Part shown: in pieces, positions 1 through 64,000 of the stretch
Layout of the letters: each line of letters starts with the position of its first letter
How positions within the stretch are numbered: position 1 is the first letter of the stretch
NCBI GenBank assembly: GCA_018821365.1
Contig: JAHJML010000138.1
Coordinates: 1,744 to 65,743, forward strand
Source: Actinomycetota bacterium
Lineage (GTDB): Bacteria > Actinomycetota > Acidimicrobiia > Spongiisociales > UBA11373
Length of the DNA: 64,000 nucleotides
Direction: 5' to 3'
Program-made: the position numbers and the translations under genes
Notes under the pieces: generated by a model
Database searches by the model: none
The model's input: the letters and a program-made list of their open reading frames with translations, nothing else
Told to the model about the DNA's origin: nothing

Positions 1-370
1 CGGCGAATCGGGCACCGGGCCCGGCGGCGACCTGGTGGCGGCCACCCGCCTGGCGGTCGAACTGGTCGGCAGCCTCGGTCTGGGCGGCTCACTGGTCTCG
101 TTCCGGGCAGCCGACAACGGCGCCTTCGGTGGCGATCTGGTCGCCCAGGTCCTGCGGGACGACCGGGCCCGCACGGCGGTCGAGAGCCTGCTCCACGAGC
201 AGAAGGCCGTCGTCGTCCGTCTGCTGTCGGAGCACCGCCACATCATCGAGGCGCTGCGGGATGCCCTGCTGGAGCGCGACGAACTGGTCGACCGCGAGAT
301 CCTCGAGGTCATCGAGGGGGCCGAGCGCCAGGCCGGGCTGCTGATCGACCTCCGCGAACCGGTCCGGTAG
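1..370 (+). CDS. ftsH: ATP-dependent zinc metalloprotease FtsH, C-terminal fragment; the gene continues upstream of the window edge
   Basis: The reading frame is open from nt 2 with no stop. Translation ...GESGTGPGGDLVAATRLAVELVGSLGLGGSL... matches the conserved FtsH C-terminal block (TGAxNDlxrATxiARxMVtxwGMS), followed by the acidic, helical C-terminal tail typical of FtsH. Confidence 0.6.
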   Translation, partial: GESGTGPGGDLVAATRLAVELVGSLGLGGSLVSFRAADNGAFGGDLVAQVLRDDRARTAVESLLHEQKAVVVRLLSEHRHIIEALRDALLERDELVDREILEVIEGAERQAGLLIDLREPVR

Positions 371-376
371 GCCGGC

Positions 377-1516
377 TCAGTCGGGCTGATCGCCATCGGA
401 GCCGTCGGCCCGGCCCCGCACCGCCCTCGCCAGGCCGGCCACCGGCTTGGTGGTGAGGCGGACCACCCCCGACAAGCCCCGTCCGATCGTCTTGGGGACC
501 TCCCCGAAGCGGGGGCCGCCGATGAAGCCCCGCCGGGAGAAGTAGAACCACAGGCCGACTCCTACCAGCGCCATCGCCCCCAGCAGGCCGAAGTACGACC
601 ATCTCCAGGCAAGCTCGGGCATGTGCCTGAAGTTCATCCCGTAGATGCCGGCCATCAGCGACAGCGGCAGCACGATCGCCGCAAACACCGTCAGGACCTT
701 CATCACCTCGTTGGCCTTCTCGGCCACCGAAGCCCGGTAGGTCTCCAGCACGGCACCCAGCAATCCCCTCGAGGCATCGAGCGTCTCGATGATCCGTTCA
801 AAGCCGTCCTCGATGCTGGCGAAGCGCATCCGGGCCCGTTGCCCCAACCCGGAGAGGTCCTCTCTCGCCAGGCGGTGGGTGGCGTCCTCCAGGGGCCCGG
901 CCACCCGCCGCAGCAGCAAGCCGTCGCGTCGCAGGGCGTGGATCTCGCCGATGACGGCGGCGTCGCCGGCGAGGGCCCGATCCTCGAGGCTGTCGATCTG
1001 CTGCTCCAGTGAGTCCACCACCGTGCGGAACCTGGCTGCTTCGGCCTCGACGAGAAGAGCGAGGAACCGATCGGGACCCCCGCCCCCCAGACGGCCCGGT
1101 TCGGTCAGATGGCTCCGCATCCATCCGAACCCGGGGAGGTCTTCGTGGAGGAACGTCACCAGATACCCCGGGCCCAGGAAGGCGTCGTATTCGACCATCC
1201 GCAACCTCTGCTCGTCGTCGGCGATCCCCAGCAGCACCGCCATGGTGTGATCCGGGTAGTCGTCCACCTTGGGGTACTCGGATTCGTCGAGCACGTCCTC
1301 GACGGCGAGGTGGTCGAAGCCGAACTGATCGGCGATCGCCTGCACCTCGGCGGGCACCACCCCCACCACATCGAGCCAAATCCACCCTCCGGCCGCCCGC
1401 AGTCCGGCCAGATCGGCGGGGTCGGCCTCCACGGCCCGGTCGGCACCGGGGGCGACGTAGTACAGACGCTGCATCCCCCGATTATGGGGCATCGGGGCCG
1501 GTTCCCCCGGGATCAC
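377..1516 (-). CDS. corA: CorA family magnesium/cobalt transporter
   Basis: 379 aa ORF. It has the YGMNF (GMN) signature immediately before two C-terminal transmembrane helices, and a large cytoplasmic N-terminal domain. The true start may be an internal Met (MQRLYYV). Confidence 0.85.
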   Translation of the reverse strand: MIPGEPAPMPHNRGMQRLYYVAPGADRAVEADPADLAGLRAAGGWIWLDVVGVVPAEVQAIADQFGFDHLAVEDVLDESEYPKVDDYPDHTMAVLLGIADDEQRLRMVEYDAFLGPGYLVTFLHEDLPGFGWMRSHLTEPGRLGGGGPDRFLALLVEAEAARFRTVVDSLEQQIDSLEDRALAGDAAVIGEIHALRRDGLLLRRVAGPLEDATHRLAREDLSGLGQRARMRFASIEDGFERIIETLDASRGLLGAVLETYRASVAEKANEVMKVLTVFAAIVLPLSLMAGIYGMNFRHMPELAWRWSYFGLLGAMALVGVGLWFYFSRRGFIGGPRFGEVPKTIGRGLSGVVRLTTKPVAGLARAVRGRADGSDGDQPD

Positions 1517-1533
1517 CCTGCTAGCTTCGCCGC

Positions 1534-2100
1534 ATGGCGGCCGGCTACGAAGTCCATCCAGTCACCCCCGACCGCCGGGCCGACCTGCTGCGCCTGTTCG
1601 GGCCCAACGGGGTCTCCAATTGCTGGTGCGCCTGGTGGCTGCTCGACAACCGGGGGTGGGAGGAAGCCGGCGCCGACGGGCGCCGGGAGCTGATCGAACG
1701 GATGGTGGCCGACGGCGAGGTGCCCGGCCTGCTCGCCTACGCCGACGGTGAGCCGATGGGATGGGTGGCGCTGGGACCGCGCTACCGCTACGCCCGGATG
1801 ATGTCGGCCCGCTCCAGGGTGTACAAACCACTCGACGACGATCCGTCGTGGGTGATCAACTGCTTCTTCATGGACAAGGGGTGGCGGGGCAAGGGCGTGG
1901 CCACCGCCCTGCTGGAGGCTGCGGTCGGCTATGCCCGGTCGCAGGGAGCGGAGCGGATCGAGGGATACCCCAAGGACACCTCGCTCAGGAAGATCTCCAA
2001 CGCCGACTTGTTCGTGGGATCGCTACAGATGTTCCTGGAGGCGGGGTTCACCGAGGTCACCCGGGTCGGCGATCGCCCGCTGGTGCGCCTGGAGGGGTGA
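1534..2100 (+). CDS. GNAT family N-acetyltransferase
   Basis: 188 aa. It has an acetyl-CoA binding motif (WRGKGVATALLEAAVGYARSQG, matching the Q/RxxGxG/A pattern) and the GNAT fold pattern. Confidence 0.75.
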   Translation: MAAGYEVHPVTPDRRADLLRLFGPNGVSNCWCAWWLLDNRGWEEAGADGRRELIERMVADGEVPGLLAYADGEPMGWVALGPRYRYARMMSARSRVYKPLDDDPSWVINCFFMDKGWRGKGVATALLEAAVGYARSQGAERIEGYPKDTSLRKISNADLFVGSLQMFLEAGFTEVTRVGDRPLVRLEG

Positions 2101-2165
2101 GGGCCGGAGTCCGTGCCCTCCCGGACCCCACCCTGATCAACGCTTCCCCGAACCCGATCCCGCCC

Positions 2166-3413
2166 CTACGTCCCCTGCTGCCAGGAGGCCAGGTAGGACT
2201 CCTGCTCCGGAGTGAGCTTCTCCAACGAGCCCCCCAGGTGCTCCAGCGCGATCCAGGCGACCTCGCGGTCGAGGTGCTCGGGGAGGCGGTAGACCTCGTT
2301 GCCGAGGTCGTCGGTGTTGGCCAGCAGCCACTCGGCGGCCAGCGCCTGGTTGCTGAACGACATGTCCATCACCTCGGCCGGATGCCCCTCGGCCGCGCTC
2401 AGGTTGACCAGCCTGCCCTCGGAGACCACCAGGATGCGGCGGCCGTCGGGCATGGTCCACTCGTCCAACTCGTGGCGGATCCGCCGCTTGGCGGTGGCCC
2501 GCTTCTCCAACTCGGTGAGGTCCAACTCGACGTCGAAGTGGCCGGCGTTGGCGAGGATCGCCCCATCCTTCATCACGTCGTAGTGCTCGCCGCGCAGCAC
2601 GTGCAGGTTGCCGGTGACGGTGATGAACACGTCGCCGATCCGGGCCGCCCGGTCGGCATCGACCGCCTGGTAGCCCTCCATGGCGGCCGACAGCGCCCGC
2701 ACCGGGTCGATCTCGACCACCGCCACCTTGGCGCCCATCCCGGCCGCCCGAGCGGCCACCCCCACCCCGCAGTCCCCGTAGCCCACCACCACCACGGTCT
2801 TGCCGGCTAACAGCAGGTTGGTGGCTCGCATGATCCCGTCGAGCGCCGACTGCCCGGTTCCGTGACGGTTGTCGAACAGATGCTTGGTGGCGGAGTCGTT
2901 GACCGCCACCACCGGGAAGCGGAGCACCCCGTCGGCGGCCATCGCCCGCAGCCGGACCACGCCGGTGGTGGTCTCCTCGGTCGAGCCGACCGGATCCTGG
3001 TTGGGGCGCTCCCTGAGCAGCACCGTGACCAGGTCGGCTCCGTCGTCCATGGTGATGTGCGGTTCGGTGTCGAGGACCGCCCGGATGTGGGAGTAGTAGG
3101 TGTCGGCGTCCTCGGCCCGGATCGCAAACACCGGGATGCCGTCGGCCACCAGGGCGGCGGCGACGTCGTCCTGGGTGCTGAGGGGATTGCTGGCGCACAG
3201 CGCCACCTCGGCCCCGCCCGCCCGCAGCGCCAGCATCAGGTTGGCGGTCTCGGCGGTGACGTGGAGGCAGGCGGCGATCCGCTTGCCGGCCAGGGTCTGA
3301 TCCTTCTCGAAGCGCTCCCGCACCGTGGCGAGCACCGGCATCCGACTGCCCGCCCACTCGATGCGGAGGGCGCCTGCGCCCGCTAGGGCCGGATCGGCGA
3401 TGTCGTGGTCCAC
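2166..3413 (-). CDS. ahcY: adenosylhomocysteinase (S-adenosyl-L-homocysteine hydrolase)
   Basis: 415 aa with full-length similarity to SAHH. It has the NAD-binding GYGDCGVGVA glycine-rich loop, the catalytic HFDVE region and the typical C-terminal tail. Confidence 0.95.
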   Translation of the reverse strand: MDHDIADPALAGAGALRIEWAGSRMPVLATVRERFEKDQTLAGKRIAACLHVTAETANLMLALRAGGAEVALCASNPLSTQDDVAAALVADGIPVFAIRAEDADTYYSHIRAVLDTEPHITMDDGADLVTVLLRERPNQDPVGSTEETTTGVVRLRAMAADGVLRFPVVAVNDSATKHLFDNRHGTGQSALDGIMRATNLLLAGKTVVVVGYGDCGVGVAARAAGMGAKVAVVEIDPVRALSAAMEGYQAVDADRAARIGDVFITVTGNLHVLRGEHYDVMKDGAILANAGHFDVELDLTELEKRATAKRRIRHELDEWTMPDGRRILVVSEGRLVNLSAAEGHPAEVMDMSFSNQALAAEWLLANTDDLGNEVYRLPEHLDREVAWIALEHLGGSLEKLTPEQESYLASWQQGT

Positions 3414-4414
3414 TATTCCTCCTCGGCCAGTCGCTGCTTGAGCGACTGGATGACGTCGACGGGCATCGGATCCATGCCGGCGCGCTCCGCGATCGCCACC
3501 GACAGCAGATCGCCGATCACGATCAGGCTGAACAGGCGGGCCACCAGGCTCTCGCCCTGCGACTCGACCTCACCGACGATGCCGACCCGATCCCCCACCA
3601 ATGCTGCCGTCAAACCGGCCCGCAGCGCCACCCGGGGGTGGGCATCCCGGTCGAACAGCGTGACGATGCCGATGCGGTCCGTCAGCTTCGGGTAGGCCTC
3701 CCACCCGACGATCTCGTTGTGGTCCAACTCGGGCAGCACCGACCAGTAGGCGGGGGCCTTGCCGTTCTCGTTGATCTGGCACTTCCAGCGGTTGGCGGCC
3801 ACCGCCGCCGGACCGTGGCCCCCGTAGATGACGGCAACCCGGCCTTCCAAGCCCTCGGCGAGGTCCTCGGCCAGCGCCACCCCTGGTCCGACCCCCCCGC
3901 CGATCAGCATCTCGACCACGTCGGCAGCCTCGGCGAGGTCGGCGGACAGGGGAGGCACCACCCCGGCGGCCTCCGCCAGGCGCAGCGTCGCCCCGGCCAG
4001 ATACCCGACGGCCGCCCGGGGCTGCGGGCCGGACGGGGCGGCGATCATCGGCCAGCCGCCGTCGGACGCCAGCTCGCCGAGCCTGCCGCCGGTGGTGACG
4101 ACGGCGGGAGCCAGGCCTGCCTCCACGGCGGCGGCCACCGAGGACAGCGTCTCCTCGGTGTTGCCGCTGTGAGAGACCGCCACCAGCAGCGGGCGGGATC
4201 GGGCGGCCCACCCTGGCAGTCCGTACGACTTGTGGACACCGATCCGGCCGCCCGAGGCATCAGCGACCGCCCCGGCGATGTCACCGGCGATGCCGGAGCC
4301 GCCCATCCCGGCGACCAGGATCTCGTCGGCCGCAGCAACCTCCGGCGGTGTGAGACCGGCCGCCCAGCGCAACTGGTCGGGCAACTCGGCGATCAATCCC
4401 GCCATGGTGGTCAT
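3413..4414 (-). CDS. bifunctional phosphoglucose/phosphomannose isomerase (SIS-domain type)
   Basis: Two SIS-like halves (VAGMGGSGIAGDI ... SHSGNTEETL). Start called at MTTMAGLIA because its ATG overlaps the stop of the upstream Trm112-like gene (ATGA). The stop overlaps the ahcY start by 1 nt. Confidence 0.75.
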   Translation of the reverse strand: MTTMAGLIAELPDQLRWAAGLTPPEVAAADEILVAGMGGSGIAGDIAGAVADASGGRIGVHKSYGLPGWAARSRPLLVAVSHSGNTEETLSSVAAAVEAGLAPAVVTTGGRLGELASDGGWPMIAAPSGPQPRAAVGYLAGATLRLAEAAGVVPPLSADLAEAADVVEMLIGGGVGPGVALAEDLAEGLEGRVAVIYGGHGPAAVAANRWKCQINENGKAPAYWSVLPELDHNEIVGWEAYPKLTDRIGIVTLFDRDAHPRVALRAGLTAALVGDRVGIVGEVESQGESLVARLFSLIVIGDLLSVAIAERAGMDPMPVDVIQSLKQRLAEEE

Positions 4415-4563
4415 GATCCGCCCTCCCCTGTCGAAGGCGGGATGGCCTCCTCGGGAAGCATCACAGGGATGCCGTCGCGCACCGGGTACTGCACCCGGCA
4501 GCCGGTGCACTCCAGGGTCTCGCCGCGATCCACCAGGGGAGCCCGGCAGAGGGGACAGGCCAT
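4411..4563 (-). CDS. Trm112-family small zinc-ribbon-like protein
   Basis: 50 aa (MACPLCRAPLVDRGETLECTGCRVQYPVRDGIPVMLPEEA) with the CxxC...CxxC pattern and Trm112/YcaR-like sequence. It sits between pmm and pmi, as in other actinobacteria. Confidence 0.6.
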   Translation of the reverse strand: MACPLCRAPLVDRGETLECTGCRVQYPVRDGIPVMLPEEAIPPSTGEGGS

Positions 4564-4579
4564 GATCGCCAGCAGTTCC

Positions 4580-5926
4580 TCAGATACGGACACCGCCACC
4601 CACCTCCAGCACGCCTTGCACCGCAGCGACCAATTGGCCGACCAGGTCGGCGTCCGGTGCCTCGACGTTGAGCCGCAGCACCGGTTCGGTGTTGGAGGGA
4701 CGCAGGTTGAACCAGCGGTCGTCCCAGGACACCGTGAGCCCGTCCAGGTGGTCCACCTCGCCGTCGAAGGCCGCGGCCACTTCGGCGGTGGAACCGGCCT
4801 GGTCGTGCACCTGGAAGTTGATCTCGCCCGACTGGGCATACGGCTCGAAGTCCTTGCGGATCTCCGACAGCGGCCTGCCGTCCTCCGACAGCAATTGGAG
4901 CAGCACCAGCATCGCCAGGATCCCCGAGTCCGCCCGGTAGTTGTCCTTGAAGTAGTAGTGCCCGGAATGCTCGCCGCCGAAGACCGCCCCGGTCTCCTTC
5001 ATGACGCCCTTGATGAACGAGTGGCCCACCCTGGTGCGCACCGGCGTGCCGCCGTGGGCGATCACCGTCTCGGGCACCGCCCTGCTGCAGATGAGGTTGT
5101 GGACGATGGAGGCCCCCGGGTTCCGGCCGAGGTACCAGGCGGCCACCATGGCCGTCATGGTGCTGCCGGGCAGCGGGTGAAGTCGATCGTCGATGAAGAA
5201 CGCCCGATCGGCATCCCCGTCGAAGGCGACCCCTAGGTCGAGGTGCTCGTCCCGCATCACCGCCAGCAGGTCCCGGAGGTTCTCGGGGCGGAGTGGGTCG
5301 GGGTGGTGGTTGGGGAACGCCCCGTCCGGCTCGAGGTAGAGGCCCCGCAGGCGGACGGGCAGCCGATCGAACACGGCGGGCACGGCCACCCCGGCCACTC
5401 CGTTGCCCCCGTCGGCGCCGACGTGCAGGTCCCTGAACGTGTCGGGATCGACGATCGAGAGGACGTGCTCGACGTACCCCTCGAGGATGCCGGTGATGGC
5501 CACCTCCCCGGCCGGACCGGTTGCCGGGAGGCCCTCGGCGGCCAATGCCTTGATCTCCACCAGGCCCGTCTCCTCACCAACGGGGGCGGCCCCTGCCAGG
5601 CACATCTTGATCCCGTTGTATCCCTTGGGATTGTGCGAGGCGGTGATCATCACGCCGGGTTCGTCGAGCGAACCGGCGGCGAAGTAGACCATGTCGGTGG
5701 TGATCATCCCCAGATCGTCCACCGCCACCCCCTGCGAGGTGATCCCCTCGATCAGAGCGGCCGCCAGACCCGGCGACGACTCCCGGCAATCGCGCCCCAC
5801 CGCCACCCGGGGGGCGCCGGCGAATCGGGCGAAGGCGGCCCCGATCCGGCGAGCCGCCTCGTCGTCGAGTTGCTCGGGAACCAGGCCGCGTACGTCGTAC
5901 GCCTTGAAGATGGTGTCGAGATCCAT
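4580..5926 (-). CDS. manB: phosphomannomutase/phosphoglucomutase
   Basis: 448 aa alpha-D-phosphohexomutase. It has the active-site TASHNP motif, a metal-binding DGDADR loop and the sugar-binding GEHSGH. Confidence 0.9.
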   Translation of the reverse strand: MDLDTIFKAYDVRGLVPEQLDDEAARRIGAAFARFAGAPRVAVGRDCRESSPGLAAALIEGITSQGVAVDDLGMITTDMVYFAAGSLDEPGVMITASHNPKGYNGIKMCLAGAAPVGEETGLVEIKALAAEGLPATGPAGEVAITGILEGYVEHVLSIVDPDTFRDLHVGADGGNGVAGVAVPAVFDRLPVRLRGLYLEPDGAFPNHHPDPLRPENLRDLLAVMRDEHLDLGVAFDGDADRAFFIDDRLHPLPGSTMTAMVAAWYLGRNPGASIVHNLICSRAVPETVIAHGGTPVRTRVGHSFIKGVMKETGAVFGGEHSGHYYFKDNYRADSGILAMLVLLQLLSEDGRPLSEIRKDFEPYAQSGEINFQVHDQAGSTAEVAAAFDGEVDHLDGLTVSWDDRWFNLRPSNTEPVLRLNVEAPDADLVGQLVAAVQGVLEVGGGVRI

Positions 5927-5980
5927 TGGGCCGCATTGTACGGCCGGGCCCGGCCGGAGCCGCCCCTACACTCATGGCCC

Positions 5981-6691
5981 GTGCCCAGGCCCACCGTCAC
6001 CATCGTCATCCCGATCCACAACGAGGCCGGTTTCCTCGTCGGCGCCGTCGAACGCCTGACCGCCGAACTGGCCGCCGTCGACGCCGACTGCGACATCATC
6101 CTGGCCGAGAACGGGTCTACCGACGGCACCGCCGGGCTCGCCGCCGACCTGGCCGCCCGCCGGGGAGACCTGACCCTCATCCGACTGCCCGACCCCGACT
6201 ACGGGGCGGCCATGCGCAGCGGATTTCGGGCCGCCGGCGGGGAGTGGGCCGTCAACTTCGACATCGACTACTTCTCGGGCGAGTTCCTGCAGCAGGCCCT
6301 CGGGTTGGCGGCCGGGGCCGACATCGTGCTGGCATCCAAGAGGGCAACCGGTTCCGACGACCGGCGCAGCCGGTTCCGCCGGATGGGAACCATGGTGTTC
6401 AATCGCATCCTGCGATGGCTGTTCAGATCGTCGGTGAGCGACACCCACGGCATGAAACTGATCCGCCGTGAGGTGATCACCTCGGTGCTGCCACTGGTGA
6501 CGTCGACCAAGGACCTGTTAGACACCGAACTGGTGCTGCGCGCCGAGCGGGACGGATTCCGCATCGCCGAGTTGCCGGTGGTGGTCGAAGAACAACGGGA
6601 CGCCAGGTCGTCGTACCTGAAGCGGGTGCCCCGCACGCTGCGGGGCCTGGTTGGGATCCGGTTCAGGATGTGGCAGGAAGACCGCCGCTGA
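5981..6691 (+). CDS. family 2 glycosyltransferase (polyprenol-phosphate sugar synthase / DPM1-like)
   Basis: GTG start proposed at 5981; the upstream part of the 5243..6691 ORF is antisense to manB. It has a GT-A fold: VTIVIPIHNE, DxD-like DADCDIILAENGSTDGT, and a C-terminal amphipathic region as in DPM1/GtrB-like enzymes. Confidence 0.75.
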   Translation: MPRPTVTIVIPIHNEAGFLVGAVERLTAELAAVDADCDIILAENGSTDGTAGLAADLAARRGDLTLIRLPDPDYGAAMRSGFRAAGGEWAVNFDIDYFSGEFLQQALGLAAGADIVLASKRATGSDDRRSRFRRMGTMVFNRILRWLFRSSVSDTHGMKLIRREVITSVLPLVTSTKDLLDTELVLRAERDGFRIAELPVVVEEQRDARSSYLKRVPRTLRGLVGIRFRMWQEDRR

Positions 6692-6709
6692 GGCCGGGCG
6701 GCGGCGGCG

Positions 6710-8902
6710 TCATGCCTCGGCGCGCGCCTCGGCCTGCAGACGCCGCTGCCGGCGCCAGTACCCCAAACCGGCCAGGGTCAGCAGCGTCACCACCGTGATC
6801 ACCATGCCGTCGGTCTCGACCCAGGTGTTGCGGAAGTCGACCACGACCTGCTCCTCGGTCGGGATGACCAGCATCAGCGACGGTGCCGCCCGCCACGGCC
6901 CCTCGGCTCCAGTCGCCTGCCAGTTGGGGAAGTCCGACACCTTGATCAGGTGGGGGACGCCGACCGCGGTGGTCGTGAAGGAGATCCGATGGTCTTCGAG
7001 CACGATGTCGGTCACCTCGCCGGTCGCCCGCAGCGGCGCCCGGGTCGACGAATCCAGGGTGGAGACCCGGGGCCACACCGCAGGCCCGTCCTCGGCCAGC
7101 CAGCGGTCGAGACCGTCGACGTCGTCGTACCAGCCGAGGGCGGCTTCGTTGAAGGATCCCTCGCCGTCCCAGACGGCCGGGAGGTAGCGGGCGACCTCGA
7201 CCAGGGGGGCATCGGGCAGGGCGTAGATGGTGAAGGGATCGGTCTCGGCCAGCACTTCGAGGCCGTAGCCGGTGGCGGCCTGGGTCGCCTCGTCGGTGAA
7301 CGACACGTAGTAGGCCACGTCGTAGAGCATCAGGTGCTTCTCGGCCCGGGCGAAGTCCATCCGGCGGTAGTCGAGGCCGGGGATGGGGTTGGAGGGCGCC
7401 TGGCTCACCTCGGACGCATTGAGGAAGTGAAACGGCGTGGTGATCGACGACTCGAACAGCAACCCCTCCATCGAGGGGTGCCCCTCGGTCCAGTAGCCGG
7501 TCAGCATCAACGCCATCGGCGTCCCGTAGCGATTGAGATCGCGGTTGGCCTCCCACATCACCCGCCCGTCGGGGAGCCGATCCAATTCCTCCATGAGGTT
7601 CTGGTACTCGGTCCAGCCGTCCTTGCCCTCGTATCCGGTGAAGTTCCAACGGGCCCATCCGGGCGCCTTCTGGACGCCGGCGACCCCGCCCACCACCACC
7701 AGCACCCCGGCGATCGCCGCCGCCGCCCACACCGACCCGGGCCGGGCCGAGACCCTGCGAACCAGGGCGGTGACGGCCATCCCGATGAAGATGCCGGCCA
7801 GCAGGTAGACCGAGAAGTACCAATAGGGGAGCAGGCGGGCGTTGTACAACTTCCTGAAGTCGATGAACTCGATGACGTAGTACCCGGCCACCGGCACCAC
7901 CATGAGCATCACCAAGGGCCCCACCGTCGCTTTGCGAGCGACCGCCCACATCAATCCGACCGCCGCCAGCAGCACCATCGGCCACAACTCGCGGGGGAAG
8001 ACGTTCTCGATCCCCGACACGGCGTGCCAGCGCATGTCCGTCGTGTAGCCGCCCAGCGTGCGGACCAGCACCGGGAGCGCCCAGAAGGCGGCGAGGGCGA
8101 ACCCGAGACCCCACGACCCGATCACCGCACCCGGCCCCTTGCGTCGGAACAGCAACGGCAGCGAGGCGACCACCACCACCATCGTGGTGATGAGGTGCGA
8201 CAGCGCGGTGAGCGCCAGCAGCGCTCCGGCCCCGACGGTGAACCCGCGCCCCTCCCTGGTGTTGCGGATCACGACGCCCAGGTAGAGGAGGCTCAGTGAG
8301 AACGACCACGAGAAGGAGTACTCCCCTGCCAGCGTCGACAGGGTGTTCCCCCCGAAGATGGTGAAACTCTCCATGAAGATGAACATCGCCCCGCTGAGAC
8401 CGCCCACCAGGGCAACCGGCCGGGCGAGGCCCATGCTCCGTGCGAAGTAGTAGGAGGAGAACGGCATGGAGGCCAGTCCGGCGATCGTCACCAGTTTGAA
8501 GGCAACCCCGTAGGGGAGGATCACATCCAGGAAGACGATCGTGATCGCCGGCAGTGGGAAGTAGAAGTAGAGCATCGGGAACCCGGCATACCAATCGTTG
8601 CTCCACCCGATCAACCGGCCGTGCGAGAGCAGGTTGTCCCGCAGGTAGGCCGGGATCAGGACGTGGGCGCCCATGTCGCCGCCGGTGGGGGTGTTGGCCT
8701 GCAGGGCGAGGTCGACCCGCATCCACCCCAGAATGGCGGCCATCGCCCCGAACAAGACCACCCACCCGGCGATCCGAACGTCGCGGCGGCGCAGCACGAT
8801 GGAGGCACGCGAGCCAATGGGGGTGTTGGGCGTCGTCACGGCGCCCGAGAGTACTGCGGGTTGGAGAGGATGGGTACCGGGGCGGGTGCTATCCCGCGGC
8901 AC
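6710..8902 (-). CDS. large polytopic membrane protein with extracytoplasmic C-terminal domain; putative GT-C-type glycosyltransferase of unknown specificity
   Basis: 730 aa with about 12 predicted N-terminal TM helices and an acidic first loop (GGDMGAHVLIPAY...WSNDWYAGFP). A roughly 250 aa soluble domain and a final TM helix follow. This architecture resembles polyprenyl-phosphate-dependent GT-C enzymes (YfhO/PMT/STT3-like), but no diagnostic motif was recognised. Confidence 0.55.
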   Translation of the reverse strand: MPRDSTRPGTHPLQPAVLSGAVTTPNTPIGSRASIVLRRRDVRIAGWVVLFGAMAAILGWMRVDLALQANTPTGGDMGAHVLIPAYLRDNLLSHGRLIGWSNDWYAGFPMLYFYFPLPAITIVFLDVILPYGVAFKLVTIAGLASMPFSSYYFARSMGLARPVALVGGLSGAMFIFMESFTIFGGNTLSTLAGEYSFSWSFSLSLLYLGVVIRNTREGRGFTVGAGALLALTALSHLITTMVVVVASLPLLFRRKGPGAVIGSWGLGFALAAFWALPVLVRTLGGYTTDMRWHAVSGIENVFPRELWPMVLLAAVGLMWAVARKATVGPLVMLMVVPVAGYYVIEFIDFRKLYNARLLPYWYFSVYLLAGIFIGMAVTALVRRVSARPGSVWAAAAIAGVLVVVGGVAGVQKAPGWARWNFTGYEGKDGWTEYQNLMEELDRLPDGRVMWEANRDLNRYGTPMALMLTGYWTEGHPSMEGLLFESSITTPFHFLNASEVSQAPSNPIPGLDYRRMDFARAEKHLMLYDVAYYVSFTDEATQAATGYGLEVLAETDPFTIYALPDAPLVEVARYLPAVWDGEGSFNEAALGWYDDVDGLDRWLAEDGPAVWPRVSTLDSSTRAPLRATGEVTDIVLEDHRISFTTTAVGVPHLIKVSDFPNWQATGAEGPWRAAPSLMLVIPTEEQVVVDFRNTWVETDGMVITVVTLLTLAGLGYWRRQRRLQAEARAEA

Positions 8903-9104
8903 CCTTGCGGGACTTCTCCAGCACGGTGGTCAGGTCGATGACCTGCCCGTCGGAGTTCCACCATCGGTACTCGCACCGGTGGCACGAGTTGAACTCGACG
9001 TTGGTCCCGTCGGGCAACGTCAGGTTGATCTGGATCGCATCCTTGGCGCCGCAGTCGGCGCACTCCACCTGCGCGGTCGAACCGACCTTCCTACGGCTGG
9101 TCAT
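8889..9104 (-). CDS. small zinc-ribbon protein (hypothetical)
   Basis: 71 aa (MTSRRKVGSTAQVECADCGAK...FNSCHRCEYRWW) with a C-x2-C ... C-x2-C motif and non-repetitive composition. It overlaps the start of the upstream membrane-protein gene by 14 nt. Confidence 0.45.
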   Translation of the reverse strand: MTSRRKVGSTAQVECADCGAKDAIQINLTLPDGTNVEFNSCHRCEYRWWNSDGQVIDLTTVLEKSRKGAAG

Positions 9105-9129
9105 CGGTCCTCCTCCTCCATCCGGCTCC

Positions 9130-9441
9130 TCATCCGGTACCTATCTTCTCGGCAGCCGCAGGAGGCGGGTTGAGCGAATCGTCGCCCAACTTCCCGACGT
9201 ACCGGGAGCGGCGGGTGCCGCTCTCCGACCAGTAGGCATACCAGTAGGGACCGTGCGGGCACCGGGTGCAATTGGCCTTTCCGCACTTGATCCACTGCTC
9301 CCGGAGCCTGACATTGGGGGCTGCGGTCCCGAAGGCCTCGCCGCGGGACTCGAGGCGAGCCTTGGCCAGCATCAGGAGGCGGCGCAGATCGTGCTCGTCC
9401 ATCTCCCTGACGGCTTCGATGACGTCCCGTTCGAGCGACAT
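9130..9441 (-). CDS. hypothetical small Cys-containing protein
   Basis: Start taken at MSLERDVIEAVREMDEHDL. It has a helical N-terminus and a C-terminal CGKANCTRCPHGPYWYAYW motif. The function is unknown. Confidence 0.4.
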   Translation of the reverse strand: MSLERDVIEAVREMDEHDLRRLLMLAKARLESRGEAFGTAAPNVRLREQWIKCGKANCTRCPHGPYWYAYWSESGTRRSRYVGKLGDDSLNPPPAAAEKIGTG

Positions 9442-9473
9442 GGGTGTCCTCCACGGAGAGCCTCTGCCCTGCT

Positions 9474-9710
9474 TCAGGCCACTTCGAGCGACACGAACAA
9501 CGGCCGGATCGGCTGACGCCGGTCGATGAGCGTCCACCCCACCGGGGGGGTGAGCCGCTCGGCATGGGTCTCACACATGGCGTACTCGGCGCCGGGCGAG
9601 ACGGGTCCGGTCAGGTCGCGGAGCCAGACCGTTCGGTCGTCGTAGTTGAAGGACATGACGATCCCGGCCGGGGACCCACAGCGTGCGCATCGTTCGATCA
9701 TGGCGGACAC
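9474..9710 (-). CDS. DUF3499 domain protein
   Basis: 78 aa (MIERCARCGSPAGIVMSFNYDDRTVWL...AMCETHAERLTPPVGW) matching the conserved actinobacterial DUF3499 pattern (CxRxGC ... CxxHAerLt.P.GW). It lies next to the pmm/manA locus, as in Mycobacterium (Rv3258c). Confidence 0.7.
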   Translation of the reverse strand: MSAMIERCARCGSPAGIVMSFNYDDRTVWLRDLTGPVSPGAEYAMCETHAERLTPPVGWTLIDRRQPIRPLFVSLEVA

Positions 9711-9755
9711 TCTAGCGAGCGAGGGTTACACCGCTGTGATTCCACTGCCGTGGTT

Positions 9756-9795
9756 CTTACCCGCGCCCGGGGCGGGTAAGACGGTTTTGTCATTT
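9756..9795 (+). terminator. hairpin followed by T-rich tract (intrinsic-terminator-like) in an intergenic region
   Basis: cttacccgcgcccggggcgggtaag is an imperfect 9-12 bp GC-rich stem, followed by acggttttgtcattt on the + strand. Both flanking genes are on the - strand, so this may be an antisense or ncRNA terminator, or a bidirectional element. Confidence 0.3.
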
Positions 9796-9892
9796 GATCC
9801 CGGCGTCCGGAGCCGCTGCCGGAGGAAGCCGGCTCCGGCGGTGGTGGCCGCCCGGCACGACCGACCCGACCGGGATCAGCCGCCAGGCGGCG

Positions 9893-11224
9893 TCACTCAT
9901 CCCCCACCGGCAGGCCGGCGGCGTAGGCGATCCCGGTGGGACTGGTGATACTCCAGGCCGCCGTCACCGGGAACGGTGCATCCACCAGGTACCCGAGCCC
10001 CCCCTCGGGGACCGGGCCGAACTCCTTGACGGTCCCCGGTTCGACCGAGACCGTCTCCCCCACCAGGCCGCCTCCGGTCAGGATGCTCACGGTGACGTCG
10101 ACGGGATCCTCGAGGGTGTTGAGCAGCCACAGGGTGGCCTCTTCGAGGCCGGCGGTGCGAAGCCCCGGCAGCAACCAGGTCCGCGACCCCGCCGCCGCGC
10201 CGGTCGTGATGGCCAATCCCCCTTCGCCGCCGGCCACCACGGCCGCCGTCACCGGCCCGGTCGCCGTGACCCTCGCCCCATATGTGGCGCCGGCCAATCC
10301 GGAGAGGGGGATGCGGACCGGCGTGTCGCGATCGAGATCCAGCACCACCGCGCCGGGAACCGGACCATCCGGTGTGAACAGATCGACGGTCACGCTCACC
10401 GTGGCGGCTCCCGGGTTGCTGACGACCAGAGAGCCCTCCATCCCGGGCACACCGACCACCGGGAACTCCCACACCTCGGCGAGCCCCGAACCCGGCCACC
10501 AAGCGTCATCGCCCTCCGTCCGCAGGGCCATGGCAGGCGCCACATACCCCTCGTCGACGGTCACGCTGATGACGAGGTCCTGACGGGAGTTGAGCTCCTG
10601 AGAGAGGTCGATGTCCCGCCACGAGTTGGCGTTGATCGACCAGGAGCGGAAGTCACCGAGCGCCTCGACCCCGATCTCGGAGACTCCGCCCACCGTGACC
10701 TTGGCGGTCTCCGGATAAGGGTTGAAGATCCGCAGCGTCAACTCCTCGCCGGGCATCGTCGAGCCGCCTGCGAAGTACCAGACGTCGGGACCCTGCGACA
10801 CGCAGGCGTCTGCCGCCAGCATCTCCCCGCCGACGATGACGGATGCCGCCGACGGGCCGTTGTCGAACTCGATGAGGAAGGGCGAATCGCCGCGCTGGGC
10901 GATGTCGCTCAACTGGAGTTCGGAGGCGCCCGGCCCCACCGTCTCCAGAGTGGCGGTGTCGGGGTCGGTGCCCGGGATCGCCACCGGGAACGTGAAGGTG
11001 GCCGTGGCCGGCTCCATGGATGCGATCGAGAGCAGCGAGTCGCGGGGAGCGTTCGATTGCGCCCAGGCGCAGTACCAGAGGCCGGCATCGGTCGGCGAGG
11101 TCAGACCGGGCTTCTCGATGATGAGGCCGGCCAACGGCTCCGGGGGAGCGGCGGGCCGGGACACCAGGAAACCCGCCGCCACCAGGCCGGCCATCACGAG
11201 GAGAACTGCCATGCGTTTGATCAT
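9893..11224 (-). CDS. DUF5719-like secreted/membrane-anchored protein
   Basis: Start at MIKRMAVLLVMAGLVAAGFLV (N-terminal signal/anchor), whose ATG overlaps the stop of the upstream GT2-membrane gene (ATGA). It is Gly/Thr/Val-rich with beta-rich repeats. It lies immediately downstream of a GT2-membrane fusion, as in Mycobacterium and Streptomyces cell-envelope loci. Confidence 0.65.
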   Translation of the reverse strand: MIKRMAVLLVMAGLVAAGFLVSRPAAPPEPLAGLIIEKPGLTSPTDAGLWYCAWAQSNAPRDSLLSIASMEPATATFTFPVAIPGTDPDTATLETVGPGASELQLSDIAQRGDSPFLIEFDNGPSAASVIVGGEMLAADACVSQGPDVWYFAGGSTMPGEELTLRIFNPYPETAKVTVGGVSEIGVEALGDFRSWSINANSWRDIDLSQELNSRQDLVISVTVDEGYVAPAMALRTEGDDAWWPGSGLAEVWEFPVVGVPGMEGSLVVSNPGAATVSVTVDLFTPDGPVPGAVVLDLDRDTPVRIPLSGLAGATYGARVTATGPVTAAVVAGGEGGLAITTGAAAGSRTWLLPGLRTAGLEEATLWLLNTLEDPVDVTVSILTGGGLVGETVSVEPGTVKEFGPVPEGGLGYLVDAPFPVTAAWSITSPTGIAYAAGLPVGDE

Positions 11225-14016
11225 GAGCGCCGCAACCTCCCGATCCCGGCGATCGTCACCAGCACCAGGAACCAGACACCAGCCCCGATCGCCATGAGGC
11301 GCCGGGTCTGGTTGGAGGCGAAGACCACCCGGTCGCCGCCGACGGCCACCTGCACCCGGTTGGCCCAGTCGTCCTGCTGCCACTCACCCGGCCCCCAGCG
11401 GTAGTCGGCGTTCTGGGCGACCCTGACGGCGACACCTCCCGGGCCATCCGTGGACACGAACCCGGTGCCCACCCTCCGCCACGGGACCTCGTCGGCGCCC
11501 GACGCGATGGCGGCAAGCGCCTCGTTCCTGTAGACCGGGAGGTCGAAGCTGCGCAGGGCGATCATGTCCAGTTGGGACTCGAACAACAGCTGGAACTGGC
11601 TCTCCTCGGCGAAGGCCACCCATCCGATCCCGAACTCGGTCAACTCGGCGCCCGCCCGACGCAGTTCGCCGTCGAGCATGGTCTCCAGGAAGGCGTGGAG
11701 GGCATCGTCGCCGAGGCGGGGCTCGGCCAGGTAGGCATCCCAGTTGCGGGGGTAGGGGGCGTCGATGATCCGGTAGCCGAGCCCCTCGAAATCACGCGAC
11801 TCCCCCGGCAGGGTGTCGGCGGGACCGAAGATGAGGATCCGGCTCGGCACTCCCCCGGATGCCTCGGCGAACCCGAACACGGTGCCGAACTCGTCGGTAG
11901 GCAGCCCGGCCCGGCCCGGAGCGGCCACCAGCGCGGTGGCGGCGACCAGGCCGGCCGCCGCAAACACGGCGAGCATCCCGATCCCGTAGCGCAGACCCGA
12001 GGCATCCTTGCGGCGGGACCCGAAACCGGTGGCGGCACCCACCACCCCGGCCGATCCCAATGCCACCACCATCAGAGCGGCCGCTTCCACCTCACGCCCC
12101 AAACCGAAGTCACCCGAGCGCGCCAGCAGCCACCCGAGCGCCACCATCGTCCCGCCCCAGGCGGAGACCGCCGAGACCGTCTTGTCGCCGGCGATGAGGG
12201 CACCGACCGCCGCCACGCCGATCGTCCCCAGCACGAGCCAGCCGGGGCTCGGATCCCAGAAGGCGGGCGCCCCCGCCGTGAAGAACGCCCCGAGATCGGC
12301 GTAGAGCACCCAGGGCATCAGCAGGGGGACCGCCAGCACCGCACCCGCCACCACCCGGAGAGCGGCGGCCCGGCGGGGGCCCTTCCCGGTGGCGGCCCAC
12401 ACCAGCGCAGCCAGCGGAGCCACCACCAGGGCCGCCGGGGCGAACACCCCCACGATGCCGGAGAACACGGTGACGGCGGCGATCCGGCCGACCTTTCCGG
12501 GCCAGCCGTTCTTGACCTCGCGGAGGGCGGCGACCAGCACCCACGGCAGCACACCGAGGGCCACCAGCGGCGCCCACTGCCCACCACCGGCCAGGCCGGC
12601 GACGGCCGGGCCGCCCATCATCACGATGCCAGCCAGGTAGCCGGGGATCTGCGGCATTCCCCAGCGGCGCATCAGGCGGGCAGCACCGATGACTCCGGAC
12701 ATGAAGGCGCCCAGCGTCAGCAATCCCGTCGCCAGACCGCTCCTGCCCAACAACATCAGTTGGACCACCGCGGTGCCGGCCACGCTGGGATGGAGCACCT
12801 CGGGAGACCCGAGCCCCGCCGGGTTCCACCCGCCGGCGTACGCCCCGAGGGCGGCCGTGGCCGACTCGGGCGGCGGGAGCGAGAACCCCACCACCGGGAG
12901 CGCCCCCGCCCAGATGGAGCGGGTGGCCGCGATCGCAAAGAGCAAGGAAACGAACCCGACCACGAAGGTCGGCTTGCGAAGTGCCTGCTGCCCGGCGTCC
13001 AGCACGTCGGTGAAACCCGAGAGCAGCCCGTCGGGGAACCGGGCCCTGAGGCGGTCGAGCGTCTCGTCCCACAGCAATCGGAGGCGGGCCGATCCCCCGG
13101 TTTGATAGCGGAACAACTCCTCGTCGCCGACCTGGCGCCCCTTCCGTGCCTCCAACCGAGCGCGGATCGCCGAGGGGAGATGGAACAGGTTCCATCCCCA
13201 GGCGGCCAGGAACCCGAACAGCTTCCAGCGGCCCAGGAAGGGGCTGATGATGCTCTCGGCGAGGCCGGTCAGGAAGGCGAGGGGGATCGCCCACAGCAGG
13301 GTGATCAAGCTGTACACCTTGATCATCGCCCGGATCTCGCCCGCCCGCTCCAGCCAATCGGGGATCGGCCCGGCCGACACGTACAGCACCTCCGAGGAGG
13401 GAGCCACCGTCACTCGCCCACCGCGCAGCCTGGCCCGCTGGCACAGGTCGATGGCAGCGGCTCCGGGGGCCATCCTCCGATCGACGCCGCGCAACCCGAC
13501 GAACAGGTCGCGGCGGACCAGCATCGAGGCCGCCGAGACGGCGGCGACATCACGCACCACGTCGTACTGGGATTGGTCGATCTCACCGACCTGCAAGCCG
13601 CTGTAGGGGGCATCGAACACGTCGGTGGCGGTGCCGACCGCCACCAGCACCCGGGGATCGGCGGCATCGAGGATCTTGGAGCCGACCACCGAGGCGTCGA
13701 CCCGGGCGCCGTCCCGAATCAGGGCGCCCAGGGCGTCGCGGCGAGGAAGCGCCCGATCCAGCAGCAACCACACGAAGGTGATCTCGGTTCCCAGCGACTC
13801 CATCACCGCTCGCAGACTGGCCCGCCACCCGGCCTCGGCCTTGCCTGCCACCGAGCGGATCTCATCGCCGCCCCCGACGACCAGCACCTGGGTCGGGGCG
13901 TACACTTGCCGCTCGATGGCGGCCAGGCAGGCACCGGTCAGCGCGGCGTCCTCAGCGATGACGACCGCCGCGACGGCGGGCGCCACCCGAAGCGGAGAGG
14001 AAGTGTCAATGGTCAT
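11221..14016 (-). CDS. family 2 glycosyltransferase fused to a large C-terminal polytopic membrane domain
   Basis: The N-terminal ~280 aa is GT-A-like (AVVIAEDAA..., DxD-like, QYDVVRDVAAVSAASMLVRRDLF). More than 15 predicted TM helices (about 650 aa) follow. Start chosen at MTIDTSS to leave a 42 bp divergent spacer to cofD. Confidence 0.8.
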   Translation of the reverse strand: MTIDTSSPLRVAPAVAAVVIAEDAALTGACLAAIERQVYAPTQVLVVGGGDEIRSVAGKAEAGWRASLRAVMESLGTEITFVWLLLDRALPRRDALGALIRDGARVDASVVGSKILDAADPRVLVAVGTATDVFDAPYSGLQVGEIDQSQYDVVRDVAAVSAASMLVRRDLFVGLRGVDRRMAPGAAAIDLCQRARLRGGRVTVAPSSEVLYVSAGPIPDWLERAGEIRAMIKVYSLITLLWAIPLAFLTGLAESIISPFLGRWKLFGFLAAWGWNLFHLPSAIRARLEARKGRQVGDEELFRYQTGGSARLRLLWDETLDRLRARFPDGLLSGFTDVLDAGQQALRKPTFVVGFVSLLFAIAATRSIWAGALPVVGFSLPPPESATAALGAYAGGWNPAGLGSPEVLHPSVAGTAVVQLMLLGRSGLATGLLTLGAFMSGVIGAARLMRRWGMPQIPGYLAGIVMMGGPAVAGLAGGGQWAPLVALGVLPWVLVAALREVKNGWPGKVGRIAAVTVFSGIVGVFAPAALVVAPLAALVWAATGKGPRRAAALRVVAGAVLAVPLLMPWVLYADLGAFFTAGAPAFWDPSPGWLVLGTIGVAAVGALIAGDKTVSAVSAWGGTMVALGWLLARSGDFGLGREVEAAALMVVALGSAGVVGAATGFGSRRKDASGLRYGIGMLAVFAAAGLVAATALVAAPGRAGLPTDEFGTVFGFAEASGGVPSRILIFGPADTLPGESRDFEGLGYRIIDAPYPRNWDAYLAEPRLGDDALHAFLETMLDGELRRAGAELTEFGIGWVAFAEESQFQLLFESQLDMIALRSFDLPVYRNEALAAIASGADEVPWRRVGTGFVSTDGPGGVAVRVAQNADYRWGPGEWQQDDWANRVQVAVGGDRVVFASNQTRRLMAIGAGVWFLVLVTIAGIGRLRRS

Positions 14017-14058
14017 CGGCCGGCCAATTCTGCTGCTCCGTGGCGAGAGGGGCAATCC

Positions 14059-14979
14059 ATGCGCACCGTGACCCTGCTCTCAGGCGGAGTCGGCGGTGCC
14101 CGCCTGGCACGCGGCCTCGCCGCCCTGCCAGACCTGCATGATCTCACGATCCTCGTCAATGTTGGTGACGATGAGGATATATACGGCCTCCACGTCTCCC
14201 CAGACCTCGACACGGTCACCTACACGCTCGCCGGAATCGAGGGACCCTACGGGTGGGGAATCGCCGATGACACCTTCATGGTGATGGACCGCATGGCGGC
14301 TCTCGGGGTCGACACCACCTTCCGTCTCGGCGACGCCGACCTCGCCACCTGCCTGATCAGGACCTCCTCGCTGGCCGGCGGCGCCACCCTGTCGGAGGTG
14401 ACCCACCGGTTCGCCGCCGGATACGGGCTGACCCCTCGCCTGCTCCCGGTCACCGACGATCGCCTCCGCACGGTCGTCGACACCACGACCGGAGAACGGC
14501 TCTCGTTCCAGGACTACTTCGTGCTCCGCGGCCATCGCGACCAAGTGGCCGCCCTGCACTACCGGGGAGCGGCCGAGGCCGCCCCCGCCCCCGGGGTGAT
14601 GTCGGCCATCACCGGCGCCGATCTGGTCGTGATCGCACCCTCCAACCCTCCCCTCTCGATCTGGCCGATCCTGGCGGTGGCGGGCATCCGAAAGGCCGTC
14701 TCCGACGCCAGGGTGGCGGCCGTCAGTCCGCTGTTCGGAGGGCGGGCGCTCAAGGGCCCTGCCGATCGGGTGATGGCGGCCCTCGGCCTCCCACCCGGCA
14801 ACGCCGGGGTGCTGGCCGCCTACGAGGGACTGCTCGACCTGCTCGTCGTCGACCGGCAGGACGCCGATGACATCGCCCTGTCGACCCCCGAGACCAGGGT
14901 GGTGGCGGCCGACACTCGCATCGGGGATCCGGCGGCGGCGGCCCGCTTCGCCGCCTGGCTCGTCGAGGAGGCGGCATGA
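14059..14979 (+). CDS. cofD: 2-phospho-L-lactate transferase (F420 biosynthesis)
   Basis: 306 aa (MRTVTLLSGGVGGARLARGL...) with the CofD/FbiA family N-terminal GGxGxxR motif and conserved middle blocks. Only the last 307 codons of the long 11572..14979 ORF are genuine. Confidence 0.9.
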   Translation: MRTVTLLSGGVGGARLARGLAALPDLHDLTILVNVGDDEDIYGLHVSPDLDTVTYTLAGIEGPYGWGIADDTFMVMDRMAALGVDTTFRLGDADLATCLIRTSSLAGGATLSEVTHRFAAGYGLTPRLLPVTDDRLRTVVDTTTGERLSFQDYFVLRGHRDQVAALHYRGAAEAAPAPGVMSAITGADLVVIAPSNPPLSIWPILAVAGIRKAVSDARVAAVSPLFGGRALKGPADRVMAALGLPPGNAGVLAAYEGLLDLLVVDRQDADDIALSTPETRVVAADTRIGDPAAAARFAAWLVEEAA

Positions 14980-15677
14980 TCGAGATCCATCCCCTGGAGG
15001 GGATTCCCGAGATCCACCGGGGCGACGACCTGGTCGGGTTGATCGGGGAGGCGTTGGCCGGCACCGGCCTCACCCCCACCGGGGGTGACGTGCTGGTGGT
15101 GACCCACAAGATCGTCTCGAAGGCCGAGGGCGCCACCAGGGCGCTGATCGGCGACGAGGACGCCGCCTACCGGGCCCTGGTCGAGGAGGAGGCCGTCGAG
15201 ATCCTCAGGCGGAGGGGCGACCTCGTCATCGCCAAGACCCGCCACGGCTTCATCTGTGCGAACGCCGGCGTCGATCGCTCCAACACCGAACTGGGCACCG
15301 CCGTGCTGCTGCCCGCCGACCCGGATCGCTCGGCCCATGCGCTGCGAATGGGCCTCCTGCAGCACACCGGCGTCGACATGCCCGTGATCATCACCGACAC
15401 CTTCGGGAGGGCGTGGCGGGCGGGCCTCTGCGACGTGGCCATCGGCGTGTCCGGCATCGACCCGATCCTCGATCTGCGAGGCACCACCGACGACTTCGGT
15501 CGGGAACTGAAGGTCACCGAGGTGGCGGTGGCCGATGAGATCGCCGCCGCCGCCGACCTGGCCATGGGGAAGGCGACCGCCTCGCCGGTCGCCCTGGTTC
15601 GCGGCCTGGGACTCCCGCCGGGCAACGGCAGGGCCTCCGACCTGGTGCGGGAGGCGCACGGAGACCTGTTCCGCTGA
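14976..15677 (+). CDS. cofE: coenzyme F420-0:L-glutamate ligase (short, single-domain form without nitroreductase domain)
   Basis: 233 aa CofE-like. Its stop-start overlaps cofD (ATGA). Conserved ligase motifs are present (VVTHKIVSKAEG, ICANAGVD). The C-terminal FMN/nitroreductase domain of mycobacterial FbiB is absent. Confidence 0.85.
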   Translation: MIEIHPLEGIPEIHRGDDLVGLIGEALAGTGLTPTGGDVLVVTHKIVSKAEGATRALIGDEDAAYRALVEEEAVEILRRRGDLVIAKTRHGFICANAGVDRSNTELGTAVLLPADPDRSAHALRMGLLQHTGVDMPVIITDTFGRAWRAGLCDVAIGVSGIDPILDLRGTTDDFGRELKVTEVAVADEIAAAADLAMGKATASPVALVRGLGLPPGNGRASDLVREAHGDLFR

Positions 15678-16564
15678 TGCCGGAACTGCCCGATGTCGTC
15701 GTCTACCTGGAGCGGCTCGAGGCGTTGATTGGGGGGGCCACCCTGGAGCGGATCCGGATCGCCTCGCCGTGGGTGCTGCGCACCTTCGATCCCCCACCCG
15801 AGGCCTTCGCCGGCAGGCAGGTGACCGGGCTGCGGAGGATCGGCAAACGCCTGGTGCTGGAGTGCCGGGGGGACCTCTTCGTGGTGATCCATCTGATGGT
15901 GGCCGGACGGCTGCGGCGCCGCGACCCGGGGGCAGCCGTGCCCCCCAGGCGGGGCCTGGCTGCCCTCGACTTCGCCGAGCACACCTTCCTGCTCACCGAA
16001 GAGGGCACCAGGAAGCGGGCCTCCATCCACCTGCTTCGCGGCGAAGCGGCCCTCGCCGACCACGATCGGGGGGGTGTCGAGCCGCTGCTGGTCGACGCCG
16101 CCACCTTCGCCGAAGCCCTCACCTCCGAGCGTCACACCCTCAAGCGGGCGCTGACCGATCCGCGGTTGATCAGCGGCATCGGGGGCGCCTATGCCGACGA
16201 GATCATGCACCGGGCCAGGCTGGGGCCGCTGACGAGGACCGACCGGCTCGAGGCCGGCGACGTGACCCGATTGCATGAGGCTGCGGTGGCCGTGTTGACC
16301 GAGTGGATCGAACGCCTCCGGGAGGAGGCAGGCGACGGCTTCCCGGAGAAGGTCACCGCCTTCCACGCCGGGATGGCCGTTCACGGCCGCTACGGCAAGG
16401 ACTGCCCGGTGTGCGGAGCCCCGGTGCAGCGCATCCGCTACGCCTCCAACGAGACCAACTACTGCCCGGGCTGCCAAACCGGCGGCAGGATCCTGGCCGA
16501 TCGGGCGATGAGCCGCCTGCTCAAGGAGGACTGGCCCTCCAGCCTCGACGATCTCGACGGTTGA
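15677..16564 (+). CDS. formamidopyrimidine-DNA glycosylase / endonuclease VIII family (Fpg/Nei)
   Basis: Starts MPELPDV (catalytic Pro2, Glu3) and has a C-terminal zinc finger (CPVCGAPV...CPGCQ). Its start overlaps the cofE stop (TGATG). Confidence 0.85.
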   Translation: MPELPDVVVYLERLEALIGGATLERIRIASPWVLRTFDPPPEAFAGRQVTGLRRIGKRLVLECRGDLFVVIHLMVAGRLRRRDPGAAVPPRRGLAALDFAEHTFLLTEEGTRKRASIHLLRGEAALADHDRGGVEPLLVDAATFAEALTSERHTLKRALTDPRLISGIGGAYADEIMHRARLGPLTRTDRLEAGDVTRLHEAAVAVLTEWIERLREEAGDGFPEKVTAFHAGMAVHGRYGKDCPVCGAPVQRIRYASNETNYCPGCQTGGRILADRAMSRLLKEDWPSSLDDLDG

Positions 16565-16578
16565 GAGGGGCGGCCGGC

Positions 16579-17520
16579 TCAGGGCCGGCTGCGGAACCAT
16601 TCGACCGTGAGCCCCAGGCCCTCGGCGAGGGGGGTCCACGGCTCCCAGCCGAGCACCGTCCTGGCCCGGCCGGGGTCGAGCACCGACCGGGGCACATCCC
16701 CGGCCCGCGGCGCCGCGAAGTCGGGGGGCACCGGATAGCCGACCGCCGCCGCGATCTGCTCGTACAACTGGACCACCGAGGTCTCGACCCCGCTGGCCAC
16801 GTTGAGGAACACGCCGTTGCCGGCATCGGCGCCCCTGACGAAGGCATCGACGACGTCGGCCACATAGACGAAGTCCCGGGTCTGGGAGCCGTCCCCGTAG
16901 ATGGTGGGGCGGTTCCCGGCCAGCATCTGCTCGATGAAGACCGCCACCACGCCGCCCTCGGCACCGGCATCCTGGCGGGGCCCGTAGATGTTGCCGGGCG
17001 CCAGCAGCAGGTACTCCATGTTGTGGTTGTCGGCGTACCAGCGGAAGTAGTCCTCGACGATCTTCTTGGAGATCCCGTACGGGGTCGGGGGCACCCGACT
17101 CGCCCGCTCCTTGGCAGGCAGCGGGGTGCGAGGCCCGTAGACGGCGCCGCCCGACGATGCGAACACCACCTTGCGGGCGCCCGACCGGCGCGCCGACTCC
17201 AGCACGTTGAGCGTCCCCAGCACGTTGATCTCGGCGTCCCGGACCGGGTCGGCCACCGAGACCGGCACCTTCACCTGGGCCGCCAGGTGGAATACGACCT
17301 CGGGGCGGTAGCGCTCGGCGACCTCGGCCAGCTCGGGGGTGCGGATGCTGGTGACGTGCACCGTGACCTTGCCCCGGTGGCGGGCCCCGGCCAGGTTCTC
17401 GAGGACCCCGCTGCTGAGATCGTCGACGACCAGGACCTCCCACCTGCGGTCGACCAGGAGGTCGACCAGATGGCTGCCGACGAAGCCGGCCCCTCCGGTG
17501 ACCAGTGCCCGGCGGATCAT
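16579..17520 (-). CDS. NAD-dependent epimerase/dehydratase (GalE-like SDR; nucleotide-sugar epimerase)
   Basis: 313 aa with the GGAGFVGSHL Rossmann motif and the catalytic YGISK (YxxxK). Confidence 0.85.
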   Translation of the reverse strand: MIRRALVTGGAGFVGSHLVDLLVDRRWEVLVVDDLSSGVLENLAGARHRGKVTVHVTSIRTPELAEVAERYRPEVVFHLAAQVKVPVSVADPVRDAEINVLGTLNVLESARRSGARKVVFASSGGAVYGPRTPLPAKERASRVPPTPYGISKKIVEDYFRWYADNHNMEYLLLAPGNIYGPRQDAGAEGGVVAVFIEQMLAGNRPTIYGDGSQTRDFVYVADVVDAFVRGADAGNGVFLNVASGVETSVVQLYEQIAAAVGYPVPPDFAAPRAGDVPRSVLDPGRARTVLGWEPWTPLAEGLGLTVEWFRSRP

Positions 17521-18557
17521 CTCGGAGGCCTGAACGTCACAGATCCGGGCGGCAGCACCGCGTCGGGAGCCACCCGCATCCCGGAGTCGATCTCACACCC
17601 GGCCCCGATCGTGGCGCCGGGGCCCACCAACGAAGCCCCGGCGATCAGAGCCCCCGCCCCGATCCTGGCCCCGGGCCCCACCACCGCGCCCCTGACGACG
17701 ACGCCGTCGGCCACCTCGGCTCCCTCCATGACCATGCCCTCCTCGATGGTCGCTCCCTCGTGGACCACGGCCCCCCCGGCCACCCAGCTCCACGAGCCCT
17801 TCCTGATCCCCCCGCTCCCCCCATGGGGGCCGGCGGGACGGTGCAGCGAGCTCTGCCCCCGCATGACGAACCCGTTGGTGTCGACCAGCAACTGCTGGGT
17901 GCCGATGTCCAGCCAGGTGCCGCTCACCAGGATCCCCCCCAGATCGCCGCGCCGGGTGAGCGTCGGGAACACCACCCTCTCGAACGAAAGCCGGCCCCGC
18001 TGGTACTCCTCCAGCACCCTCCGCTGCAGCACGTAGATGCCGGCATTGACCGTCCGGGCCGGTTCGGTCCCCGGCGGCGGCTTCTCGACGAACGCCTCGA
18101 CCATGTGGGATTCGTCGGTGACCACCACTCCGTAGGTGGAGGGATCCTCGACCTCCACGAGGGCGATCGTGCCTCCCGCCTCTTGCGGAGCCTCGCCGAT
18201 GAATGCGGCGAGGTCGGCCTCGAGCACCACGTCGCCGTTGAGGACCAGAAACCGGTCGTCCAGCCGATCGAGCGCTTCCACCAGGCCCCCGGCGGTGTCG
18301 AGCGGCTCCTCCTCGACGGCAAGGCTCAGCGCCGGGGTCCCCTCCCAGGCGTCCACATAGCCTCGCCAGGCGTCGAGGTGATCCTGACCGACGGCGAGCA
18401 GCACCTCCTCGACGCCGGCCGCCGCCACCAGACGGATCTGGTACTCGATGAACGGTATCCCGGCCACCGGCAGCAGCGCCTTGGGGGTGTGGGCGGTGAG
18501 CGGCCAGACCCTGGTCCCCCGCCCTCCCACCAGCAGCACCGCCTGCCGCAGCTTCAT
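17517..18557 (-). CDS. mannose-1-phosphate guanylyltransferase (NTP-transferase plus left-handed beta-helix)
   Basis: Start at MKLRQAVLLVGGRGTRVWPLT, the nucleotidyltransferase signature G-x-G-T-R-x-P-x-T. A C-terminal hexapeptide-repeat domain follows. ATGA overlap with the upstream dehydrogenase gene. Comparable to Mtb Rv3264c. Confidence 0.8.
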   Translation of the reverse strand: MKLRQAVLLVGGRGTRVWPLTAHTPKALLPVAGIPFIEYQIRLVAAAGVEEVLLAVGQDHLDAWRGYVDAWEGTPALSLAVEEEPLDTAGGLVEALDRLDDRFLVLNGDVVLEADLAAFIGEAPQEAGGTIALVEVEDPSTYGVVVTDESHMVEAFVEKPPPGTEPARTVNAGIYVLQRRVLEEYQRGRLSFERVVFPTLTRRGDLGGILVSGTWLDIGTQQLLVDTNGFVMRGQSSLHRPAGPHGGSGGIRKGSWSWVAGGAVVHEGATIEEGMVMEGAEVADGVVVRGAVVGPGARIGAGALIAGASLVGPGATIGAGCEIDSGMRVAPDAVLPPGSVTFRPPR

Positions 18558-19855
18558 CGACCCATCCCCCGGTAATCGAGCCCGGCGGCGACGGCCGCCG
18601 CCCGGTCGATCATGTTGCGGGCATCGACCACCACCGTGCCGGCCATGACCGCCGCCATCGCGGCGGGGTCCAGCGACCCGAACTCGGGCCACTCGGTGGC
18701 GATCAGGGCCGCATCGGCCTCCCGCAGCGCTTCGAGCGCCGAGCCGACCTGCACCACGCCGGCGAGCCCGCAGCTGGCGGCCGGGTCGTAGGCGGTGACC
18801 GAGGCGCCGGCGGCGATGAGGGCCTCGGCGAGGAGCAGCGCCGGCGACTCGGCGGTGTCGTCGGTGTCCGCCTTGAATGCCAACCCGAGCAGGCCGATGC
18901 GCCGGCCCTTCAAGGGACCGAGGGCGTCGGCGAGCTTGGCGATCACCCGGTCGATCTGCGCCGCATTCACCTCGACCACCGCTTGCAGCAGTCCCAGATC
19001 CAGTCCCCGCTCGATGCCGGTGGCGATCAGTGCCCTGACATCCTTGGGGAAACACGACCCGCCATACCCGGGGCCCGGCCGCAGGAAGTGCGCCCCGATG
19101 CGGGGGTCCAGTCCGAGCCCGGCGACGACGTCGGTGATGTCGGCTCCCACCAGGTCGGCCAGGTTGGCGATCGTGTTGGCGAACGTGACCCGCATGGCGA
19201 GGTACGAGTTGGCGGCGTACTTGGTGAGTTCCGCCGAGGCGGGATCGGTCACCACCACCGCGGTGTCGAAGGGCTCGTGGAGTCGGGCCACCATCTCGGC
19301 GGCGTCCCGGTTCGTCGAGCCGACCACCACCCTGGTGGGCTCCAACACGCCTTCGATCGCTCTCCCCTCCTGGAGGAACTCCGGGTTGATCACCAGGGAT
19401 CCGTGGCAGCCGGCCTCCTCCATCCAGCCCTGGATGCGGCGCCACGATCCCGGCGGCACCGAGGACTTGACCACGACCACCGTCGTGTCGACCGCCACCG
19501 GCGCAATGGATCGGATGGCAGCCGCCACGGCCGACAGATCGGCGGACCCGTCGAGGTCGGCCGGGGTCGGCACCGCCAAGAAGATGGCGGCGGCTCCCTG
19601 AGCCGCCTCGGCATTGGAGGAGTGGAAGGTCAGGAGGCCGCTCGTCACCGCCTCGGCAACGAGCGGATCGAGCCCGGGCTCATGGAACGGCACCCGCCCC
19701 GCTTGCAGGAGAGCGAGTCGGCCCGCGTCGGCCTCGCCCACCCGCACCGTCATCCCGTGGTAGGCGAACCCCACCGCGGTGACCAGTCCGACATGCCCGG
19801 CGCCGAGGACGGCCAGCGGTCCGTCGGCACCTGGGGCTGGATCAGCTGCTTGCAT
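18554..19855 (-). CDS. nucleotide-sugar 6-dehydrogenase (UDP-glucose/GDP-mannose dehydrogenase family)
   Basis: Start at MQAADPAPG...LAVLGAGHVGLV (NAD-binding GxGxVG). It has the catalytic GGSCFPKD cysteine motif and the C-terminal UDP-binding domain. Confidence 0.85.
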   Translation of the reverse strand: MQAADPAPGADGPLAVLGAGHVGLVTAVGFAYHGMTVRVGEADAGRLALLQAGRVPFHEPGLDPLVAEAVTSGLLTFHSSNAEAAQGAAAIFLAVPTPADLDGSADLSAVAAAIRSIAPVAVDTTVVVVKSSVPPGSWRRIQGWMEEAGCHGSLVINPEFLQEGRAIEGVLEPTRVVVGSTNRDAAEMVARLHEPFDTAVVVTDPASAELTKYAANSYLAMRVTFANTIANLADLVGADITDVVAGLGLDPRIGAHFLRPGPGYGGSCFPKDVRALIATGIERGLDLGLLQAVVEVNAAQIDRVIAKLADALGPLKGRRIGLLGLAFKADTDDTAESPALLLAEALIAAGASVTAYDPAASCGLAGVVQVGSALEALREADAALIATEWPEFGSLDPAAMAAVMAGTVVVDARNMIDRAAAVAAGLDYRGMGR

Positions 19856-21146
19856 CGGCACCGACGATAACGACCACATCGACACCATTGGGTGTAGCTC
19901 CGGTAGTCGCCTCGCCGTATCCGAGCAGCGCCACGATCGCGTCGGCCTGCGGGAGCGCTCTGGGGCGGGCCACCACCAGGGTGATCTGGTAGTCGGCGCG
20001 GTCGGAGTCGGACGTGCCCTTGACCTCATAGCCGCCGGCTTCGATGACGGCCGAGACGGCGCTCGCCGAGCCGGGGATGCCGTTGCCGTTCTGCACCTCG
20101 ACCACCGCCGATCCGAGCACCGTCTCCTCGAAGGGGGTCCCATCCCGGAAGGCGGCCAGGGCCTGGGTGGCCTCCGGCTCGCGTTGGATCACATAGGCGA
20201 CGCCGTTCTGTGTCGAGAACTCGATCGGGAGGGTGATGGCGTCGATGTGGGCGGCGTCGACGTTGCGCATCGCCCAGCCCAACTGGATGATGTCGTCGGC
20301 ATCGAGGGAAGGGTCCTTCTGGACGAATCCCCCGAGGGCGTTGACGAGGTCCGTGAACTCGCCGATCGATCCGGGGCGGTCGATCTGGGTGAGCAGCGCC
20401 ATCAGGACATCCTGCTGACGACCGGTCCTGCCGATGTCATCCGCCCGCACGTAGGACCAGGAGCCGTCGCGGAACTCCTGGTACTTGCGGGCCCGCGACA
20501 ACTGGAGGGCCTGCTCGCCGGTCAGCGTGTGCGTCCCCGCCTCGATCGAGAAGCCCGACTTCTTGTCCCGGGCGGGATAGGGGAAGGTCATCTCGATGCC
20601 GCCCACCGCATCGACGATGCCGGCGAACCCGGCGAAGTTGACCTGGAGGTAGTGGTGGATCGGCTCGGGGGTGACGTCCTTGACGGCCTCGAGCAGGCCG
20701 GCGGCCCCGTCGTTGTAGGCGGCGTTGATCCGCTGCCCGGTGCCCTGGTAGGTGACCTTGAGGTCGCGGGGGAGGCTGAGCATCTGGACCCTGCCTTCGG
20801 CGGGCAGCACCTTGACCAGCATGATGACGTCGGCGCGCTGGCCGGAGAAGTTCCCCATGTTGGTGAATTCCTCCGGGACGCCTTCCCGACTGTCGCTGCC
20901 GACGAGCAGGAAGGTGACCGGGTCGTTGACGGCGGGCGGGGTGGCGAGGTGTTCGACCACGTTGCCTTCGACATTGGGAATGGCATCGGCGACCTTGTCG
21001 GCGGCCAGCCAGACGGCGGCCAGGCCACCGAAGACGCCCACGTTGGCCGCGATCAGGACGCCGATGATGGTCCGGCGCACCCAGGGGCGGCGGGTCGACT
21101 CGGGGCGCGGTGGCTCGGGGGGTGGGGTGGGGGTGAGATCAGTCAT
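19842..21146 (-). CDS. LytR-CpsA-Psr (LCP) family cell-wall glycopolymer transferase with C-terminal LytR_C domain
   Basis: It has a cytoplasmic N-terminus, one TM helix and an LCP catalytic domain (FLLVGSDSREG...RADVIMLV...LPRDL). A C-terminal extension follows. Equivalent position to CpsA (Rv3267) in Mtb. Confidence 0.9.
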   Translation of the reverse strand: MTDLTPTPPPEPPRPESTRRPWVRRTIIGVLIAANVGVFGGLAAVWLAADKVADAIPNVEGNVVEHLATPPAVNDPVTFLLVGSDSREGVPEEFTNMGNFSGQRADVIMLVKVLPAEGRVQMLSLPRDLKVTYQGTGQRINAAYNDGAAGLLEAVKDVTPEPIHHYLQVNFAGFAGIVDAVGGIEMTFPYPARDKKSGFSIEAGTHTLTGEQALQLSRARKYQEFRDGSWSYVRADDIGRTGRQQDVLMALLTQIDRPGSIGEFTDLVNALGGFVQKDPSLDADDIIQLGWAMRNVDAAHIDAITLPIEFSTQNGVAYVIQREPEATQALAAFRDGTPFEETVLGSAVVEVQNGNGIPGSASAVSAVIEAGGYEVKGTSDSDRADYQITLVVARPRALPQADAIVALLGYGEATTGATPNGVDVVVIVGADASS

Positions 21147-21209
21147 GAGATCGACCGGAATCCTACAGTGCCGCCGAACTAAGCGATTGCACCGATCCGG
21201 GCCGCTCCG

Positions 21210-21887
21210 TCAGGCCTTGGGACGGACCTCCCCAACCTCTCCGGACCGCAGCACCTCCTCGCCCGCTGATGTGCTCACGACCAGGCCCCCGTCGGCGGCG
21301 ATGCCAGCGGCGGTTCCCGATCCGTCCGGCAGCCAAGTGATCTCCCTGCCGAGGGTGGCGCAGGCGGCTTCGTAGGCGGGGCGGCCCCAGTTCTCCGGAC
21401 CGGCGGCCATCCGGCCCAGCAGGGAGTCCGCCCACTGCTCGGCGATCCATCCCGGCGCATCGATGCCGGGATCGGAGGCGAGGACCGCACCGGCGCCTTC
21501 CATCGGGTCGGGCCACCACAGGTTGATGCCGATGCCCACGGTCACCACTCCCCCTTCGGCCTCGGCCAGGATGCCGCCAACCTTGCGGCCGTCCATGACG
21601 AGGTCGTTGGGCCACTTGAGCAGCACGGCATCGCCCACCGCTTCCCGGGCGGCCAGGCCGGCGATCAGGGGGATCACCCCAAAGGCGGCCACGGGCCATC
21701 CCGGCGCCAAGCACAGCGAAGCGGCGACCGCCCGGGGCGCGTCGACCCACGAGCGGCCCAGCCTGCCCCGGCCCGCCGTCTGCCGTTGGGCAGTGACCAA
21801 GACCGGCGATCCGTCGAAGCGGGAGCGGGCTTCGCGCTGGGTGCTGGCGACGGTGCCCAGTTCTACGAGGACGTAAGGTGTAGCCAA
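21210..21887 (-). CDS. birA: biotin-[acetyl-CoA-carboxylase] ligase
   Basis: 225 aa with the class I BirA catalytic motif QTAGRGRLGRSW and the KWPNDL block. The N-terminal HTH domain is absent (group I). Confidence 0.85.
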   Translation of the reverse strand: MATPYVLVELGTVASTQREARSRFDGSPVLVTAQRQTAGRGRLGRSWVDAPRAVAASLCLAPGWPVAAFGVIPLIAGLAAREAVGDAVLLKWPNDLVMDGRKVGGILAEAEGGVVTVGIGINLWWPDPMEGAGAVLASDPGIDAPGWIAEQWADSLLGRMAAGPENWGRPAYEAACATLGREITWLPDGSGTAAGIAADGGLVVSTSAGEEVLRSGEVGEVRPKA

Positions 21888-21936
21888 TCGGGGTCCCCCC
21901 GAGGTCGAAGAACCCAGAGGCTAACCCGGGATCAGC

Positions 21937-23487
21937 GTGAGCACCGAAGAGCACATCGAGCGCCTGCGGGTGCTGCGCGACCAGGCCGAGCACGCCGGGA
22001 GCCAGCGCGCCATCGACAAGCAGCACGAGGCGGGCAAGATGACCGCCCGCGAGCGCATCGGCGCCTTTCTCGACAAGGGATCGTTCGTCGAACTGGACAA
22101 GTTCGCCCGCCACCAGGCATCCGGCTTCGGCATCGAGAACCAGCGCCCCCACGGCGATGCGGTGGTGACCGGATGGGGAACCGTCGACGGGAGGACCGTC
22201 TTCGTGTTCGCCGAGGACTTCACCGTGTTCGGCGGCAGCCTCGGCAGAGTGGTCGGCGACAAGGTCTGCAAGGTGATGGACCTGGCCATGCAGACCGGGG
22301 CACCCCTGGTGGGGCTCAAGGATTCGGGAGGAGCCCGCATTCAGGAGGGGGTGGAGTCGCTCGACAGCTACGGGCACATCTTCTCTCGCAACGTCAAGGC
22401 ATCCGGTGTCATCCCGCAGGTCTCGGTGATCATGGGGCCCTGCGCCGGGGGGGCAGTGTACTCGCCCGCCATGACCGACTTCGTGTACCAGGTGGACGGG
22501 CAGAGCCACCTCTTCATCACCGGACCCGATGTCATCAAGACGGTCACCGGTGAGGAGGTCACCTTCGACGAGCTGGGCGGTGCCAAGCCCCACGGCACGG
22601 TCTCGGGCGTCACCCACTTCGTCAGCGTCGACGAGCGCCACGCTCTCGAAGAGGTCCGCTACCTGCTGTCGTTCCTCCCCACCAACAACCTGGAGGCCCC
22701 CCCGTTCTTCACTCCGGCAGACCGCCCGGATCGGATGGCGGAGGAACTCACCACGATCATCCCCGACTCCCCCAACCAGCCATACGACATGGTGCGGCTC
22801 GTGGAGCAGGTGGTCGATGACGGTGAGTTCTACGAGGTGCATCAGCACTTCGCCAAGAACATCGTGGTCGGCCTCGCCCGCCTCGACGGCTACACGGTGG
22901 GCATCGTCGGCAACCAACCCGCCGCGTTGGCCGGTACGCTCGACATCGATGCCTCGGCCAAGGCAGCCCGCTTCGTCCGGTTCTGCGACGCCTTCAACAT
23001 CCCCCTGGTCACCTTCGTGGACGTGCCGGGATTCCTGCCGGGTGTCGACCAGGAACACGGGGGCATCATCCGCCACGGTGCCAAGTTGTTGTACGCGTTC
23101 TGCGAGGCGACCGTGCCCCGCCTCACCATCATCACCCGCAAGGCGTACGGGGGCGCCTATGTGGTGATGAACAGCCGCTCGGTGGGCGCCGACGTGGTGT
23201 TCGCCTGGCCGACCGCCCAGATCGCCGTGATGGGCGCCCAGGGCGCCGTCAACATCATCCACCGCCGCGCCCTCGCCGAGGCCGACGATCCCGAGGCGGT
23301 GCGGGCCGATCTGGTGGCCGAGTACGACGAGCGGTTCAGCAACCCCTACGTCGCCGCCGAACTCGGTCTGGTGGACGAGGTGATCGAACCCCGCGAGACC
23401 CGGCCCCGGCTGATCCAGGCGATGGAGATGCTGCGGACCAAGCGGAGCCAGATGCCCCCCAAGAAGCATGGGAACATCCCGCTATGA
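21937..23487 (+). CDS. acyl-CoA carboxylase carboxyltransferase (beta) subunit (propionyl-/acetyl-CoA carboxylase)
   Basis: 516 aa, full-length AccD5/PccB-like, with two crotonase-fold carboxyltransferase domains and GGS/GGA oxyanion motifs. Confidence 0.9.
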
Positions 23488-25244
23488 GGACGATGGATTC
23501 GGTCCTGATCGCCAACCGTGGTGAGATCGCCGTGCGGGTGGTGCGGGCCGCCCGGGAGTTGGGCCTGCGCACCATTGCGGTCTATTCGGAGCTCGACAGG
23601 GACGCACTGCACGTCCAGTTGGCCGATGAGGCATGGAACATCGGCCCGGCTCCGGCCGCCGACTCCTACCTGAACATCGATGCGATCCTCCGGGTCGCCG
23701 GGGAGTCGCACGCTCATGCGATCCACCCCGGCTACGGGTTCCTGGCCGAGAACGCCGCCTTCGCCCAAAGGGTGATCGATGCCGGGTTGATCTGGGTGGG
23801 GCCCTCCCCGGATGCCATCACCCTGATGGGCGACAAGATCACCTCGAGGCGGGCGGTCGAGAAGGCCGGCGTGGCCGGGGTTCCCGGCACCCTCGACCCG
23901 CTCGGGTCGGTCGAAGAGGTCGAGGCGGCCGCCGCCGCCTTCGGCTTGCCGATCGCCGTGAAGGCCGCCCACGGCGGCGGCGGGAAGGGCCTCCGGGTCG
24001 TCTACCACGAGGCCGACCTGGCGGCGGCGTTCGAGGCGGCCCGCCGGGAGGCCGACGCCTACTTCTCCAACCCCGAGGTCTACGTCGAGAAGTACCTGGA
24101 GCATCCCCGCCACATCGAGGCACAGATCATCGTCGACCAGCACGGCACCGGCGTCTTCCTCGGCGAGCGGGATTGCTCGCTGCAGCGGCGTCATCAGAAG
24201 CTGATCGAGGAGACCCCGTCGCCCATCATCAGCCCGCAACAGCGGAAGCGAATCGGCGAAGCGGCGCTCAAGGTGGCCGCCGCCGCCCGCTACGAGAACG
24301 CCGGCACCGTCGAGTTCCTGCTCGACTCCAAGGGTGACTTCTACTTCCTGGAGATGAACACCCGTCTGCAGGTCGAACACACCATCACCGAGATGGTCAC
24401 CGGGATCGATCTCGCCAAGGAGCAACTGCGGGTCGCCCGTGGTGAGGCGTTGTCGTTCCGCTCGGTGGAGGGGCGGGGACACGCCATCGAATTCAGGATC
24501 AACGCCGAGGACCCCGCCAAGGGCTTCCTCCCCAGCCCGGGCGACATCGTCGAGTACCGCGAGCCGGGCGGCCCCGGCGTCAGGGTCGACAGCGGCGTCC
24601 AGGCGGGATCCGCCATCAGCCAGTACTACGACAACCTGATCGCCAAGCTGGTGGTGTGGGGCCGGGACCGCAACGAGGCAATCGAGCGATCCCGCCGGGC
24701 CCTCGCCGAGTTCACCATCACCGGGGTGGCCACCACCATCCCCTTCCACGTCTTCGCCCTCGACAACCCGGCGTTCATCGAGGGCCGCCATCACACCAAG
24801 TCGGTCGAAGAGGACATGGACCTCACCCACCTGCAGCAGCCGGCCGCCCCGCTCCTTCCCGAGGAAGAGGAGATGGCCCGCCGCAGCATGACCGTCGAGG
24901 TCGGGGGCCGCCGCTACGAGGTCAACCTGTGGGCCCAGGAGTTGCCCGCCGGCGTTGCTCCGGGAGGTGCCCGCCCCGGTCCCCGCCGCCGGCCCCCCAA
25001 GCTGTCGGCGGCGCCGGCCGCCGTCTCCGACGAGGGCGTGGTCACCGCCCCGATGCAGGGCACCATCGTCAAGGTGCACCATCGGGCGGGAGAGGCCGTC
25101 GCGGCCGGGAACCCGCTGTTCATTCTCGAGGCGATGAAGATGGAGAACGAGATCCGCTCCCCGGCCGACGGCGAGATCGTCGACCTGCGAGTGGAGGCCG
25201 GCGACAAGGTTGCGGTCGGCCAGGTGCTGGCGATCGTCCGCTGA
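23484..25244 (+). CDS. acyl-CoA carboxylase alpha subunit (biotin carboxylase plus biotin carboxyl carrier domains)
   Basis: 586 aa. It has an N-terminal biotin carboxylase (ATP-grasp, [11 protein letters not shown]) and a C-terminal BCCP domain with the biotinyl-lysine motif EAMKMEN. ATGA overlap with the beta subunit. Confidence 0.9.
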
Positions 25245-25303
25245 GGGCCGGAGTCCCCCGGCCGGCGGTTCCGGCGGTCCCGATCCGGCTTCCCGGAGAC
25301 CCC

Positions 25304-25317
25304 CTATCATTCGATAG
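25304..25317. promoter_or_regulatory. short palindrome (ctatc-attc-gatag) 12 bp upstream of the tetR start; candidate TetR operator
   Basis: Inverted repeat CTATC(N4)GATAG immediately before the GAGGAG RBS and ATG of the TetR gene at 25329. Confidence 0.3.
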
Positions 25318-25328
25318 AGGAGTTCCCG

Positions 25329-25979
25329 ATGCCGCCATCACCCGTCCCCGACGAACCGCTCTCGACGCGCCAGAGGATCCTGCAGGCCGCCGCCGCCCAG
25401 TTCGCCCGCCGCGGTTTCCACGGCACTTCGACCCGCGACATCGCCGCCGAGGTCGGGATCCGGCAACCATCGCTGTTCCACCACTTCACGACCAAACAGG
25501 CGATGCTGGCCGAACTCCTCGACCGCGATCTGCAGCCGGCACTCGAGCGGATCCGGCGCCATCGGGGGGCCAATCCGGCGGTTCGCCTGTACGCCTATCT
25601 GGTCGAGGACGTCGCCGCCCTGGTCGCCAGTCCCTTCGACGTGCGGGGCCTCTACAACGACGCCGTGCTGGAGGACCCGTCCCTGATCGAACAGCGCCGG
25701 GCACGGGAAGCGCTGCATGCCGAGATGAGGAGTCTGGTCACCGACGGGATCGCCGCAGGCGAGTTCCGCGCCTGCGACCCCGAGGTCGCCCGCCAGATGA
25801 TGACCGGGATGCTGCTCGACACGATCTGGGCGGCGGGCGTCCCCGCCGACCTGGACGTCGGGGGCCGTGCCAAGGAGGTGGCCGACTTCGTGCTTCGCGG
25901 GCTCCTCAGCGATCGTGGCCACGTCGCCCTGGTGGAACGGGAGGCGATGGCGCTGGCAACCCGTCCCGGCCGGGGCTGA
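25329..25979 (+). CDS. TetR family transcriptional regulator
   Basis: 216 aa with an N-terminal TetR HTH (RQRILQAAAAQFARRGFHGTSTRDIAAEVGIRQPSLFHHF). Confidence 0.85.
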   Translation: MPPSPVPDEPLSTRQRILQAAAAQFARRGFHGTSTRDIAAEVGIRQPSLFHHFTTKQAMLAELLDRDLQPALERIRRHRGANPAVRLYAYLVEDVAALVASPFDVRGLYNDAVLEDPSLIEQRRAREALHAEMRSLVTDGIAAGEFRACDPEVARQMMTGMLLDTIWAAGVPADLDVGGRAKEVADFVLRGLLSDRGHVALVEREAMALATRPGRG

Positions 25980-25998
25980 TCACGCCCGCCGGGCGGCC

Positions 25999-27231
25999 TC
26001 AGGCGGCGAAGACCTTCCTCATTGCCGCCAGCATGACGTCGATCTGCTCGTCGGTGATCACCAGCGGCGGGCACATCGACAGGTGGACCGGGGCGATCGG
26101 CCTCACGATGACGCCCTCCCCCAGGAGCGCGTCCCGGGCTTCCACCACGCTGCGCTCGGCCGGGAGCGAGATCCCCCACACCGCCCCTTCACCCCGCACA
26201 TCGGTGAGCAGGCCGTCCGATTGCATGGCCCGGAGACCGGCCTCCAGGCGGCCCCCGATCACCCGGGCGCGATCGAGCAGTCCCTCCCGCTCCTGGATCT
26301 CGATGGCCTTGAGGGCGGCCGCGCACGCCAACGGGTGCCCTGAGTAGGTGAAGCCGGTCCTCAGCAGGAACCCCTCGTTGGCTTCGAGTGCGGCTCGCAC
26401 CGCCGGCCCGACGATCACACCCGACAACGGGACGTACCCACTGGTCACCGCCTTCGCAAAGACGATCATGTCGGGCGTCACCCCGTAGAACTGACTGCCG
26501 AACCAGGTCCCGAGCCGCCCGAAACCGGTGATGACCTCGTCGTGGATCAGGTAGGCGCCGTAGGCATCGCACAGGTCCGCCAGATGCTCGAGATAGCCGG
26601 GCGGCGGCGGCCAGACGCCACCGGCACCCTGCAGCGGTTCGGTGATGATGGCGGCGATCTCGTCACCGTGGTCGGCGAACACCTGCTTCATGGCCTCTTC
26701 GTCATCGGCGCTCACGTTGATGACGCCGGGGACCAGCGATCCCCAGCCTTCCCGGTTGGGAGCGATGCCCTGCACCGAGGTCCCCCCGTAGTTGGTGCCG
26801 TGGTACCCGCGCTCGCGGCTGACGATGATCTGCCGCTCCGGGTGGCCCGCCTCGCGCTGGGCGATCCGCGCCAACTTCATGGCGGTGTCCACCGCCTCGG
26901 AACCGGAGGACCCCATGAACACCCTGGCATCCGCCAAGGGGGACAGTTCGACGATCCTGGCCGCCGCCTCCTCGGCCCTCGGGGTGGTGTACGGGTCGAA
27001 CGTGTGATAGGCCGCCAGGGTCCTCGCCTGCTCGGCGATCGCATCGGCCATCTCCTCCCGACCGTGGCCGATGTTGACGTACCACAGCGAAGCCATGCCG
27101 TCGATGTACTCCTTACCGGTGTCGTCCCAGACCACCGCCCCCTTTCCTCCGACGATCGAGAGGAAGTCCTGTTTGCGGGGCGGGGTGAATGGGTGCAAGA
27201 AGGGGCTGAGCATGGTGCCTCCCAGTGGCAC
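25999..27231 (-). CDS. class III (omega-type) PLP-dependent aminotransferase
   Basis: 410 aa (...SGSEAVDTAMKLAR..., DEVITGFGRLG, FAKAVTSGYVPL with the PLP lysine). Substrate not assignable. Confidence 0.85.
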   Translation of the reverse strand: MPLGGTMLSPFLHPFTPPRKQDFLSIVGGKGAVVWDDTGKEYIDGMASLWYVNIGHGREEMADAIAEQARTLAAYHTFDPYTTPRAEEAAARIVELSPLADARVFMGSSGSEAVDTAMKLARIAQREAGHPERQIIVSRERGYHGTNYGGTSVQGIAPNREGWGSLVPGVINVSADDEEAMKQVFADHGDEIAAIITEPLQGAGGVWPPPPGYLEHLADLCDAYGAYLIHDEVITGFGRLGTWFGSQFYGVTPDMIVFAKAVTSGYVPLSGVIVGPAVRAALEANEGFLLRTGFTYSGHPLACAAALKAIEIQEREGLLDRARVIGGRLEAGLRAMQSDGLLTDVRGEGAVWGISLPAERSVVEARDALLGEGVIVRPIAPVHLSMCPPLVITDEQIDVMLAAMRKVFAA

Positions 27232-27301
27232 TACCTATCGGTTGATAGGTAGTGTAGGTACGGGCATTGAGGCCCTGACGCTACACGGATGGAGGACCAG
27301 G

Positions 27302-28642
27302 GTGGCCAGACGTCGGGTGATCATCATCGGGGCCGCCGGCCGCGACTTCCACAACTTCAACACCCGGTACCGGGACGACCCGACCACCGATGTGGTGGCC
27401 TTCACCGCCGCCCAGATCCCCGACATCGACGGTCGGCGCTACCCCGCAGAACTGGCCGGGCCGCTCTACCCCGACGGCATCCCGATCTTCTCGCAGGACG
27501 AGCTCCCGGCGCTCATCACCGAACTCGCCGTGAACGAGTGCGCCTTCTCCTACAGCGACGTCCCCTACGCCTATGTGATGGGCCTGTCGGCGATCGTCCA
27601 GGCGGCCGGGGCCGGCTTCCTGCTGCTCGGGCCCGCTGAGACCCAGATCGAGAGCACCAAGCCGGTCATCTCGGTCTGCGCGGTGCGCACCGGCAGCGGC
27701 AAGAGCCAGACCTCCCGCAAGGTCGTGGAGACCCTCATGGCGGGGGACATCCGGGTGGTGGCGATCCGGCATCCCATGCCCTACGGCGACCTGGTCAAGC
27801 AGAGGGTGCAACGGTTCGCAGCCATCGAAGACCTCGCTCTCCACCAGTGCACCATCGAGGAGATGGAGGAGTACGAGCCGCACATCGTGCGCGGCAACGT
27901 CATCTACGCCGGGGTCGACTACGAGGCGATCATCCGGGCCGCCGAGAACGACCCCGGCGGCTGCGACGTGATCGTATGGGACGGTGGCAACAACGACTTC
28001 CCGTTCTACCAACCGGACCTCAGCATCACCGTCGTCGACCCGCATCGTCCCGGCCACGAACTCTCCTACTACCCGGGCGAAGTCAACCTGCGAACGGCCG
28101 ACGTCATCGTGATCAACAAGATGGACTCGGCACCTGCAGCGGGCATCGCCCAGGTGAAGGCCAACATTGCCGCCGCCAACCCAGCCGCCATCGTCGTCGA
28201 GGCCGATTCGGCACTGACGGTGGCCGATCCGTCGATCATCAAGGGCAAGCGGGTGCTCGTCATCGAAGACGGGCCGACCCTCACCCACGGCGAGATGAAG
28301 ATCGGGGCGGGCGCCGTCGCCGCCGAGCGGGCCGGGGCCGCCGAGTTGGTCGACCCGCGGCCCTATTTGGTGGGCAGGCTCAAGGAGACCTTCGCGTCCT
28401 ACCCGGGCATCGGGACGATCCTCCCGGCCATGGGCTACGGAGAGCAGCAACTGAAGGATCTCGAGGCCACCATCAACGCCACCGACTGCGACGCCGTGGT
28501 GATCGGGACCCCGATCGACCTGGCCCGGATCGTCCACATCGACAAGCCGGCCACCCGGGTCACCTACGACCTGGCCGAGCGGGGCGAGCCGAACCTGGCC
28601 GGGATTCTCGGCGACTTCGTGTCGCAACACGGACTGGGCTAA
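27302..28642 (+). CDS. COG2403-type P-loop protein (cyclic 2,3-diphosphoglycerate synthetase-like)
   Basis: GTG start proposed (MARRRVIIIGAAGRDFHNF). It has an N-terminal Rossmann-like domain and a central P-loop VISVCAVRTGSGKSQTS. Its overall length and organisation resemble the archaeal cpgS/COG2403 family. The assignment is tentative. Confidence 0.45.
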   Translation: MARRRVIIIGAAGRDFHNFNTRYRDDPTTDVVAFTAAQIPDIDGRRYPAELAGPLYPDGIPIFSQDELPALITELAVNECAFSYSDVPYAYVMGLSAIVQAAGAGFLLLGPAETQIESTKPVISVCAVRTGSGKSQTSRKVVETLMAGDIRVVAIRHPMPYGDLVKQRVQRFAAIEDLALHQCTIEEMEEYEPHIVRGNVIYAGVDYEAIIRAAENDPGGCDVIVWDGGNNDFPFYQPDLSITVVDPHRPGHELSYYPGEVNLRTADVIVINKMDSAPAAGIAQVKANIAAANPAAIVVEADSALTVADPSIIKGKRVLVIEDGPTLTHGEMKIGAGAVAAERAGAAELVDPRPYLVGRLKETFASYPGIGTILPAMGYGEQQLKDLEATINATDCDAVVIGTPIDLARIVHIDKPATRVTYDLAERGEPNLAGILGDFVSQHGLG

Positions 28643-29856
28643 TCGGACCCCCCGTCCAGGCGCAGGATCACCAACCCCGCCAGGTGCTCGCCGATCACCA
28701 GGGCGGCCGTCGCCGCCGGTGATGGAGCGCTCAACACGTGGATCAAGGGCCCCTCCCCGGCGATCACGAAGTCGTCGGCCAATTGCCCGTTCGGGAACAC
28801 CGCCTGGGCCCTGATCCCCGACCCGCCCCGATCGAGGTCGCCACTGCGGATCGCCGGGACGAGACGGCGGGCCTCCCGGGCGTACAGGGCACGACTCCGG
28901 GACCGCAGCATCTCCCCGAGGCCGGGGACGGCGTGGCGGGCGGCCAGCCTGCGGAACCCCCGATACCCGAGCACTTCGGTGAGCCCCGCCCAATCGGCCC
29001 GGGTCCCCCGGTAGTGCTCCCGGCCGAGGGCGAGCACCGCATTGGGGCCGACCTCGACCGAACCGTCGATGCGCCGGGTGAAGTGCACCCCGAGGAATGG
29101 GAAGCGGGGGTCGGGGACCGGGTAGATCAATCCCCCGACCAGGCCGGCCGCTTGCGCGGAGAGGACGTGGTACTCGCCCCGGAACGGGACGATGCGCACC
29201 GGGGGGTCCACCCCGGACATCGCCGCCACCCGGTCGGCGTGCAGGCCGGCCGCGTTGACCAGCGCCCGGGCGGCGATCGTCCTCTCCCCGGCGCCCACCA
29301 CCACCCCTCCGGAGCGGGTCTCGATGCGATCGACCTCGCAGCCGGTGAGGATCGATGCACCCCGATCCGCCAGGATCTGCCCGAGGCGGCGGGCCACCCC
29401 CCCGAAGTCGACCACCCCGGTGGACGGCACCCACAGGCCGGCGACGCCGGCGGCGTGGGGTTCGTGGTCGGCGATCCCGCTCGGCCCGAGCCGGCCGATG
29501 CCCTCCACCCCGTTGGCGGCGCCTCGCTCGCAGAGACCCTCGAGCCGGGCGATCTCGGCATCCGACACGGCGACGACGAGCTTTCCGGAGATGCGGACCG
29601 GGAGGCCCTCCTCCTCACAGAAAGCCAGCATCCGCCGGCGGCCTTCGACGCACAGCCTGGCCTTCAGCGAGCCGGGCCGGTAGTAGAGGCCGGAGTGGAG
29701 CACCCCGCTGTTGCGGCCGGTCTGGTGGGCGGCGAGCGCCGGTTCCTTCTCGAGCAGGGCGATGGCGATCCCGGGCCGGGCGATCTGCAGCGCCCGGGCG
29801 GTCGCCAGCCCGACGATGCCTCCCCCGACGACGACGACGTCGAACCGGTCGGTCAT
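28639..29856 (-). CDS. FAD-dependent L-2-hydroxyglutarate oxidase/dehydrogenase (LhgO-like)
   Basis: Start at MTDRFDVVVVGGGIVGLATA (FAD GxGxxG). DAO-family fold with LhgO/YgaF-like blocks (LHSGLYY, GxxxxGRNSGV). Confidence 0.75.
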   Translation of the reverse strand: MTDRFDVVVVGGGIVGLATARALQIARPGIAIALLEKEPALAAHQTGRNSGVLHSGLYYRPGSLKARLCVEGRRRMLAFCEEEGLPVRISGKLVVAVSDAEIARLEGLCERGAANGVEGIGRLGPSGIADHEPHAAGVAGLWVPSTGVVDFGGVARRLGQILADRGASILTGCEVDRIETRSGGVVVGAGERTIAARALVNAAGLHADRVAAMSGVDPPVRIVPFRGEYHVLSAQAAGLVGGLIYPVPDPRFPFLGVHFTRRIDGSVEVGPNAVLALGREHYRGTRADWAGLTEVLGYRGFRRLAARHAVPGLGEMLRSRSRALYAREARRLVPAIRSGDLDRGGSGIRAQAVFPNGQLADDFVIAGEGPLIHVLSAPSPAATAALVIGEHLAGLVILRLDGGSD

Positions 29857-29978
29857 CTGCGGCAGCCGGTGTCCATTCCCGCATTCTGGCGCCTGGGCGG
29901 GGCCGATCGGCCCTGGCACTCCTCCACCGATTATCGATTAGGTACGCTGGACACCACCAACCACGCAGGGAGCACACC

Positions 29979-31058
29979 ATGCCGAACATCGCCCTGATCC
30001 CCGGCGACGGAGTCGGGCCCGAGATCACCGACGAGGCCGTCCGCATCCTCGAGGCCGCCGCCCGGGTCTACGGCTTCCCGGTCGAGACCGAGATCTTCGA
30101 TTGGAGCTGCGACCGCTACCTGGCGCAGGGCGAGATGATGCCGGCGGACGCCCTCGAGACCCTGGCCGGTTTCGATGCGATCTTCCTGGGCTGCATCGGC
30201 GACGCCAACAAGGTCCCCGACCACGTCTCGCTGGAGATGCTGCTGGGGATCCGGGTGGGGTTCGACCAGTACGTCAACCTGCGGCCGATCCGCCTCTACC
30301 CCGGAGTCCCGACCCCGATCAGGACCGCCACCCCCGAGAGTGTCGACTTCGTGGTGATCCGCGAGAACACCGAAGGCGAGTACAGCCGTCAGGGCGGCTT
30401 CTTCCACCCCGACGCCGACGACGGATTCGCCATCCAGACCGGCATCTTCACCCGCAAGGGTTGCGAACGGGTGATCCGCTACGCCTTCGACCTGGCCGAG
30501 GAGCGCAAGGCCGCCGGGTACCAGGGCCGGGTGACCAACTGCACCAAGAGCAACGCCCTCAACTACTCGATGGTGTTCTGGGACAAGATCTACGCCGAGG
30601 TGGCCGAGGGCCATCCCGGCATCCAGCGCGACATGGCCCTGGTGGATGCGCTGACCATGTGGTTCGTCAAGAACCCCGAGTGGTTCGACGTGGTGGTCGC
30701 CTCCAACCTGTTCGGAGACATCATCACCGACCTGGGGGCGATGCTGCAGGGCGGCATGGGCTTGGCGGCCGGCGGCAACATCGACCCGGAGCGCCGCTAC
30801 CCGTCGATGTTCGAGCCGATCCACGGTTCGGCGCCCAAGTACACCGGCCAGCGGCGGGTCAACCCGATCGCCACCATCGAGGCGGTCCGGATGATGCTCG
30901 ACCACCTCGGCCAACCCGAGGCGGCCGCCGCCGTCGGGCGGGCCGTCGCCGGCACACTGGAGGCGGGCGAGATCCGCACCAGGGACATCGGGGGAACCAG
31001 CACGACCGACCAGGTGGGCGCAGAGGTGGCCCGCCGCATCACGGAGGAGCAGTCATGA
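29979..31058 (+). CDS. isocitrate/isopropylmalate dehydrogenase family enzyme, tartrate dehydrogenase/decarboxylase-like
   Basis: 359 aa ([48 protein letters not shown]), typical of beta-decarboxylating dehydrogenases and of TDH-like length. An AGGGA RBS lies upstream. Confidence 0.8.
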
Positions 31059-32074
31059 GCAAGATCAAGGTAGGCGTCGCCGGATACGGGGTGATCGGCC
31101 AGCGTCTCGCCGACGGGGTGGCACTGCAGGAGGACATGGAACTGGTCGGCGTCGCCGATGTCGCCCCCACCCTCCCGGTACGGGCCCTCGCCGAGAAGGG
31201 GATGCCGTACAAGATGTTCACGGCGGCTCCCGGTGCCGAGGCCGCCCTCACCGCCGCCGGCATCCCGGTCAGCGGCACCTTCGACGACCTGCTGGGCGAG
31301 GTCGACATCATGCTCGACGCCGCCCCGGGCGGGATCGGCGCCAAGAACAAGGAGAAGTACGTCGCCGCCGGAGTCAAGGGGGTGTTCCAGGGAGGTGAGG
31401 CCGGGTCGGTGGCCGACGTCTTCTTCCACGGCTACGCCAACTACGCCAGAGGGGTCGGCAAGGACTACCTCAAGCTGACCTCGTGCAACACCACGGGACT
31501 GATCCGGGCCGTCGACGCGCTCGACAAGGCGGTCGGGATCCACAAGGTGGCGATCACGATCATCCGCAGGATCGCCGACCCCGGCGACACCCACCGCGGC
31601 ATCGTCGACTCGCTGATGATGGAGGCGATCCCCAACCACCAGGCCGTCGACCTCATGGAGATCATGCCGCACGTCGACGCCACCGGGTTGCTGGTGCACA
31701 CCCCCATCACCCACGGCCACATCATCACCATCGTGGCGACCCCCAAGAAGGGCATCACCGACGACGAGGCGATCGACGTGTTCCGGGCCCACCCCCGGGT
31801 CCGCTCGGTCAGGATCGCCGACGGCTTCACCACCAACACGTCGCTGTTCAACTACGCCCGCTTCCTGGGCAAGCCGCGCGGTGACATGTACGAGATCGGC
31901 CTCTTCGAGGAGACGGTCGGCCACAGTGGGGACGACCTGATGTTCGCCATCAACATCCCCCAGGAGTCGGTGACCATCCCCGAGACCATCGACGCCGTCC
32001 GGGCGGCGATCCCGATGCAAGAGGACCAGGCCGAGGCGGTCGGGCTCACCAACCGGTACCTCGGCATGGCGTAG
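31055..32074 (+). CDS. type II (archaeal-type) glyceraldehyde-3-phosphate dehydrogenase
   Basis: 339 aa ([19 protein letters not shown] ... IMLDAAPGGIGAKNKEKY ... SCNTTGLIRAV ... IRRIADPGD) with block-by-block similarity to archaeal GAPDH, including the catalytic SCNTTGL cysteine motif. ATGA overlap with the upstream dehydrogenase. Confidence 0.88.
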   Translation: MSKIKVGVAGYGVIGQRLADGVALQEDMELVGVADVAPTLPVRALAEKGMPYKMFTAAPGAEAALTAAGIPVSGTFDDLLGEVDIMLDAAPGGIGAKNKEKYVAAGVKGVFQGGEAGSVADVFFHGYANYARGVGKDYLKLTSCNTTGLIRAVDALDKAVGIHKVAITIIRRIADPGDTHRGIVDSLMMEAIPNHQAVDLMEIMPHVDATGLLVHTPITHGHIITIVATPKKGITDDEAIDVFRAHPRVRSVRIADGFTTNTSLFNYARFLGKPRGDMYEIGLFEETVGHSGDDLMFAINIPQESVTIPETIDAVRAAIPMQEDQAEAVGLTNRYLGMA

Positions 32075-32076
32075 CG

Positions 32077-33303
32077 ATGTCGATCCGCTCCATCGACGAT
32101 CTCGAGGTCGGCGGCAAGCGGGTGCTGCTGCGGGTCGACATCAACTCACCGATCGACCCGTCCACCGGCCGGATCGCCGACGAGAACCGCATCGAGCAGA
32201 GCCTCCCCACGATTCGCGATCTGGCGGATCGGGGGGCCCGCCTGGTGATCATCTGCCATCAGGGCGACACCCTCGACTACCACAACCTGGTGGGGGTGGG
32301 CCAACACGCCGAGCGGCTCGCCGCCAAACTGGGACGGCCGGTCGGCTTCATCGACGACGTGGCCGGTCCGGCCGCCCGGGACCGGATCACCGCACTCGGC
32401 GACGGCGACATCCTGCTGCTCGACAACCTTCGCTACCTGACCGAAGAGGTGTCGACGTTCGAGCGCGACGTCAAGCTGAGCGTCGAGCAGATGGCCCACA
32501 CCTACCTGGTCCGCAGCCTGGCGCCGCTGTTCGACTTCTACGTCAACGACGCCTTTGCCGCCGCCCACCGGGCGTCGCCCTCGATGATCGGCTTCCAGCC
32601 GCTCCTCCCCTCGGCGGCGGGGCGGCTGCTGGAAGCCGAGGTCACTGCCATCACGAGCCTGATCGAGGACCCCCGCCGGCCTGCGGTCTTCCTGCTGGGG
32701 GGCCTCAAGGTGTCCGACGGCTTCTCGATGATGGGCAGGGTGCTCGCCGACGGCCTCGCCGACCGGGTGCTGACCTCCGGGGTCCTCGGGGAGATCTTCC
32801 TGACGGCGAGCGGAGTGGATCTCGGCGAGCCGACCACCGCCTTCATCGCCTCGCGCGACTTGACCCGGTATGTGGCGGTGGCGGCCGGCCTGCTGGCCGA
32901 TCACCCCGATCGCATCGCCCTGCCACTCGACGTGGCGGTGGTGGCCGACGGGGTGCGCCGGGAGCTCCCGGTGGCCGCCCTCCCGGCCGGCCGATTGATC
33001 GTGGACATCGGCGCCGCGACGATCTCCGCCTTCGAAGCCGAGATCGCCGCGGCGGGCACGGTGTTCGTGAACGGACCCGCCGGGGCGTACGAACAGGAGG
33101 GCGCCGACCTGGGGACGCGGCGGCTGTGGGCGGCGGTGGCCGCCACCGATGCCACCACACTCATCGGCGGAGGCGATACCGTGGCCAGCGCCCGCAAGTT
33201 CGTGGACACTGCGAAGATCGATCATGTGAGCACCGGCGGCGGAGCGCTGATCCGCTTCGTCAGCGGACAGCCCCTCCCGCTGCTGGAGGCCTTCGGAGTC
33301 TGA
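32077..33303 (+). CDS. pgk: phosphoglycerate kinase, archaeal-type
   Basis: 408 aa starting MSIRSIDDLEVGGKRVLLRVDINSPIDPSTGRIADENRI, with the archaeal PGK signature RVDINSPI. A C-terminal GGGDTV nucleotide domain is present. 2 nt gap after the GAPDH gene. Confidence 0.85.
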   Translation: MSIRSIDDLEVGGKRVLLRVDINSPIDPSTGRIADENRIEQSLPTIRDLADRGARLVIICHQGDTLDYHNLVGVGQHAERLAAKLGRPVGFIDDVAGPAARDRITALGDGDILLLDNLRYLTEEVSTFERDVKLSVEQMAHTYLVRSLAPLFDFYVNDAFAAAHRASPSMIGFQPLLPSAAGRLLEAEVTAITSLIEDPRRPAVFLLGGLKVSDGFSMMGRVLADGLADRVLTSGVLGEIFLTASGVDLGEPTTAFIASRDLTRYVAVAAGLLADHPDRIALPLDVAVVADGVRRELPVAALPAGRLIVDIGAATISAFEAEIAAAGTVFVNGPAGAYEQEGADLGTRRLWAAVAATDATTLIGGGDTVASARKFVDTAKIDHVSTGGGALIRFVSGQPLPLLEAFGV

Positions 33304-33319
33304 GGAAGGAGCGCGCCGC

Positions 33320-35161
33320 GTGACCATCGAGACCAGCGTGGAGGTCGTGGCCCCCACCGGGTTTTCGGTGAGCCGGTACTTCGTCGACCTGGCAGCCTCC
33401 GAGGTCCGCTGGGAACGGGCCGGCTGCGAGGACTGCGAGGACGCCCTCGGTGGGATCGCCAGAGCCACCAAGCTGCTGGGGCCGGTGCGGGTCGACGACC
33501 CGTATGCTCCCGATTCCCCCATCGTCATGAACCTCGGCCTGCTGAGCGGGACCAGGGTGATGACCGGGCTGCGCACCTTCTTCCACGGCTACTCGCCCCT
33601 CAAGACCTCCCTGTCCGGCAAGCCCGGCCTGATGTGGTCGGCGGGCAGCGGGCACTTCGGGACCAAGCTGCGGGGCCTCGGCATCGACGAGGTGGTCTTC
33701 ACGGGCAGGGCCACCCGGCCCACCCTGCTCAGGCTGAGCCCGGCCGCCGACCCGGAGGGAGCGGGGGGGCCGGCCCGCTTCGAGTTCCTCCCGGCGGCCG
33801 ACCTGGCCGGGCGGACGGTCAACGACCGCATCCAGGACCTGCACCGCCGCTATCCCGCGGCCCACTTCGCCGTCATCGGACCCGCCGGTGAGCACCCCGC
33901 ATCGGTGCGGTACGCCGCCATCGCCCTGTCGACCGACAACCAACTGAAGAGCGGCGACGCCAAGCCCCGCTACTGCGGCCGGGGCGGCTTCGGCGGGGTG
34001 CTCGGGTCCAAGAACCTGTTCGCCATCGCCGCCGATGGGCCCAACCCCGACGTGTCGAGCCGGGGACTGCGGGAGATCAACAAGGAGATCAACCTGGGCC
34101 AGGGCAGCGCCCGCTACCGGGACCTCCCCGACGACCGGGGAGGCACCTGGCGCACCATGAAGATGATGCAGGAGGCGGCCTCGCTCCCCGAGTACAACTT
34201 CGCCCCTACCGGCACCGACGTCTCCGTCCCGCTGCTGCGTCCCAGCGTCGAGGCGGGCCCCTTCGTCGTCAAGGCCGAGGGCTGCTACCTGTGCGGCATC
34301 AAGTGCCACAAGAACGTCTACGACCAGGAGCCCGGCGGGGAGGCGGGCCGCTTCCGGGCCAAGGTCGATTTCGAGCCGATCACCCTGCTGTCGTCCAACC
34401 TCGGCATCTTCGACCCCGATGACGGCCTCGACCTGATCGAGATGAGCGACGAACTGGGGATGGACTCGATCTCGCTGGGGGTGACGCTGGGGTACGCCAT
34501 GGAGTACAACCACCGCCACCCGGCGGACCCGATCGCCGACGGCATCTCCTACGGGGATGGTGCCGCCGTCAGGAAGGCCGTCGCCGCCGTCGCCGCCGGC
34601 GCATGCGCCGAACTGGGCCAGGGCGTCAAACGCTTGGCGGATGCCACCGGAGAGCCCGGCTACGCCATGCACTCCAAGGGCGTCGAGTATCCGGCCTACC
34701 AGCCGCAGACCAATCCGGGCTACCCCTGGGCGCTGGCCGGCGGGCACATGTCGATGCGGACCTTCTTCCTGATGGTGATCGAACGGGAGACCGGCCTCGA
34801 CTACTGGGTGGACGCCATCACCAACCGGGGACTGCTGTACCTGATGGACGACATCACCGGGCTCTGCAAGTTCACCAACGCAAGCGCCGATCTCGAAGCC
34901 GAGGCGATCAGGATCGCCGCCGGCCTCGACATCGATGCCGACGGACTGCTCGACGTCACCCGCCGCACCTTCCTGCGCGGCTACCTCGCCGAACGGGCCC
35001 AGGGTTTCGAGCCTGCCGACTACTCGCTCCCGGCCGAAGCCCACCAACCGGCGGCGGGGATGACCATGCCGCACTTCAGCACCCCGGAGTTCTTCGCGGC
35101 GCTGCGCGACCGGGTCAACGCCGCCTTCGACGAGCGGGCCGAGGCCGCCGGGCTGCTCTGA
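33320..35161 (+). CDS. aldehyde:ferredoxin oxidoreductase family protein (tungsto/molybdo-pterin, divergent; GAPOR/FOR-like candidate)
   Basis: 613 aa with AOR N-terminal blocks (ATKLLGPVRVDDPYAPDSPIVMNLGLLSGT...KSPLTG-like LKTSLSGKPG...SGHFGTKLRGLGIDEVVF). It has the [4Fe-4S] ligand motif C-x2-C-x3-C (CYLCGIKC) and the pterin-binding DELGMDSIS. Confidence 0.75.
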   Translation: MTIETSVEVVAPTGFSVSRYFVDLAASEVRWERAGCEDCEDALGGIARATKLLGPVRVDDPYAPDSPIVMNLGLLSGTRVMTGLRTFFHGYSPLKTSLSGKPGLMWSAGSGHFGTKLRGLGIDEVVFTGRATRPTLLRLSPAADPEGAGGPARFEFLPAADLAGRTVNDRIQDLHRRYPAAHFAVIGPAGEHPASVRYAAIALSTDNQLKSGDAKPRYCGRGGFGGVLGSKNLFAIAADGPNPDVSSRGLREINKEINLGQGSARYRDLPDDRGGTWRTMKMMQEAASLPEYNFAPTGTDVSVPLLRPSVEAGPFVVKAEGCYLCGIKCHKNVYDQEPGGEAGRFRAKVDFEPITLLSSNLGIFDPDDGLDLIEMSDELGMDSISLGVTLGYAMEYNHRHPADPIADGISYGDGAAVRKAVAAVAAGACAELGQGVKRLADATGEPGYAMHSKGVEYPAYQPQTNPGYPWALAGGHMSMRTFFLMVIERETGLDYWVDAITNRGLLYLMDDITGLCKFTNASADLEAEAIRIAAGLDIDADGLLDVTRRTFLRGYLAERAQGFEPADYSLPAEAHQPAAGMTMPHFSTPEFFAALRDRVNAAFDERAEAAGLL

Positions 35162-35170
35162 TCCGGGGCG

Positions 35171-36460
35171 TCAATCGATCCCGGCGATGGCCGCCGCGAT
35201 GATCTCACCGGCCCGATCGACCTCGGCAGCGGTCACCGTCAGCGGCGGAGCGATCCTGAGGACGTTCCCGTAGAGGCCGCCCTTCCCGATCAGCAGCGAC
35301 CTCGCCTTGCACGCCTCCGACAACCGGGCGGCCCGTGGCGCCGAGGGCGACAGCGTCCCCGGTTCGACCGTCTCGATCGCCTGCATCAAGCCCTTGCCCC
35401 GCACCTCGGCGATCCACTCGACGCCGGCGGCGGCCTCCTCGAGGTGGCCTCTGAGCCGGCGGCCCATCGCCAGGGCATTGTGCTGGAGGTCGTGCTCGTC
35501 GAGATACCGCAGGGTGGCGATGGCGGCCGCACACGACAGCGGGTTGCCCCCGAAGGTGGAGATCGAGTTGGCGGGCAGCGAGTCGATGATCTCGGCCCGC
35601 CCCACCACGCCGCCCAGGGCGACGCCGTTGCCCACCCCCTTGGCGAATGTGAGCAGGTCCGGAGTGACGCCGTGGGCCTGGTAGCCCCAGTAGTTCTCAC
35701 CGGTCCGTCCCCACCCGGTCTGCACCTCGTCGGAGACGAAGAGGATGCCGTGGTCGGCGAGGATCTTCTGGAAGGCGCCGAGCAGTCCATCCGGCGGGGT
35801 GGCAAAGCCGCCGACCCCCTGGATCGGCTCTGCGATGAAGCAGGCGACATCGCCCGAGGTCATCATGTCGATGACCTGCTCGAGGTCGGCGACCGAGGCC
35901 TCGATGTAGGCGTCGTCGTCGAGTCCCCGAAACGGCGTCCGCAGCGGGTAGCCGCCGTGGACGAAGTTGACGCTCAACCCGCTGACGCTGGTCGGCGACC
36001 AGGATCGATGCGAGGTGATGGCGATGGCGGTGAAGGAACGCCCGTGGTAGCTGTTGCGCAGCGCCAGCACCTGATTCGATCGCCGGTAGGTGGTCGCCAG
36101 CAGCAGGGCGGCGTCGTTGGCCTCGGTCCCCGAGGGGGTGAAGAAGACCTTGGCATCGGGGATGCCCGAGCGCGCGACGATCATCTCGGCCAACTCGATC
36201 ATCGGCTCGGAGAGGTACAGCGTCGAACTGTGGAGCAAGCGGGCGGCCTGCTCCCCGATGGCCCGGGTGATCTCGGGGACGTTGTGGCCGATCATCGTGG
36301 TGAGGATCCCCCCGAAGAAGTCCAGGTACTCGTTGCCCTCGACATCCCACACCGTGCGGCCCTCGCCGGCGGCGATGGCGATCGGTTCCTCGTAGTAGAC
36401 CGCCAGCCACGACGGCGCCACCTTCCGGTGCCGTTCCCGGAGTTCCCGATTCGTCGTCAT
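35171..36460 (-). CDS. class III PLP-dependent aminotransferase
   Basis: Start at MTTNRELRERH, with a GGAGG RBS upstream. It has FTPSGTEANDAAL, DEVQTGWGRTG and FAKGVGNG (PLP Lys). 4-aminobutyrate/omega-amino acid aminotransferase-like. Confidence 0.85.
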   Translation of the reverse strand: MTTNRELRERHRKVAPSWLAVYYEEPIAIAAGEGRTVWDVEGNEYLDFFGGILTTMIGHNVPEITRAIGEQAARLLHSSTLYLSEPMIELAEMIVARSGIPDAKVFFTPSGTEANDAALLLATTYRRSNQVLALRNSYHGRSFTAIAITSHRSWSPTSVSGLSVNFVHGGYPLRTPFRGLDDDAYIEASVADLEQVIDMMTSGDVACFIAEPIQGVGGFATPPDGLLGAFQKILADHGILFVSDEVQTGWGRTGENYWGYQAHGVTPDLLTFAKGVGNGVALGGVVGRAEIIDSLPANSISTFGGNPLSCAAAIATLRYLDEHDLQHNALAMGRRLRGHLEEAAAGVEWIAEVRGKGLMQAIETVEPGTLSPSAPRAARLSEACKARSLLIGKGGLYGNVLRIAPPLTVTAAEVDRAGEIIAAAIAGID

Positions 36461-36479
36461 CGTTCCTCCCAACGCATGG

Positions 36480-38450
36480 TCACCGCTCGTCCGTGATCGG
36501 GCCCGACCCTTCCTGGTCGTCGTCCATGACGAAGCCCATCCTCCGCAGGTGGGCGCGGACCTCCGCATCGGCCAGGATCTCGAAGAGCGCCCGCACCGCA
36601 GGGCGCTCCCGCCGGTCGTCGCGCACCAGCAGGTCGTAGCGCTCGTCCTGCACGAAGCGGAACTCCAGGCCCGCCCGGGTGGCGATGGTGTCGAGGGTCA
36701 TCCCCCAATCCGCCCTGCGCTGCTCGACGGCGGCCGCCACCCCGTGATGGGTCCTCACCTGGTGCAGGTAGCCGTCGGGGCGAGCGTCCCCCAGCAGGCG
36801 GTCGATGAGGACCCGGGTGCCGCTGCCGACGTTCCGGTTCACCATCCGCAGGCCGCCCGGCACTGCGCCTGCCAGGAAGGCGGCGGCATCCTCGCCCAAC
36901 CCGGCGTGCTTGGAGCGGAAGACGATGCCCTGTCGCCGCCGGTAGCCGGGTAGCAGCGACGCCCCCTCCGGCACGAAAGCCCGGTTGTACTCGCCGGTGG
37001 CCGGGTCCATCAGGTGGATCCCGGCGACGTCGCCCTCCCCCCTCCGCAATGCCGCCACCCCGCCCATCGAGCCCACCCAGACCGCCTTGACCCGGAACCC
37101 TCGCGAGGCGACCAGTCCCAGCAGGTGGTCGAATCCCTCGCAGTTGCTCCCGATCGCCGCCAGGTCGGCGGGCCGGACGTCGGGGTTGATCGGCCGTACG
37201 ACGACGGCCGCTCCCTCCTCCAGGTACTCGATGGCGGCCGGGATGCGGATGAACCCGTCCGCCCTGCCGAAGGCGGTGACGCTGCCCGAACCTGCCCCGA
37301 GGGGATAGGCGGCGGGGCCCTGCTGCCCCTCGACCAGGTCGACGAGCACGTAGTGGGTGCGGCCCGGCACCGAGTCGATCCGCATGGGGGTGATCGCGGC
37401 GATCTCGCCGGCCAACCCGTTGCCGAAGCCGGACAGCCGGCGCAGCAGGGGAGCGACGAACTCGTGGAAGGTGAAGACGGCAGAGGTGGGGAACCCCGGC
37501 AGGACCACCACCGGCCTCCCCGCCAGCACCGCCAGCAGGATCGGCTTGCCGGGTTTGAGCGCCACCCCGTGCACCAGCACCTCCGAGGCCGGGAGGCGGG
37601 AGGCCAACCGCTGCACCACCACGGCGTTGACGTCGCCGTCGCCCTTGGAAGTGCCGCCGGACAGCAGCACAGCATCGGCGGGATGGTCGCCGCCGATCAG
37701 AGCCGTGATCGCCTCCTCGACTCGCTGCTCGTCGTCGGGGACGATCCCGGCGGGGACCCCATCGCACCCGAGTTCGGCCACCGCATCCAGGAGGATCCGC
37801 TGGTTGGAGTCGTAGACCTCCCCGGCCGCGATAGGGCCGCCGGGGGGGACGATCTCGTCTCCCGTCGAGAGCACCGCCACCCGCGGCCTGCGGACCACCT
37901 CGATCTCTCCGACCCCAACCGCCGCCAGCACCCCGGTCTCCCGTGAGGTGAGGCGGGTGCCCCGCCGCACCACGACGTCGCCCCGGCCGATGTCCGATCC
38001 CGCAAAGGTGAGGTTCCCTCCGGGCGCCACCGGGCGGGACACCTCCACCCGTTTCCCGGCGAGATGGGTGTCCTCCACCATGACCACTGCGTCGGCCCCC
38101 CGGGGGACGACGGCGCCGGTGGCGATCGGCACCGCCCGTCCCGGTCCCACCTCGAACCCGGGGGCGGGGCGGTCGCCGGCGGCCAGCGGCGGCCCGAGCA
38201 GCGTGAGCACGACCGGGGCAAGCTCCTCGGCCCCGGCGGTGTCGGTGGCGCGCACTGCAAAGCCGTCCATGTTGCTGCGATCGAACCCCGGGACGTCCAC
38301 GGCGGCGGCGACGTCGGCAGCCAGCACCCGGCCCAGGGCGGCATCGAGGGCGACGGTCTCGACGGCGGGCGCCAGATGAGCACACGCCTCCTCGAAGCGC
38401 CGCCGGGCCTCCGCCTCGTCCACCACGTCGAGGAACTGGCGCTGTCTCAT
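36480..38450 (-). CDS. molybdopterin molybdo-/tungsto-transferase MoeA fused to a C-terminal periplasmic-binding-protein-like (COG1910 molybdate/tungstate-binding) domain
   Basis: The N-terminal ~400 aa is MoeA-like (FDRSNMDGFAV ... GGTSKGDGD ... VLPGFPTSAV). The C-terminal ~230 aa is a PBP type 2-like domain. ATGA overlap with the upstream MoaD-MoeA gene. Confidence 0.8.
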   Translation of the reverse strand: MRQRQFLDVVDEAEARRRFEEACAHLAPAVETVALDAALGRVLAADVAAAVDVPGFDRSNMDGFAVRATDTAGAEELAPVVLTLLGPPLAAGDRPAPGFEVGPGRAVPIATGAVVPRGADAVVMVEDTHLAGKRVEVSRPVAPGGNLTFAGSDIGRGDVVVRRGTRLTSRETGVLAAVGVGEIEVVRRPRVAVLSTGDEIVPPGGPIAAGEVYDSNQRILLDAVAELGCDGVPAGIVPDDEQRVEEAITALIGGDHPADAVLLSGGTSKGDGDVNAVVVQRLASRLPASEVLVHGVALKPGKPILLAVLAGRPVVVLPGFPTSAVFTFHEFVAPLLRRLSGFGNGLAGEIAAITPMRIDSVPGRTHYVLVDLVEGQQGPAAYPLGAGSGSVTAFGRADGFIRIPAAIEYLEEGAAVVVRPINPDVRPADLAAIGSNCEGFDHLLGLVASRGFRVKAVWVGSMGGVAALRRGEGDVAGIHLMDPATGEYNRAFVPEGASLLPGYRRRQGIVFRSKHAGLGEDAAAFLAGAVPGGLRMVNRNVGSGTRVLIDRLLGDARPDGYLHQVRTHHGVAAAVEQRRADWGMTLDTIATRAGLEFRFVQDERYDLLVRDDRRERPAVRALFEILADAEVRAHLRRMGFVMDDDQEGSGPITDER

Positions 38451-39952
38451 CCGGCTCCCCCGTACAGCCCGACCTCCACCTCGGCGCCCTCGGCGAACCC
38501 CTCTGAGCCCGCCGGAACGATGACGAACCCGTCGGCCCTGGTCACCGAGGACAGCACCGACGCCCCCCCGATCGCCAGTGGTTCCACCGCGCCGTCGCGG
38601 ATCAGGACCCGGGCGTAGTCGGTGCGCCCGATCCGGGAGACGAGCCGCTTGGACAACGGCAGCCGCAGTCTGCGATGGGGCCAGGCAGGGCTGCGGCCCC
38701 CCAACACCCGGATGACCGGTCCTGCGAAGAACTCATAGGCGACCAGGCAGGAGACCGGGTTGCCCGGGAGCAGCAGCACCGGCGCCCCCCCGATCCTTCC
38801 GATCCCGGTCGGAGACGACGGCCGCATCGCCACCCCGTGGATCTGCAGTTCACCCAACTCGGCCACCAGCCGCGGGGTGTGATCCTCCTGCCCCACCGAC
38901 ACCGCCCCTGCGGTGACGATCACATCGGCACCGGGGCGCTGCAGTGCCTCCCGCATCGGGCCGGCGCCATCAGGGAGTCGGACGACCTCGGCGACCACGC
39001 CGCCGTCGCGCCCGACGAGCGCCGCCAGCATCGGGGAGTTGCTGTCGACGATCCTGGTCCCGACCGGAGCCGCCCCGGGGGCCAACAACTCGTCGCCCGA
39101 CACGATCACCCGCACCAGGGGGCGGCGGTGGACCGGCACCGTCGCCCGCCCGATGGCGGCCAGCAGGCCGAGGTCCTGGGGCAGCAACATCCGCCCGGCA
39201 CCCAGTACCTCAGTACCGGCGACCACGTCCTCCCCGATCCTCCCCACGTTGCGGCCGGGGGCGACCGGGGCCTTCACCATCACCAGGCCGCCGTCCTCTG
39301 CGGCGTCCTCGGCCCGTAGCACGGCATCGGCGCCCTCCGGCAGCGGGGCCCCGGTCATGATCCGCACCGCGGCGCCCGATGCGACCTCCGGGACCTCGGA
39401 GTCGCCCGGCATCGAGGCCCCGGCCACCGCCAGGGCGATCGGGGCGTAGGGAGTGGCGCCGAATGTGTCATCGGCGACCACCGCGTAGCCGTCCATGGTC
39501 GATCTGCGGAAGGAAGGCAGGTCGACGGTGCTGATGATCGCCCCGCCGCTCACCCGGTTGGCGGCATCCGCCAGGGCCACCTCTTCGGCGGCCAGGGGAG
39601 CCACCCCGGAGAGGGCGGCCGCCAGCGCATCTTCGACCGTCGCCCGCTCCCGGAACCCGATCATCCGCACGTCGTCGTGGCCGCCCCCGGCGATGCTCAC
39701 CAGCACGGTCACCAGGTCGGTGGCGGCCACCGCGGTCGATGCGACATCCTCTCGGTCGATCCGGCGCTCCCCGACGAACACGGCGAGGTGGGGGCGCAGC
39801 ATGCCTCGCTCGTCCACCAGGCGCTCGGTCAGATCGGGGTGGGCGGCGCAGGCCGCCGCGACGACCTCGGCGACGGTCTCCCCCTCCACCACGATCCGAT
39901 CGTGCTCGGCGGCGTAGCGCCGGAGTGCCGAGGGGATGCGGACGGTGACCAC
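38447..39952 (-). CDS. MoaD-like ubiquitin-fold domain (ending in Gly-Gly) fused in-frame to a second MoeA paralogue
   Basis: The first ~90 aa (MVTVRIPSALRRYAAE...LAVFVGERRI...DLVTVLVSIAGG) has MoaD/ThiS length and pattern, with a C-terminal GG. It is followed without a stop by a MoeA domain (RRSTMDGYAV ... AGAVSVGQED ... LLPGNPVSCLV). Confidence 0.7.
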   Translation of the reverse strand: MVTVRIPSALRRYAAEHDRIVVEGETVAEVVAAACAAHPDLTERLVDERGMLRPHLAVFVGERRIDREDVASTAVAATDLVTVLVSIAGGGHDDVRMIGFRERATVEDALAAALSGVAPLAAEEVALADAANRVSGGAIISTVDLPSFRRSTMDGYAVVADDTFGATPYAPIALAVAGASMPGDSEVPEVASGAAVRIMTGAPLPEGADAVLRAEDAAEDGGLVMVKAPVAPGRNVGRIGEDVVAGTEVLGAGRMLLPQDLGLLAAIGRATVPVHRRPLVRVIVSGDELLAPGAAPVGTRIVDSNSPMLAALVGRDGGVVAEVVRLPDGAGPMREALQRPGADVIVTAGAVSVGQEDHTPRLVAELGELQIHGVAMRPSSPTGIGRIGGAPVLLLPGNPVSCLVAYEFFAGPVIRVLGGRSPAWPHRRLRLPLSKRLVSRIGRTDYARVLIRDGAVEPLAIGGASVLSSVTRADGFVIVPAGSEGFAEGAEVEVGLYGGAG

Positions 39953-40032
39953 GAGTCTCTCCCTAGCGGCCGGGGCGGCGATCGATCACCGCGCGCCGGC
40001 CCCGGCTGCCGCAACGACCGTACCCGGCACGA

Positions 40033-41994
40033 TCACACCCCGATCTCATCGGCGATCCACGCCAGCCCCAATCCCTCCAGGGTCTCCCGGGTGGGGCTGC
40101 CGGTGTCGAGGTCCCACCCGGCCATGCGGTGGTACTCGTCGAGGGCCGCCGCCAACTCGGCCTCGTCGATCGACACCCCGTCGCTCATCCCGCCCTGGAG
40201 GGGCTCGTCGAAGAGCCGGCGCGGCAGCGTGTCGCTCTCCCGGGTCAGGCCTTCCCGGGCGTTGAAGGCCCGCAGCATGTTGAGGCGCCGCGCCCCGATC
40301 TCCTGGAGGCCGTCCACAGTGGTCTGGACACCGGTCACCGCCGTCACCACCCCGGCCAACTCCTCCATGCCCATCAGCTCCCAGGCGGGGCCGTACACGA
40401 ACTGACAGACGTTGACGGTGTCCATCGCCGAGTAGGCGTACTGGGTCCGCAGGGCGAACTCCACCTTCTGTCGATTCAGCACCATCGGATCCTGCGGCTC
40501 GGTGAGCCCGAGGCTCGCCATCCGCCTGCCGTACTTGTCGGGGCTGGTTTCGATGGTCTCCGGCTCGTACCCCGGGTCGTGCTCGCTGGATTGGTGGTCG
40601 GCGCCGAAGGGGTTGACCGCATAGACCAGTGCCAGGGACCGTTTCACGTGCGGCATGTGGGCGGGCAGTTCGGTGCCCTTCACCGTCATCGCGTAGGCGC
40701 CGGCGCCGTTGCCGATGGATGCCGCCGCCCGGGCCGATCCTTCGGCGAGCACGTCCCCAAAGCCCTCTCGCTCCAGGGTGGCCTCCAGCATCCGGATCAT
40801 GGCCGGGGCGTCACCCCAGGCCAGCTCGATCCCCCCGGTGTCCTTCGCCGTGATCACACCGCGCTCGAAGCACTCGATGGCAAAGGCCATCGTTGCGCCG
40901 GCGGCGATGGTGTCCACTCCGTACTCGTTGCAGAGTTGGTTGGCGTAGGAGACGGCGCCCAGGTCGTCGATGTCGCAATACGATCCGAACACCGAGGTCG
41001 TCTCGTACTCGGGGCCGCCCGACGCCGGGTCGATCGGGCGCCCCTCCCACTCGGATTCGACCACCCGCTTGCAGCGGATGGCGCACGAGAAGCAGGTGTC
41101 CCGGCCGGTCTTCATCTGGGTGCCCTCGGCGGCCCCCCGCAGGAACTCGTCGAACAATCGGGGGCCCGAGATGGCGGCAGCCCGCGCCTCGGGCATGGCG
41201 CCGCTGGTCCAGTTCCGGGTGGGGAGACCCCCGACGGCGCTCTGACTCTCCAGGATGTCGATGGTCCCGTACTGGGCGAGGCCGACGATGTCCTCGTCCT
41301 CCCTGACCCCGACCAGCGAGGCCTGCATGATGGCGCGGAGGCCCTCGGGATCGGCCAGGTCGAGCTTCTTCTTGCCGCCCCGCACCACAATCGCCTTGAG
41401 GTTCTTGCTCCCCATCACGGCGCCCATCCCGGTGCGGCCGTGGGCCCGGTTCGCCATGTTCATGATGGCGGCGAAGCGCACCTGCTTCTCACCGGCCGGC
41501 CCGATCTGGGCGATCTGGACCCGGGTGTCGTCGAGTTCCTCCTGCAGCATCCGGTCGACCCGGCGGGTGCGCTTGCCCCACAGATGGGCGGCCAGTCGCA
41601 GCTCGGCCTCCCCTTGATGGATCCACAGGTAGACCGGCTCCGGCGAGGCGCCCCGGATCACGACGGCGTCGAACCCGGCGAACTTGAGCTCGGCGGGCCA
41701 GAACCCGCCCGCCTGGCTGTCGCCGGCCCCACCGGTGAGCGGCGACTTGGCAACGGCGGTGCAGCGGCTCTGTCCGGCGATGGCGGCCCCGGTCACGCCC
41801 GACAGCGCCAGGGTCAGGGTGTTCTCCGGTCCCAGCGGGTCCGCCCCCGCCGGGGTGTGCTTGAACAGGTAGTAGAGGCCCAGCGCACTCCCTCCCACGT
41901 AGGTGCGGTAGAACTCCTCCGAGGGCTCTTCCACGGCGATCTGGTGGGTGGTCAAATCGACGTGGAGTATCTTGCCGGCGTATCCGTAGAGCAT
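40033..41994 (-). CDS. tungsten/molybdenum-containing aldehyde:ferredoxin oxidoreductase (AOR)
   Basis: Start at MLYGYAGKILHVDLTT (AOR N-terminal consensus); an alternative upstream ATG lies at 42024. It has KSPLTGGAGDSQAGGFW, the [4Fe-4S] C-x2-C-x3-C motif (CFSCAIRC) and the pterin-binding CNEYGVDTIAAG, and is canonical in length. Confidence 0.9.
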   Translation of the reverse strand: MLYGYAGKILHVDLTTHQIAVEEPSEEFYRTYVGGSALGLYYLFKHTPAGADPLGPENTLTLALSGVTGAAIAGQSRCTAVAKSPLTGGAGDSQAGGFWPAELKFAGFDAVVIRGASPEPVYLWIHQGEAELRLAAHLWGKRTRRVDRMLQEELDDTRVQIAQIGPAGEKQVRFAAIMNMANRAHGRTGMGAVMGSKNLKAIVVRGGKKKLDLADPEGLRAIMQASLVGVREDEDIVGLAQYGTIDILESQSAVGGLPTRNWTSGAMPEARAAAISGPRLFDEFLRGAAEGTQMKTGRDTCFSCAIRCKRVVESEWEGRPIDPASGGPEYETTSVFGSYCDIDDLGAVSYANQLCNEYGVDTIAAGATMAFAIECFERGVITAKDTGGIELAWGDAPAMIRMLEATLEREGFGDVLAEGSARAAASIGNGAGAYAMTVKGTELPAHMPHVKRSLALVYAVNPFGADHQSSEHDPGYEPETIETSPDKYGRRMASLGLTEPQDPMVLNRQKVEFALRTQYAYSAMDTVNVCQFVYGPAWELMGMEELAGVVTAVTGVQTTVDGLQEIGARRLNMLRAFNAREGLTRESDTLPRRLFDEPLQGGMSDGVSIDEAELAAALDEYHRMAGWDLDTGSPTRETLEGLGLAWIADEIGV

Positions 41995-42102
41995 GCCCAA
42001 CCCCCGTTGCCTATTGCCCCGCATCCTATCGGCCGGGCCGGCGACCGCTCCCCTCCGGCGGGTTCGGTTTGGAAAGGACTTCGCCTCCGAGCCAACGAAT
42101 CG

Positions 42103-42948
42103 TCAGCCGACGGCGATCAGGCCGAGGCCGATCCCCGCCAGTGCCAGACCCCCGAGTTGGATGCGGTTGAGCCGCTCGTCGAGCACCATCCTGGCCAGGA
42201 CCACCGTGCCGGCCGGGTAGAGGGATGAGACCAACAGCACCAGCGACACCAGGCCCGGTTCGTGGAGGGCGGCCAGCAGGAGGATGTTGGCGACCATGTC
42301 GGCGGCCCCCACCGTCAGGGCGACCCCGAGGACCGGGCCGGACACCAGCAGTCGGTGGCCCCTGACCAGCGCCACCGCACCGATGACCGGCAACGAGGCC
42401 ATCCGGGCCCCCACCAGCGGCCAGATGCCCGAGGCATCGCCGGTCCGAGAGATCAGGATGCCGAACAACCCGAACAGCACGCCGGCCAGGCTGCCGAGCA
42501 CCACCGCTCGCCGTACCGTCCCGGGAGCGTCCTCGTCGCCGTCTCCCGCCATACCGATCAACAGGATCGCCGGCAGCGCCATCGCCACCCCGACCCAGGC
42601 CAGAGTCGCCGGCCGCTCGCCGATCGCCACGCCGAACACCACCGGCAATGCGGCCCCGAGCAGGGCGGCGGCGGGAGCCGACACCGAGAACCGGGTGGTC
42701 GCCATGGCGTGGTACAGGATCACCAATCCCCCGCCTCCGGTGGCCCCGGCGGCCGCTCCCCATAGGAAGTCCGGGATCCCAGGCCCCCCCTGCCCCCACC
42801 ACGGGGCAACCGCCAGCACCACCGCCAACCCGGCGAGGTGGGCGGTGACGACGACCGAGACCGCCGGGGCCCGGCGGGAGGCGAGGCCGCCGACGAAATC
42901 GGCTCCGCCGAAGGCGAGAGCCGAGAGAGAGGCGAGGAACAGGGCCAT
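42103..42948 (-). CDS. EamA/DMT superfamily transporter
   Basis: 281 aa with 10 predicted TM helices and two EamA-like repeats. Confidence 0.75.
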   Translation of the reverse strand: MALFLASLSALAFGGADFVGGLASRRAPAVSVVVTAHLAGLAVVLAVAPWWGQGGPGIPDFLWGAAAGATGGGGLVILYHAMATTRFSVSAPAAALLGAALPVVFGVAIGERPATLAWVGVAMALPAILLIGMAGDGDEDAPGTVRRAVVLGSLAGVLFGLFGILISRTGDASGIWPLVGARMASLPVIGAVALVRGHRLLVSGPVLGVALTVGAADMVANILLLAALHEPGLVSLVLLVSSLYPAGTVVLARMVLDERLNRIQLGGLALAGIGLGLIAVG

Positions 42949-42978
42949 GTGAGCGATCAGGGTACGCCGGGGCCGGCT

Positions 42979-44571
<1,593 letters not shown>

Positions 44572-44634
44572 CAGTACAGTGATCCAGGCGCACATGGTAC
44601 CCGGGGAACTCGGGGGTCCCCGAGCGACGTCTGA

Positions 44635-47109
44635 ATGAAGTCCATGGACATCTCCATCCACGAGGTCGAGAGGCTGGAGCGAAGCGGTCGCCGGTTCATG
44701 GCCGCCGCCATCCTCGCCGCGCTCACGATGATCGCAGCCACCTGGTGGGGCCTGATGACCTTCCTCGGCAGCGCCAGCGCCTGGGGCACCGTCGAAGGCG
44801 TTCGCAGCGAGTGGATCCCCGATGTCGAGTCGTTGGTGCTCGACCTGCCCGACATCAGCAGCCTGTCCGAGGTGTACACCGCCGACGGCGTGCTGCTCGG
44901 CAAGCTCAACGAGCGCAACAGCCAGCCGCTGCCCCTCGACGAGATCCCCAACCTGGTGATCGGAGCGGTCCTCTCCGCCGAGGACGGCGACTTCATGGAC
45001 CACAACGGCATCGACTACCGCGGCGTCGCCAGGGCCTTCATCGAGAACGTCGGGGGCGGGGCCCGCCAGGGTGGGTCGACCATCACCCAGCAGATCGTCA
45101 AGGCCAACTTCATCGGCACCGAGGCGACCCTCAAGCGCAAGGTCTCCGAGGCCGCCATCGCCATCGAGTTGGAGCGGCGCTTCACCAAGGAGCAACTGCT
45201 GGAGTTCTATCTCAACTCGGTCTTCTTCGGCAACAACGCCTACGGGGTCAAGGCGGCCGCCGAGGTCTACTTCGGAAAGGACCTCGCGGACCTCACGATC
45301 GCCGAAGCGGCCGCCCTCCCGGTGCCGATTCGCAACCCTTCCCTCTACGACCTCCGAAGAGGTGACGAGATCACCGTCAAGGCCCGCGACGCCGTCATCG
45401 ACGAGATGGTCGATGAGGGCTACATCACCGAGGCCGAGGGGGAAGCGGCCAAGGCGACCTCCATCGTGGTGGCACCCCCTGCGGAGACTCCCGATCCCGC
45501 CCCCCAGGTGCTCATCGCGGCCAAGGACGCCATCCTCAACGATCCCCTATACGGGCTGGGGGCCACCTACCTACAGCGGAAGCGAGCGGTGTTCGGGTGC
45601 CCCGCCTACGACACCGAGTGTGAGGGGGGCGGCGGCCTCAAGATCTTCGTGACCGTCGACCTCGGCCTCCAGCAGCAGGCGCTCGACATCCTCCAGACGT
45701 GGCTCCCCGCCGGAGCCAACGGGCCGACCGGCGCCATCGCCATGGTCGACAACGCCACCGGCGCCACGTTGGTGATGGCGACCGGCCTCGAATTCGGCAC
45801 CGACATCGAGGCCGGCCAACGCCAGTACGACCTCGCTACCAAGGGCAGACGCAACGCCGGGTCGAGTTTCAAGCCGTTCGGCTTGATCGCCGCCCTGGAG
45901 CAGGGCATCCCCCTCAACTCGTTCTGGGACATGACGACCCCTCAGTTCCTCGACTTCGGCGGCGTCGGACCGTGGGAGTGCAACAACGCCGGCACCAACT
46001 CGCCCCAGATCCGCAGCCTGGAGGACGCCCTCATCTACTCCACCAACACCGTCTTCTGCCAGGTGTCGGTGACCGTCGGCGGCGGCGCCATCCGTGAGAC
46101 CGCCCAGCGCATGGGGATCAAATCGCCGCTTGGTGACTTCCCCTCCATCGTGCTCGGCGCCTACGAGGTCAGCCCCCTCGAGATGGCGGCAGCCTTCTCG
46201 ACGATCGCCAACCAGGGGATCCGGGTCGAGAACTACCTGATCGAACGGATCGAAGATGCCGACGGGAACGTCGTCTACCAGCACCAGGTGGACGAGCGCC
46301 GGGTGATCGAGGCGGCCATCGCCGCAGCCACCACCAACACGATGGAGTTGGCCGTGTCGCGGGGGACCGGCGGCCGGGCGGTGCTGAACCCGACCCGCCC
46401 CCAGGCAGGCAAGACCGGCACCCACGAGCACTACACCGATGCCTGGTTCGTGGGGTTCATCCCCCAGTACACGACCTCGATCTGGGTGGGATTCCCCGAC
46501 AGCCAGGTGGAGATGCGCAACATCACCGTCAACGGCGTGTTCATCCCCACCGCCTTCGGCGGCAGCGTGGCGGCCCCGATCTGGCGCGAGTTCATGCAGA
46601 TCGTCACCCGCGACCTGCCGATCCAGGACTTTGCGCCCGATCCCGACGGGATCGGGGTCTACTACCAGACTCCCCGCGTTCGGATCCCCGATGTCATCGG
46701 GATGGACATCGAGGACGCCGAGGAGGAGTTGCTCCAGGCGGGCTTCGAGGTGACCATCACCGTCGTCAATTCCGAAGAGGACGAGGACACCGTGGTGGCC
46801 ACCGACCCCCCCGAGGGCGAACTGACCCGTCAGGGCACCACCGTCGAGGTCGAGGTCTCGAGCGGAATCCCACCCGAGACGATTCTCCCCGACCTGATCG
46901 GCCAGTCCCGGAGTGTGGCCGTCGCGGCCCTCACCAGACTGCGGGCCGAGACCGAGATCCAGTTCAGTTGGAACCTGGTCTTCGTCGAGACGACCGAGCG
47001 TACGTTGAACAACACGGTCGCCTCCACCACTCCCGGGCCCGGGGCCACGATCACAGAGGAGAGCGTCATCACCCTCCGGATCCACCAATTCAACCGCGAC
47101 GGCGGATAA
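44635..47109 (+). CDS. class A penicillin-binding protein (glycosyltransferase plus transpeptidase) with C-terminal PASTA domains
   Basis: 824 aa. It has a TM anchor, GT51 motifs ([25 protein letters not shown]), transpeptidase SxxK (SSFKP), SxN and KTGT, then two PASTA-like repeats. Confidence 0.9.
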
Positions 47110-47213
47110 GCGCCCGAGGGGCATCACCAGCAGGTTCCGGGGACCCGGTCAGTCCTATGTTTCGCGACCAGCCCTGCACTCTATTGCATGTACCTGCTGT
47201 TACTTGATATCTA

Positions 47214-47648
47214 TTGGCCATGATCTCCTCAGCGCCCGGGACCCTCCGTCGAGATGCCCGTCCTCCCATGTCGACGGATGCCGCGCCGGTCCCGGGTGCC
47301 GAGGGGACCAACGTCAGGGTCACGGCGCTCCCCCGGCCCTGGATCCGCCCCCGCCTGATCCACACCGGCCGGGCGGGGCACGCCCCCGATGATCCGCTGG
47401 TGCGGCGCTTCTGGGTGGCCCTCATCGGCCCCGGCGCACTCGCCGACCTCCTCCGCCTGACGGCCGCCGCCCACCACCACCGGACGATCCGACGGCCGGT
47501 TCACCTTCCGGTTCTGCTGCGGGAGGGACTCATCGAACGGGAGGGCGACGACATCCTGGTCCATCCCCGGGTGCCCACCCTGCTCCCCTGCCACCTGCGC
47601 CGCCTCCGCCCCAGCCTGCGAGCCGAGTACCTCGACCTGATGGGCTGA
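47214..47648 (+). CDS. hypothetical protein (weak call)
   Basis: 144 aa ORF directly after an unusually AT-rich stretch. The C-terminal half is protein-like (LVRRFWVALIGPGALADLLRL...) and the N-terminus is low-complexity. No family recognised. Confidence 0.3.
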   Translation: MAMISSAPGTLRRDARPPMSTDAAPVPGAEGTNVRVTALPRPWIRPRLIHTGRAGHAPDDPLVRRFWVALIGPGALADLLRLTAAAHHHRTIRRPVHLPVLLREGLIEREGDDILVHPRVPTLLPCHLRRLRPSLRAEYLDLMG

Positions 47649-47684
47649 GGGCGGCAGCACCGTCGGCACCTCTACCATCGGAGG

Positions 47685-48482
47685 GTGGACGGCATCTCCT
47701 TCGATCCGGGCGGCCGCGAGGAGGGCGTGGCGGCCGCTGCCCGCCTCCTCGCTCACAAGGAGCGCATCCTCGTGTTCACCGGGGCCGGCATCTCGACGGA
47801 GTCGGGCATTCCCGATTTCCGGGGGCCGGACGGGGTGTGGACCCGGGTCGATCCGGCCGAGTTCACCTACAGCCGCTTCCTGGCGAACCCCGACACCCGC
47901 CGCCGCTCGTGGCAGATGCGCAAGGAGTCGGGGATCCTCGAAGCCGAGCCGAACCGGGCCCATCGCGCCCTGGTCACACTCTGGGAGATCGGCCGCATGC
48001 TCGCCGTCGTCACCCAGAACATCGACGGCCTCCACCAGAAGGCGGGCCTGCCCGCCCGGGTCGTGGTCGAGTTGCACGGCAATGCCCACCAGGCGGTGTG
48101 CGTGGCCTGCCGGGCCAAGGTCCCCACCGGCGAGGTGCTCGACCGGGTCGCCGCCGGTGAGGACGATCCGGATTGCACGGCGTGCGGCGGCATCCTCAAG
48201 CCCGATGTCGTCCTGTTCGAGGAAGCCATGCCCATCCTCGAGACCGATCGGGCGATGCACCTGGCCTATGAAGCAGACGCCGTCATCAGCATCGGCTCCA
48301 CCCTCGGCGTTTTTCCGGCCGCCTTCGTGCCGATCCGGGCGATCGAGACGGGGGCGTCCTTCGTGATCGTCAACATGGGGCCCACCGAATTGGACGACCT
48401 GGCCGACGTGCTCATCGCCGGGCCTGCCGGCGAGGTCGTCCCCGATCTGGTCGCCGCCCTCACGAGGAGTACCCCTCGATAG
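47685..48482 (+). CDS. NAD-dependent protein deacylase, Sir2/CobB family
   Basis: 265 aa with GAGISTESGIPDFRG, QNIDGLH, the zinc module CxxC...CxxC (CVAC...CTACGG) and the catalytic His (ELHGNAH). Confidence 0.9.
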   Translation: MDGISFDPGGREEGVAAAARLLAHKERILVFTGAGISTESGIPDFRGPDGVWTRVDPAEFTYSRFLANPDTRRRSWQMRKESGILEAEPNRAHRALVTLWEIGRMLAVVTQNIDGLHQKAGLPARVVVELHGNAHQAVCVACRAKVPTGEVLDRVAAGEDDPDCTACGGILKPDVVLFEEAMPILETDRAMHLAYEADAVISIGSTLGVFPAAFVPIRAIETGASFVIVNMGPTELDDLADVLIAGPAGEVVPDLVAALTRSTPR

Positions 48483-48532
48483 GTTGACGGAAAGTAGTCA
48501 AGTCCACCACTCTACGCGTCGATGCGGAGAGT

Positions 48533-51322
48533 GTGGCACACGACTACCGATCGTATTCATTCGTTCGCCGGGGGGCCGCCATCGCGGCGGTGGCCCTGGT
48601 GCTGGCGCTCCTCCCACCGGCCTCCTCCGCCGGCGCCGACGTCGTCTTCACCTTCGAGGGCGGCGGCTTCGGCCACTCGGTTGGGATGAGCCAATACGGC
48701 GCCTACGGCATGGCCCGGGACGGCTACACCTGGCAGGAGATCGTCACCCACTACTTCACCGGCACCACCGTCGCCGCTGCCGATCCGATCTTCACCGAGG
48801 CTCCCCTGTGGGTTGGGATCACCCAGGAGAAGAGCAGAGTGGACTTCGTGGTGAAGGCGATCGGCCCCAACGCCGTCCCCGCGGTGATCACCAGGAACGC
48901 CAAGACGCTGACGGCACAACCGGGCGAGACGATCACGATCGAGCAAATAGGATCCGACACCTGCCGGATCACGACGCCGCAAGGGCACCTCACCGGCAGT
49001 TGCGCCCTGGACATCGAGTGGGACGGGTGGGCGGCCTCCCCCGCCTCTGCACTGCAACTGCAGGGCTGCACCCTCCCCGACTGGAACGCTCCCGGCGGCA
49101 CGGTCTTCAAGCCCTGCACGTACGCCAGGGGAACGATGCACATCCGCCCCGACAACAACACCCAGACCGTCGATGTCGCCCTCGAGATCGACATCGAGGA
49201 CTATGTGCTCGGCATCTCCGAGAGCCCCTATGGGTGGGGGTCCTACGGGGGCATGGCGGCCCTCGAGGCACAGGCCGTGGCGGCACGCTCGTATGCGATC
49301 CACCGGGCCACCAATCGCGGCGACCCCGCATCACGGCCGTGGTGCTGGTGCCAGATCTACGACACGCCGGTCGACCAGAACTACGTCGGCTGGGGGCACG
49401 GGACCCAGAACTGGATCGATGCGGTGCGCAACACCGAAGACATGGTCCTCACCCACCCCTCCGACACCTACCAGGGCAAGCTGCTCCCCATCGAGGCCTT
49501 CTACGCCTCCAGCACCTTCGGGTGGACCGAGGACTCCGAGCACGGCTTCACCGCCTACGTCCCCTACCTCCGCAGCGTCGAGGACCACTGGGCACTCGAC
49601 CCCGCCGTCGGCAATCACTCGGCCCGATGGACCCGCGAGTTCAGCGGATCGTCCTTGGCCGCCCGCCTCCCCGGCATGTCGACGGTCACCGGCCTCCAGG
49701 TCACCGCCTGCTCCGACAGCGGGGCGGCCCTCGAGATCACCTTCACCGGTTCGGGGGGGCCCCGCACCTTCACCACCCGAGAACTGCGCGGCCACCTGGG
49801 ACTCCGCTCCATGCAGATCATCCGGGCCGGATCCCCACTGCCGGCCAAACCGGCCTGCCCGCAGCCCGGCGTCACCCCCCCACCCACCCCGGGCGGACCG
49901 GTCGTGCTGGCAGGGATGACCCTCGACGACGACAACGGCGGCGATAGCGTCGGCAACGGAGACGGCAAGGCCCAATGCGGCGAGGTCGTCGAGGTCTTCA
50001 CCACGATCACCAATGAGGGCGAGGGCCTCACCGGCGTCGCCGCCACCCTCTCCTCCGCCGACCCCTACGTCAGCGTCAGGTGGAACACCACCTCCACCTA
50101 TCCGAACCTGTCCGCAGGGGCCTCGGCCGCCAACGACGGTGATTGGGACCTCGCCATCGCGGCCAACGCGCCCACCGCGCACCAGGCCTCGCTGTCGATG
50201 CGGGTGACCGCCGACAACGGCGGGCCGTGGGACCTCGACGTCGCCCTCCCGGTGACCTGCCGCACCCTCGATGCGGTCGCCTCGATCGGAATCGAGGATC
50301 TCGATGGCAACGGCTCCCCCGACATCGTCACCGCCGTCGAGGCAGGGTCGGGTCGCCCGATTCTCAAGGCCCGTGATGCCGAGACCGGGGCCATCACCGG
50401 CAGGGTGGGGCTGGGGCGTCCCGGATGGGACGTCGTCGAACTCACCCCGGTGCCGGGCTCTCCCAGTCGGATCGCAGCGCTCGTCACCGCCGCCAACGGC
50501 ACCACCCGGGTGGTGGTGGCGGATCTCGCCACCGGCAAGCGGGTTGCCAGCGTCCGGTTCGGTCCCAAGGGCGATCCGGTGGCAGTGGCGGTCGTGCCGA
50601 GACTGAAGAAGACCGCCGCCGGCCTGGCCGTGCTCCTCGATTTCGGTGAGGGGCGGTCGAGGATCGCCGCTCGCACCTTGGACGGGGCGCTCGTGACCAA
50701 CCGAGGCATCGTCCTCGACCCGATCGACCTGGAGCGCCTCGACGACCTCGGCGCCACCGGAGCCGCCGAGGTGGCCGTGCTCGGCACCAACGGCGCCGGA
50801 CTCGCCACCACGATCACCCTCGACCTCAGGGACGGCACCAGGTTCTCCACCACGTCCCTCTCCGCCGCCCCGGCCGTCGACCTGGAGGCCCTCCGGGGAC
50901 CCGGCAGCGACACCATCAACACGCTGGCCGTGCTGCAGCAACTCGACGGCGAGGCGCTCGTCACCCTGATCGACCCGGTGACCGGCGAGGTGCTGCGCAA
51001 GGTGAAGGTCCCCGTCGCCGGCGCCGTCGACCTCGAGATCACACCTCCGCTCGACGGCGGCCAGGGCGAGGCCGTCGCGGTATTCGGCCTGTCACCCGAC
51101 GGCGTGGCAACCGCCATCGTCGCCGACCCGAGCCGGGCCCGGCTGATTTCGGGTCCCGTGTTCGCTCCGGGCACCACCCCGATCGACCTGGCCGTCCTCG
51201 TCGGCTACGGGCCGTCGGGCGTGACCCTGGCGGCGCTTGGATCGACATCGGCATCCACGTCCTCGATCGTCTTGCGTGATGCCATCTCCGGCGTTGCTCT
51301 GGGAACACTCCGGGTTCCCTAG
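48533..51322 (+). CDS. secreted SpoIID/LytB-domain protein with large C-terminal CARDB-like and FG-GAP-like repeat region
   Basis: Signal peptide (AIAAVALVLALLPPASSAGA). The SpoIID/LytB signature is FGHSVGMSQYGAYGMA. After a Pro-rich linker, a CARDB-like module follows (GDGKAQCGEVVEVFTTITNEGEG). FG-GAP-like calcium-binding repeats (IEDLDGNGSPDIVTA) and multiple beta-strand repeats complete the protein. Confidence 0.8.
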   Translation: MAHDYRSYSFVRRGAAIAAVALVLALLPPASSAGADVVFTFEGGGFGHSVGMSQYGAYGMARDGYTWQEIVTHYFTGTTVAAADPIFTEAPLWVGITQEKSRVDFVVKAIGPNAVPAVITRNAKTLTAQPGETITIEQIGSDTCRITTPQGHLTGSCALDIEWDGWAASPASALQLQGCTLPDWNAPGGTVFKPCTYARGTMHIRPDNNTQTVDVALEIDIEDYVLGISESPYGWGSYGGMAALEAQAVAARSYAIHRATNRGDPASRPWCWCQIYDTPVDQNYVGWGHGTQNWIDAVRNTEDMVLTHPSDTYQGKLLPIEAFYASSTFGWTEDSEHGFTAYVPYLRSVEDHWALDPAVGNHSARWTREFSGSSLAARLPGMSTVTGLQVTACSDSGAALEITFTGSGGPRTFTTRELRGHLGLRSMQIIRAGSPLPAKPACPQPGVTPPPTPGGPVVLAGMTLDDDNGGDSVGNGDGKAQCGEVVEVFTTITNEGEGLTGVAATLSSADPYVSVRWNTTSTYPNLSAGASAANDGDWDLAIAANAPTAHQASLSMRVTADNGGPWDLDVALPVTCRTLDAVASIGIEDLDGNGSPDIVTAVEAGSGRPILKARDAETGAITGRVGLGRPGWDVVELTPVPGSPSRIAALVTAANGTTRVVVADLATGKRVASVRFGPKGDPVAVAVVPRLKKTAAGLAVLLDFGEGRSRIAARTLDGALVTNRGIVLDPIDLERLDDLGATGAAEVAVLGTNGAGLATTITLDLRDGTRFSTTSLSAAPAVDLEALRGPGSDTINTLAVLQQLDGEALVTLIDPVTGEVLRKVKVPVAGAVDLEITPPLDGGQGEAVAVFGLSPDGVATAIVADPSRARLISGPVFAPGTTPIDLAVLVGYGPSGVTLAALGSTSASTSSIVLRDAISGVALGTLRVP

Positions 51323-51381
51323 GACGCATTGGTGCGGCTCCGGCCGGGTCGCTCCTGCTCCTGAGCCGACGGGTTACCATC

Positions 51382-52644
51382 TTGGCGCCCCAGGCAGCGT
51401 CTTCCATGACTCAGGACCCATTGCTCCACCCCGTCACAGCACCACCCGGCCGTTCCCGGTCCGGGACGACCTACATGGTGGTAGGAACGCTGATCGCGGC
51501 GGTGGCCGCCTACCTGTTCCAGTTGATCGCCGGCCGGGTGCTGGGACCCACCGACCTCCAGCCGATCGTCGTGCTGTGGACCGTCCAGTTCCTCGTGTTC
51601 ACGATCGTGTTCATGCCGATGGAGCAACTGACGATCAGGCGCCTCAACTCGGCGGTCGCCAGGGCGGCACCGTGGCGGCTCTTCCTCCTGCTGATCACCG
51701 CCTCGACGGCCGGGGCCGTCGGATACGGGATGCTCACCCTGGATCGCCAATTCGACGGCGACCTCTGGTACCTGGTGGTGCTGGCGGCCTTGATCATCGC
51801 CTACGGGGGTTTCGCCCTCGGGAGGGGCTACCTCGCCGGCCGGCTTCGCTACCGCGAGTACGGGTTGTCGACGTTCGCCGAATCGATGCTGAGGTTGGTC
51901 CTGGCCATCGCGCTGCTGACGGCGGGGATGGGATCGCTCGGGCTGTCGTGGACCCTGGTCGCAGGAGCGCTGGTGATCTGGTTCTGGCTCCCCTTGCGTG
52001 GAGAGAGGATCCGGGAAGCCGGCGTCGATCGCGAAGCCGGGAGCGCCAAGACCCTGGCCACCTTCATCGCATCCAACGCCTCCGCCCAGACGCTGGTGGC
52101 GGCCGGCCCACTGGTGGTGAGTGCGCTTGGTGGGAGCCACGCAGCCCAGAGCGTCTTCTTCGAGACCTTCCTGCTGTTCAGGGCGCCGCTCACCATCTCC
52201 TACAGCCTGATCGCTCGGGTGCTCCCGCCGTTCACCGCCATGGTCGAGCGAGGCCAGATCCGCATCCTGCATCGCTGGGCGATCCGCATCGCCGCGGCGG
52301 GCACGGTCCTGGCAACCGCCGCCTACGGGCTGGGCAGGCTGGCCGGAGCCGGCCTGGTCGAGGTGCTGCTCGGGGCCGACTTCCGGCCGACTCCCGAACT
52401 GGCGGCCCTGGCTGCCGCCGGGACGACGTTGGCGACGGTGGCGCTGTTCGAACAGCAACTGCTCATAGCGATGCGCTCGACTCGCAGCATGGCCGTGGCC
52501 TGGCTGGTGGCGCTCGGCGTTGCCGCCCTGGTGATCCTGCCCAACGGAGCAGAGGCTCCCCTCCGGGTCGGTCGGGCCTTCCTGGCGGGAGAGGTCACGG
52601 CCCTCTTCGGGCTGACGATGGCCGTGGTGCGCCGCAGGTCGTAG
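51382..52644 (+). CDS. polysaccharide biosynthesis protein / flippase (MOP superfamily, Wzx-like)
   Basis: 420 aa with 12-14 predicted TM helices and the typical Wzx/MurJ-like hydropathy. Confidence 0.7.
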   Translation: MAPQAASSMTQDPLLHPVTAPPGRSRSGTTYMVVGTLIAAVAAYLFQLIAGRVLGPTDLQPIVVLWTVQFLVFTIVFMPMEQLTIRRLNSAVARAAPWRLFLLLITASTAGAVGYGMLTLDRQFDGDLWYLVVLAALIIAYGGFALGRGYLAGRLRYREYGLSTFAESMLRLVLAIALLTAGMGSLGLSWTLVAGALVIWFWLPLRGERIREAGVDREAGSAKTLATFIASNASAQTLVAAGPLVVSALGGSHAAQSVFFETFLLFRAPLTISYSLIARVLPPFTAMVERGQIRILHRWAIRIAAAGTVLATAAYGLGRLAGAGLVEVLLGADFRPTPELAALAAAGTTLATVALFEQQLLIAMRSTRSMAVAWLVALGVAALVILPNGAEAPLRVGRAFLAGEVTALFGLTMAVVRRRS

Positions 52645-52647
52645 GGA

Positions 52648-53925
52648 TCAGCGGGCGCCGAACCCCGAGAGAATCGTCCAGATGCTGCGACCCAGCACTT
52701 CGAGGTCGAGCCACACGCCGACGTGCTTGACGTAGTAGAGGTCGTAGGAGAGCTTCTCGATGGTGTCGGCGTGACCGTCGGCATACCCGAAGTTGACCTG
52801 AGCCCACCCGGTCAACCCCGGCCGCACCAGGTGGCGGTGGGTGTAGAAGGGAATGGTCTCGGAGAACCGATCGACGAACGGGCCCTGCTCGGGTCGAGGG
52901 CCCACCAGGCTCAGGTCGCCGCGCAGCACGTTCCACAACTGAGGCAGTTCGTCGACCCTGAGGCGACGGAGCAGACGACCCACCCTGGTCAGCCGATCGT
53001 CGCCGCGGGCGGCGAATCGGGCCTCGCGCTCACCCTCGTTGTTCGAGTACATGGTGCGGAACTTGTAGAGCGTGAACGGGCGGCCCTCGAGGCCGATCCG
53101 GCGCTGCTTGAAGATCACCGGACCGCGCGAGTCCACGCGGATGGCTGCGGCGATGATGGCCCCCAACACGAGGGCCACGGGAGCGGCGAGCAGGACCGCC
53201 AGGGTGTCGGCGATCCGCTTGGTCTTCACATACGGGCCGCGACCCCGGAGGGGCACGGTCAACTCCCATCCTTCGTGCAGATGGACGATGGCGAGGCGCC
53301 CGGTGTGCTCTTCGTAGGTCGTCACCAGCGACCGCATCGGGTAGCCGGCGAGGCTGCTCGACGAGACGAAGCGTGCCATCTCGTCGGAGAGCACGGCCCG
53401 GAGATCCACCGCCAGCGTGACACCGAGCGGCAGCGGCTGGTCGGGCACCGGACCGGCCGGGTCGAGGACCTGGGTCACGTTGGCGTGGGGAGCGTCCAGC
53501 AGGTGGTCGATCAGTTCCTTCTCGGCGGTCACGATGACCAGGTTCTCCGACCAGGGGCGCCGCCTCCTGATCGCCCGGTGGGTCAAGGCCAGCGCCAGCC
53601 AGGACGCCGAGGTCCAGGCCAGGTAGCCGCGGGAGAAGTAGGACCGGCTGAAGACCAGCGTGAGCGACGAGATGGTCATCGCCACGCCGAACATGGAGAA
53701 CGCCCGGCCGTAGGAGGGCCGCGGCACCTCCTGGCCCGCCGACCGCTGAGAGATGTAGATGCCGACGACGGCACCGAAGAGGAGCGACCCGACCAGGGCG
53801 GTGGGATCGGTCCGGAAGTGCCAGGGCCACGGGGTCTCGAACACGATGATCGAGGCGATCCCGAGCGCGATGACCAGAGACCCGAGATCGAGCGCAGCGG
53901 AGAGCGCCACCTGACGACGTGCCAT
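52648..53925 (-). CDS. exopolysaccharide priming polyprenyl-phosphate glycosylphosphotransferase (WbaP/sugar transferase family)
   Basis: 425 aa with N-terminal TM helices and a C-terminal bacterial sugar transferase domain (IFKQRRIGLEGRPFTLYKFRTM ... DELPQLWNVLRGDLSLVGPRP). Confidence 0.85.
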   Translation of the reverse strand: MARRQVALSAALDLGSLVIALGIASIIVFETPWPWHFRTDPTALVGSLLFGAVVGIYISQRSAGQEVPRPSYGRAFSMFGVAMTISSLTLVFSRSYFSRGYLAWTSASWLALALTHRAIRRRRPWSENLVIVTAEKELIDHLLDAPHANVTQVLDPAGPVPDQPLPLGVTLAVDLRAVLSDEMARFVSSSSLAGYPMRSLVTTYEEHTGRLAIVHLHEGWELTVPLRGRGPYVKTKRIADTLAVLLAAPVALVLGAIIAAAIRVDSRGPVIFKQRRIGLEGRPFTLYKFRTMYSNNEGEREARFAARGDDRLTRVGRLLRRLRVDELPQLWNVLRGDLSLVGPRPEQGPFVDRFSETIPFYTHRHLVRPGLTGWAQVNFGYADGHADTIEKLSYDLYYVKHVGVWLDLEVLGRSIWTILSGFGAR

Positions 53926-53971
53926 GAACCTGGAGGCTACTAGCTGTGCCGCTCAGTGATCACGGCAGGGC

Positions 53972-55420
53972 TCAGGCCTCGCCCAGGGAGGCCGCCAACG
54001 CCACCATCGTCCGCACCCCGAACCCGGTGCCGCCCTTGAGGAGGTAGTGCTCGGTCTCCGACGCCCTCGCCGGCCCTGCGATGTCGAGGTGCGCCCATGG
54101 GACGTCGCCGACGAACTCCTTCAGCAGCAGAGCCGCATTGATGGCGCCGCCGTAGCGGGGCCCGGTGTTCTTCATGTCGGCGACGTCGGAGTCGATCTTC
54201 TTGCGGTAGTCGGCCGGGAGCGGGAGAGGCCACACTCGTTCTCCGGCCGCTTCGGCAGCCGCCTGGACTTGATCGGCGCCATCGACCGTTCCGAAGAGGC
54301 CGGCGATCTTGTCGCCGAGGGCCACCTTGCAGGCACCGGTGAGGGTGGCCATGTCGACCACAAGGTCGGGTTGGTACTCCACCGCCAGCGACAGTCCATC
54401 GGCCAGCACCAGACGCCCTTCGGCATCGGTGTTGAGCACCTCGATGGTCTTGCCGTTGCGAGCCTCGAGGACGTCACCGGGCCGCGTGGCGGCCCCGCCC
54501 GGCATGTTCTCGGTGAGCGGGGTGATCCCGAGCACCCTGACGGGGAGCTTCAGTTCGGCAATCGCCTGCATCGCCCCGAAGACGGCAGCCGCCCCGGCCA
54601 TGTCGGTCTTCATCGTCTCCATGCCATCGGCGGGCTTGAGGGAGAGGCCCCCCGAGTCGAACACGATCCCCTTGCCCACGATGGCCAGGAAGGCCTCGGC
54701 GCCCTCCGGTTCGTGCCACAACTCCACGAGACGGGGCGGGGTGGCGGCACCGAGCGACACGCCCCACAGGCCGCCCAGGCCCCCGTCCCGGATCTCGTCC
54801 TCCTCCCACACCTTGATCCGCAGCCCCACCCGATCCGCCATCTGGCCGGCGATCCGGGCCATCTCGGCCGGGGCCTTGTTGACGGCCGACTCGTTGACCA
54901 GATCGCGGGCCATGGCGACCGCCGAGGCGGCAATCCTGCCGCGGTGGGCCGCTGCGGTGGCGGCGTCGTCGGCACCGATCAGGGTCAGCGACTCCGTCCT
55001 TGCCGGCTTGGGGTCGCTCAGATGGCGATCGAAGCGGTATTGGCCCAGAAGGAATCCCTCGACGGCGGCCTGGGCGGCCCCGGGGGTCGGAACCAGGTGC
55101 AGGGAGGTCGCAGCCGTGACTGCCCGTCTGACCGCCCGCCCGGAGCTCCCGGCCGCCTGCCGCACCATCTCGGCGTCCGGAGCGTCGCCGAGGCCGGCGA
55201 AGACGATGGTCCGATAGGGTGTCTCCCCACCCGGCACCACGGCGATCTGGCCCGGTTTGCCCCCGAAGTCGGCGTCGTCGAGGTAGGCATCCAGCCAATC
55301 CCCCAGTTGCTCAGCCACCCACACCCCGATGGTGTCGTAGGACCTGTCCGGTCCCGATCCCACGATGAGGGCGTCGGCCGCCGAATCGGAGGCGGACCCT
55401 CCTGCGACGATGTCGATCAT
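53972..55420 (-). CDS. pepA: leucyl aminopeptidase (M17 family)
   Basis: 482 aa with the M17 signature NTDAEGRLVLAD and metal ligands (KGIVFDSGG, DMAGAAAV). Confidence 0.9.
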   Translation of the reverse strand: MIDIVAGGSASDSAADALIVGSGPDRSYDTIGVWVAEQLGDWLDAYLDDADFGGKPGQIAVVPGGETPYRTIVFAGLGDAPDAEMVRQAAGSSGRAVRRAVTAATSLHLVPTPGAAQAAVEGFLLGQYRFDRHLSDPKPARTESLTLIGADDAATAAAHRGRIAASAVAMARDLVNESAVNKAPAEMARIAGQMADRVGLRIKVWEEDEIRDGGLGGLWGVSLGAATPPRLVELWHEPEGAEAFLAIVGKGIVFDSGGLSLKPADGMETMKTDMAGAAAVFGAMQAIAELKLPVRVLGITPLTENMPGGAATRPGDVLEARNGKTIEVLNTDAEGRLVLADGLSLAVEYQPDLVVDMATLTGACKVALGDKIAGLFGTVDGADQVQAAAEAAGERVWPLPLPADYRKKIDSDVADMKNTGPRYGGAINAALLLKEFVGDVPWAHLDIAGPARASETEHYLLKGGTGFGVRTMVALAASLGEA

Positions 55421-55424
55421 CGGC

Positions 55425-55967
55425 TCACTCCTCTCGGCTGGGCGTCCAGGTGCTCTCGGCGGCCCTGGCCAGCATGTACACGTAGTCGGCGAGACGGTTC
55501 AGGTAGGGGACGGTTTGGCTGTCGGCGATGCCGGCCGCCCGGTTGTGCGTGATGGCCCGCCGCTCGGCACGGCGGATCACCGCCCGCGCCTGGTCCAGGG
55601 CGGCAGACAGGGGATGGTCGCCGGGCACGATGAACACGGTCGGCATCCCCACCGCATCGGCGACCTCGTCGATCGCCGGCTCCAATCCCTCGACCATCGC
55701 CGCGGTGACCCGGCTGACCTCGTCGACCAGCTTGGACCGGTTCTCGGCACCGGTGGCCAACTCGGCCCCCACCACGAACAGTTGACGCTGCAGCTTCAAC
55801 AGAGAGGCGGCGAGGGGGCCATCGGCGATCGACCTGGCGACCCCGAGGGCAGAGACCGCCTCGTCTACGGCTCCGTTGGCCTCAGGGCCGGTGTCGTCTT
55901 TGGCAACCCTTCCTCCAAAGAGCCTGCCGGTCGAGCCGTCGTCTCCGCTGCGGGTGTAGATCTTCAT
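55425..55967 (-). CDS. ATP:cob(I)alamin adenosyltransferase, PduO-type
   Basis: 180 aa starting MKIYTRSGDDGSTG (PduO/MMAB N-terminal consensus), with a helical bundle. Confidence 0.85.
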   Translation of the reverse strand: MKIYTRSGDDGSTGRLFGGRVAKDDTGPEANGAVDEAVSALGVARSIADGPLAASLLKLQRQLFVVGAELATGAENRSKLVDEVSRVTAAMVEGLEPAIDEVADAVGMPTVFIVPGDHPLSAALDQARAVIRRAERRAITHNRAAGIADSQTVPYLNRLADYVYMLARAAESTWTPSREE

Positions 55968-55991
55968 GAGACCCTGGGATTGTACGGGTCC

Positions 55992-56699
55992 TCAACCGAG
56001 CACCGACCCGCCCGCCAGCAGACGGCCCAACACGGTGGCCCCGATGGCGGTCAACACCGCCAGATACGAGAGCCCGGTGGCCGACATCACGGCGGGGTAG
56101 CCTCGCTCGCCCAGCGAGGACCACACCGCCCCGATCAGCAGGAGGGTGGTGGCCGCCAGCGCCAGGTACCCAAGTCCGATCGCCAGGTCGGCCCCATCCC
56201 AGGGGACCGCCCCCCGCAGGAGCAGCGCCACCGGGTCGGCGACGGCGCCGGCCCCGGCGATCAGGTCGAGTCGACGCAGCGCCCGCCTGGGGAGCCGGGG
56301 ATCGATGAGGAACCAATGGCCGAGCATCATTTCGGCGGTGATGCCGCCGAGCAGGATCGCCCCGGTGACCGATGTGACCACCCCGCCATCGGATACCGCC
56401 GCCACCGTCAGGGCAACTGCTCCGGCAGCGAGCAGGGGGACGACCGCCCTGGTGGCGGCGAGGAGCGTGCCGATCCCGACCAGGACACATCCCGCCACCG
56501 CCCACCGGCCGCCCCCCGCCAGGACGGCCGGGATCCCCAACAGCAGCGTCACCGTCCCGGCGAGCCACACGAATCCGGGCCCCACCACCCGCCACCATGC
56601 AACCACGGCAGATGCGGCCGCCAATCCCGCGGACCACATGGCGAGCACGGAGGATGGGGTGATGTCCAGGGGCGGTCTCCAGCCGGGGGCGGCGATCAT
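55992..56699 (-). CDS. hypothetical integral membrane protein
   Basis: 235 aa with about 7 hydrophobic helices. It lies upstream of the PduO gene. Ala/Gly/Leu-rich, so the coding call itself is uncertain. Confidence 0.4.
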   Translation of the reverse strand: MIAAPGWRPPLDITPSSVLAMWSAGLAAASAVVAWWRVVGPGFVWLAGTVTLLLGIPAVLAGGGRWAVAGCVLVGIGTLLAATRAVVPLLAAGAVALTVAAVSDGGVVTSVTGAILLGGITAEMMLGHWFLIDPRLPRRALRRLDLIAGAGAVADPVALLLRGAVPWDGADLAIGLGYLALAATTLLLIGAVWSSLGERGYPAVMSATGLSYLAVLTAIGATVLGRLLAGGSVLG

Positions 56700-56812
56700 A
56701 CCGGTGCTCCGATTCCGGGTCCTGCCGCCAGAGGATTACAATCCAACCGTTCCGTGACCGCCGGGTGGCAGCGTCGCGGCCTCCTCACCGATATTTCCAG
56801 GAAGGATGCACC

Positions 56813-58540
56813 GTGCCCAACAGCCTCATTTCCCCTCATGGAGGCAAGCTGGTCGACCTCATGGCCGACGAGGCTCGCTCCGAGGAACTCACCAGGGCCT
56901 CCCGCGATTTCCCGTCGCTCGACCTGACCCCCCGCCAACTCTGCGACCTCGAGCTGATCATGAACGGCGGCTTCTCCCCGCTCACCGGCTTCCTGGGCAA
57001 GGCGGACTACGACGGCGTCTGCAAGGAGATGCGTCTCGCCGACGGAACCCTGTGGCCCATCCCGATCATGCTGGATGTCGACGACGAGTTCGCCGCCTCC
57101 ATCACCAAGGGCAGCTGGATCGCCCTGCGCGACGCCGAGGGCGTCATGCTGGCGGTTCTCACCGTCGAAGATGTCTGGCAGGCAGATCGTGAAGCCGAGG
57201 CGAAAGCGGTATTCGGTTCCACGAACCCCGACCACCCAGGTGTCGACTTCCTCCTCAACCAGACCAAGCCCTTCTACGTCGGGGGCCGCATCGAGGGTGT
57301 CGCGGCTCCCCTCCACTACGACTTCCGCACGCTGCGGATGACCCCCGCCGAGGTGCGGGCCCGCTTCGCCAAGCGGGGGTGGCGCAAGATCGTGGCGTTC
57401 CAGACCAGGAACCCCATGCACCGCGCCCACCTCGAGTTGACCGTGCGAGCCGCCAAGGACATGGAGGCCGACCTCCTGATCCACCCGGTCGTCGGAATGA
57501 CCAAGCCCGGTGACGTGGACCACTACACCAGGGTGCGCGCCTACCAGGCGATCATGGACCGCTATCCCCGCAACACCGCCGAACTGGCCCTCCTGCCGTT
57601 GGCGATGCGGATGGCCGGCCCCCGTGAGGCGGTGTGGCACGCCATCATCCGCAAGAACCACGGGTGCACCCACCTGATCGTGGGCCGCGACCATGCCGGC
57701 CCCGGCTCCGACTCCACCGGCAAGCCGTTCTACGGGCCCTACGACGCCCAGGAGTTGCTGGCCGCCTACGAGGAGGAGATCGGCGTCGCCATGGTGCCGT
57801 TCAAGATGATGACCTACCTCCCCGACACCGACTCCTACGCGCCGATCGACGAGGTCTCTGAGGGCACCAAGACCCTCTCGATCTCCGGCACCGATTTGCG
57901 CGAGCGTCTCGCCGAAGGCAGGGAGATCCCCGGGTGGTTCACCTTCCCGGCGGTGGCAGAGGAACTGCGCAAGACGCATCCCCCCCGGTCCCGTCAGGGG
58001 TTCACCGTGTTCTTCACCGGCCTCTCCGGATCGGGGAAGTCGACGATCGCCAACGTGCTGCAGGTGCGGCTGCTCGAGATGGGCGGGCGCCCGGTGACAC
58101 TGCTCGACGGCGACCTGGTGCGCAAGAACCTGTCCTCCGAACTCGGCTTCTCCAAGGAGCACCGCGACCTCAACATCCAGCGGATCGGCTACGTGGCCTC
58201 CGAGATCACCAAGAACGGCGGCATCGCGCTGTGCGCCCCGATCGCTCCGTACGACGCGGTCCGCAAGATCGTCCGCCAGACGATCGAGCCGCACGGCGGG
58301 TTCATCCTGGTCCATGTGGACACCCCACTCGAGGTGTGCGAGCAGCGCGACCGCAAGGGCCTCTACGCCAAGGCGCGGGCCGGCATCATCAAGGAGTTCA
58401 CGGGCATCTCGGACCCCTACCAGACCCCCGAGGACGCCGAGATCGTCCTCGACACCACCCAGTTGTCGGCCGCCGAGGCCGCCCATCAGGTGGTCCTCCA
58501 CCTGGAGAGCCTGGGCTACATCGCCGCCAATCGCGACTGA
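56813..58540 (+). CDS. bifunctional sulfate adenylyltransferase (Sat-type ATP sulfurylase) / adenylylsulfate kinase (CysC) fusion
   Basis: GTG start 7 nt after an AGGAAGGA RBS. The N-terminal ~390 aa is ATP sulfurylase (QTRNPMHRAHLEL, GRDHAGPG). The C-terminal ~180 aa is an APS kinase with the P-loop GLSGSGKST. Confidence 0.9.
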   Translation: MPNSLISPHGGKLVDLMADEARSEELTRASRDFPSLDLTPRQLCDLELIMNGGFSPLTGFLGKADYDGVCKEMRLADGTLWPIPIMLDVDDEFAASITKGSWIALRDAEGVMLAVLTVEDVWQADREAEAKAVFGSTNPDHPGVDFLLNQTKPFYVGGRIEGVAAPLHYDFRTLRMTPAEVRARFAKRGWRKIVAFQTRNPMHRAHLELTVRAAKDMEADLLIHPVVGMTKPGDVDHYTRVRAYQAIMDRYPRNTAELALLPLAMRMAGPREAVWHAIIRKNHGCTHLIVGRDHAGPGSDSTGKPFYGPYDAQELLAAYEEEIGVAMVPFKMMTYLPDTDSYAPIDEVSEGTKTLSISGTDLRERLAEGREIPGWFTFPAVAEELRKTHPPRSRQGFTVFFTGLSGSGKSTIANVLQVRLLEMGGRPVTLLDGDLVRKNLSSELGFSKEHRDLNIQRIGYVASEITKNGGIALCAPIAPYDAVRKIVRQTIEPHGGFILVHVDTPLEVCEQRDRKGLYAKARAGIIKEFTGISDPYQTPEDAEIVLDTTQLSAAEAAHQVVLHLESLGYIAANRD

Positions 58541-58580
58541 ATCGGCGGCCACTCGGCCGGCGCAATCCCGAGAGATAATC

Positions 58581-58608
58581 CTGCGGCCCCCGCCACCGGG
58601 GGCCGCAG
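58581..58608 (+). terminator. GC-rich perfect hairpin (11 bp stem, 6 nt loop) 40 nt downstream of the sat-cysC stop
   Basis: ctgcggccccc-gccacc-gggggccgcag is a perfect inverted repeat with no U-tract, an I-shaped, actinobacterial-style terminator candidate. Confidence 0.4.
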
Positions 58609-58750
58609 CCGTCTCCCGGTGGCATCGGACCGCTGCGCATTCGTTAGGGTTCCCTCTGGCGGACTGCCGCGCCGCGTGCCGGCGGCCGCCGCGAAGTCGA
58701 AACGCCCTCCACGCGCCGCGCCGCGTCGAGGATGGAGAAGGAGCACCTGC

Positions 58751-60058
58751 ATGATCGGCGCCGACGCCGTCCACGACACCCTCCGCCGATATCAACTGGC
58801 GGACGGATATCCCCTCGTGCTCGACCTGGAGCAATCCAGGGGTGTCTGGATGCAGGATGCCGTGTCGGGGAAGCGGTATCTGGATGCGTTCTCCTTCTTC
58901 GCCTCGTGGCCGATGGGATATCGCCATCCGATGCTCGAGGATCCGGGCTTCCAGCAGGAGTTGCTGAGGGCGGCCACCACCAAGGTCGCCAACAGCGACA
59001 TCTACACCGTCGAGATGGCTCGCTTCGTGGACGCATTCGGATCCAGGGTGACCCCGCCCGGCTTCCCCCATCACTTCTGGATCTCCGGCGGGGCGCTGGC
59101 GGTGGAGAACGCCCTCAAGACGGCCTTCGACTGGAAGGCCCGCAAACTGGGCCGCACCTCGTTCTCCGACCCGGTCGACGACTTGGTGATCCTCCACTTC
59201 CGCCAGGCCTTCCACGGCCGCAGCGGTTACACCTTGAGCCTCACCAACACCCTCCCCGACAAGATCGGCCTGTTCCCCAAGTTCGACTGGCCCCGCGTCC
59301 ACAACCCGGCCATCGAGTTCGATCTCGAAGGGAACATCGCCAACGACATCGAGGCCGAGGAGGCCAGGGCAGTGGCCGAGATCGAGGCCGCCTTCGCCCG
59401 CCACGGCGACAAGATCGCCGCCATCATCATCGAACCCATGCAGGGCGAGGGCGGGGACAACTACTTCCGAGGTGAGTTCCTCGCCTCATTGCGGCGCTTC
59501 GCCGACGAGGGCGAGGCCTTGCTGATCTTCGACGAGGTGCAGACCGGCTTCTTCGGATCCGGGCGGCCATGGATGTGGCAGCACCACGGAATCGCCCCCG
59601 ACATCGTCGCCTTCGGCAAAAAGACCCAGATCTGCGGCATCTACGCCTCAGATCGCATCGACGAAGTCGCCGACAACGTGTTCGCCAGGGCGAGCCGCAT
59701 CAACAGCACCTGGGGCGGCAACCTGGCCGACATGGTGCGGTGCCGGCGCTTCATCGAGATCATCGAAGCGGAAGACCTCGGCAATCACATCGCCACGATG
59801 GGTGGGAGACTGCTGGCCGGGCTCAGGACCATGGCGAAGGACACCGGCAAGTTCACGAGCCCGCGGGGGATGGGATCGCTGGTCGCCGTGACACTCGAGA
59901 CCACCGAGGCCCGCAAGGCGATGCTCGACCGGATGTTTGCCAACGAGACCCTGGCGCTGCCGTCGGGCCCCCGGGCCATCCGGTTCCGTCTCCCGTTCGT
60001 CATCCAACCCGATGAGATCGACGAACTGCTGACGAGGGTCGAAGCCAGCCTCGGCTGA
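58751..60058 (+). CDS. L-lysine 6-aminotransferase (class III aminotransferase, LAT-like)
   Basis: 435 aa (MIGADAVHDTLRRYQLADGYPLVLDL ...) with similarity to lysine epsilon-aminotransferases. It has the PLP Lys in FGKKTQICG and DEVQTGF. A GGAGAAGGAG RBS lies upstream. Confidence 0.75.
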   Translation: MIGADAVHDTLRRYQLADGYPLVLDLEQSRGVWMQDAVSGKRYLDAFSFFASWPMGYRHPMLEDPGFQQELLRAATTKVANSDIYTVEMARFVDAFGSRVTPPGFPHHFWISGGALAVENALKTAFDWKARKLGRTSFSDPVDDLVILHFRQAFHGRSGYTLSLTNTLPDKIGLFPKFDWPRVHNPAIEFDLEGNIANDIEAEEARAVAEIEAAFARHGDKIAAIIIEPMQGEGGDNYFRGEFLASLRRFADEGEALLIFDEVQTGFFGSGRPWMWQHHGIAPDIVAFGKKTQICGIYASDRIDEVADNVFARASRINSTWGGNLADMVRCRRFIEIIEAEDLGNHIATMGGRLLAGLRTMAKDTGKFTSPRGMGSLVAVTLETTEARKAMLDRMFANETLALPSGPRAIRFRLPFVIQPDEIDELLTRVEASLG

Positions 60059-60106
60059 GGCGCCGGAGGCCTCCCCCCGGGCCGGTGGACCCGGTGCGGC
60101 GGATGC

Positions 60107-60640
60107 CTACCTGATGATCGAGTAGAGGGCGCAATCGACCGGGATCCCGTCGAGCACCTGCCGCTTGCGGAGGATCCCCTCCAACCCTGCGCCGAGTTTC
60201 TCGGCGACCCTGCGGCTGGCGGCATTGCCGACCGCGGTCATCACCTCGATGCGCTGCAGGCCCTCGTCCTCGAAGGCCGCCTCGACCACGGCCGATGCGG
60301 CTGCGGTTGCCACCCCCTCCCCGATTCCAGAGGCACGGACCCAGTAGCCGAGACCGGCGGTCTTGTGCTCGAGATCGATCCCACTGATCCCGACGCTTCC
60401 CAGGTAGCGGTCGCCCCGCCAGATGGCGTAGTACCGAGCCGTGCCCGCCTCCCAGGCCTGCTCCCACCAGGAGGCGTGGCGCCGGCCCTCGTCGTCGTCG
60501 AAGCCGGGGTGCGCCCAGGTCTCGTAGCGAGCCAGATGGCGGCCCGATTCCCGCACCGCCGCGGCCACGAAGGGTCCGTGGTCGAGTCGGTAGCGGCGCA
60601 GCCTCAGATCGCCGGCCGCCAGCGTGGAAGGCATCGACAT
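60107..60640 (-). CDS. GNAT family N-acetyltransferase (RimJ/RimL-like)
   Basis: Start at MSMPSTLAAGDLRLRRYRLD. Typical RimL-type N-terminus. GNAT motif A around GIGEGVATAAASAVVEAAF. Confidence 0.7.
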   Translation of the reverse strand: MSMPSTLAAGDLRLRRYRLDHGPFVAAAVRESGRHLARYETWAHPGFDDDEGRRHASWWEQAWEAGTARYYAIWRGDRYLGSVGISGIDLEHKTAGLGYWVRASGIGEGVATAAASAVVEAAFEDEGLQRIEVMTAVGNAASRRVAEKLGAGLEGILRKRQVLDGIPVDCALYSIIR

Positions 60641-60845
60641 GTTCTGAGGGTAGGCCACCCCCTTGCGCGGTCGGCCACAGCGGGCCATCATGCCCGTCCC
60701 ATGGCCGATCCCCTCCCCCCGCGGCCAATCGGATGGCCCCCGACCGGGCACCGACTCCGTTCTCGGCCGCCGCCATCGCCGCCGCCTGCCTGCCGCATCG
60801 TCTCCCGGTTCTGGTTTGCCGCAACAGTGCCGGGGCCGGCCCCGC

Positions 60846-61630
60846 CTACAGCTTGCGAACCCGCTTGCCGATCAACGAGCGGACCTTCTCGAGCGACGGC
60901 GGCGGCCCGGTGCGCACCTGCTTGCCGTCGATGGACACCTCATCGGCCACCCCCCATTCGGCGACGGCATCGTGGGTGGAGGTGTCGATCTCGCGATAGA
61001 CCACCCGGTCGCCGAATTCAGCGGCCGCCCGCCGGGCCCGTTCTGCCACCAGGTTCGCCGACATGCACCAGCCCGAACTGAAGACCGTGACGTCGACCTT
61101 GCCCGGGGTCGGCTCCGGGAGCCGGGTGCCCCGTTCGACCCAGCGCGGTGGGACGGCGCCGTCGACGAAGGGCTTCCACAGCATCACCGCCACGCCCTGC
61201 CGGTCGGCGGTTTGGTAGCCATGCTTGCGGAACCAGGACGCTCTCATCCACACCGGGATGGCAAGTCCCCAGGCCGCCATCCCCGTGGCTCCCAGGTCCC
61301 GAGCATCCGACTCGGCGGCTTCGAGGAGCGCCGTCCCCATGCCTCGGCGCTGGAAGTCCCCGCGGCCCTGGGGGTGGCCGTGCACCCAGATGCACAGGAT
61401 CAGGTAGAGGCCCTCGCCGTCCGCCCACGACTCCTCGATGGGAGGTACTGGATCATGCCCCCGACCTCGCCCGAGTCGTCGAGCGCCAGTTTGGCCCGCA
61501 ACCCCCGCTCCAGGAATCGATCGACCCAGCAGGTCCGCCGGGAGCCCGCCTCGGCCGCCTCATCCGACCAGTCCTCCAGGCATACCGAGAACAAATCACG
61601 ATGCTCATCGGTCAGATCGATGACCTGCAC
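60846..61630 (-). pseudogene. GNAT acetyltransferase fused to a thioredoxin-like domain, split by a single-base frameshift (two ORFs 61400..61630 and 60846..61385)
   Basis: The upstream ORF encodes the GNAT N-terminus (MQVIDLTDEHRDLFSVCLEDW...GGMIQYLP). The downstream frame continues as ...IEESWADGEGLYLILCIWVHGHPQGRGDFQRRGMGTALLEAAE (GNAT motif A), then a thioredoxin-like C-terminus. The two frames overlap over 61403-61453. Adding one G to the GGG run at 61440-61442 (coding strand CCC) restores a single ORF. Confidence 0.55.
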
Positions 61631-61939
61631 GCCTCACCTCCGGGTGCTCGGAAGGCTAGGCGGTGCCGACCACGTCGTCCCGGCCCTTGGGGTCCGGCCG
61701 CCTCCCACTCGGATGGGGAGGAACAGGAAGCCGAGGCCTCCAACGACATACACCCACCCTGGGCCAGCGTGGATAGACGTCACCAGAGCCTCCGCCCGCT
61801 GGCATTCCATCCGTCAGGCGTCTACGTGACTCTCCGGCATCGGGCGGTCGCACACGCGGGGACACCCGCCGCGGCCTAGCCTTCATCCCAGGTCGGATCG
61901 AGGTGTTCGCAGGACTGGTGCGATCGGGAGGGAGGAGCC

Positions 61940-63964
61940 ATGCACCGGCACTGCCGTCGTTCACCCGCCTGTGTGCTCGCCGCCGGGTCCCTGCTCATAG
62001 CGGCCTGCAGCGGCAACCCTGCCGACGGCGCACCGGCACCGAGCGACGGCGGCACCGTGGCGGCCGCGGCGCCGACGCCTTTGCTCGTGCCGAGTGGCAC
62101 CGCGGCCGGCTGCGTCGGCGATGCCGCCGAGGGGTTCCTCAGTGACGGCGACCTGGTCGACGACGACTACTGGCTGGCCGATTGGAACTACCTTCAGTAC
62201 GCCCGATGGGTCTTCCACGACACGGTCGACGAAGGCAGCTTCGTTCTCGATTTCGAGATGTCCGCTGCGTACTCCGACGAACGCCTTCCCGGCTCCCCGG
62301 CGGAGTTCTGGCTCACCTACGGCGCCGCCTACGAGAGCGACCTCGGCCCAGCCGCCGACGCTCCTTTGTGGGTCGAGCTGCCGAACAGCACTCCCCCCGG
62401 CCAGCCCGCCGACTACGCGGTGGCGGGCACGGTCACCCTCAACACCGGCGCCCTCCCTCACTCTGCCGACGGCATCTGGGTGCGGATCGACCGACCCAAC
62501 TACGACTACCAGATCGCCGTCAACGAGATGAGCGTCACCATTCGGGACCCCGCCTGCGCCGGCTCCGAGGAAGGGAGCGAGACGACCCTGCCACCCTCGA
62601 CCAGCTCGACGACCACCAGCAGCTCGACAACGACCACGACGACGGAGCCCGGGACCGCGCTGGATGCCCTGCCGCCGATGGTGGTCTCCCTCGGCGACTC
62701 CTACATCTCGGGTGAGGCGGGCCGCTGGGCGGGCAATGTCGATTGGCTCTACGAGTACCTGCTCGTCGACACCGGCGCCGACGCCTACAACGACGCGCCG
62801 GGGGGACAGAGCGAGCAGATGGCGGGCTGCCATCGGTCGGAATCAGCGGCCGTCGGCATCGGCCGGGCGGAGGATGGAACGGTCGTCGTCTCCCGGAACC
62901 TGGCATGCTCGGGTGCCCGCACCTACACGAATGGCGGCAAGCCCGGGGTGGACAGATGCACCAGCGCTACCGGGGCGACGGAGTGGAACCGCTACCAGTA
63001 CCAGACGTTGCAGATCCCCGGGCCTGTCCAACGAGGTACCTTCCCTGTGCCGTACGACTGCAACGGCGTCACCGGTCAAGTGGAGTCGTTGCGCCAGCTG
63101 CTGGAGCAGGTGGACGGCCAGTACCACATCGAGATGGTCGTGGTGAGCATCGGGGGCAACAACTTCGACTTCTCCGGGATCGTCGAGCAGTGCGTGAAGG
63201 ATTTCTTGGCCGGGCGCGACTGGGACATGCATTGTGCTGCCCATGTGTTCGGACAGTGCGTCCTCTGGTGGCCGGTCTCTGAGGACTATTGCAGCGACGA
63301 TGCCATCGCCGACAACGTGACCACCACCGACAACCTGACGCTCAGACAGGCCGAGATCACCGCCTCGCTGCGGGACATCCGGACGGTGATGGCCGGTGCC
63401 GGCTACACCGACGACGACTGGACCATGCTCGTCAACACCTATCCGTCGCCGATCCCCGACAGCGACGAGTTCCGCTACATCGAGACGGGGTGGTCCCGCC
63501 AGACCACGGGCGGTTGCGGATTCTGGGATGAGGACGCCGATTGGGCCAACTCGGTCGCCCTCCCCAACATCACGGCCACCATCAGGAGTGCAGTCGCGTC
63601 GCTTGGCGCGCCGAACGTCGAGGTGCTCGACCTGAAGGATGCGTTCCTCGACCGGCGGCTCTGCGAAGACGACGTCTACCACGCCGGAACCTTGCTGGGA
63701 GCCCTCAGCTGGACCACACCCAACGCCGTCAACCTCTCCGAGTGGGTGCAGGAGATCCGCGGCGTGCTCAGCGAGGGCGGCGCGATCGACGTGCCCCCGT
63801 TCGACAAGAACGAGTCCTTCCACCCCAACTACTGGGGTCAGCTGGCGATTCGAAGCTGCATCCGCCAGGCGTACAACAACGGCGACCCCATCGGCGGTCG
63901 GTGCGTGCGGGCGGGCAACGGACTCACCAACCTCGGAGAGCCGAAGATGGACGTCGTCCCTTAG
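61940..63964 (+). CDS. lipoprotein with N-terminal domain, Ser/Thr-rich linker and C-terminal SGNH/GDSL hydrolase domain
   Basis: Signal peptide plus lipobox (LLIAAC|S). The linker is TTLPPSTSSTTTSSSTTTTTTEPGT. GDSL block I is VVSLGDSYISGEAG and block III is SIGGNNF. A Cys-rich secreted domain follows. Confidence 0.8.
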   Translation: MHRHCRRSPACVLAAGSLLIAACSGNPADGAPAPSDGGTVAAAAPTPLLVPSGTAAGCVGDAAEGFLSDGDLVDDDYWLADWNYLQYARWVFHDTVDEGSFVLDFEMSAAYSDERLPGSPAEFWLTYGAAYESDLGPAADAPLWVELPNSTPPGQPADYAVAGTVTLNTGALPHSADGIWVRIDRPNYDYQIAVNEMSVTIRDPACAGSEEGSETTLPPSTSSTTTSSSTTTTTTEPGTALDALPPMVVSLGDSYISGEAGRWAGNVDWLYEYLLVDTGADAYNDAPGGQSEQMAGCHRSESAAVGIGRAEDGTVVVSRNLACSGARTYTNGGKPGVDRCTSATGATEWNRYQYQTLQIPGPVQRGTFPVPYDCNGVTGQVESLRQLLEQVDGQYHIEMVVVSIGGNNFDFSGIVEQCVKDFLAGRDWDMHCAAHVFGQCVLWWPVSEDYCSDDAIADNVTTTDNLTLRQAEITASLRDIRTVMAGAGYTDDDWTMLVNTYPSPIPDSDEFRYIETGWSRQTTGGCGFWDEDADWANSVALPNITATIRSAVASLGAPNVEVLDLKDAFLDRRLCEDDVYHAGTLLGALSWTTPNAVNLSEWVQEIRGVLSEGGAIDVPPFDKNESFHPNYWGQLAIRSCIRQAYNNGDPIGGRCVRAGNGLTNLGEPKMDVVP

Positions 63965-64000
63965 GACTCGAAGCCCGGCCCGAATCTGATCGACGTCGTC

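Follow-up and report, generated by a model that had tools for sequence, protein, structure and literature searches.

A probable bacterial orthologue of the arginine synthetase ArcE, beside a conserved candidate operator in an uncultured actinobacterial lineage

Arginine synthetase, also called ATP-forming arginine deiminase, was recognised only in 2024, when TK2200 of Thermococcus kodakarensis was identified as ArcE (Michimori, Yokooji and Atomi, PNAS 2024; PMC11032458). [quoted passage not shown] It was described as having a P-loop NTPase core like that of LpxK and low but detectable similarity to the cyclic 2,3-diphosphoglycerate (cDPG) synthetase, cDPGS, and the arcE, ornithine carbamoyltransferase (OTC) and carbamate kinase genes of T. 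kodakarensis are unlinked (PMC11032458). In cDPGS, Lys145 and Arg146 bind 2,3-DPG, and cDPG has been reported from hyperthermophilic methanogens only (PMC10690619). ArcE and cDPGS are sister families, and the reaction of ArcE, established by experiment, is a different one. Thousands of ArcE homologues are still labelled 'GTPase' or 'cyclic 2,3-diphosphoglycerate synthase' in databases.

Here we describe an arcE-type gene in a bacterial window, that is, the whole 64-kb stretch of DNA analysed, in which the GC content is 67–74%. The first-pass annotation had placed a protein of about 447 aa at this position, which was confirmed as an ORF of 446 aa with a GTG start at 27302, preceded by GGAGGA, and a TAA stop at 28640-28642. 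The start codon is supported because the homologues, which are 444-447 aa long, align from residue 1-4. The gene and its protein have the following features:

27302..28642, + strand: arcE-type gene, putative orthologue of arginine synthetase / ATP-forming arginine deiminase, 446 aa (ORF and start read from the sequence)
27291..27296, + strand: ribosome-binding site GGAGGA, 5 nt 5' of the GTG start (read directly)
27302..27646, + strand: predicted N-terminal Rossmann-like domain, approximately residues 1-115 (beta-alpha-beta in the AlphaFold2 model; partial Foldseek matches to NAD-binding domains)
27329-27358, + strand: GAAGRDFHNF loop of the N-terminal domain, invariant in the family (invariant alignment columns)
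27680..27715, + strand: Walker A / P-loop AVRTGSGKSQTS, with TGSGKSQT as residues 130-137
27977..28006, + strand: family signature WDGGNNDFPF (W226, D227, G228, G229, N230, N231 and D232 invariant; Walker-B-like Asp after a beta-strand)
28112..28126, + strand: INKMD, an NKxD-like motif inside a weak Pfam cobW match

An exact-match database look-up of the 446-aa protein returned no record, and a protein with 99% identity is encoded in a metagenome-assembled genome of Actinomycetota. NCBIfam and Pfam profiles gave no informative family for the protein, only a weak cobW tail, and a literature search on 'COG2403' found nothing. In public sources the homologues are named 'predicted GTPase' or, in many NCBI records, 'cyclic 2,3-diphosphoglycerate synthase', and the INKMD motif is probably one source of the 'GTPase' label. 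The cDPG interpretation of the first-pass annotation follows the other database label. The family is very highly conserved: an alignment of 71 sequences, window protein included, contains 58 invariant columns, and the window protein fits the family at every one of them. Used as a retrieval pattern, WDGGNNDFPF brought in 596 relatives.

The window protein aligns over 440 of its 446 residues, with 60% identity and 77% positives, to proteins of a Thermococcus cluster (P0435) and of P. furiosus (P0460), the comparison having been made with these Thermococcus and Pyrococcus orthologues and not with TK2200 itself. P. furiosus P0460 adjoins hypC and hypD, as does PF0547, which is given as arcE in Table S1 of PMC13260591, and this ties the comparison to the gene that those authors call arcE. 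Identity is 62% to an Aciduliprofundum protein and 54% to a protein of Dictyoglomus, a genus listed among those carrying arcE (PMC11032458). The window gene is very probably a bacterial ArcE orthologue, from Actinomycetota and probably from Acidimicrobiia, the most likely reaction being L-arginine + ADP + Pi <-> L-citrulline + NH3 + ATP. The kind of enzyme is known, and what its sequence adds here is a bacterial orthologue of a type commonly misnamed in databases. The 40% divergence from the Thermococcales ArcE proteins nevertheless leaves room for an altered substrate or preferred direction. To our knowledge no bacterial member of the ArcE family has been characterised biochemically, in line with the earlier remark that the family is poorly characterised in bacteria.

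In order to compare folds, we used an AlphaFold2 model built on the 71-homologue alignment (pLDDT 93.7, pTM 0.92), as the model from the single sequence was unusable (pLDDT 37.8). The modelled chain begins with a beta-alpha-beta Rossmann-like domain carrying the GAAGRD glycine-rich loop and continues into a P-loop core, and we show here a predicted P-loop kinase fold, like those of LpxK and cDPGS, preceded by a Rossmann-like domain at the N-terminus. Model, Foldseek matches and the position of TGSGKSQT bear out the N-terminal Rossmann-like domain and central Walker A proposed from the DNA alone. The best PDB matches of the model were the cDPGS structures 8ORU (E 7e-16, TM 0.49) and 8ORK (E 4e-15, TM 0.44), followed by LpxK (4EHX and 4EHY, E 3e-8), the same structural profile as that of TK2200. 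Pfam returned no DUF1611 match at E <= 0.01, and the DUF1611 / DgcN structures were matched at E ~4e-4 with TM 0.2-0.3; membership of that family, named as an alternative in the first-pass annotation, was rejected.

The cpgS-like organisation noted earlier holds as a distant kinship with the same two-domain architecture. Synthesis of a cDPG-like solute, or modification of phosphoglycerate by a kinase or ligase, had been proposed, in either case together with the neighbouring GAPDH and PGK; we consider this extremely improbable. The cDPGS structures top the list of structural matches and a family profile recovers cDPGS at E 1e-13 to 2e-9, but only about 110 residues are matched (about 113 at E 2e-9), the structural alignment gives 15% identity, against 60% to ArcE, and a single-sequence search misses the M. 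fervidus enzyme altogether (with phmmer neither 8ORK nor 8ORU appears at E <= 1, only 9SXB being found, E 0.003 over 107 residues). When the P-loops are aligned on GK[ST], K134 and S135 correspond to K149 and T150 of cDPGS, whereas the 2,3-DPG-binding K145 and R146 (PMC10690619) are replaced by T130 and G131, invariant in all 71 family members. The many homologues named 'cyclic 2,3-diphosphoglycerate synthase' by NCBI would favour such an activity, yet cDPG is known only from hyperthermophilic methanogens (PMC10690619) and the window is an actinobacterial sequence of 70% GC, with no 2-phosphoglycerate kinase among its annotated genes. The protein does resemble cpgS, and so does not belong to an unrelated P-loop family, the outcome that had been named as speaking against cDPG synthesis; its own family, ArcE, nevertheless has a different reaction.

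The genomic context gives little reason to connect the gene with glycolysis. On the GAPDH side of arcE the window contains:

31055-32074: type II (archaeal-type) GAPDH (NF003251, 376 bits; cutoff 185)
32077-33303: PGK, 3.4 kb from arcE
33320-35161: aldehyde:ferredoxin oxidoreductase (AFOR), 4.7 kb from arcE, with two MoeA genes nearby

An archaeal-type GAPDH gene and a PGK gene were indeed found nearby, at 2.4 and 3.4 kb, and not at the 1.3 kb first reported, which is the gap to the tartrate-dehydrogenase-like gene opening the GAPDH/PGK operon. An L-2-hydroxyglutarate oxidase gene, convergent with arcE on the opposite strand, lies between arcE and this operon. The GAPDH/PGK genes form a separate island, absent in L087, the closest syntenic relative (80% identity), and neither gene was adjacent in any of 85 related loci, in which neighbours were classified with tblastn; the proposed functional tie is not upheld. 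Recent horizontal transfer of arcE or of the GAPDH/PGK block was also considered and found unsupported, GC3 being uniform (0.89-0.95) in all eight genes. A simple GC3-based gene caller missed several real genes and served as a guide only.

The AFOR and MoeA genes might suggest another role, that of a G3E-type GTPase metallochaperone (CobW, HypB or UreG-like) serving tungsten/molybdenum aldehyde:ferredoxin oxidoreductases. The 'GTPase' label on many homologues, the weak sequence and structural kinship with HypB and UreG, and a Pfam cobW match over the NKxD-like region (22 bits, E 1e-4) agree with it, as does an AFOR gene directly after the gene in L001/L002. However, the cobW match is confined to positions 114-179 of the 180 in the profile, TIGR02475 reaches 16.5 bits where 332 are required, the sequence has no CxCC-type metal-binding motif, and the one characterised member is a metabolic enzyme that depends on ADP/ATP and retains only 8% relative activity with GDP (PMC11032458). 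Of the 85 loci just these 2 have an adjacent AFOR, while 17 have carbamate kinase, and we regard this role as very unlikely. A GAPOR identity for the AFOR gene of the window was also considered and rejected, the score being 14 bits and the cutoff 1300.

The neighbours that do recur include carbamate kinase and carbamoyltransferases. Carbamate kinase is adjacent in 17 of the 85 loci, in most of them as a same-strand gene 12-170 bp downstream; OTC is adjacent in nine loci, as is aspartate carbamoyltransferase (ATCase) with PyrI. Within the closest clade, arcE stands beside OTC in L003/4 and L089 and together with arginase in L001/2 and L088, and is also accompanied by urease genes and by a homologue of arginine:glycine amidinotransferase (AGAT; PDB 1JDW, E 2e-78). 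This AGAT-like gene lies directly upstream of arcE in four related lineages, in two of which OTC is directly downstream. In the window organism arcE is a single transcription unit. Searches with the relatives' sequences (tblastn for OTC), together with Pfam annotation of most larger ORFs (53972-64000 and a few gaps lying outside it), found no OTC or arginase in the 64 kb; the AGAT-like amidinotransferase is absent from the window, and no amino-acid-kinase domain, as in carbamate kinase, occurs among the Pfam-scanned ORFs. The local partners of the gene lie on its 5' side:

25303..25318, unstranded: operator-like site CCTATCATTCGATAGA, with 1 mismatch, 11 bp upstream of the TetR gene start
25329..25979, + strand: TetR-family regulator (called from sequence reading and position)
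25999..27231, - strand: class-III (omega-type) aminotransferase, divergent from arcE (Pfam Aminotran_3, 305 bits)
27229..27254, unstranded: candidate operator within the 70-bp divergent promoter region, a perfect palindrome CACTACCTATC-GGTT-GATAGGTAGTG with core CCTATC-N4-GATAGG

The aminotransferase is a conserved partner of arcE in the clade, with 76-77% identical orthologues in the corresponding place in L001-L004 and, in L087-L089, an Aminotran_3 gene there; in L087-L089 TetR_N genes likewise hold the place of the TetR gene. Six related lineages share the CCTATC-N4-GATAGG core at this spot, relatives also carry it upstream of their OTC, arginase and urease-cluster genes, and there is no exact match in 1.28 Mb of other loci. 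The one-mismatch copy before the TetR gene also occurs in L088 and L001, and the TetR protein is a candidate regulator acting on the palindrome. Because the promoter and operator are common to the aminotransferase, and the same operator stands before OTC, arginase and urease genes of relatives, we infer a role for the gene in a nitrogen/arginine catabolic regulon.

How an ArcE enzyme would work can be sketched as follows, the original description proposing no reaction intermediate (PMC11032458). K134 and S135 of the P-loop, together with Asp227, would bind the nucleotide (ATP or ADP) with Mg. During synthesis the gamma-phosphate would pass to citrulline's ureido oxygen, and ammonia would displace the phosphate from the resulting phospho-isourea intermediate; in the catabolic direction the same steps would run in reverse and make ATP. 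The gene shares the 70-bp divergent promoter and the conserved palindromic candidate operator with the omega-type aminotransferase, beside TetR. In a catabolic regulon arginine would be converted to citrulline and then ornithine, and ornithine or another amine then transaminated.

A more elaborate scheme, which we put forward as speculative and on balance unlikely, would place the ArcE of this Acidimicrobiia clade in a TetR-controlled CCTATC-N4-GATAGG regulon with the AGAT-like amidinotransferase, OTC, arginase, urease and the omega-aminotransferase, ornithine acting as a catalytic carrier. The amidinotransferase would shift the amidino group of a guanidino compound to ornithine, giving arginine, and ArcE with OTC would remove it with a gain of ATP and regenerate ornithine; reversed, the cycle could build guanidino compounds. 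The window organism would then retain a reduced regulon of TetR, aminotransferase and ArcE only. The same arrangement of genes allows for repurposing of the enzyme in the clade, for another guanidino/ureido substrate or for a mainly synthetic reaction (citrulline + NH3 + ATP -> arginine) regenerating the amidino donor of the amidinotransferase that adjoins the gene in relatives. With an amidinotransferase upstream in four lineages and OTC downstream in two, a loop from ornithine through citrulline to arginine would close without ArgG/ArgH, a setting in which biosynthetic use of ArcE has been raised (PMC11032458). We find repurposing distinctly unlikely, as the amidinotransferase and OTC are missing from the window, the 60% identity to the characterised lineage and the invariant residues argue for the same chemistry and substrate, and TK2200 accepts L-arginine only (PMC11032458).

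Assignment to ArcE alters what metabolism is predicted for an uncultured lineage of actinobacteria, as it would imply ATP-yielding arginine breakdown, or one-step synthesis of arginine from citrulline and ammonia, and not synthesis of a thermoprotectant. The conserved candidate operator and the clade-specific partners offer concrete, testable handles on how bacteria use ArcE.

Among the known systems, the DUF1611 / DgcN proteins (2G0T, 2OBN, 7XRJ) share a Rossmann-like N-terminal domain and a P-loop-like domain with the window protein, but match it poorly in structure and have a reported N-acetyltransferase activity. LpxK of Aquifex aeolicus (4EHX/4EHY) has the same P-loop kinase core (TM relative to the window protein 0.61-0.63), but identity is 12-13%, LpxK lacks the N-terminal Rossmann-like domain, and as a membrane-associated tetraacyldisaccharide 4'-kinase it acts on a lipid. 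cDPGS (CpgS of Methanothermus fervidus; 8ORK, 8ORU; PMC10690619) belongs to the same superfamily, with an N-terminal alpha/beta domain, an LpxK-like P-loop domain and the P-loop Lys and Ser/Thr that the window protein keeps; in both cDPGS and, presumably, ArcE, ATP activates an oxygen nucleophile and Pi is released. It differs in overall structure (global TM only 0.44-0.49), in its substrate-binding residues, in substrate and product and in taxonomic range. ArcA of the ADI pathway brings about the same net change, arginine into citrulline and ammonia, feeding OTC and carbamate kinase, but with an unrelated fold (guanidino-group-modifying superfamily) and by an irreversible hydrolysis that forms no ATP. 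Closest is TK2200 ArcE itself, to whose Thermococcus and Pyrococcus orthologues the window protein is similar over its full length, with equal length, the same motifs, a family-level association with carbamate kinase and carbamoyltransferases, and a common history of annotation as 'hypothetical' or 'putative GTPase'. In contrast to that hyperthermophilic archaeon, the host here is a bacterium, known from a high-GC Actinomycetota metagenome assembly, and locally its ArcE is partnered by a TetR regulator, an omega-aminotransferase and a clade-specific candidate operator.

The plus-strand open reading frame at 27302-28642 is a genuine gene, with a GTG start 5 nt past a GGAGGA ribosome-binding site, a TAA stop and a GC3 (0.91) similar to that of its neighbours; homologues of 444-447 aa align from their first residues, which confirms the start. 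The 446-aa product carries the expected Walker A motif TGSGKSQT at residues 130-137. An AlphaFold2 model from the single sequence was unusable (pLDDT 37.8); one built on a 71-homologue alignment was confident (pLDDT 93.7, pTM 0.92) and predicts the N-terminal Rossmann-like domain proposed earlier, a beta-alpha-beta unit followed by a P-loop core. The stop codon (TAA, 28640-28642) overlaps tail to tail with that of a convergent L-2-hydroxyglutarate oxidase gene (CTA, 28639-28641), leaving no space for an intergenic terminator at 28639-28642.

The protein belongs to a large, strikingly conserved family with homologues in the thousands (75-99% identity within Acidimicrobiia and other Actinomycetota, 50-65% across many bacterial and archaeal phyla), which databases name 'predicted GTPase' or 'cyclic 2,3-diphosphoglycerate synthase'. 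Arginine-related genes recur near close homologues, namely ornithine carbamoyltransferase (OTC), arginase and a 377-aa protein weakly like arginine deiminase, and pointed to the arginine synthetase ArcE (TK2200 of Thermococcus kodakarensis), discovered in 2024, which catalyses Arg + ADP + Pi <-> citrulline + NH3 + ATP (PMC11032458). ArcE homologues were formerly annotated as 'putative GTPase', the predicted ArcE structure best matches LpxK, and the family is weakly similar to cyclic 2,3-diphosphoglycerate synthetase (cDPGS) (PMC11032458). In place of TK2200 we compared Thermococcales orthologues, reached via Aciduliprofundum, and found 60% identity and 77% positives over 440 residues with both a Thermococcus cluster (P0435) and the P. 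furiosus homologue (P0460). As hypC and hypD adjoin P0460, its context is that of PF0547, a neighbour of PF0548 and PF0549 that a 2026 paper by the ArcE authors (PMC13260591, Table S1) lists as arcE, and the comparison gene is therefore the authors' own arcE. Identity to the homologue from Dictyoglomus, a genus named among those with arcE (PMC11032458), is 54%, and 58 columns are invariant in the 71-sequence family alignment, which includes the window protein. Longer family members (P0124, 766 aa; P0136, 651 aa; P0139, 655 aa; P0244, 806 aa) have the ArcE-like part at the C-terminus and would be fusions with an N-terminal partner.

From orthology-level similarity, fold, family-level gene association and a shared operator, we consider it very probable that the protein catalyses the ArcE reaction; the reaction and its properties are taken from the literature. 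Catalysis would pass through a phospho-isourea intermediate formed at citrulline's ureido oxygen; the role may be catabolic, supplying ornithine to the adjacent aminotransferase.

The first-pass annotation had likened the protein's organisation to that of cpgS and named as candidate functions the synthesis of a cDPG-like solute or a phosphoglycerate-modifying kinase or ligase. The resemblance holds at superfamily level: among solved structures the sole sequence relatives are true cDPG synthetases, weakly matched (a single-sequence search reached 9SXB at E 0.003 and did not reach M. fervidus 8ORK), the family profile matches cDPGS at E 1e-13 to 2e-9 over ~110 residues, and the best PDB match by structure is cDPGS (E 7e-16, 15% identity, TM 0.49), with the lipid A kinase LpxK next. 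It very probably does not extend to function. In cDPGS, K145 and R146 of the P-loop (GTGKRIGKT) hold 2,3-DPG in the complex structure (PMC10690619), whereas the window protein, with P-loops aligned on GK[ST], has T130 and G131 (RTGSGKS) at these positions, both invariant across its family. Moreover, cDPG has been reported from hyperthermophilic methanogens only (PMC10690619); the window is ~70% GC, and a protein 99% identical to this one is encoded in an Actinomycetota metagenome-assembled genome. Given the low identity, the replaced substrate residues and a host unlike known cDPG makers, a cDPGS-like function is extremely unlikely.

We surveyed the neighbourhood in 85 related loci (80 from species-representative genomes, with 61-74% identity, and 5 from metagenome contigs). 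Carbamate kinase lies beside the arcE homologue in 17 of the 85, mostly 12-170 bp downstream on the same strand; OTC does so in 9/85, aspartate carbamoyltransferase with its regulatory subunit (pyrB/pyrI) in 9/85, and GAPDH-II or PGK in 0/85. The pyrB/pyrI neighbours fit a 2026 report of the ArcE pathway as a source of carbamoyl phosphate for pyrimidine synthesis, and suggest that this role extends to bacteria. The order arcE, pyrB, pyrI occurs in Bacteroidales and related Bacteroidota; the pair follows directly (~76-125 bp) at loci L016, L028, L036, L041, L046, L050 and L053, and lies ~4.8 kb downstream at L006 and L010.

The type II GAPDH and PGK neighbours in the window are genuine (Pfam, NCBIfam), lying 2.4 kb and 3.4 kb from the gene and not the 1.3 kb first given. 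The arcE homologue forms a single transcription unit, divergent from a class-III aminotransferase gene across 70 bp, and a separate plus-strand operon from 29994 holds the tartrate-dehydrogenase-like, GAPDH-II, PGK and aldehyde:ferredoxin oxidoreductase (AFOR) genes. The closest syntenic relative, L087 (80% identity), has the same upstream order (UDP-glucose dehydrogenase, LytR, BirA, PccB, PccA, TetR, aminotransferase, ArcE) and the same downstream DAO, EamA and PBP genes; absent from it, by comparison with the window annotation, is everything between the tartrate-dehydrogenase-like gene and the second AFOR, both included. GAPDH and PGK therefore sit in a variable island and not in a conserved partnership with the arcE homologue, and the functional link once called plausible is unsupported, given this absence, the separate operon and the lack of adjacency in the survey.

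Contents of the ~12-kb island (29994-42024) missing from L087
Tartrate-dehydrogenase-like gene (TIGR02089 445 bits, just under the 470 cutoff)
Archaeal-type (type II) GAPDH, PGK, divergent AFOR (not GAPOR), second class-III aminotransferase
MoeA-PBP_like fusion, second MoeA, canonical AFOR

A G3E-like chaperone serving these AFOR and MoeA genes is very improbable; Pfam matches the protein to nothing beyond the tail end of the CobW/HypB/UreG domain (22 bits), and an NCBIfam scan gave no useful family. An archaeal-type GAPDH together with a PGK, beside tungsten/molybdenum aldehyde oxidoreductases in an actinobacterium, merits separate study. Elsewhere in the window, Pfam offers no match at E <= 1e-5 for two long ORFs of high GC3, 6710-8902 (-) (730 aa) and 11221-14055 (-) (944 aa).

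A perfect, AT-rich palindrome of 11+11 bp, built on the core CCTATC-N4-GATAGG, lies within the 70-bp divergent region. Six related lineages have this core, unchanged, at the corresponding position, and in these relatives it is also present upstream of OTC, arginase, an amidase/isochorismatase-urease cluster and a CoA transferase; in 1.28 Mb of 81 other loci, from other phyla, there are 0 exact copies and one with a single mismatch.

Palindrome sites in the window and in loci of the closest clade
Window: 27229-27254, 25303-25318
L001: 8746-8761, 3033-3048, 20474-20489
L003: 8774-8789, 11419-11434, 15448-15463
L087: 7901-7916
L088: 2510-2525, 4824-4839, 6765-6780, 10798-10813
L089: 2807-2822, 5462-5477

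The palindrome is the predicted mark of a clade-specific regulon. Copies with one mismatch precede the TetR gene by 11-13 bp in the window and in L088, and in L001 they fall in the divergent region ahead of that gene; this placement suggests autoregulation. The arcE homologue appears to belong to an autoregulated regulon of the TetR type for the catabolism of arginine and nitrogen, with TetR as candidate regulator. The putative shared operator independently supports a role related to arginine in this Acidimicrobiia clade.

Close relatives show three arrangements: TetR, aminotransferase, amidinotransferase, ArcE and OTC; the same with amidase and urease in place of OTC; and aminotransferase, amidinotransferase, ArcE and AFOR, with TetR ~4 kb further upstream. 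The amidinotransferase is the 377-aa protein, a homologue of L-arginine:glycine amidinotransferase (PDB 1JDW, E 2e-78) with no Pfam or NCBIfam assignment, and is missing from the 64-kb window.

Amidinotransferase homologues immediately upstream of arcE
L001: 8826-9959
L003: 8839-9978
L088: 6837-7976
L089: 2881-4020

In relatives with this gene, OTC is sometimes immediately downstream of arcE, and the pairing could form an ornithine-carrier cycle that builds or breaks down guanidino compounds. It is unlikely that the ArcE homologue has changed its substrate or direction in this clade.

The protein adds a bacterial member to an enzyme family defined only recently, whose Actinomycetota homologues were already mentioned in the ArcE paper (PMC11032458). 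Its assignment as ArcE mends a common database mis-naming and reveals no new kind of system; the sole parts that may lead somewhere new are the putative regulon specific to this clade and, in relatives, the partnership with the amidinotransferase.

Follow-up and report, generated by a model that had tools for sequence, protein, structure and literature searches.

In an Acidimicrobiia MAG (Actinomycetota), four genes running in one direction span positions 29979-35161 of the window, the whole stretch of 64,000 nucleotides analyzed here, with coordinates and junctions as the original prediction gave them. The first encodes a TDH-like beta-decarboxylating dehydrogenase (29979..31058, + strand, 359 aa; Pfam Iso_dh, best PDB match 3FLK) and is followed by a type II GAPDH-family phosphorylating aldehyde dehydrogenase, here called GAPDH2 (31055..32074, +, 339 aa; NF003251), a predicted PGK-family acyl-phosphate:ADP phosphotransferase that lacks Arg65 (32077..33303, +, 408 aa; Pfam PGK), and a divergent AOR-family enzyme of the tungsto/molybdopterin, 4Fe-4S type (33320..35161, +, 613 aa; AFOR_N and AFOR_C); these family matches lie far above the level of chance. 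A GGGAG Shine-Dalgarno sequence precedes the TDH-like ATG at 29979, the TDH-like stop and the GAPDH2 start share ATGA, PGK begins 2 nt past the GAPDH2 TAG, and the AOR-like gene has a GTG start 16 nt past the PGK stop, with the Shine-Dalgarno sequence GGAAGGAG. Upstream, a divergent intergenic region of 59 nt (29920..29978), in which no sigma-70 consensus was found, carries the start signals of the TDH-like gene and of an FAD-dependent L-2-hydroxyglutarate-oxidase-like (LhgO-like) gene (28639..29919, - strand; NF008726, 486 bits against a cut-off of 299; Pfam DAO). The LhgO-like gene adjoins the TDH-like gene in the related locus L002 as well.

Further 5' lie a class-III (omega) aminotransferase of the AOR-like cluster (25999..27231, -; Aminotran_3, 305 bits) and hyp446, a conserved gene normally found directly 5' of the AOR-like gene (27302..28642, +; weak cobW match only). 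On the 3' side, a second class-III aminotransferase, convergent with the AOR-like gene (35171..36460, -; Aminotran_3, 297 bits), is followed by a MoeA fused to a PBP-like oxyanion-binding domain (36480..38450, -; NF011068, 684 bits, cut-off 534; Pfam domains MoeA_N, MoCF_biosynth, MoeA_C and PBP_like), whose predicted role is metal insertion into the pterin cofactor, by a second MoeA paralogue (38447..39664, -; Pfam), and by a canonical aldehyde:ferredoxin oxidoreductase, AOR (40033..41994, -; AFOR_C 373 bits, AFOR_N 249 bits). The earlier remark that no glycerate kinase or ferredoxin gene is visible holds, as the window contains neither a glycerate kinase nor, in any frame, a ferredoxin motif; transketolase, Iol, racemase, and malic-enzyme genes are likewise absent from it.

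The assignment of the fourth gene to the AOR family was borne out by matches to AFOR_N (114 bits) and AFOR_C (138 bits), together with aligned CxxCxxxC...C cluster ligands and the DELGxD pterin motif, at only 105 bits to 1AOR. The protein belongs to a small subfamily whose relatives are unnamed or labeled generically as AOR, with no affinity to GAPOR in curated models or relatives' names. It shares family membership and intact 4Fe-4S and pterin motifs with GAPOR (Pyrococcus) and GOR (Caldicellulosiruptor), both GAP:ferredoxin oxidoreductases, but its conserved partners are not glycolytic, the separation being drawn from the names of relatives rather than from GAPOR or GOR sequences. Those usual partners are an aminotransferase, an alanine dehydrogenase, two unknown genes, and MoeA, and the adjoining MoeA-PBP gene is conserved across the compared Acidimicrobiia loci. 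The AOR-like gene stands apart from GAPDH/PGK in L083, L084, L086, and L087, and adjoins the pair only in one genus-level lineage (L001, L002, L004). The order in the window is AT3 (76%), hyp446 (75%), [LhgO-like, TDH, GAPDH2, PGK], AOR-like (68%), MoeA-PBP, MoeA, AOR, and that in L086 is AT3, hyp395, hyp446, AOR-like, MoeA-PBP, MoeA, AOR. The class-III aminotransferase at 25999..27231 is 76% identical to its equivalents in L083 and L086, hyp446 is 75-77% identical to the genes directly 5' of AOR-like in the same two loci, and the canonical AOR is 73% identical to its L086 equivalent; the second aminotransferase has no counterpart at that position in L086. The three-gene block and the LhgO-like gene are thus an insertion into a pre-existing Acidimicrobiia AOR-like cluster, and because the block was inserted, co-transcription of the AOR-like gene reflects its position and not a functional unit formed ancestrally with the pair. 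At three Dehalococcoidia loci an AOR-family gene follows PGK independently, and some functional tie between AOR enzymes and the GAPDH2-PGK module may therefore exist.

GAPDH2 is a type II GAPDH by curated models, as predicted: it scores 376 bits with NF003251 (cut-off 185) and 282 bits with TIGR01546 (cut-off 233), and the SCNTT motif was found. Its claimed block-level identity to archaeal enzymes survives only in part: archaeal GAPDHs take the top four places among its PDB matches (E 1e-58 to 2e-70), but the clade shares only 33-39% identity with archaeal GAPDHs, which are 47-60% identical among themselves. Like the archaeal type II enzymes of the same curated-HMM family (Methanothermus fervidus 1CF2, Pyrococcus horikoshii 2CZC; EC 1.2.1.59), whose fold-level sequence pattern it shares, GAPDH2 retains catalytic Cys140 and His219, Ser139 and Asn141, the anion-site residues Arg167 and Arg168, and also His193, and with these catalytic and anion-site residues kept it should remain a phosphorylating dehydrogenase. 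In contrast to the archaeal enzymes, Lys33 is replaced by Asp and His194 by Gln in all 78 of the 78 clade members compared. In archaeal GAPDH, Lys33 is a ligand of the NADP 2'-phosphate and His194 belongs to the Pi site (PMC12041015). We predict from the change at Lys33 that GAPDH2 is an NAD-type enzyme; its genes are found in bacterial catabolic operons, archaeal type II GAPDHs serving gluconeogenesis instead, and its substrate would likewise differ, being probably a carboxylate analogue of GAP.

The PGK-like protein has a full-length PGK fold (Pfam PGK, 348 bits) but passes none of the NCBIfam PGK equivalogs. Calling it archaeal-type was correct as to its closest PDB match, Pyrococcus horikoshii PGK 2CUN, but the preference is marginal, at 37% identity and 248 bits against 35% and 199 bits for bacterial PGKs (compare 1VPE and 1PHP; EC 2.7.2.3), leaving it about equidistant from both. 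In common with PGK it keeps the hydroxyl/carboxyl ligands, catalytic Lys215 and Asp218, and H62, R122, and R170 (the retained set being D23, N25, R38, H62, R122, R170, K215, and D218). Unlike in PGK, the basic-patch Arg/Lys at position 65 has been lost: it is Asp here (motif HQGDTLDY) and Asp, Ser, or Gly, never basic, in 63/63 members of the PGK-like clade, all of which keep the other ligands. Unlike PGK too, the gene is always paired with GAPDH2 and does not lie within a gap-pgk-tpi operon. The R65Q variant of yeast PGK was stable enough for crystallization (1QPG) and may retain activity, so activity on 3PG may survive a non-basic residue at position 65. Arg65 is one of the three arginines that bind the 3-phosphate of 3PG in PGK (PMC7729029).

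For the first gene (Iso_dh 282 bits), the proposed likeness to TDH agrees with its best PDB match, Pseudomonas putida tartrate dehydrogenase/decarboxylase 3FLK, at 336 bits over the full length compared with 249 bits for Mycobacterium tuberculosis LeuB, but curated models blur it: the protein narrowly misses the TDH model TIGR02089 (450.6 against a cut-off of 470.4), a family model shared with the 3FLK enzyme, which also represents D-malate dehydrogenase (decarboxylating, EC 1.1.1.83), and narrowly passes the actinobacterial LeuB model NF002898 (400.6 against 393). We propose that it acts as a decarboxylating D-malate (or tartrate) dehydrogenase. It is tied to GAPDH2-PGK in Acidimicrobiia and two Bacillota, a linkage for which we found no report on TDH or DmlA in the open-access papers searched.

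GAPDH2 relatives occur in at least 554 species genomes, and the best 80 of these, all bacterial, share 67-90% identity. An identical GAPDH2 is present in the Acidimicrobiia/Actinomycetota MAGs GCA_018819625.1 and GCA_043826125.1. The clade extends over Actinomycetota, Chloroflexota, Bacillota, Spirochaetota, Desulfovibrionaceae, Planctomycetota, and Atribacterota, with a PGK-like gene immediately 3' of GAPDH2 in 65/80 loci and a TDH-like gene immediately 5' in 13/80, and Clostridium magnum carries two copies in separate catabolic clusters. GAPDH2-PGK is thus a widespread, uncharacterized bacterial subfamily pair. A gene for a malate-acting enzyme lies within ~9 kb in 42 of the 65 loci with PGK (32 of the 41 with full flanks), the remaining 23 including many contigs that end early, and in none of the 15 loci lacking PGK. 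These genes are TDH-like in 13 loci, malic enzyme in 15, and LarA-type in 28, and no locus (0) combines a TDH-like gene with either a racemase or a malic enzyme. With 566 bits, the LarA-type gene exceeds the cut-off (500) of NF052593, the curated equivalog for nickel-dependent malate racemase, a group whose members have been proven by experiment to be malate racemases (PMC7583248). Of the PGK-bearing loci, 24/65 also have a split transketolase or E1 component, and related loci contain IolD, IolE, and IolG genes that pass equivalog cut-offs, adjoined by IolB-family genes, as in L075 (ABC transporter, GAPDH2, PGK, TK_N, TK_C, IolB, IolD, IolE, IolG). Having IolG, IolE, IolD, and IolB in common with the canonical myo-inositol pathway, whose Iol genes are all missing from the present window, these loci would share its intermediate 5-dehydro-2-deoxy-D-gluconate. 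Among the 100 other genes in the 13 Iol-type loci, none of the IolC (PfkB), IolJ (F_bP_aldolase), and IolA (Aldedh) families recurs; the canonical kinase, aldolase, and IolA are replaced there by split transketolase, GAPDH2, and the PGK-like protein, along with malate racemase, malic enzyme, or a TDH-like enzyme.

We propose, with moderate confidence, that GAPDH2-PGK is a catabolic module that converts an aldehyde through an acyl phosphate to an acid and ATP, rather than a unit of archaeal-style gluconeogenesis; gene context points to the substrate and direction, and the ATP yield is part of the same proposal. The substrate would be a 2-hydroxy-aldehyde bearing a carboxylate where GAP has its phosphate, most plausibly D-malic semialdehyde (OHC-CHOH-CH2-COO-), possibly tartaric semialdehyde. 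GAPDH2 would convert the semialdehyde, NAD+, and phosphate to D-malyl phosphate, the PGK-like enzyme would pass the phosphoryl group to ADP to yield D-malate and ATP, and the TDH-like enzyme, encoded by the leading gene of the operon, would oxidatively decarboxylate D-malate to pyruvate and CO2. In other phyla, nickel-dependent malate racemase and L-malic enzyme may perform the D-malate step, and a split transketolase (or E1/E2/E3 complex) may supply the aldehyde by cleaving a 2-ketose acid, for example 5-dehydro-2-deoxy-D-gluconate formed by IolG/E/D/B; the present window has no gene for an aldehyde-producing step nearby. Read from the CH2OH end, 5-dehydro-2-deoxy-D-gluconate has the form of a D-threo 2-ketose, and by the established rules of transketolase its cleavage would leave a D-2-hydroxy aldehyde that is oxidized to D-malate; this D configuration would explain why either a racemase or a D-malate enzyme is needed. 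The C3/C4 acid pathway first suggested, from D-malate or tartrate through a TDH-like enzyme, is supported in part by gene context across 80 species, but in reversed order: GAPDH/PGK most likely precede the TDH-like enzyme in the pathway instead of following it by way of D-glycerate and 3-PG.

A possible but less probable explanation is that the pair are genuine NAD-dependent GAPDH/PGK isoenzymes acting on GAP, 1,3-BPG, and 3PG, recruited by sugar-catabolic operons to boost lower glycolysis. The curated type II GAPDH models, the kept catalytic residues, the Ps-site Arg167/168, and most 3PG ligands all fit such enzymes, as do the carbohydrate-catabolic loci and the role of GAP as co-substrate in transketolase/transaldolase pathways. 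Yet this leaves unexplained the loss of Arg65 in every PGK-like protein and the mutually exclusive tie to D-malate dehydrogenase-like or racemase/malic enzyme genes, offers no other candidate to oxidize the post-transketolase aldehyde in Iol clusters without recurrent IolC/J/A, and sits awkwardly with two copies in one Clostridium genome. Because GAPDH and PGK reactions are reversible and archaeal type II GAPDHs function reductively (PMC12525153), the block, flanked by two omega-aminotransferases, could also reduce D-malate or a related acid with ATP to an acyl phosphate and aldehyde for class-III aminotransferases or the AOR-like enzyme, in parallel with Asp-kinase/ASA-dehydrogenase logic. 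We consider this unlikely: the change of Lys33 to Asp indicates a NAD-type, typically catabolic enzyme, elsewhere the pair lies in operons for uptake and catabolism, among ABC sugar transporters, decarboxylating malate enzymes, and Iol genes, and the aminotransferases belong to the older AOR-like cluster outside the inserted block.

Meso-tartrate is converted to D-glycerate by P. putida TDH, an established reaction that fits the variant route of the original prediction from a TDH-like enzyme through D-glycerate and 3-PG to GAP, beside its view of an acquired archaeal gluconeogenic gap/pgk unit with the AOR-like enzyme as GAPOR-type counterpart. The archaeal best solved structures of both proteins and the AOR-family gene 16 nt 3' of PGK favor such a unit, but it is very improbable. 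Recent acquisition finds no support in the GC3 and codon-usage check for a foreign island, as all four genes are native (GC3 0.91-0.95, z -1.07 to -0.12), nor in the placement of the pair in a large, multi-phylum bacterial clade with only 33-39% identity to archaeal GAPDHs; a gluconeogenic role with a GAPOR counterpart is contradicted by the NADP ligand gone from every GAPDH2 and by an AOR-like gene that is normally unlinked, of no GAPOR affinity, and adjacent only via insertion, and the variant lacks a glycerate kinase. Least probable, and wholly speculative, is a coupled cycle in which ferredoxin is reduced as the AOR-like enzyme oxidizes the same aldehyde to the acid, and PGK and GAPDH2 turn the acid back into the aldehyde at the expense of ATP and NADH, a net ATP-driven reduction of ferredoxin by NADH; co-transcription here, intact cofactor ligands, and the Dehalococcoidia arrangement speak for it, and an adjacency confined to one genus-level lineage and produced by insertion, together with a window devoid of ferredoxin genes, speak against it.

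The proposed oxidative D-malate module has no description in the open-access literature we searched, and its nearest parallels also proceed through a malate-derived semialdehyde. In aerobic carnitine degradation (CntAB), the ALDH is non-phosphorylating, and L-malate is produced with no gain of ATP (PMC11353897). A synthetic pathway shares the malyl phosphate intermediate, but it relies on engineered Asp-kinase and ASA-dehydrogenase, places the phosphate on the distal (C4) carboxyl, and works in the reductive direction (PMC5481828). Unlike both, the natural GAPDH/PGK-type pair proposed here would use the hydroxyl-adjacent carboxyl, oxidatively.

The four genes lie on the forward strand, in a window of about 70% G+C throughout, and encode a TDH-like protein of the Iso_dh family (359 aa, 29979–31058; Iso_dh, 282 bits), a type II GAPDH (GAPDH2; 339 aa, 31055–32074; NF003251 and TIGR01546), a PGK (the PGK-like protein; 408 aa, 32077–33303; PF00162) and an AOR-family protein (AOR-like; 613 aa, 33320–35161; AFOR_N and AFOR_C). 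In that order, the junctions are an ATGA overlap, a 2-nt spacer and a 16-nt spacer bearing a GGAAGGAG ribosome-binding site; a promoter and terminator scan of the window was uninformative in DNA of 70% G+C. GAPDH2 scored above both curated cut-offs (NF003251, 376.3 against 185 bits; TIGR01546, 281.9 against 232.9 bits), so the type II assignment of the original prediction holds, and PF00162 matched the PGK-like protein at full length (positions 1–379 of 379, 348.5 bits). The TDH-like protein fell narrowly under the cut-off of the tartrate/D-malate dehydrogenase model TIGR02089 (450.6 against 470.4 bits) and narrowly over that of the LeuB model NF002898 (400.6 against 393 bits); its best match in the PDB was the tartrate dehydrogenase/decarboxylase of Pseudomonas putida (3FLK, 336 bits), with LeuB 1W0D at 249 bits. 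The gene lies outside any leu operon, and its context supports a predicted action on D-malate or tartrate, not 3-isopropylmalate. Two Acidimicrobiia/Actinomycetota MAG assemblies encode an identical GAPDH in the same gene order. Together, the junctions, family scores, structural matches and the two MAGs sharing one order confirm the four-gene arrangement, with coordinates, overlap and spacers all as originally described.

The pair had also been taken as a possible acquired archaeal unit, with archaeal best matches expected. Among solved structures the matches are indeed archaeal: the closest to GAPDH2 are four archaeal GAPDHs, and the PGK-like protein matched that of Pyrococcus horikoshii best (2CUN, 247.7 bits and 37% identity; best bacterial structure, 199 bits and 35%). 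Among genomes, the best matches are bacterial. A scan of one genome per species returned at least 554 stretches with GAPDH2 relatives, and the best 80 of these (67–90% identity) were all bacterial, drawn from Acidimicrobiia, Thermoleophilia, Dehalococcoidia, Anaerolineae, Clostridia, Lachnospiraceae, Christensenellaceae, Spirochaetes, Desulfovibrionaceae, Planctomycetota and Atribacterota, with Clostridium magnum and C. peptidivorans as cultured species. Identity was 58–90% within the GAPDH2 clade, 33–39% between the clade and the four archaeal structures that formed our GAPDH reference set, and 47–60% among those four; the PGK-like protein, at 37% and 35%, is about equidistant from archaeal and bacterial PGKs. 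Given the all-bacterial spread, the distance of the clade from the archaeal enzymes and this equidistance, the sequences identify the GAPDH2-PGK pair as a distinct, long-established bacterial lineage of both families. The four genes also match their neighbors in GC3 (0.91–0.95; flanking genes, 0.89–0.91), and their codon usage departs less than average from that of the remaining window (z from −1.07 to −0.12), which speaks against a foreign island. We therefore rejected recent archaeal transfer on GC3, codon usage and bacterial distribution, and the pair provides no evidence of archaeal gene transfer into this actinobacterium.

To describe the genomic setting of the pair, neighboring ORFs of the 80 loci were clustered and the clusters annotated. 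In 65 of them the gene immediately after GAPDH2 encodes a PGK-like protein. Recurrent partners were a LarA homologue (28 loci) that passed the nickel-dependent malate racemase equivalog NF052593 (566 against 500 bits), a split transketolase (TK_N and TK_C; 23 loci), NAD(P) malic enzyme (15 loci), a TDH-like enzyme (13 loci) and an E1 component (8 loci), along with the inositol partners IolD, IolE and IolG, all above equivalog cut-offs, an IolB-family isomerase, sugar ABC transporters and LacI/DeoR regulators. The C. peptidivorans locus (L075) reads SBP, ABC, permease, GAPDH2, PGK, TK_N, TK_C, IolB, IolD, IolE, IolG; another (L082) reads GAPDH2, PGK, malic enzyme, malate racemase, TK_N, TK_C; and three Acidimicrobiia loci (L007, L008, L017) read TDH, GAPDH2, PGK, a small gene, TK_N, TK_C, SDR, MBL, MFS. 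A gene for a malate-acting enzyme was present within about 9 kb in 42 of the 65 loci with PGK (32 of the 41 with both flanks complete) and in none of the 15 loci without it. The TDH-like gene, whose linkage to the pair spans two phyla, never occurred together with a racemase or malic enzyme gene (0 loci). In 13 Iol/TK loci, the other 100 genes showed no recurrence of the IolC (PfkB), IolJ (class II aldolase) or IolA (ALDH) families.

Five loci from Bacillota and Desulfovibrionaceae (L038, L044, L057, L059, L064) carry E1 alpha, E1 beta, E2 and E3 genes of the 2-oxoacid/acetoin-dehydrogenase type before the pair, in the place that transketolase occupies elsewhere. A TDH-like gene follows the pair only in L038 and L044, which add a lipoate ligase and a radical-SAM gene to the set; in L059 and L064 the malate enzymes are malic enzyme and malate racemase, and L057 lacks all three.

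Residues of GAPDH2 were compared in a MAFFT L-INS-i alignment of filtered sequences, with 78 clade members and Methanothermus fervidus numbering; the roles of the catalytic, anion-site and phosphate-site residues and of Lys33 follow published work on GAPDH-II (PMC12041015). Ser139, Cys140, Asn141, Arg167, Arg168, Asp171, His193 and His219 are invariant in the clade, so that Cys140, His219, Ser139, Asn141 and the GAP-phosphate site Arg167/Arg168 are kept both by the window protein and throughout the clade (78/78). These invariant residues imply that the clade should still consist of thiol-dependent phosphorylating aldehyde dehydrogenases binding an anionic substrate. At the inorganic-phosphate site His193 is kept and His194 is Gln (78/78). 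The four archaeal structures all have Lys33, the residue that binds the 2'-phosphate of NADP; the window protein and every clade member (78/78) have Asp there. By the general Rossmann-fold rule, Asp at such a position is an NAD-type signature, and the change is in keeping with a catabolic role, not with the anabolic one of archaeal enzymes.

In PGK, the basic patch that binds the 3-phosphate of 3PG comprises His62, Arg65, Arg122 and Arg170, with Arg65 one of its three arginines (PMC7729029). The PGK-like protein keeps Asp23, Asn25, Arg38, His62, Arg122, Arg170, Lys215 and Asp218, and of these Lys215, Asp218, Asp23, Asn25 and Arg38 are conserved in 58–63 of 63 clade members. Position 65 is occupied by Lys or Arg in the reference structures, archaeal and bacterial alike; in the clade it is never basic (Asp in 40, Ser in 15, Gly in 8 of 63), and the window protein has Asp there, within the motif HQGDTLDY. 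Residue changes of this kind would be expected, though they are no proof, for a substrate whose distal group is smaller and carries less charge than phosphate.

From these observations we infer a mechanism in which IolG, IolE, IolD and IolB would yield 5-dehydro-2-deoxy-D-gluconate. Transketolase requires a D-threo 2-ketose, and this compound, read from its CH2OH end, is one. Transfer of its C2 unit by transketolase would leave OHC-CH(OH)-CH2-COO-, D-malic semialdehyde, which corresponds to D-GAP with a carboxylate replacing the phosphate ester. GAPDH2 would then convert D-malic semialdehyde, NAD+ and phosphate to D-malyl phosphate, and the PGK-like protein would convert this to D-malate with formation of ATP. 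D-malate could reach pyruvate either by a D-specific decarboxylating dehydrogenase, a role that the TDH-like enzyme might fill (EC 1.1.1.83 chemistry), or by malate racemase plus L-malic enzyme, and these two alternative routes match exactly the mutually exclusive occurrence of the TDH-like gene and the racemase or malic enzyme genes. In TDH-containing loci an alternative substrate could be tartaric semialdehyde, derived from 5-ketogluconate via transketolase and leading on to tartrate.

Our joint reading, to which we give somewhat less than even credence, is that GAPDH2 and the PGK-like protein form a hitherto unrecognized carboxy-analogue of lower glycolysis in bacteria of many phyla, running from D-malic semialdehyde through D-malyl phosphate to D-malate with substrate-level ATP formation. 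It would complete, as its missing end, a route for myo-inositol and related ketoacids that depends on transketolase and needs neither IolC nor IolJ, and it would show where the very widespread nickel-dependent malate racemases obtain their D-malate physiologically; a PGK-less sister subclade would act likewise on sulfolactaldehyde in sulfoquinovose clusters. Genuine GAPDH and PGK activity of the pair, for which the conservation of Arg167, Arg168 and most of the 3PG ligands speaks, is a live rival to which we give a lower but appreciable probability; the gene context argues for a physiological substrate of GAPDH2 other than GAP/1,3-BPG. C. magnum DSM 2767 holds two GAPDH2 copies in different catabolic clusters, both with PGK (L069, L072), and MAG_Ve_Sed_51 likewise has two in different catabolic clusters (L028, L030); two copies so placed in one genome argue against a housekeeping role. 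In valinophos biosynthesis a GAPDH/PGK-homologue pair acts on phosphonate analogues. The original prediction had offered, besides an archaeal origin, an uncharacterized C3/C4-acid pathway feeding 3-phosphoglycerate, and in this the TDH-like enzyme and D-malate or tartrate pointed in the right direction, but under the carboxy-analogue reading GAPDH2 and the PGK-like protein would act before the TDH-like step and neither D-glycerate nor 3-PG would be involved.

In the open-access literature we found no account of a GAPDH-II/PGK pair taking part in the catabolism of inositol or malate, though a report in a subscription journal is possible, and no characterized enzyme of the GAPDH2 clade in open-access full texts. 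Papers on malate racemase leave its in vivo role open and do not mention the GAPDH2-PGK context (PMC7583248, PMC11770544), and what an inositol study of Dysosmobacter describes is the kinase/aldolase route. Malic semialdehyde is a metabolite of aerobic carnitine breakdown, where an ordinary ALDH oxidizes it (PMC11353897). Malyl phosphate chemistry has so far only been engineered, from enzymes of the aspartate pathway (PMC5481828), whereas here a natural pair is proposed. If this proposal is true, thousands of annotations of "type II glyceraldehyde-3-phosphate dehydrogenase" and "phosphoglycerate kinase" in bacteria and MAGs are mis-assigned, and reconstructions that count such genes as glycolysis or gluconeogenesis are wrong. 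The catabolism of anaerobes such as gut Lachnospiraceae, Clostridia, Spirochaetes and subsurface Chloroflexota would also gain a new step that yields ATP and a new branch of inositol/ketoacid degradation. Natural enzymes would become available for malyl-phosphate chemistry, and the question of what malate racemases do in vivo would have a testable answer.

Ten loci with GAPDH2 and without PGK (L020, L021, L022, L024, L025, L028, L030, L035, L037, L051) form a tight subclade of 87% mutual identity, from Acidimicrobiia where named, with GAPDH2 at about 10001–11014 in loci with full flanks. Eight of the ten lie within sulfoquinovose-type clusters, which comprise an SftI-like isomerase (below cut-off), a TAL/FSA aldolase, a Gfo/Idh protein, a SuyB-like GD_AH dehydratase and an Ldh_2 enzyme; this placement suggests sulfolactaldehyde, the sulfonate analogue of GAP, as the substrate on which the PGK-less GAPDH2 acts as a dehydrogenase.

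The AOR-like protein matched AFOR_N (113.7 bits) and AFOR_C (137.9 bits), and its CylCgikC and GLCkF motifs align with the 4Fe-4S ligands Cys288, 291, 295 and 494 of 1AOR, with the DELGxD pterin motif kept. It is distant from 1AOR (105 bits), and in NCBIfam it had a weak generic AOR match and nothing further. A scan of 1.84 billion representatives showed its subfamily to be small, with unnamed relatives in Woesearchaeota and ANME-1 (30–39% identity) and no named or characterized one. Four other Acidimicrobiia contigs (L083, L084, L086, L087) carry the gene without GAPDH or PGK, among amine-catabolic and cofactor genes: a class-III aminotransferase, alanine dehydrogenase, two conserved genes of unknown function (about 390 and 446 aa, without Pfam family), MoeA-PBP, MoeA and usually a canonical AOR. 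In some versions this cluster also includes arginase-family and amidase genes. It resembles a tungsten- or molybdenum-dependent pathway that takes an amine through aldehyde to acid, and in the window it occupies 25999–28642 and 33320–41994. Curated models, the unnamed relatives and the GAPDH/PGK-free neighborhoods give no link between the AOR-like protein and the suggested GAPOR-type counterpart of the pair, a reading that on this evidence we regard as improbable.

Against L086, the backbone of the window is 76% identical in the class-III aminotransferase AT3 (25999–27231), 75% in the conserved gene hyp446 (27302–28642), 68% in AOR-like, 67% in MoeA-PBP, 62% in MoeA and 73% in AOR; the LhgO-like, TDH, GAPDH2 and PGK block sits inserted between hyp446 and AOR-like, and an extra aminotransferase follows AOR-like. 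Adjacency of PGK and AOR-like was confined, among the 80 loci, to the closest relatives L001, L002 and L004. Judged by the inserted block and this limited adjacency, the four-gene "operon" is a composite, and the four genes are not likely to be an ancestral functional unit, though the 16-nt spacing makes co-transcription of AOR-like with PGK likely. A separate, independent juxtaposition occurs in Dehalococcoidia (L036, L045, L046; about 9000–14100), where an Fe-alcohol dehydrogenase, GAPDH2, PGK and a canonical 577-aa AOR, different from AOR-like, are followed by malic enzyme or SDR. AOR enzymes and the GAPDH2-PGK module may have some functional affinity.

The 64-kb window contains no homologue of transketolase, the Iol enzymes, malate racemase, malic enzyme, E1 or transaldolase, and no ferredoxin motif, the last in agreement with the original prediction. 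One guess at the aldehyde source in this organism is a transaminase acting on 4-amino-3-hydroxybutyrate. Upstream of the TDH-like gene and divergent from it lies the LhgO-like FAD enzyme (28639–29919, reverse strand), which passed the L-2-hydroxyglutarate oxidase equivalog (486 against 299 bits) and was seen here only in the closest relatives. Four long ORFs with coding-type GC3 had no Pfam match at E ≤ 1e-5 (6710–8929 and 11221–14079, reverse strand; 47208–47648 and 51280–52644, forward strand), two of them with stop-to-stop readings of 952 and 739 aa. Elsewhere the window carries ordinary actinobacterial housekeeping genes, including those for PASTA-PBP, LytR-CpsA-Psr, F420 ligase, acyl-CoA carboxylase and methylmalonyl-CoA mutase. 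The upstream genes for a biotin ligase, a carboxyltransferase and a fused biotin carboxylase-BCCP (acyl-CoA carboxylase; 21210–25244) and the large-subunit gene of methylmalonyl-CoA mutase (42979–44634), downstream of the tungsten-enzyme cluster, belong to ordinary propionate/branched-chain metabolism.

Follow-up and report, generated by a model that had tools for sequence, protein, structure and literature searches.

In the stretch of DNA analysed here (64 kb in full, hereafter the window), the first of two tandem MoeA genes opens with a ubiquitin-like (Ubl) domain of the MoaD/ThiS type, so that the Gly-Gly pair found at the C-terminus of free-standing carriers lies inside a longer protein. 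The host carrying the cassette is an Acidimicrobiia-like bacterium. The ORF map placed three genes on the minus strand in the order AOR1, a 501-aa ORF (38447–39952) and a 656-aa ORF (36480–38450), with the following features in and around them:

40033–42024, minus strand: AOR1, first gene of the cassette, aldehyde:ferredoxin oxidoreductase (AOR) family, 663 aa (Pfam AFOR_N 248 bits, AFOR_C 373 bits)
39953–40032, minus strand: intergenic spacer of 80 nt with a GGGAGAG ribosome-binding-like site preceding a GTG start (direct reading)
39683–39952, minus strand: beta-grasp carrier domain of the ThiS/MoaD/CysO type, residues 1–90 of 501 (profile, AF2, Foldseek)
38450–39673, minus strand: MoeA module of the first paralogue, residues 94–501, opening with the motif D-V-R-M-x-G-F; stop codon at 38447–38449 (Pfam)
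38447–38450, minus strand: ATGA stop/start overlap joining the two MoeA genes (direct reading)
37176–38450, minus strand: MoeA core of the second paralogue, residues 1–425 (Pfam MoeA_N 147.7, MoCF_biosynth 100.4, MoeA_C 47.1 bits)
36573–37103, minus strand: PBP_like domain (PF12727), C-terminal on the second MoeA, the ORF ending at 36480 (Pfam E = 1.2e-42)
35171–about 36460, minus strand: class-III aminotransferase, probably the last gene in the transcription unit of the cassette (Pfam Aminotran_3, 297 bits)
33320–35161, plus strand: AOR2, 613 aa, the other AOR-family gene, which is more divergent and runs convergent with the cassette (Pfam AFOR_C 138, AFOR_N 114 bits)

The GTG at 39952 is preceded, at a distance of 5 nt, by GGGAGAG, which is Shine-Dalgarno-like; the fusion protein begins with MVTVRIP, in agreement with the starts of its homologues. 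The GC3 of the fusion ORF is 0.90, typical for coding sequence in the window. Since AOR1 and the Ubl coding sequence share a strand, with 80 nt between the stop of the former and the start of the latter, the locus amounts to a MoaD-like coding sequence directly adjoining an AOR gene. Both AOR products pass Pfam AFOR_N and AFOR_C and carry a CxxCxxxC cluster motif (C-F-S-C-A-I-R-C for Fe-S binding in AOR1, C-Y-L-C-G-I-K-C in AOR2); judged by domains and motif, they are tungsten-type members of the family. The sequence-only reading had correctly mapped two MoeA genes overlapping by ATGA between two AOR genes, but had omitted the aminotransferase gene, which sits between the MoeA-PBP gene (the second paralogue) and AOR2. 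Within the longest ORF, M37 is the probable start of the aminotransferase, 19 nt past the MoeA-PBP stop, and Aminotran_3 begins at residue 62. Comparison of related loci showed that most have an AOR1 orthologue upstream of the two MoeA genes, that, out of 64 loci, all those extending far enough have MoeA-PBP directly downstream of the first MoeA, and that an AOR2 orthologue adjoins MoeA-PBP in most fused loci. The identical 4-nt overlap recurs in L002–L005. The aminotransferase gene falls outside the conserved cassette in relatives, and roughly half the fused relatives have three extra small genes, instead of the spacer, in the slot between AOR1 and the fusion gene.

Both paralogues show the MoeA_N, MoCF_biosynth and MoeA_C architecture above Pfam gathering scores. 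In the first protein, these domains span residues 105–494, all far above threshold, and the motifs MDGYA, IMTGAP, GEDV, SGDEL, DSN, PGNP and GRTD are invariant in its family. It scores below every NCBIfam MoeA equivalog cutoff (best PRK14498, 329 versus 534; PRK10680, 277 versus 440), and its closest solved structures are the Pyrococcus MoeAs 1xi8, 1wu2 and 1uz5, followed by E. coli MoeA. When the first protein was aligned with 1uz5 and E. coli MoeA, a substituted loop appeared:

38810–38824, minus strand: loop R377-P-S-S-P381, in place of K275-P-G-K279-P in E. coli MoeA

Throughout the first-paralogue subfamily, be its members fused, split or unfused, this loop has the form MRPS[SA]P, apart from a few cases of RPASP; the second paralogue retains the canonical KPGKP. 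The second protein (656 aa) passes PRK14498 with 683.7 bits against the cutoff of 534 and carries PBP_like at residues 450–626. Its identification as a MoeA with an archaeal MoeA1-type PBP fusion thus stands, the architecture being described in doi 10.1101/2024.07.23.604723. According to that study, the contiguous MoeA/MoeA-PBP pair is archaeal-type and putatively tungsten-specific, and also occurs in some bacteria. Like this MoeA2/MoeA1-PBP pair, the present locus has its MoeA genes side by side, with a PBP-like domain at the C-terminus of one of them; the solved structures nearest to its first paralogue are Pyrococcus MoeAs. That duplicated MoeA is a hallmark of tungsten users, as the sequence-only reading stated, is a published hypothesis rather than an established rule. 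The description of the MoaD–MoeA fusion itself as archaeal-style is not borne out: every fused example found is bacterial (mostly Acidimicrobiia, one Planctomycetota and one MAG labelled Candidatus Sulfomarinibacteraceae), and the 2024 study mentions no MoaD or ubiquitin-like fusion. TupA is a reported co-occurring gene of the pair, whereas none is present in the window; among the roughly 46 window ORFs scanned, MoeA-PBP gave the sole periplasmic-binding-type match, through its PBP_like domain.

Is the N-terminal extension indeed a ubiquitin-like carrier? Taken alone, the window protein falls below all curated thresholds: Pfam ThiS (PF02597) matched residues 4–90 with E = 1.7e-3 and 19.3 bits, under the cutoff of 22.5; NCBIfam SAMP1 gave 8e-10 and 39.1 bits against a cutoff of 60, and moaD_arch 19.3 against 49.5. 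A precomputed PF02597 match is present in many homologues. We built a family profile from 32 N-domains and searched it against the PDB. CysO-type entries ranked first (4n6e_B, 4.5e-16; 3dwg_C, 2.2e-14), followed by SAMP1 (about 1e-9) and MoaD, and the C-terminal Gly-Gly of CysO, SAMP1 and MoaD aligned with G89–G90. Hence, the weak single-sequence ThiS match becomes decisive at the profile level. The AF2 model of residues 1–96 (pLDDT 89.5) has the strand and helix order of MoaD, and Foldseek matched it to CysO with TM scores of 0.80–0.87, then to SAMP1, MoaD and Urm1. The modelled N-domain is a five-stranded beta-grasp fold. With this support from profile, AF2 and Foldseek, the ubiquitin-fold assignment made from the sequence proved correct, as did the MoeA and PBP_like calls in the domain scan. 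Both profile and Foldseek place the N-domain nearer to CysO than to canonical, E. coli-type MoaD, which leaves the sulfur acceptor of the carrier uncertain. CysO (M. tuberculosis Rv1335; Amycolatopsis, 4N6E) is the best match in sequence and structure over the full length with the Gly-Gly aligned, but it is a free-standing protein that has CysM and Mec+, or else BexX, as its partners, whereas the present setting is one of MoeA and AOR. The window contains no homologue of CysM or Mec+.

The junction between the two modules was read directly:

39683–39688, minus strand: Gly89–Gly90 codons (GGG GGC), the C-terminus in free-standing carriers; cleavage is predicted after G90
39674–39682, minus strand: short linker G91-H92-D93 from the diglycine to the first conserved MoeA residue, predicted to be disordered (AF2)

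Across S-I-A-G89-G90-G91-H-D-D-V-R-M97-I-G-F there is no stop, and the frame continues into MoeA; the internal Gly-Gly lies exactly where the sequence-only reading had placed it. M97 does not serve as a start codon, and the conserved DVRMRGF that follows the Gly-Gly is part of MoeA. The gene product thus has no free C-terminal Gly carboxylate, and a free Gly-Gly terminus would need proteolysis. With its Gly-Gly end now internal, the carrier probably must be cut free to work, in support of the proposal that a sulfur-carrier role would require processing. In the full-length AF2 model, residues 88–93 have pLDDT below 50. The residue following the Gly-Gly is A, S, G, T or V in 113 of 116 fused homologues. 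The linker is very short, usually two residues (26 of 34 distinct junction sequences; range 1–8), a point against a pro-protein.

Sequence comparison traced the fusion, of about 500 aa, to more than 120 protein clusters with 59%–96% identity, and to 33 species-level genomes, mostly Acidimicrobiia, from different sequencing projects. G89 is retained in 115 and G90 in 109 of the 116 fused homologues. All four Gly codons occur at both positions among 34 distinct loci, indicating a constraint on the protein and not an RNA signal. In a clade that lost the Gly-Gly, roughly half of the Ubl positions conserved elsewhere have gone with it, and the MoeA part is still 96%–98% matched; this link between Gly-Gly loss and Ubl decay rests essentially on one clade. 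Related loci also preserve unfused arrangements. In L058, a Planctomycetia relative, the two modules are split, with AEGG-TGA overlapping ATG-SSGDVRMRGF; L069 has the order Ubl-GG-stop, AOR, MoeA, MoeA-PBP; and the closest free-standing Ubl relatives are 89–92 aa long and end at the Gly-Gly. About 24 Acidimicrobiia species have an orthologous MoeA (60%–69% identity) without the Ubl, beginning 5–8 residues before D[VI]RM, and the Ubl is thus a separable module rather than part of the MoeA fold. By this comparison, the L058 layout shows the ancestral state, in which the module was a free carrier, and in the lineage studied here an adjacent moaD/cysO-like gene was joined to the first MoeA by loss of the stop codon at the GG-TGA/ATG overlap.

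These observations enable us to propose a putative model, to which we assign a probability of roughly 55%: the locus is a cassette for maturation of a tungsten cofactor, and the fused pro-protein is cut after Gly90 into an AOR-linked sulfur carrier and MoeA. The cassette combines an AOR gene with an archaeal-type, translationally coupled pair, a MoeA2-like protein followed by a MoeA1-like protein with an oxyanion-binding PBP_like domain. Initially, the 501-aa product would be made as a pro-protein. A peptidase encoded elsewhere, of the JAMM/MPN+ kind or a MoaX-type protease, would then cut after Gly90 in the disordered linker, releasing two products: a carrier of about 9.5 kDa that ends in a free Gly-Gly carboxylate, and a MoeA with a new N-terminus similar in length to that of the unfused orthologues. 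Afterwards, a MoeB/MoeZ-type enzyme would adenylate and thiocarboxylate the freed carrier, which would finally give its sulfur for the molybdopterin destined for the AOR tungsten cofactor.

The proposed cut is modelled on two known systems. In MoaX of Mycobacterium tuberculosis and DR2607 of Deinococcus radiodurans, as here, an N-terminal MoaD-type Ubl with an internal Gly-Gly precedes a pathway protein. MoaX needs cleavage after Gly82, and Gly81 is required for processing (PMC4326299); the Deinococcus JAMM DR0402 cuts the linear MoaD–MoaE fusion, and HvJAMM1 cuts linear SAMP1 fusions (PMC8832034). Both fusions need a cut after the Gly-Gly for activity, made by DR0402 in the case of DR2607, whereas here such a cut is only predicted. 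The residue after the Gly-Gly is small in each case, Ser in MoaX and mostly Ala or Ser here. However, the fused partner in MoaX and DR2607 is MoaE, the direct partner of the carrier, whereas here it is MoeA, a metal insertase two steps downstream; the closeness of the N-domain to CysO also sets it apart from their type. By analogy with MoaX and the Deinococcus MoaD–MoaE, we infer that the pro-protein would be cut after the Gly-Gly. Among the approximately 46 ORFs of the 64-kb window scanned for domains, no gene for JAMM/Mec+, MoeB/MoeZ, MoaE, TupA/WtpA or any ABC transporter was found, and cleavage stays at that level for this reason; the searches for tungstate transporter genes and a JAMM protease suggested by the sequence-only reading thus returned nothing from the window. 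Nor did the called genes with Pfam labels within 10 kb either side in L002–L005 include JAMM, MoeB/MoeZ or MoaE. The role assigned to the carrier follows the AOR-linked MoaD neighbourhood of Iyer, Burroughs and Aravind (2006), in which a MoaD-like gene adjoins AOR with MoeA nearby; such AOR-adjacent MoaD genes were proposed to serve tungsten-cofactor synthesis (PMC1779556). The layout of L069, with its free Gly-Gly terminus, is exactly this arrangement. That survey lists MoaD as free-standing or C-terminal on AOR (Azoarcus) but no N-terminal fusion to MoeA, and the present cassette, unlike the surveyed neighbourhood, has no MoeB or MoaE alongside.

Alternatively, the Ubl stays attached as a docking or regulatory module, the Gly-Gly being kept only as a flexible hinge, which we hold to be possible but doubtful. 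An attached Ubl might bring MoaE/MPT synthase, a MoeB-like E1 or apo-AOR to the insertase and thereby channel labile molybdopterin. The lack of a protease gene in the window and in the surveyed neighbourhoods would fit such a module, and permanently fused N-terminal Ubl domains are known, for example on ThiF (PMC1779556); other Ubl relatives of the present domain (P0194, P0220 and P0151) are likewise fused to MoeB/ThiF-like or unrelated domains. Gephyrin and Cnx1, in which MoeA is also fused to another Moco-pathway protein, set a precedent for channelling by pathway fusion; however, their permanently fused partner is MogA, whereas the partner here is a sulfur carrier needing a free C-terminus. 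Moreover, a hinge needs no exact Gly-Gly at the carrier-terminus position, yet 94%–99% of the fused homologues keep it across N-domains of 37%–63% identity. The split form in L058 and the free, GG-terminated relatives point to a free ancestral carrier, and the analogous fused MoaX is inactive until cleaved.

It seems unlikely that the released domain is, instead of an ordinary MoaD, a SAMP-like modifier of MoeA, AOR or other proteins, or a non-dithiolene sulfur carrier that supplies, say, tungsten with a terminal sulfido ligand. SAMP1 is the next-best match after CysO, to which the N-domain is nearer than to E. coli-type MoaD, and in Haloferax SAMP1 has a double role, as a modifier of MoaE and in support of Moco synthesis (PMC8832034); but the locus shows no sign of conjugation machinery, and the genomic association with MoeA and AOR fits the AOR-linked MoaD genes that earlier work connects with cofactor synthesis. 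The idea that the fusion stems from a stop missed or a frame shifted in sequencing or assembly, or that the domain is a functionless, decaying pseudo-domain, is effectively refuted already: one base change at an ATGA-type overlap would suffice to fuse the genes, L037 is a frameshifted copy and a few lineages lack the Gly-Gly or the whole domain, but the same in-frame junction recurs across the independent clusters and sequencing projects described above, the beta-grasp model is confident, conserved core positions are kept and the GC3 is that of coding sequence. The lost stop codon raised by the sequence-only reading thus fails as a sequencing or assembly error and survives as evolutionary history, given the split GG-TGA/ATG in L058.

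Under the pro-protein model, the main role of the fusion would be co-expression and a 1:1 stoichiometry. Many orthologous cassettes have no linked Ubl, and the domain is thus accessory. The fusion is real and conserved, but a modest variation on known themes.

Sequence analysis of the window, which has a G+C content of about 70%, revealed four consecutive minus-strand ORFs, each showing a distribution of GC over codon positions typical of true genes, and a convergent AOR-family gene beyond them.

Features of the cassette and its flanks (window positions)
40033-42024, minus strand: AOR-family gene (AOR1), 663 aa
38447-39952, minus strand: fusion of a ubiquitin-like (Ubl) domain with MoeA (the first MoeA), 501 aa
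36480-38450, minus strand: second MoeA, with a C-terminal PBP_like domain (MoeA-PBP), 656 aa
35171 to about 36460, minus strand: class-III aminotransferase gene, directly downstream of the MoeA-PBP gene
33320-35161, plus strand: more divergent AOR-family gene (AOR2), convergent with the cassette

The fusion ORF starts with a GTG five bases 3' of GGGAGAG and ends in GGATGA, its stop overlapping the ATG of the MoeA-PBP ORF at 38447-38450. Around residue 90 it reads S-I-A-G-G-G-H-D-D-V-R-M-I-G-F-R-E-R without a stop, and the codons of Gly89 and Gly90 lie at 39683-39688, exactly where the sequence-only reading had put them; its overall picture of the ORFs, the ATGA overlap, the domains and an internal Gly-Gly is borne out. 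On the plus strand (31001-35161), AOR2 is preceded by a GAPDH-like gene, with weak Gp_dh_C and Gp_dh_N matches, and by pgk (32077-33303), only 17 nt upstream, so that an AOR-family gene directly follows gap-pgk; the AOR2 orthologues of three related loci (L002, L003 and L005) are not beside pgk. The window holds three class-III aminotransferase paralogues (25999-27231, minus; 35171-36460, minus; 58619-60058, plus), and L005 also has an Aminotran_3 gene a few kilobases from its cassette. Three long ORFs with coding-type GC3 (6710-8902, minus, 730 aa; 11221-14055, minus, 944 aa; 61940-63964, plus, 674 aa) gave no Pfam match at E <= 1e-3.

Both MoeA proteins contain the three Pfam domains of MoeA at well over gathering scores, and the PBP_like domain proposed for the second lies at its C-terminus (Pfam E = 1.2e-42). 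MoeA-PBP also scores 683.7 bits with the NCBIfam equivalog PRK14498, whose cutoff is 534; comparison of its PBP_like domain with PDB sequences gave no significant match. As a single sequence, residues 1-90 of the fusion score below threshold for ThiS (19.3 against 22.5 bits) and SAMP1 (39 against 60). Given these weak matches, the domain was tested in three further ways, by profile search, AlphaFold2 and Foldseek. The profile, built from 32 homologous N-domains, aligns over its whole length with solved sulfur carriers, best of all with CysO from Amycolatopsis (4n6e_B, 4.5e-16) and M. tuberculosis (3dwg_C, 2.2e-14), followed by SAMP1 (about 1e-9), a Thermus MoaD-related protein (8e-10) and Haloferax MoaD (2e-7), with profile position 90 aligned to the C-terminal Gly-Gly of the matched carriers. 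The AlphaFold2 model (pLDDT 89.5) has the beta-grasp order of strands and helices, and Foldseek again retrieved CysO (TM 0.80-0.87), then SAMP1, MoaD, Urm1 and ThiS. The N-domain is a ThiS/MoaD/CysO-type ubiquitin-like domain, with CysO as its nearest relative.

Searching 5.8 billion proteins yielded more than 120 clusters of homologues (59-96% identity) from Acidimicrobiia and Actinobacteria MAGs, nearly all of about 500 aa and spanning the entire query. Their source names are generic, for example 'MoaD/ThiS family protein' and 'molybdopterin-binding protein'; each misses one half of the protein, which calls for caution in annotation. Among 116 aligned members, glycine occupies position 89 in 115 and position 90 in 109; the next residue is Ala, Ser, Gly, Thr or Val in 113 (Ala in 80), and Asp94, Arg96, Met97, Gly99, Phe100 and Arg103 are invariant. 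The full-length AlphaFold2 model has a pLDDT of 89.4 and drops below 50 only at residues 88-93, which lie between the two modules. A lost stop codon, one of three explanations that the sequence-only reading had offered for the internal Gly-Gly, is excluded as an assembly or sequencing artefact by the recurrence of the same junction in these clusters and in 33 species genomes.

With each GTDB species represented by a single genome, a survey identified 76 loci, of which 64 fall in this MoeA subfamily; every ORF of the subfamily loci was searched with the Ubl profile.

Architecture of the 64 subfamily loci
Fused, 33 loci: mostly Acidimicrobiia, with L059 in Planctomycetota and L014 titled Candidatus Sulfomarinibacteraceae
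Fused but frameshifted, 1 locus: L037
Orthologous MoeA (60-69% identity) with no Ubl within 8 kb, about 24 loci
Informative intermediates, 2 loci: L058 and L069
Cut by a contig end and not classed, 4 loci

The two modules are thereby seen to be separable. In L058 (Planctomycetia), a separate carrier gene ends in ...A-E-G-G-TGA, its stop overlapping the moeA ATG (GGATGA, then M-S-S-G-D-V-R-M-R-G-F), and L069 (Myxococcota) has the order GG-terminated carrier gene, AOR-family gene, MoeA, MoeA-PBP. From these split states it follows that the fusion arose from a free carrier gene and moeA through loss of the stop codon at a stop/start overlap. In unfused moeA genes, the start codon (ATG or GTG) precedes D-[VI]-R-M-[RK]-G-F by 5-8 codons (for example MSPPEDIRMRGF), and the Met equivalent to Met97 is still there. 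Since they carry the motif after their own start, DVRMRGF, including Met97, is the native N-terminal segment of this MoeA subfamily; it is neither a junction signal nor, given those upstream starts, does it hold a retained internal start at Met97.

Several further relatives are of note. Four Acidimicrobiaceae loci (L035, L040, L047 and L061) have a vestige such as '...IGGAEDVRM' or '...SGGTDDVRM' before an unfused moeA (L040:2890-2950, L035:4224-4263), with no detectable Ubl and almost no space after the AOR1 stop, as if a fused ancestor had secondarily lost its carrier domain. In L037 (4745-9263), Ubl residues 1-77 are out of frame with the remainder, either by frameshift or by MAG assembly error. 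The closest free-standing GG-terminated relatives of the domain (P0133, P0135, P0137, P0142 and P0145) lie on contigs shorter than 2 kb, with uninformative neighbourhoods. The same Ubl family also occurs in other internal-GG architectures (P0143, P0164, P0194, P0220 and P0151): tandem Ubl-GG-Ubl-GG, Ubl-GG with a MoeB/ThiF-like part, a ThiF-like part with a C-terminal Ubl, and Ubl-GG with an unrelated domain of about 350 aa.

The window and the 33 genome loci together give 34 distinct fused junctions, in which all four glycine codons are used at both positions (GGC/GGT/GGA/GGG 16/9/6/3 at the first and 21/6/4/3 at the second), and the following Asp, Val and Arg codons likewise vary synonymously. 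The constraint is therefore on the amino acids, and an internal ribosome-binding site, with the GG codons as a Shine-Dalgarno sequence, is ruled out. Also rejected, as a general mechanism, is self-cleavage through an acyl shift (N-to-O or N-to-S), the post-GG residue being mostly Ala rather than Ser, Thr or Cys. The Gly-Gly is missing in 8 of the 116 members, 5 of which form one clade in which roughly half of the 14 best-conserved Ubl positions have gone as well; the MoeA part of this clade matches the family consensus at 96-98%, equal to other members. This pattern fits a Ubl domain that depends on its Gly-Gly and is separable from MoeA, but it counts as only one strong independent event, whose weight the nominal p of 4e-5 exaggerates.

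The two MoeA paralogues differ at one loop. The first MoeA has M-R-P-S-[SA]-P-T-G, as against I-K275-P-G-K279-P-F in E. coli MoeA and I-Q-P-G-K-P-T in Pyrococcus horikoshii; in the window, R377-P-S-S-P381 (38810-38824, minus strand) replaces K275-P-G-K279-P, and the PBP-fused partner retains KPGKP. Fused, split and unfused members of the first-MoeA subfamily all share this change, which may mean that the first MoeA and its PBP-fused partner divide their labour or form a heterodimer.

All loci that reach far enough contain the MoeA and MoeA-PBP pair, with AOR1 upstream in most and AOR2 downstream, mostly at fused loci. In about half of the fused loci (L003, L004, L005 at 8263-9992, L006-L011, L016, L018, L022, L024, L026, L028, L029 and L062), three extra, overlapping small genes lie between AOR1 and the fusion.

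Genes of the insert
Lipoprotein-like protein, about 150 aa
Protein with the N-terminus GIDDTD..GGTG, about 243 aa, with a weak TiaS_TCKD match below cutoff (E = 6.6e-4)
Membrane protein, about 193 aa

A transport or maturation role for them is conceivable; neither the window (by tblastn) nor the unfused loci contain them. The sequence-only reading had suggested looking in the genome for a JAMM protease and Tup/Wtp transporters, and neither came to light nearby: no JAMM, MoeB/ThiF, MoaE or Tup/Wtp/Mod binding protein is among the roughly 46 Pfam-scanned ORFs of the window, nor within 10 kb on each side in four relatives with Pfam-labelled genes. The window has no Moco/Tuco riboswitch or other Rfam family at gathering scores, and a promoter and terminator consensus scan of 34900-43200 found nothing over shuffle expectation.

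Iyer, Burroughs and Aravind described a tungsten-cofactor neighbourhood in which MoaD genes strictly adjoin AOR genes and MoeA, MoeB and MoaE are close by, and listed MoaD-MoaE and AOR-MoaD fusions without MoaD-MoeA (PMC1779556). In Aromatoleum, the AOR operon includes aorD and aorE, a pair of MoaD-like genes considered to be maturation factors (PMC6365974). The tandem MoeA arrangement is already described: a 2024 survey reported a contiguous pair in archaea and some bacteria, in which MoeA1 has a fused PBP-like domain over its active site, is found together with TupA and has been put forward as a tungsten insertase; MoaD goes unmentioned there (doi 10.1101/2024.07.23.604723). Specialisation of MoeA paralogues for tungsten has experimental support in Methylorubrum (PMC13197769). 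The MoaD(GG)-MoeA fusion is a genuine and widespread variant of linear ubiquitin-like pro-proteins and of AOR-linked MoaD; we found no description of it in the literature searched, and it is apparently undescribed so far.

We infer that the fusion product is probably cut after Gly90, at a rough probability of 0.55, because a sulfur carrier needs a free glycine carboxylate, because the split and free relatives have one, and because both studied MoaD linear fusions are activated by cleavage. MoaX of M. tuberculosis (MoaD-MoaE) gains activity only on cleavage between Gly82 and Ser83, a processing step that needs Gly81 and whose protease has not been identified (PMC4326299); the JAMM DR0402 cleaves the MoaD-MoaE protein of Deinococcus, and linear SAMP1 fusions are cut by HvJAMM1 (PMC8832034). 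The cleaved MoeA would begin (G)HDDVRM... here and A/S-E/D-DVRM... in most relatives, an N-terminus similar to that of unfused orthologues (MxxxxD[VI]RM). The chief alternative, to which we give about half that weight, is a permanently tethered adaptor recruiting MoaE, an E1-like enzyme or apo-AOR; the Gly-Gly is retained where a mere linker would drift, which favours cleavage. That the domain acts after release as a SAMP-like modifier or a non-dithiolene sulfur donor is possible, at longer odds. We consider an artefact or a non-functional domain highly improbable.

In summary, cells' ways of building tungsten as opposed to molybdenum cofactors are still poorly defined, and here one compact operon combines AOR, an archaeal-type MoeA pair with an oxyanion-binding domain and a dedicated ubiquitin-like sulfur carrier, with fused, split and carrier-less versions as natural controls. 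MoeA thus joins the short list of bacterial proteins made as linear ubiquitin-like pro-proteins, and the fusion is a clean substrate for tracing the processing peptidase; its interest, which we judge moderate, lies in this tractable handle on that peptidase and on tungsten-cofactor-specific maturation. A more speculative and rather improbable proposal gives the fusion a role beyond co-expression: whether freed or still moving on its GG tail, the carrier would bring sulfur straight to the MoeA pair, for instance in a channelled MPT-synthase/insertase complex for the AOR tungsten cofactor or as a supply of sulfido ligand or thiotungstate at insertion, and regulated cleavage would be a switch licensing tungsten-cofactor assembly. 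If true, such delivery would connect ubiquitin-like sulfur chemistry with metal insertion in a new way.
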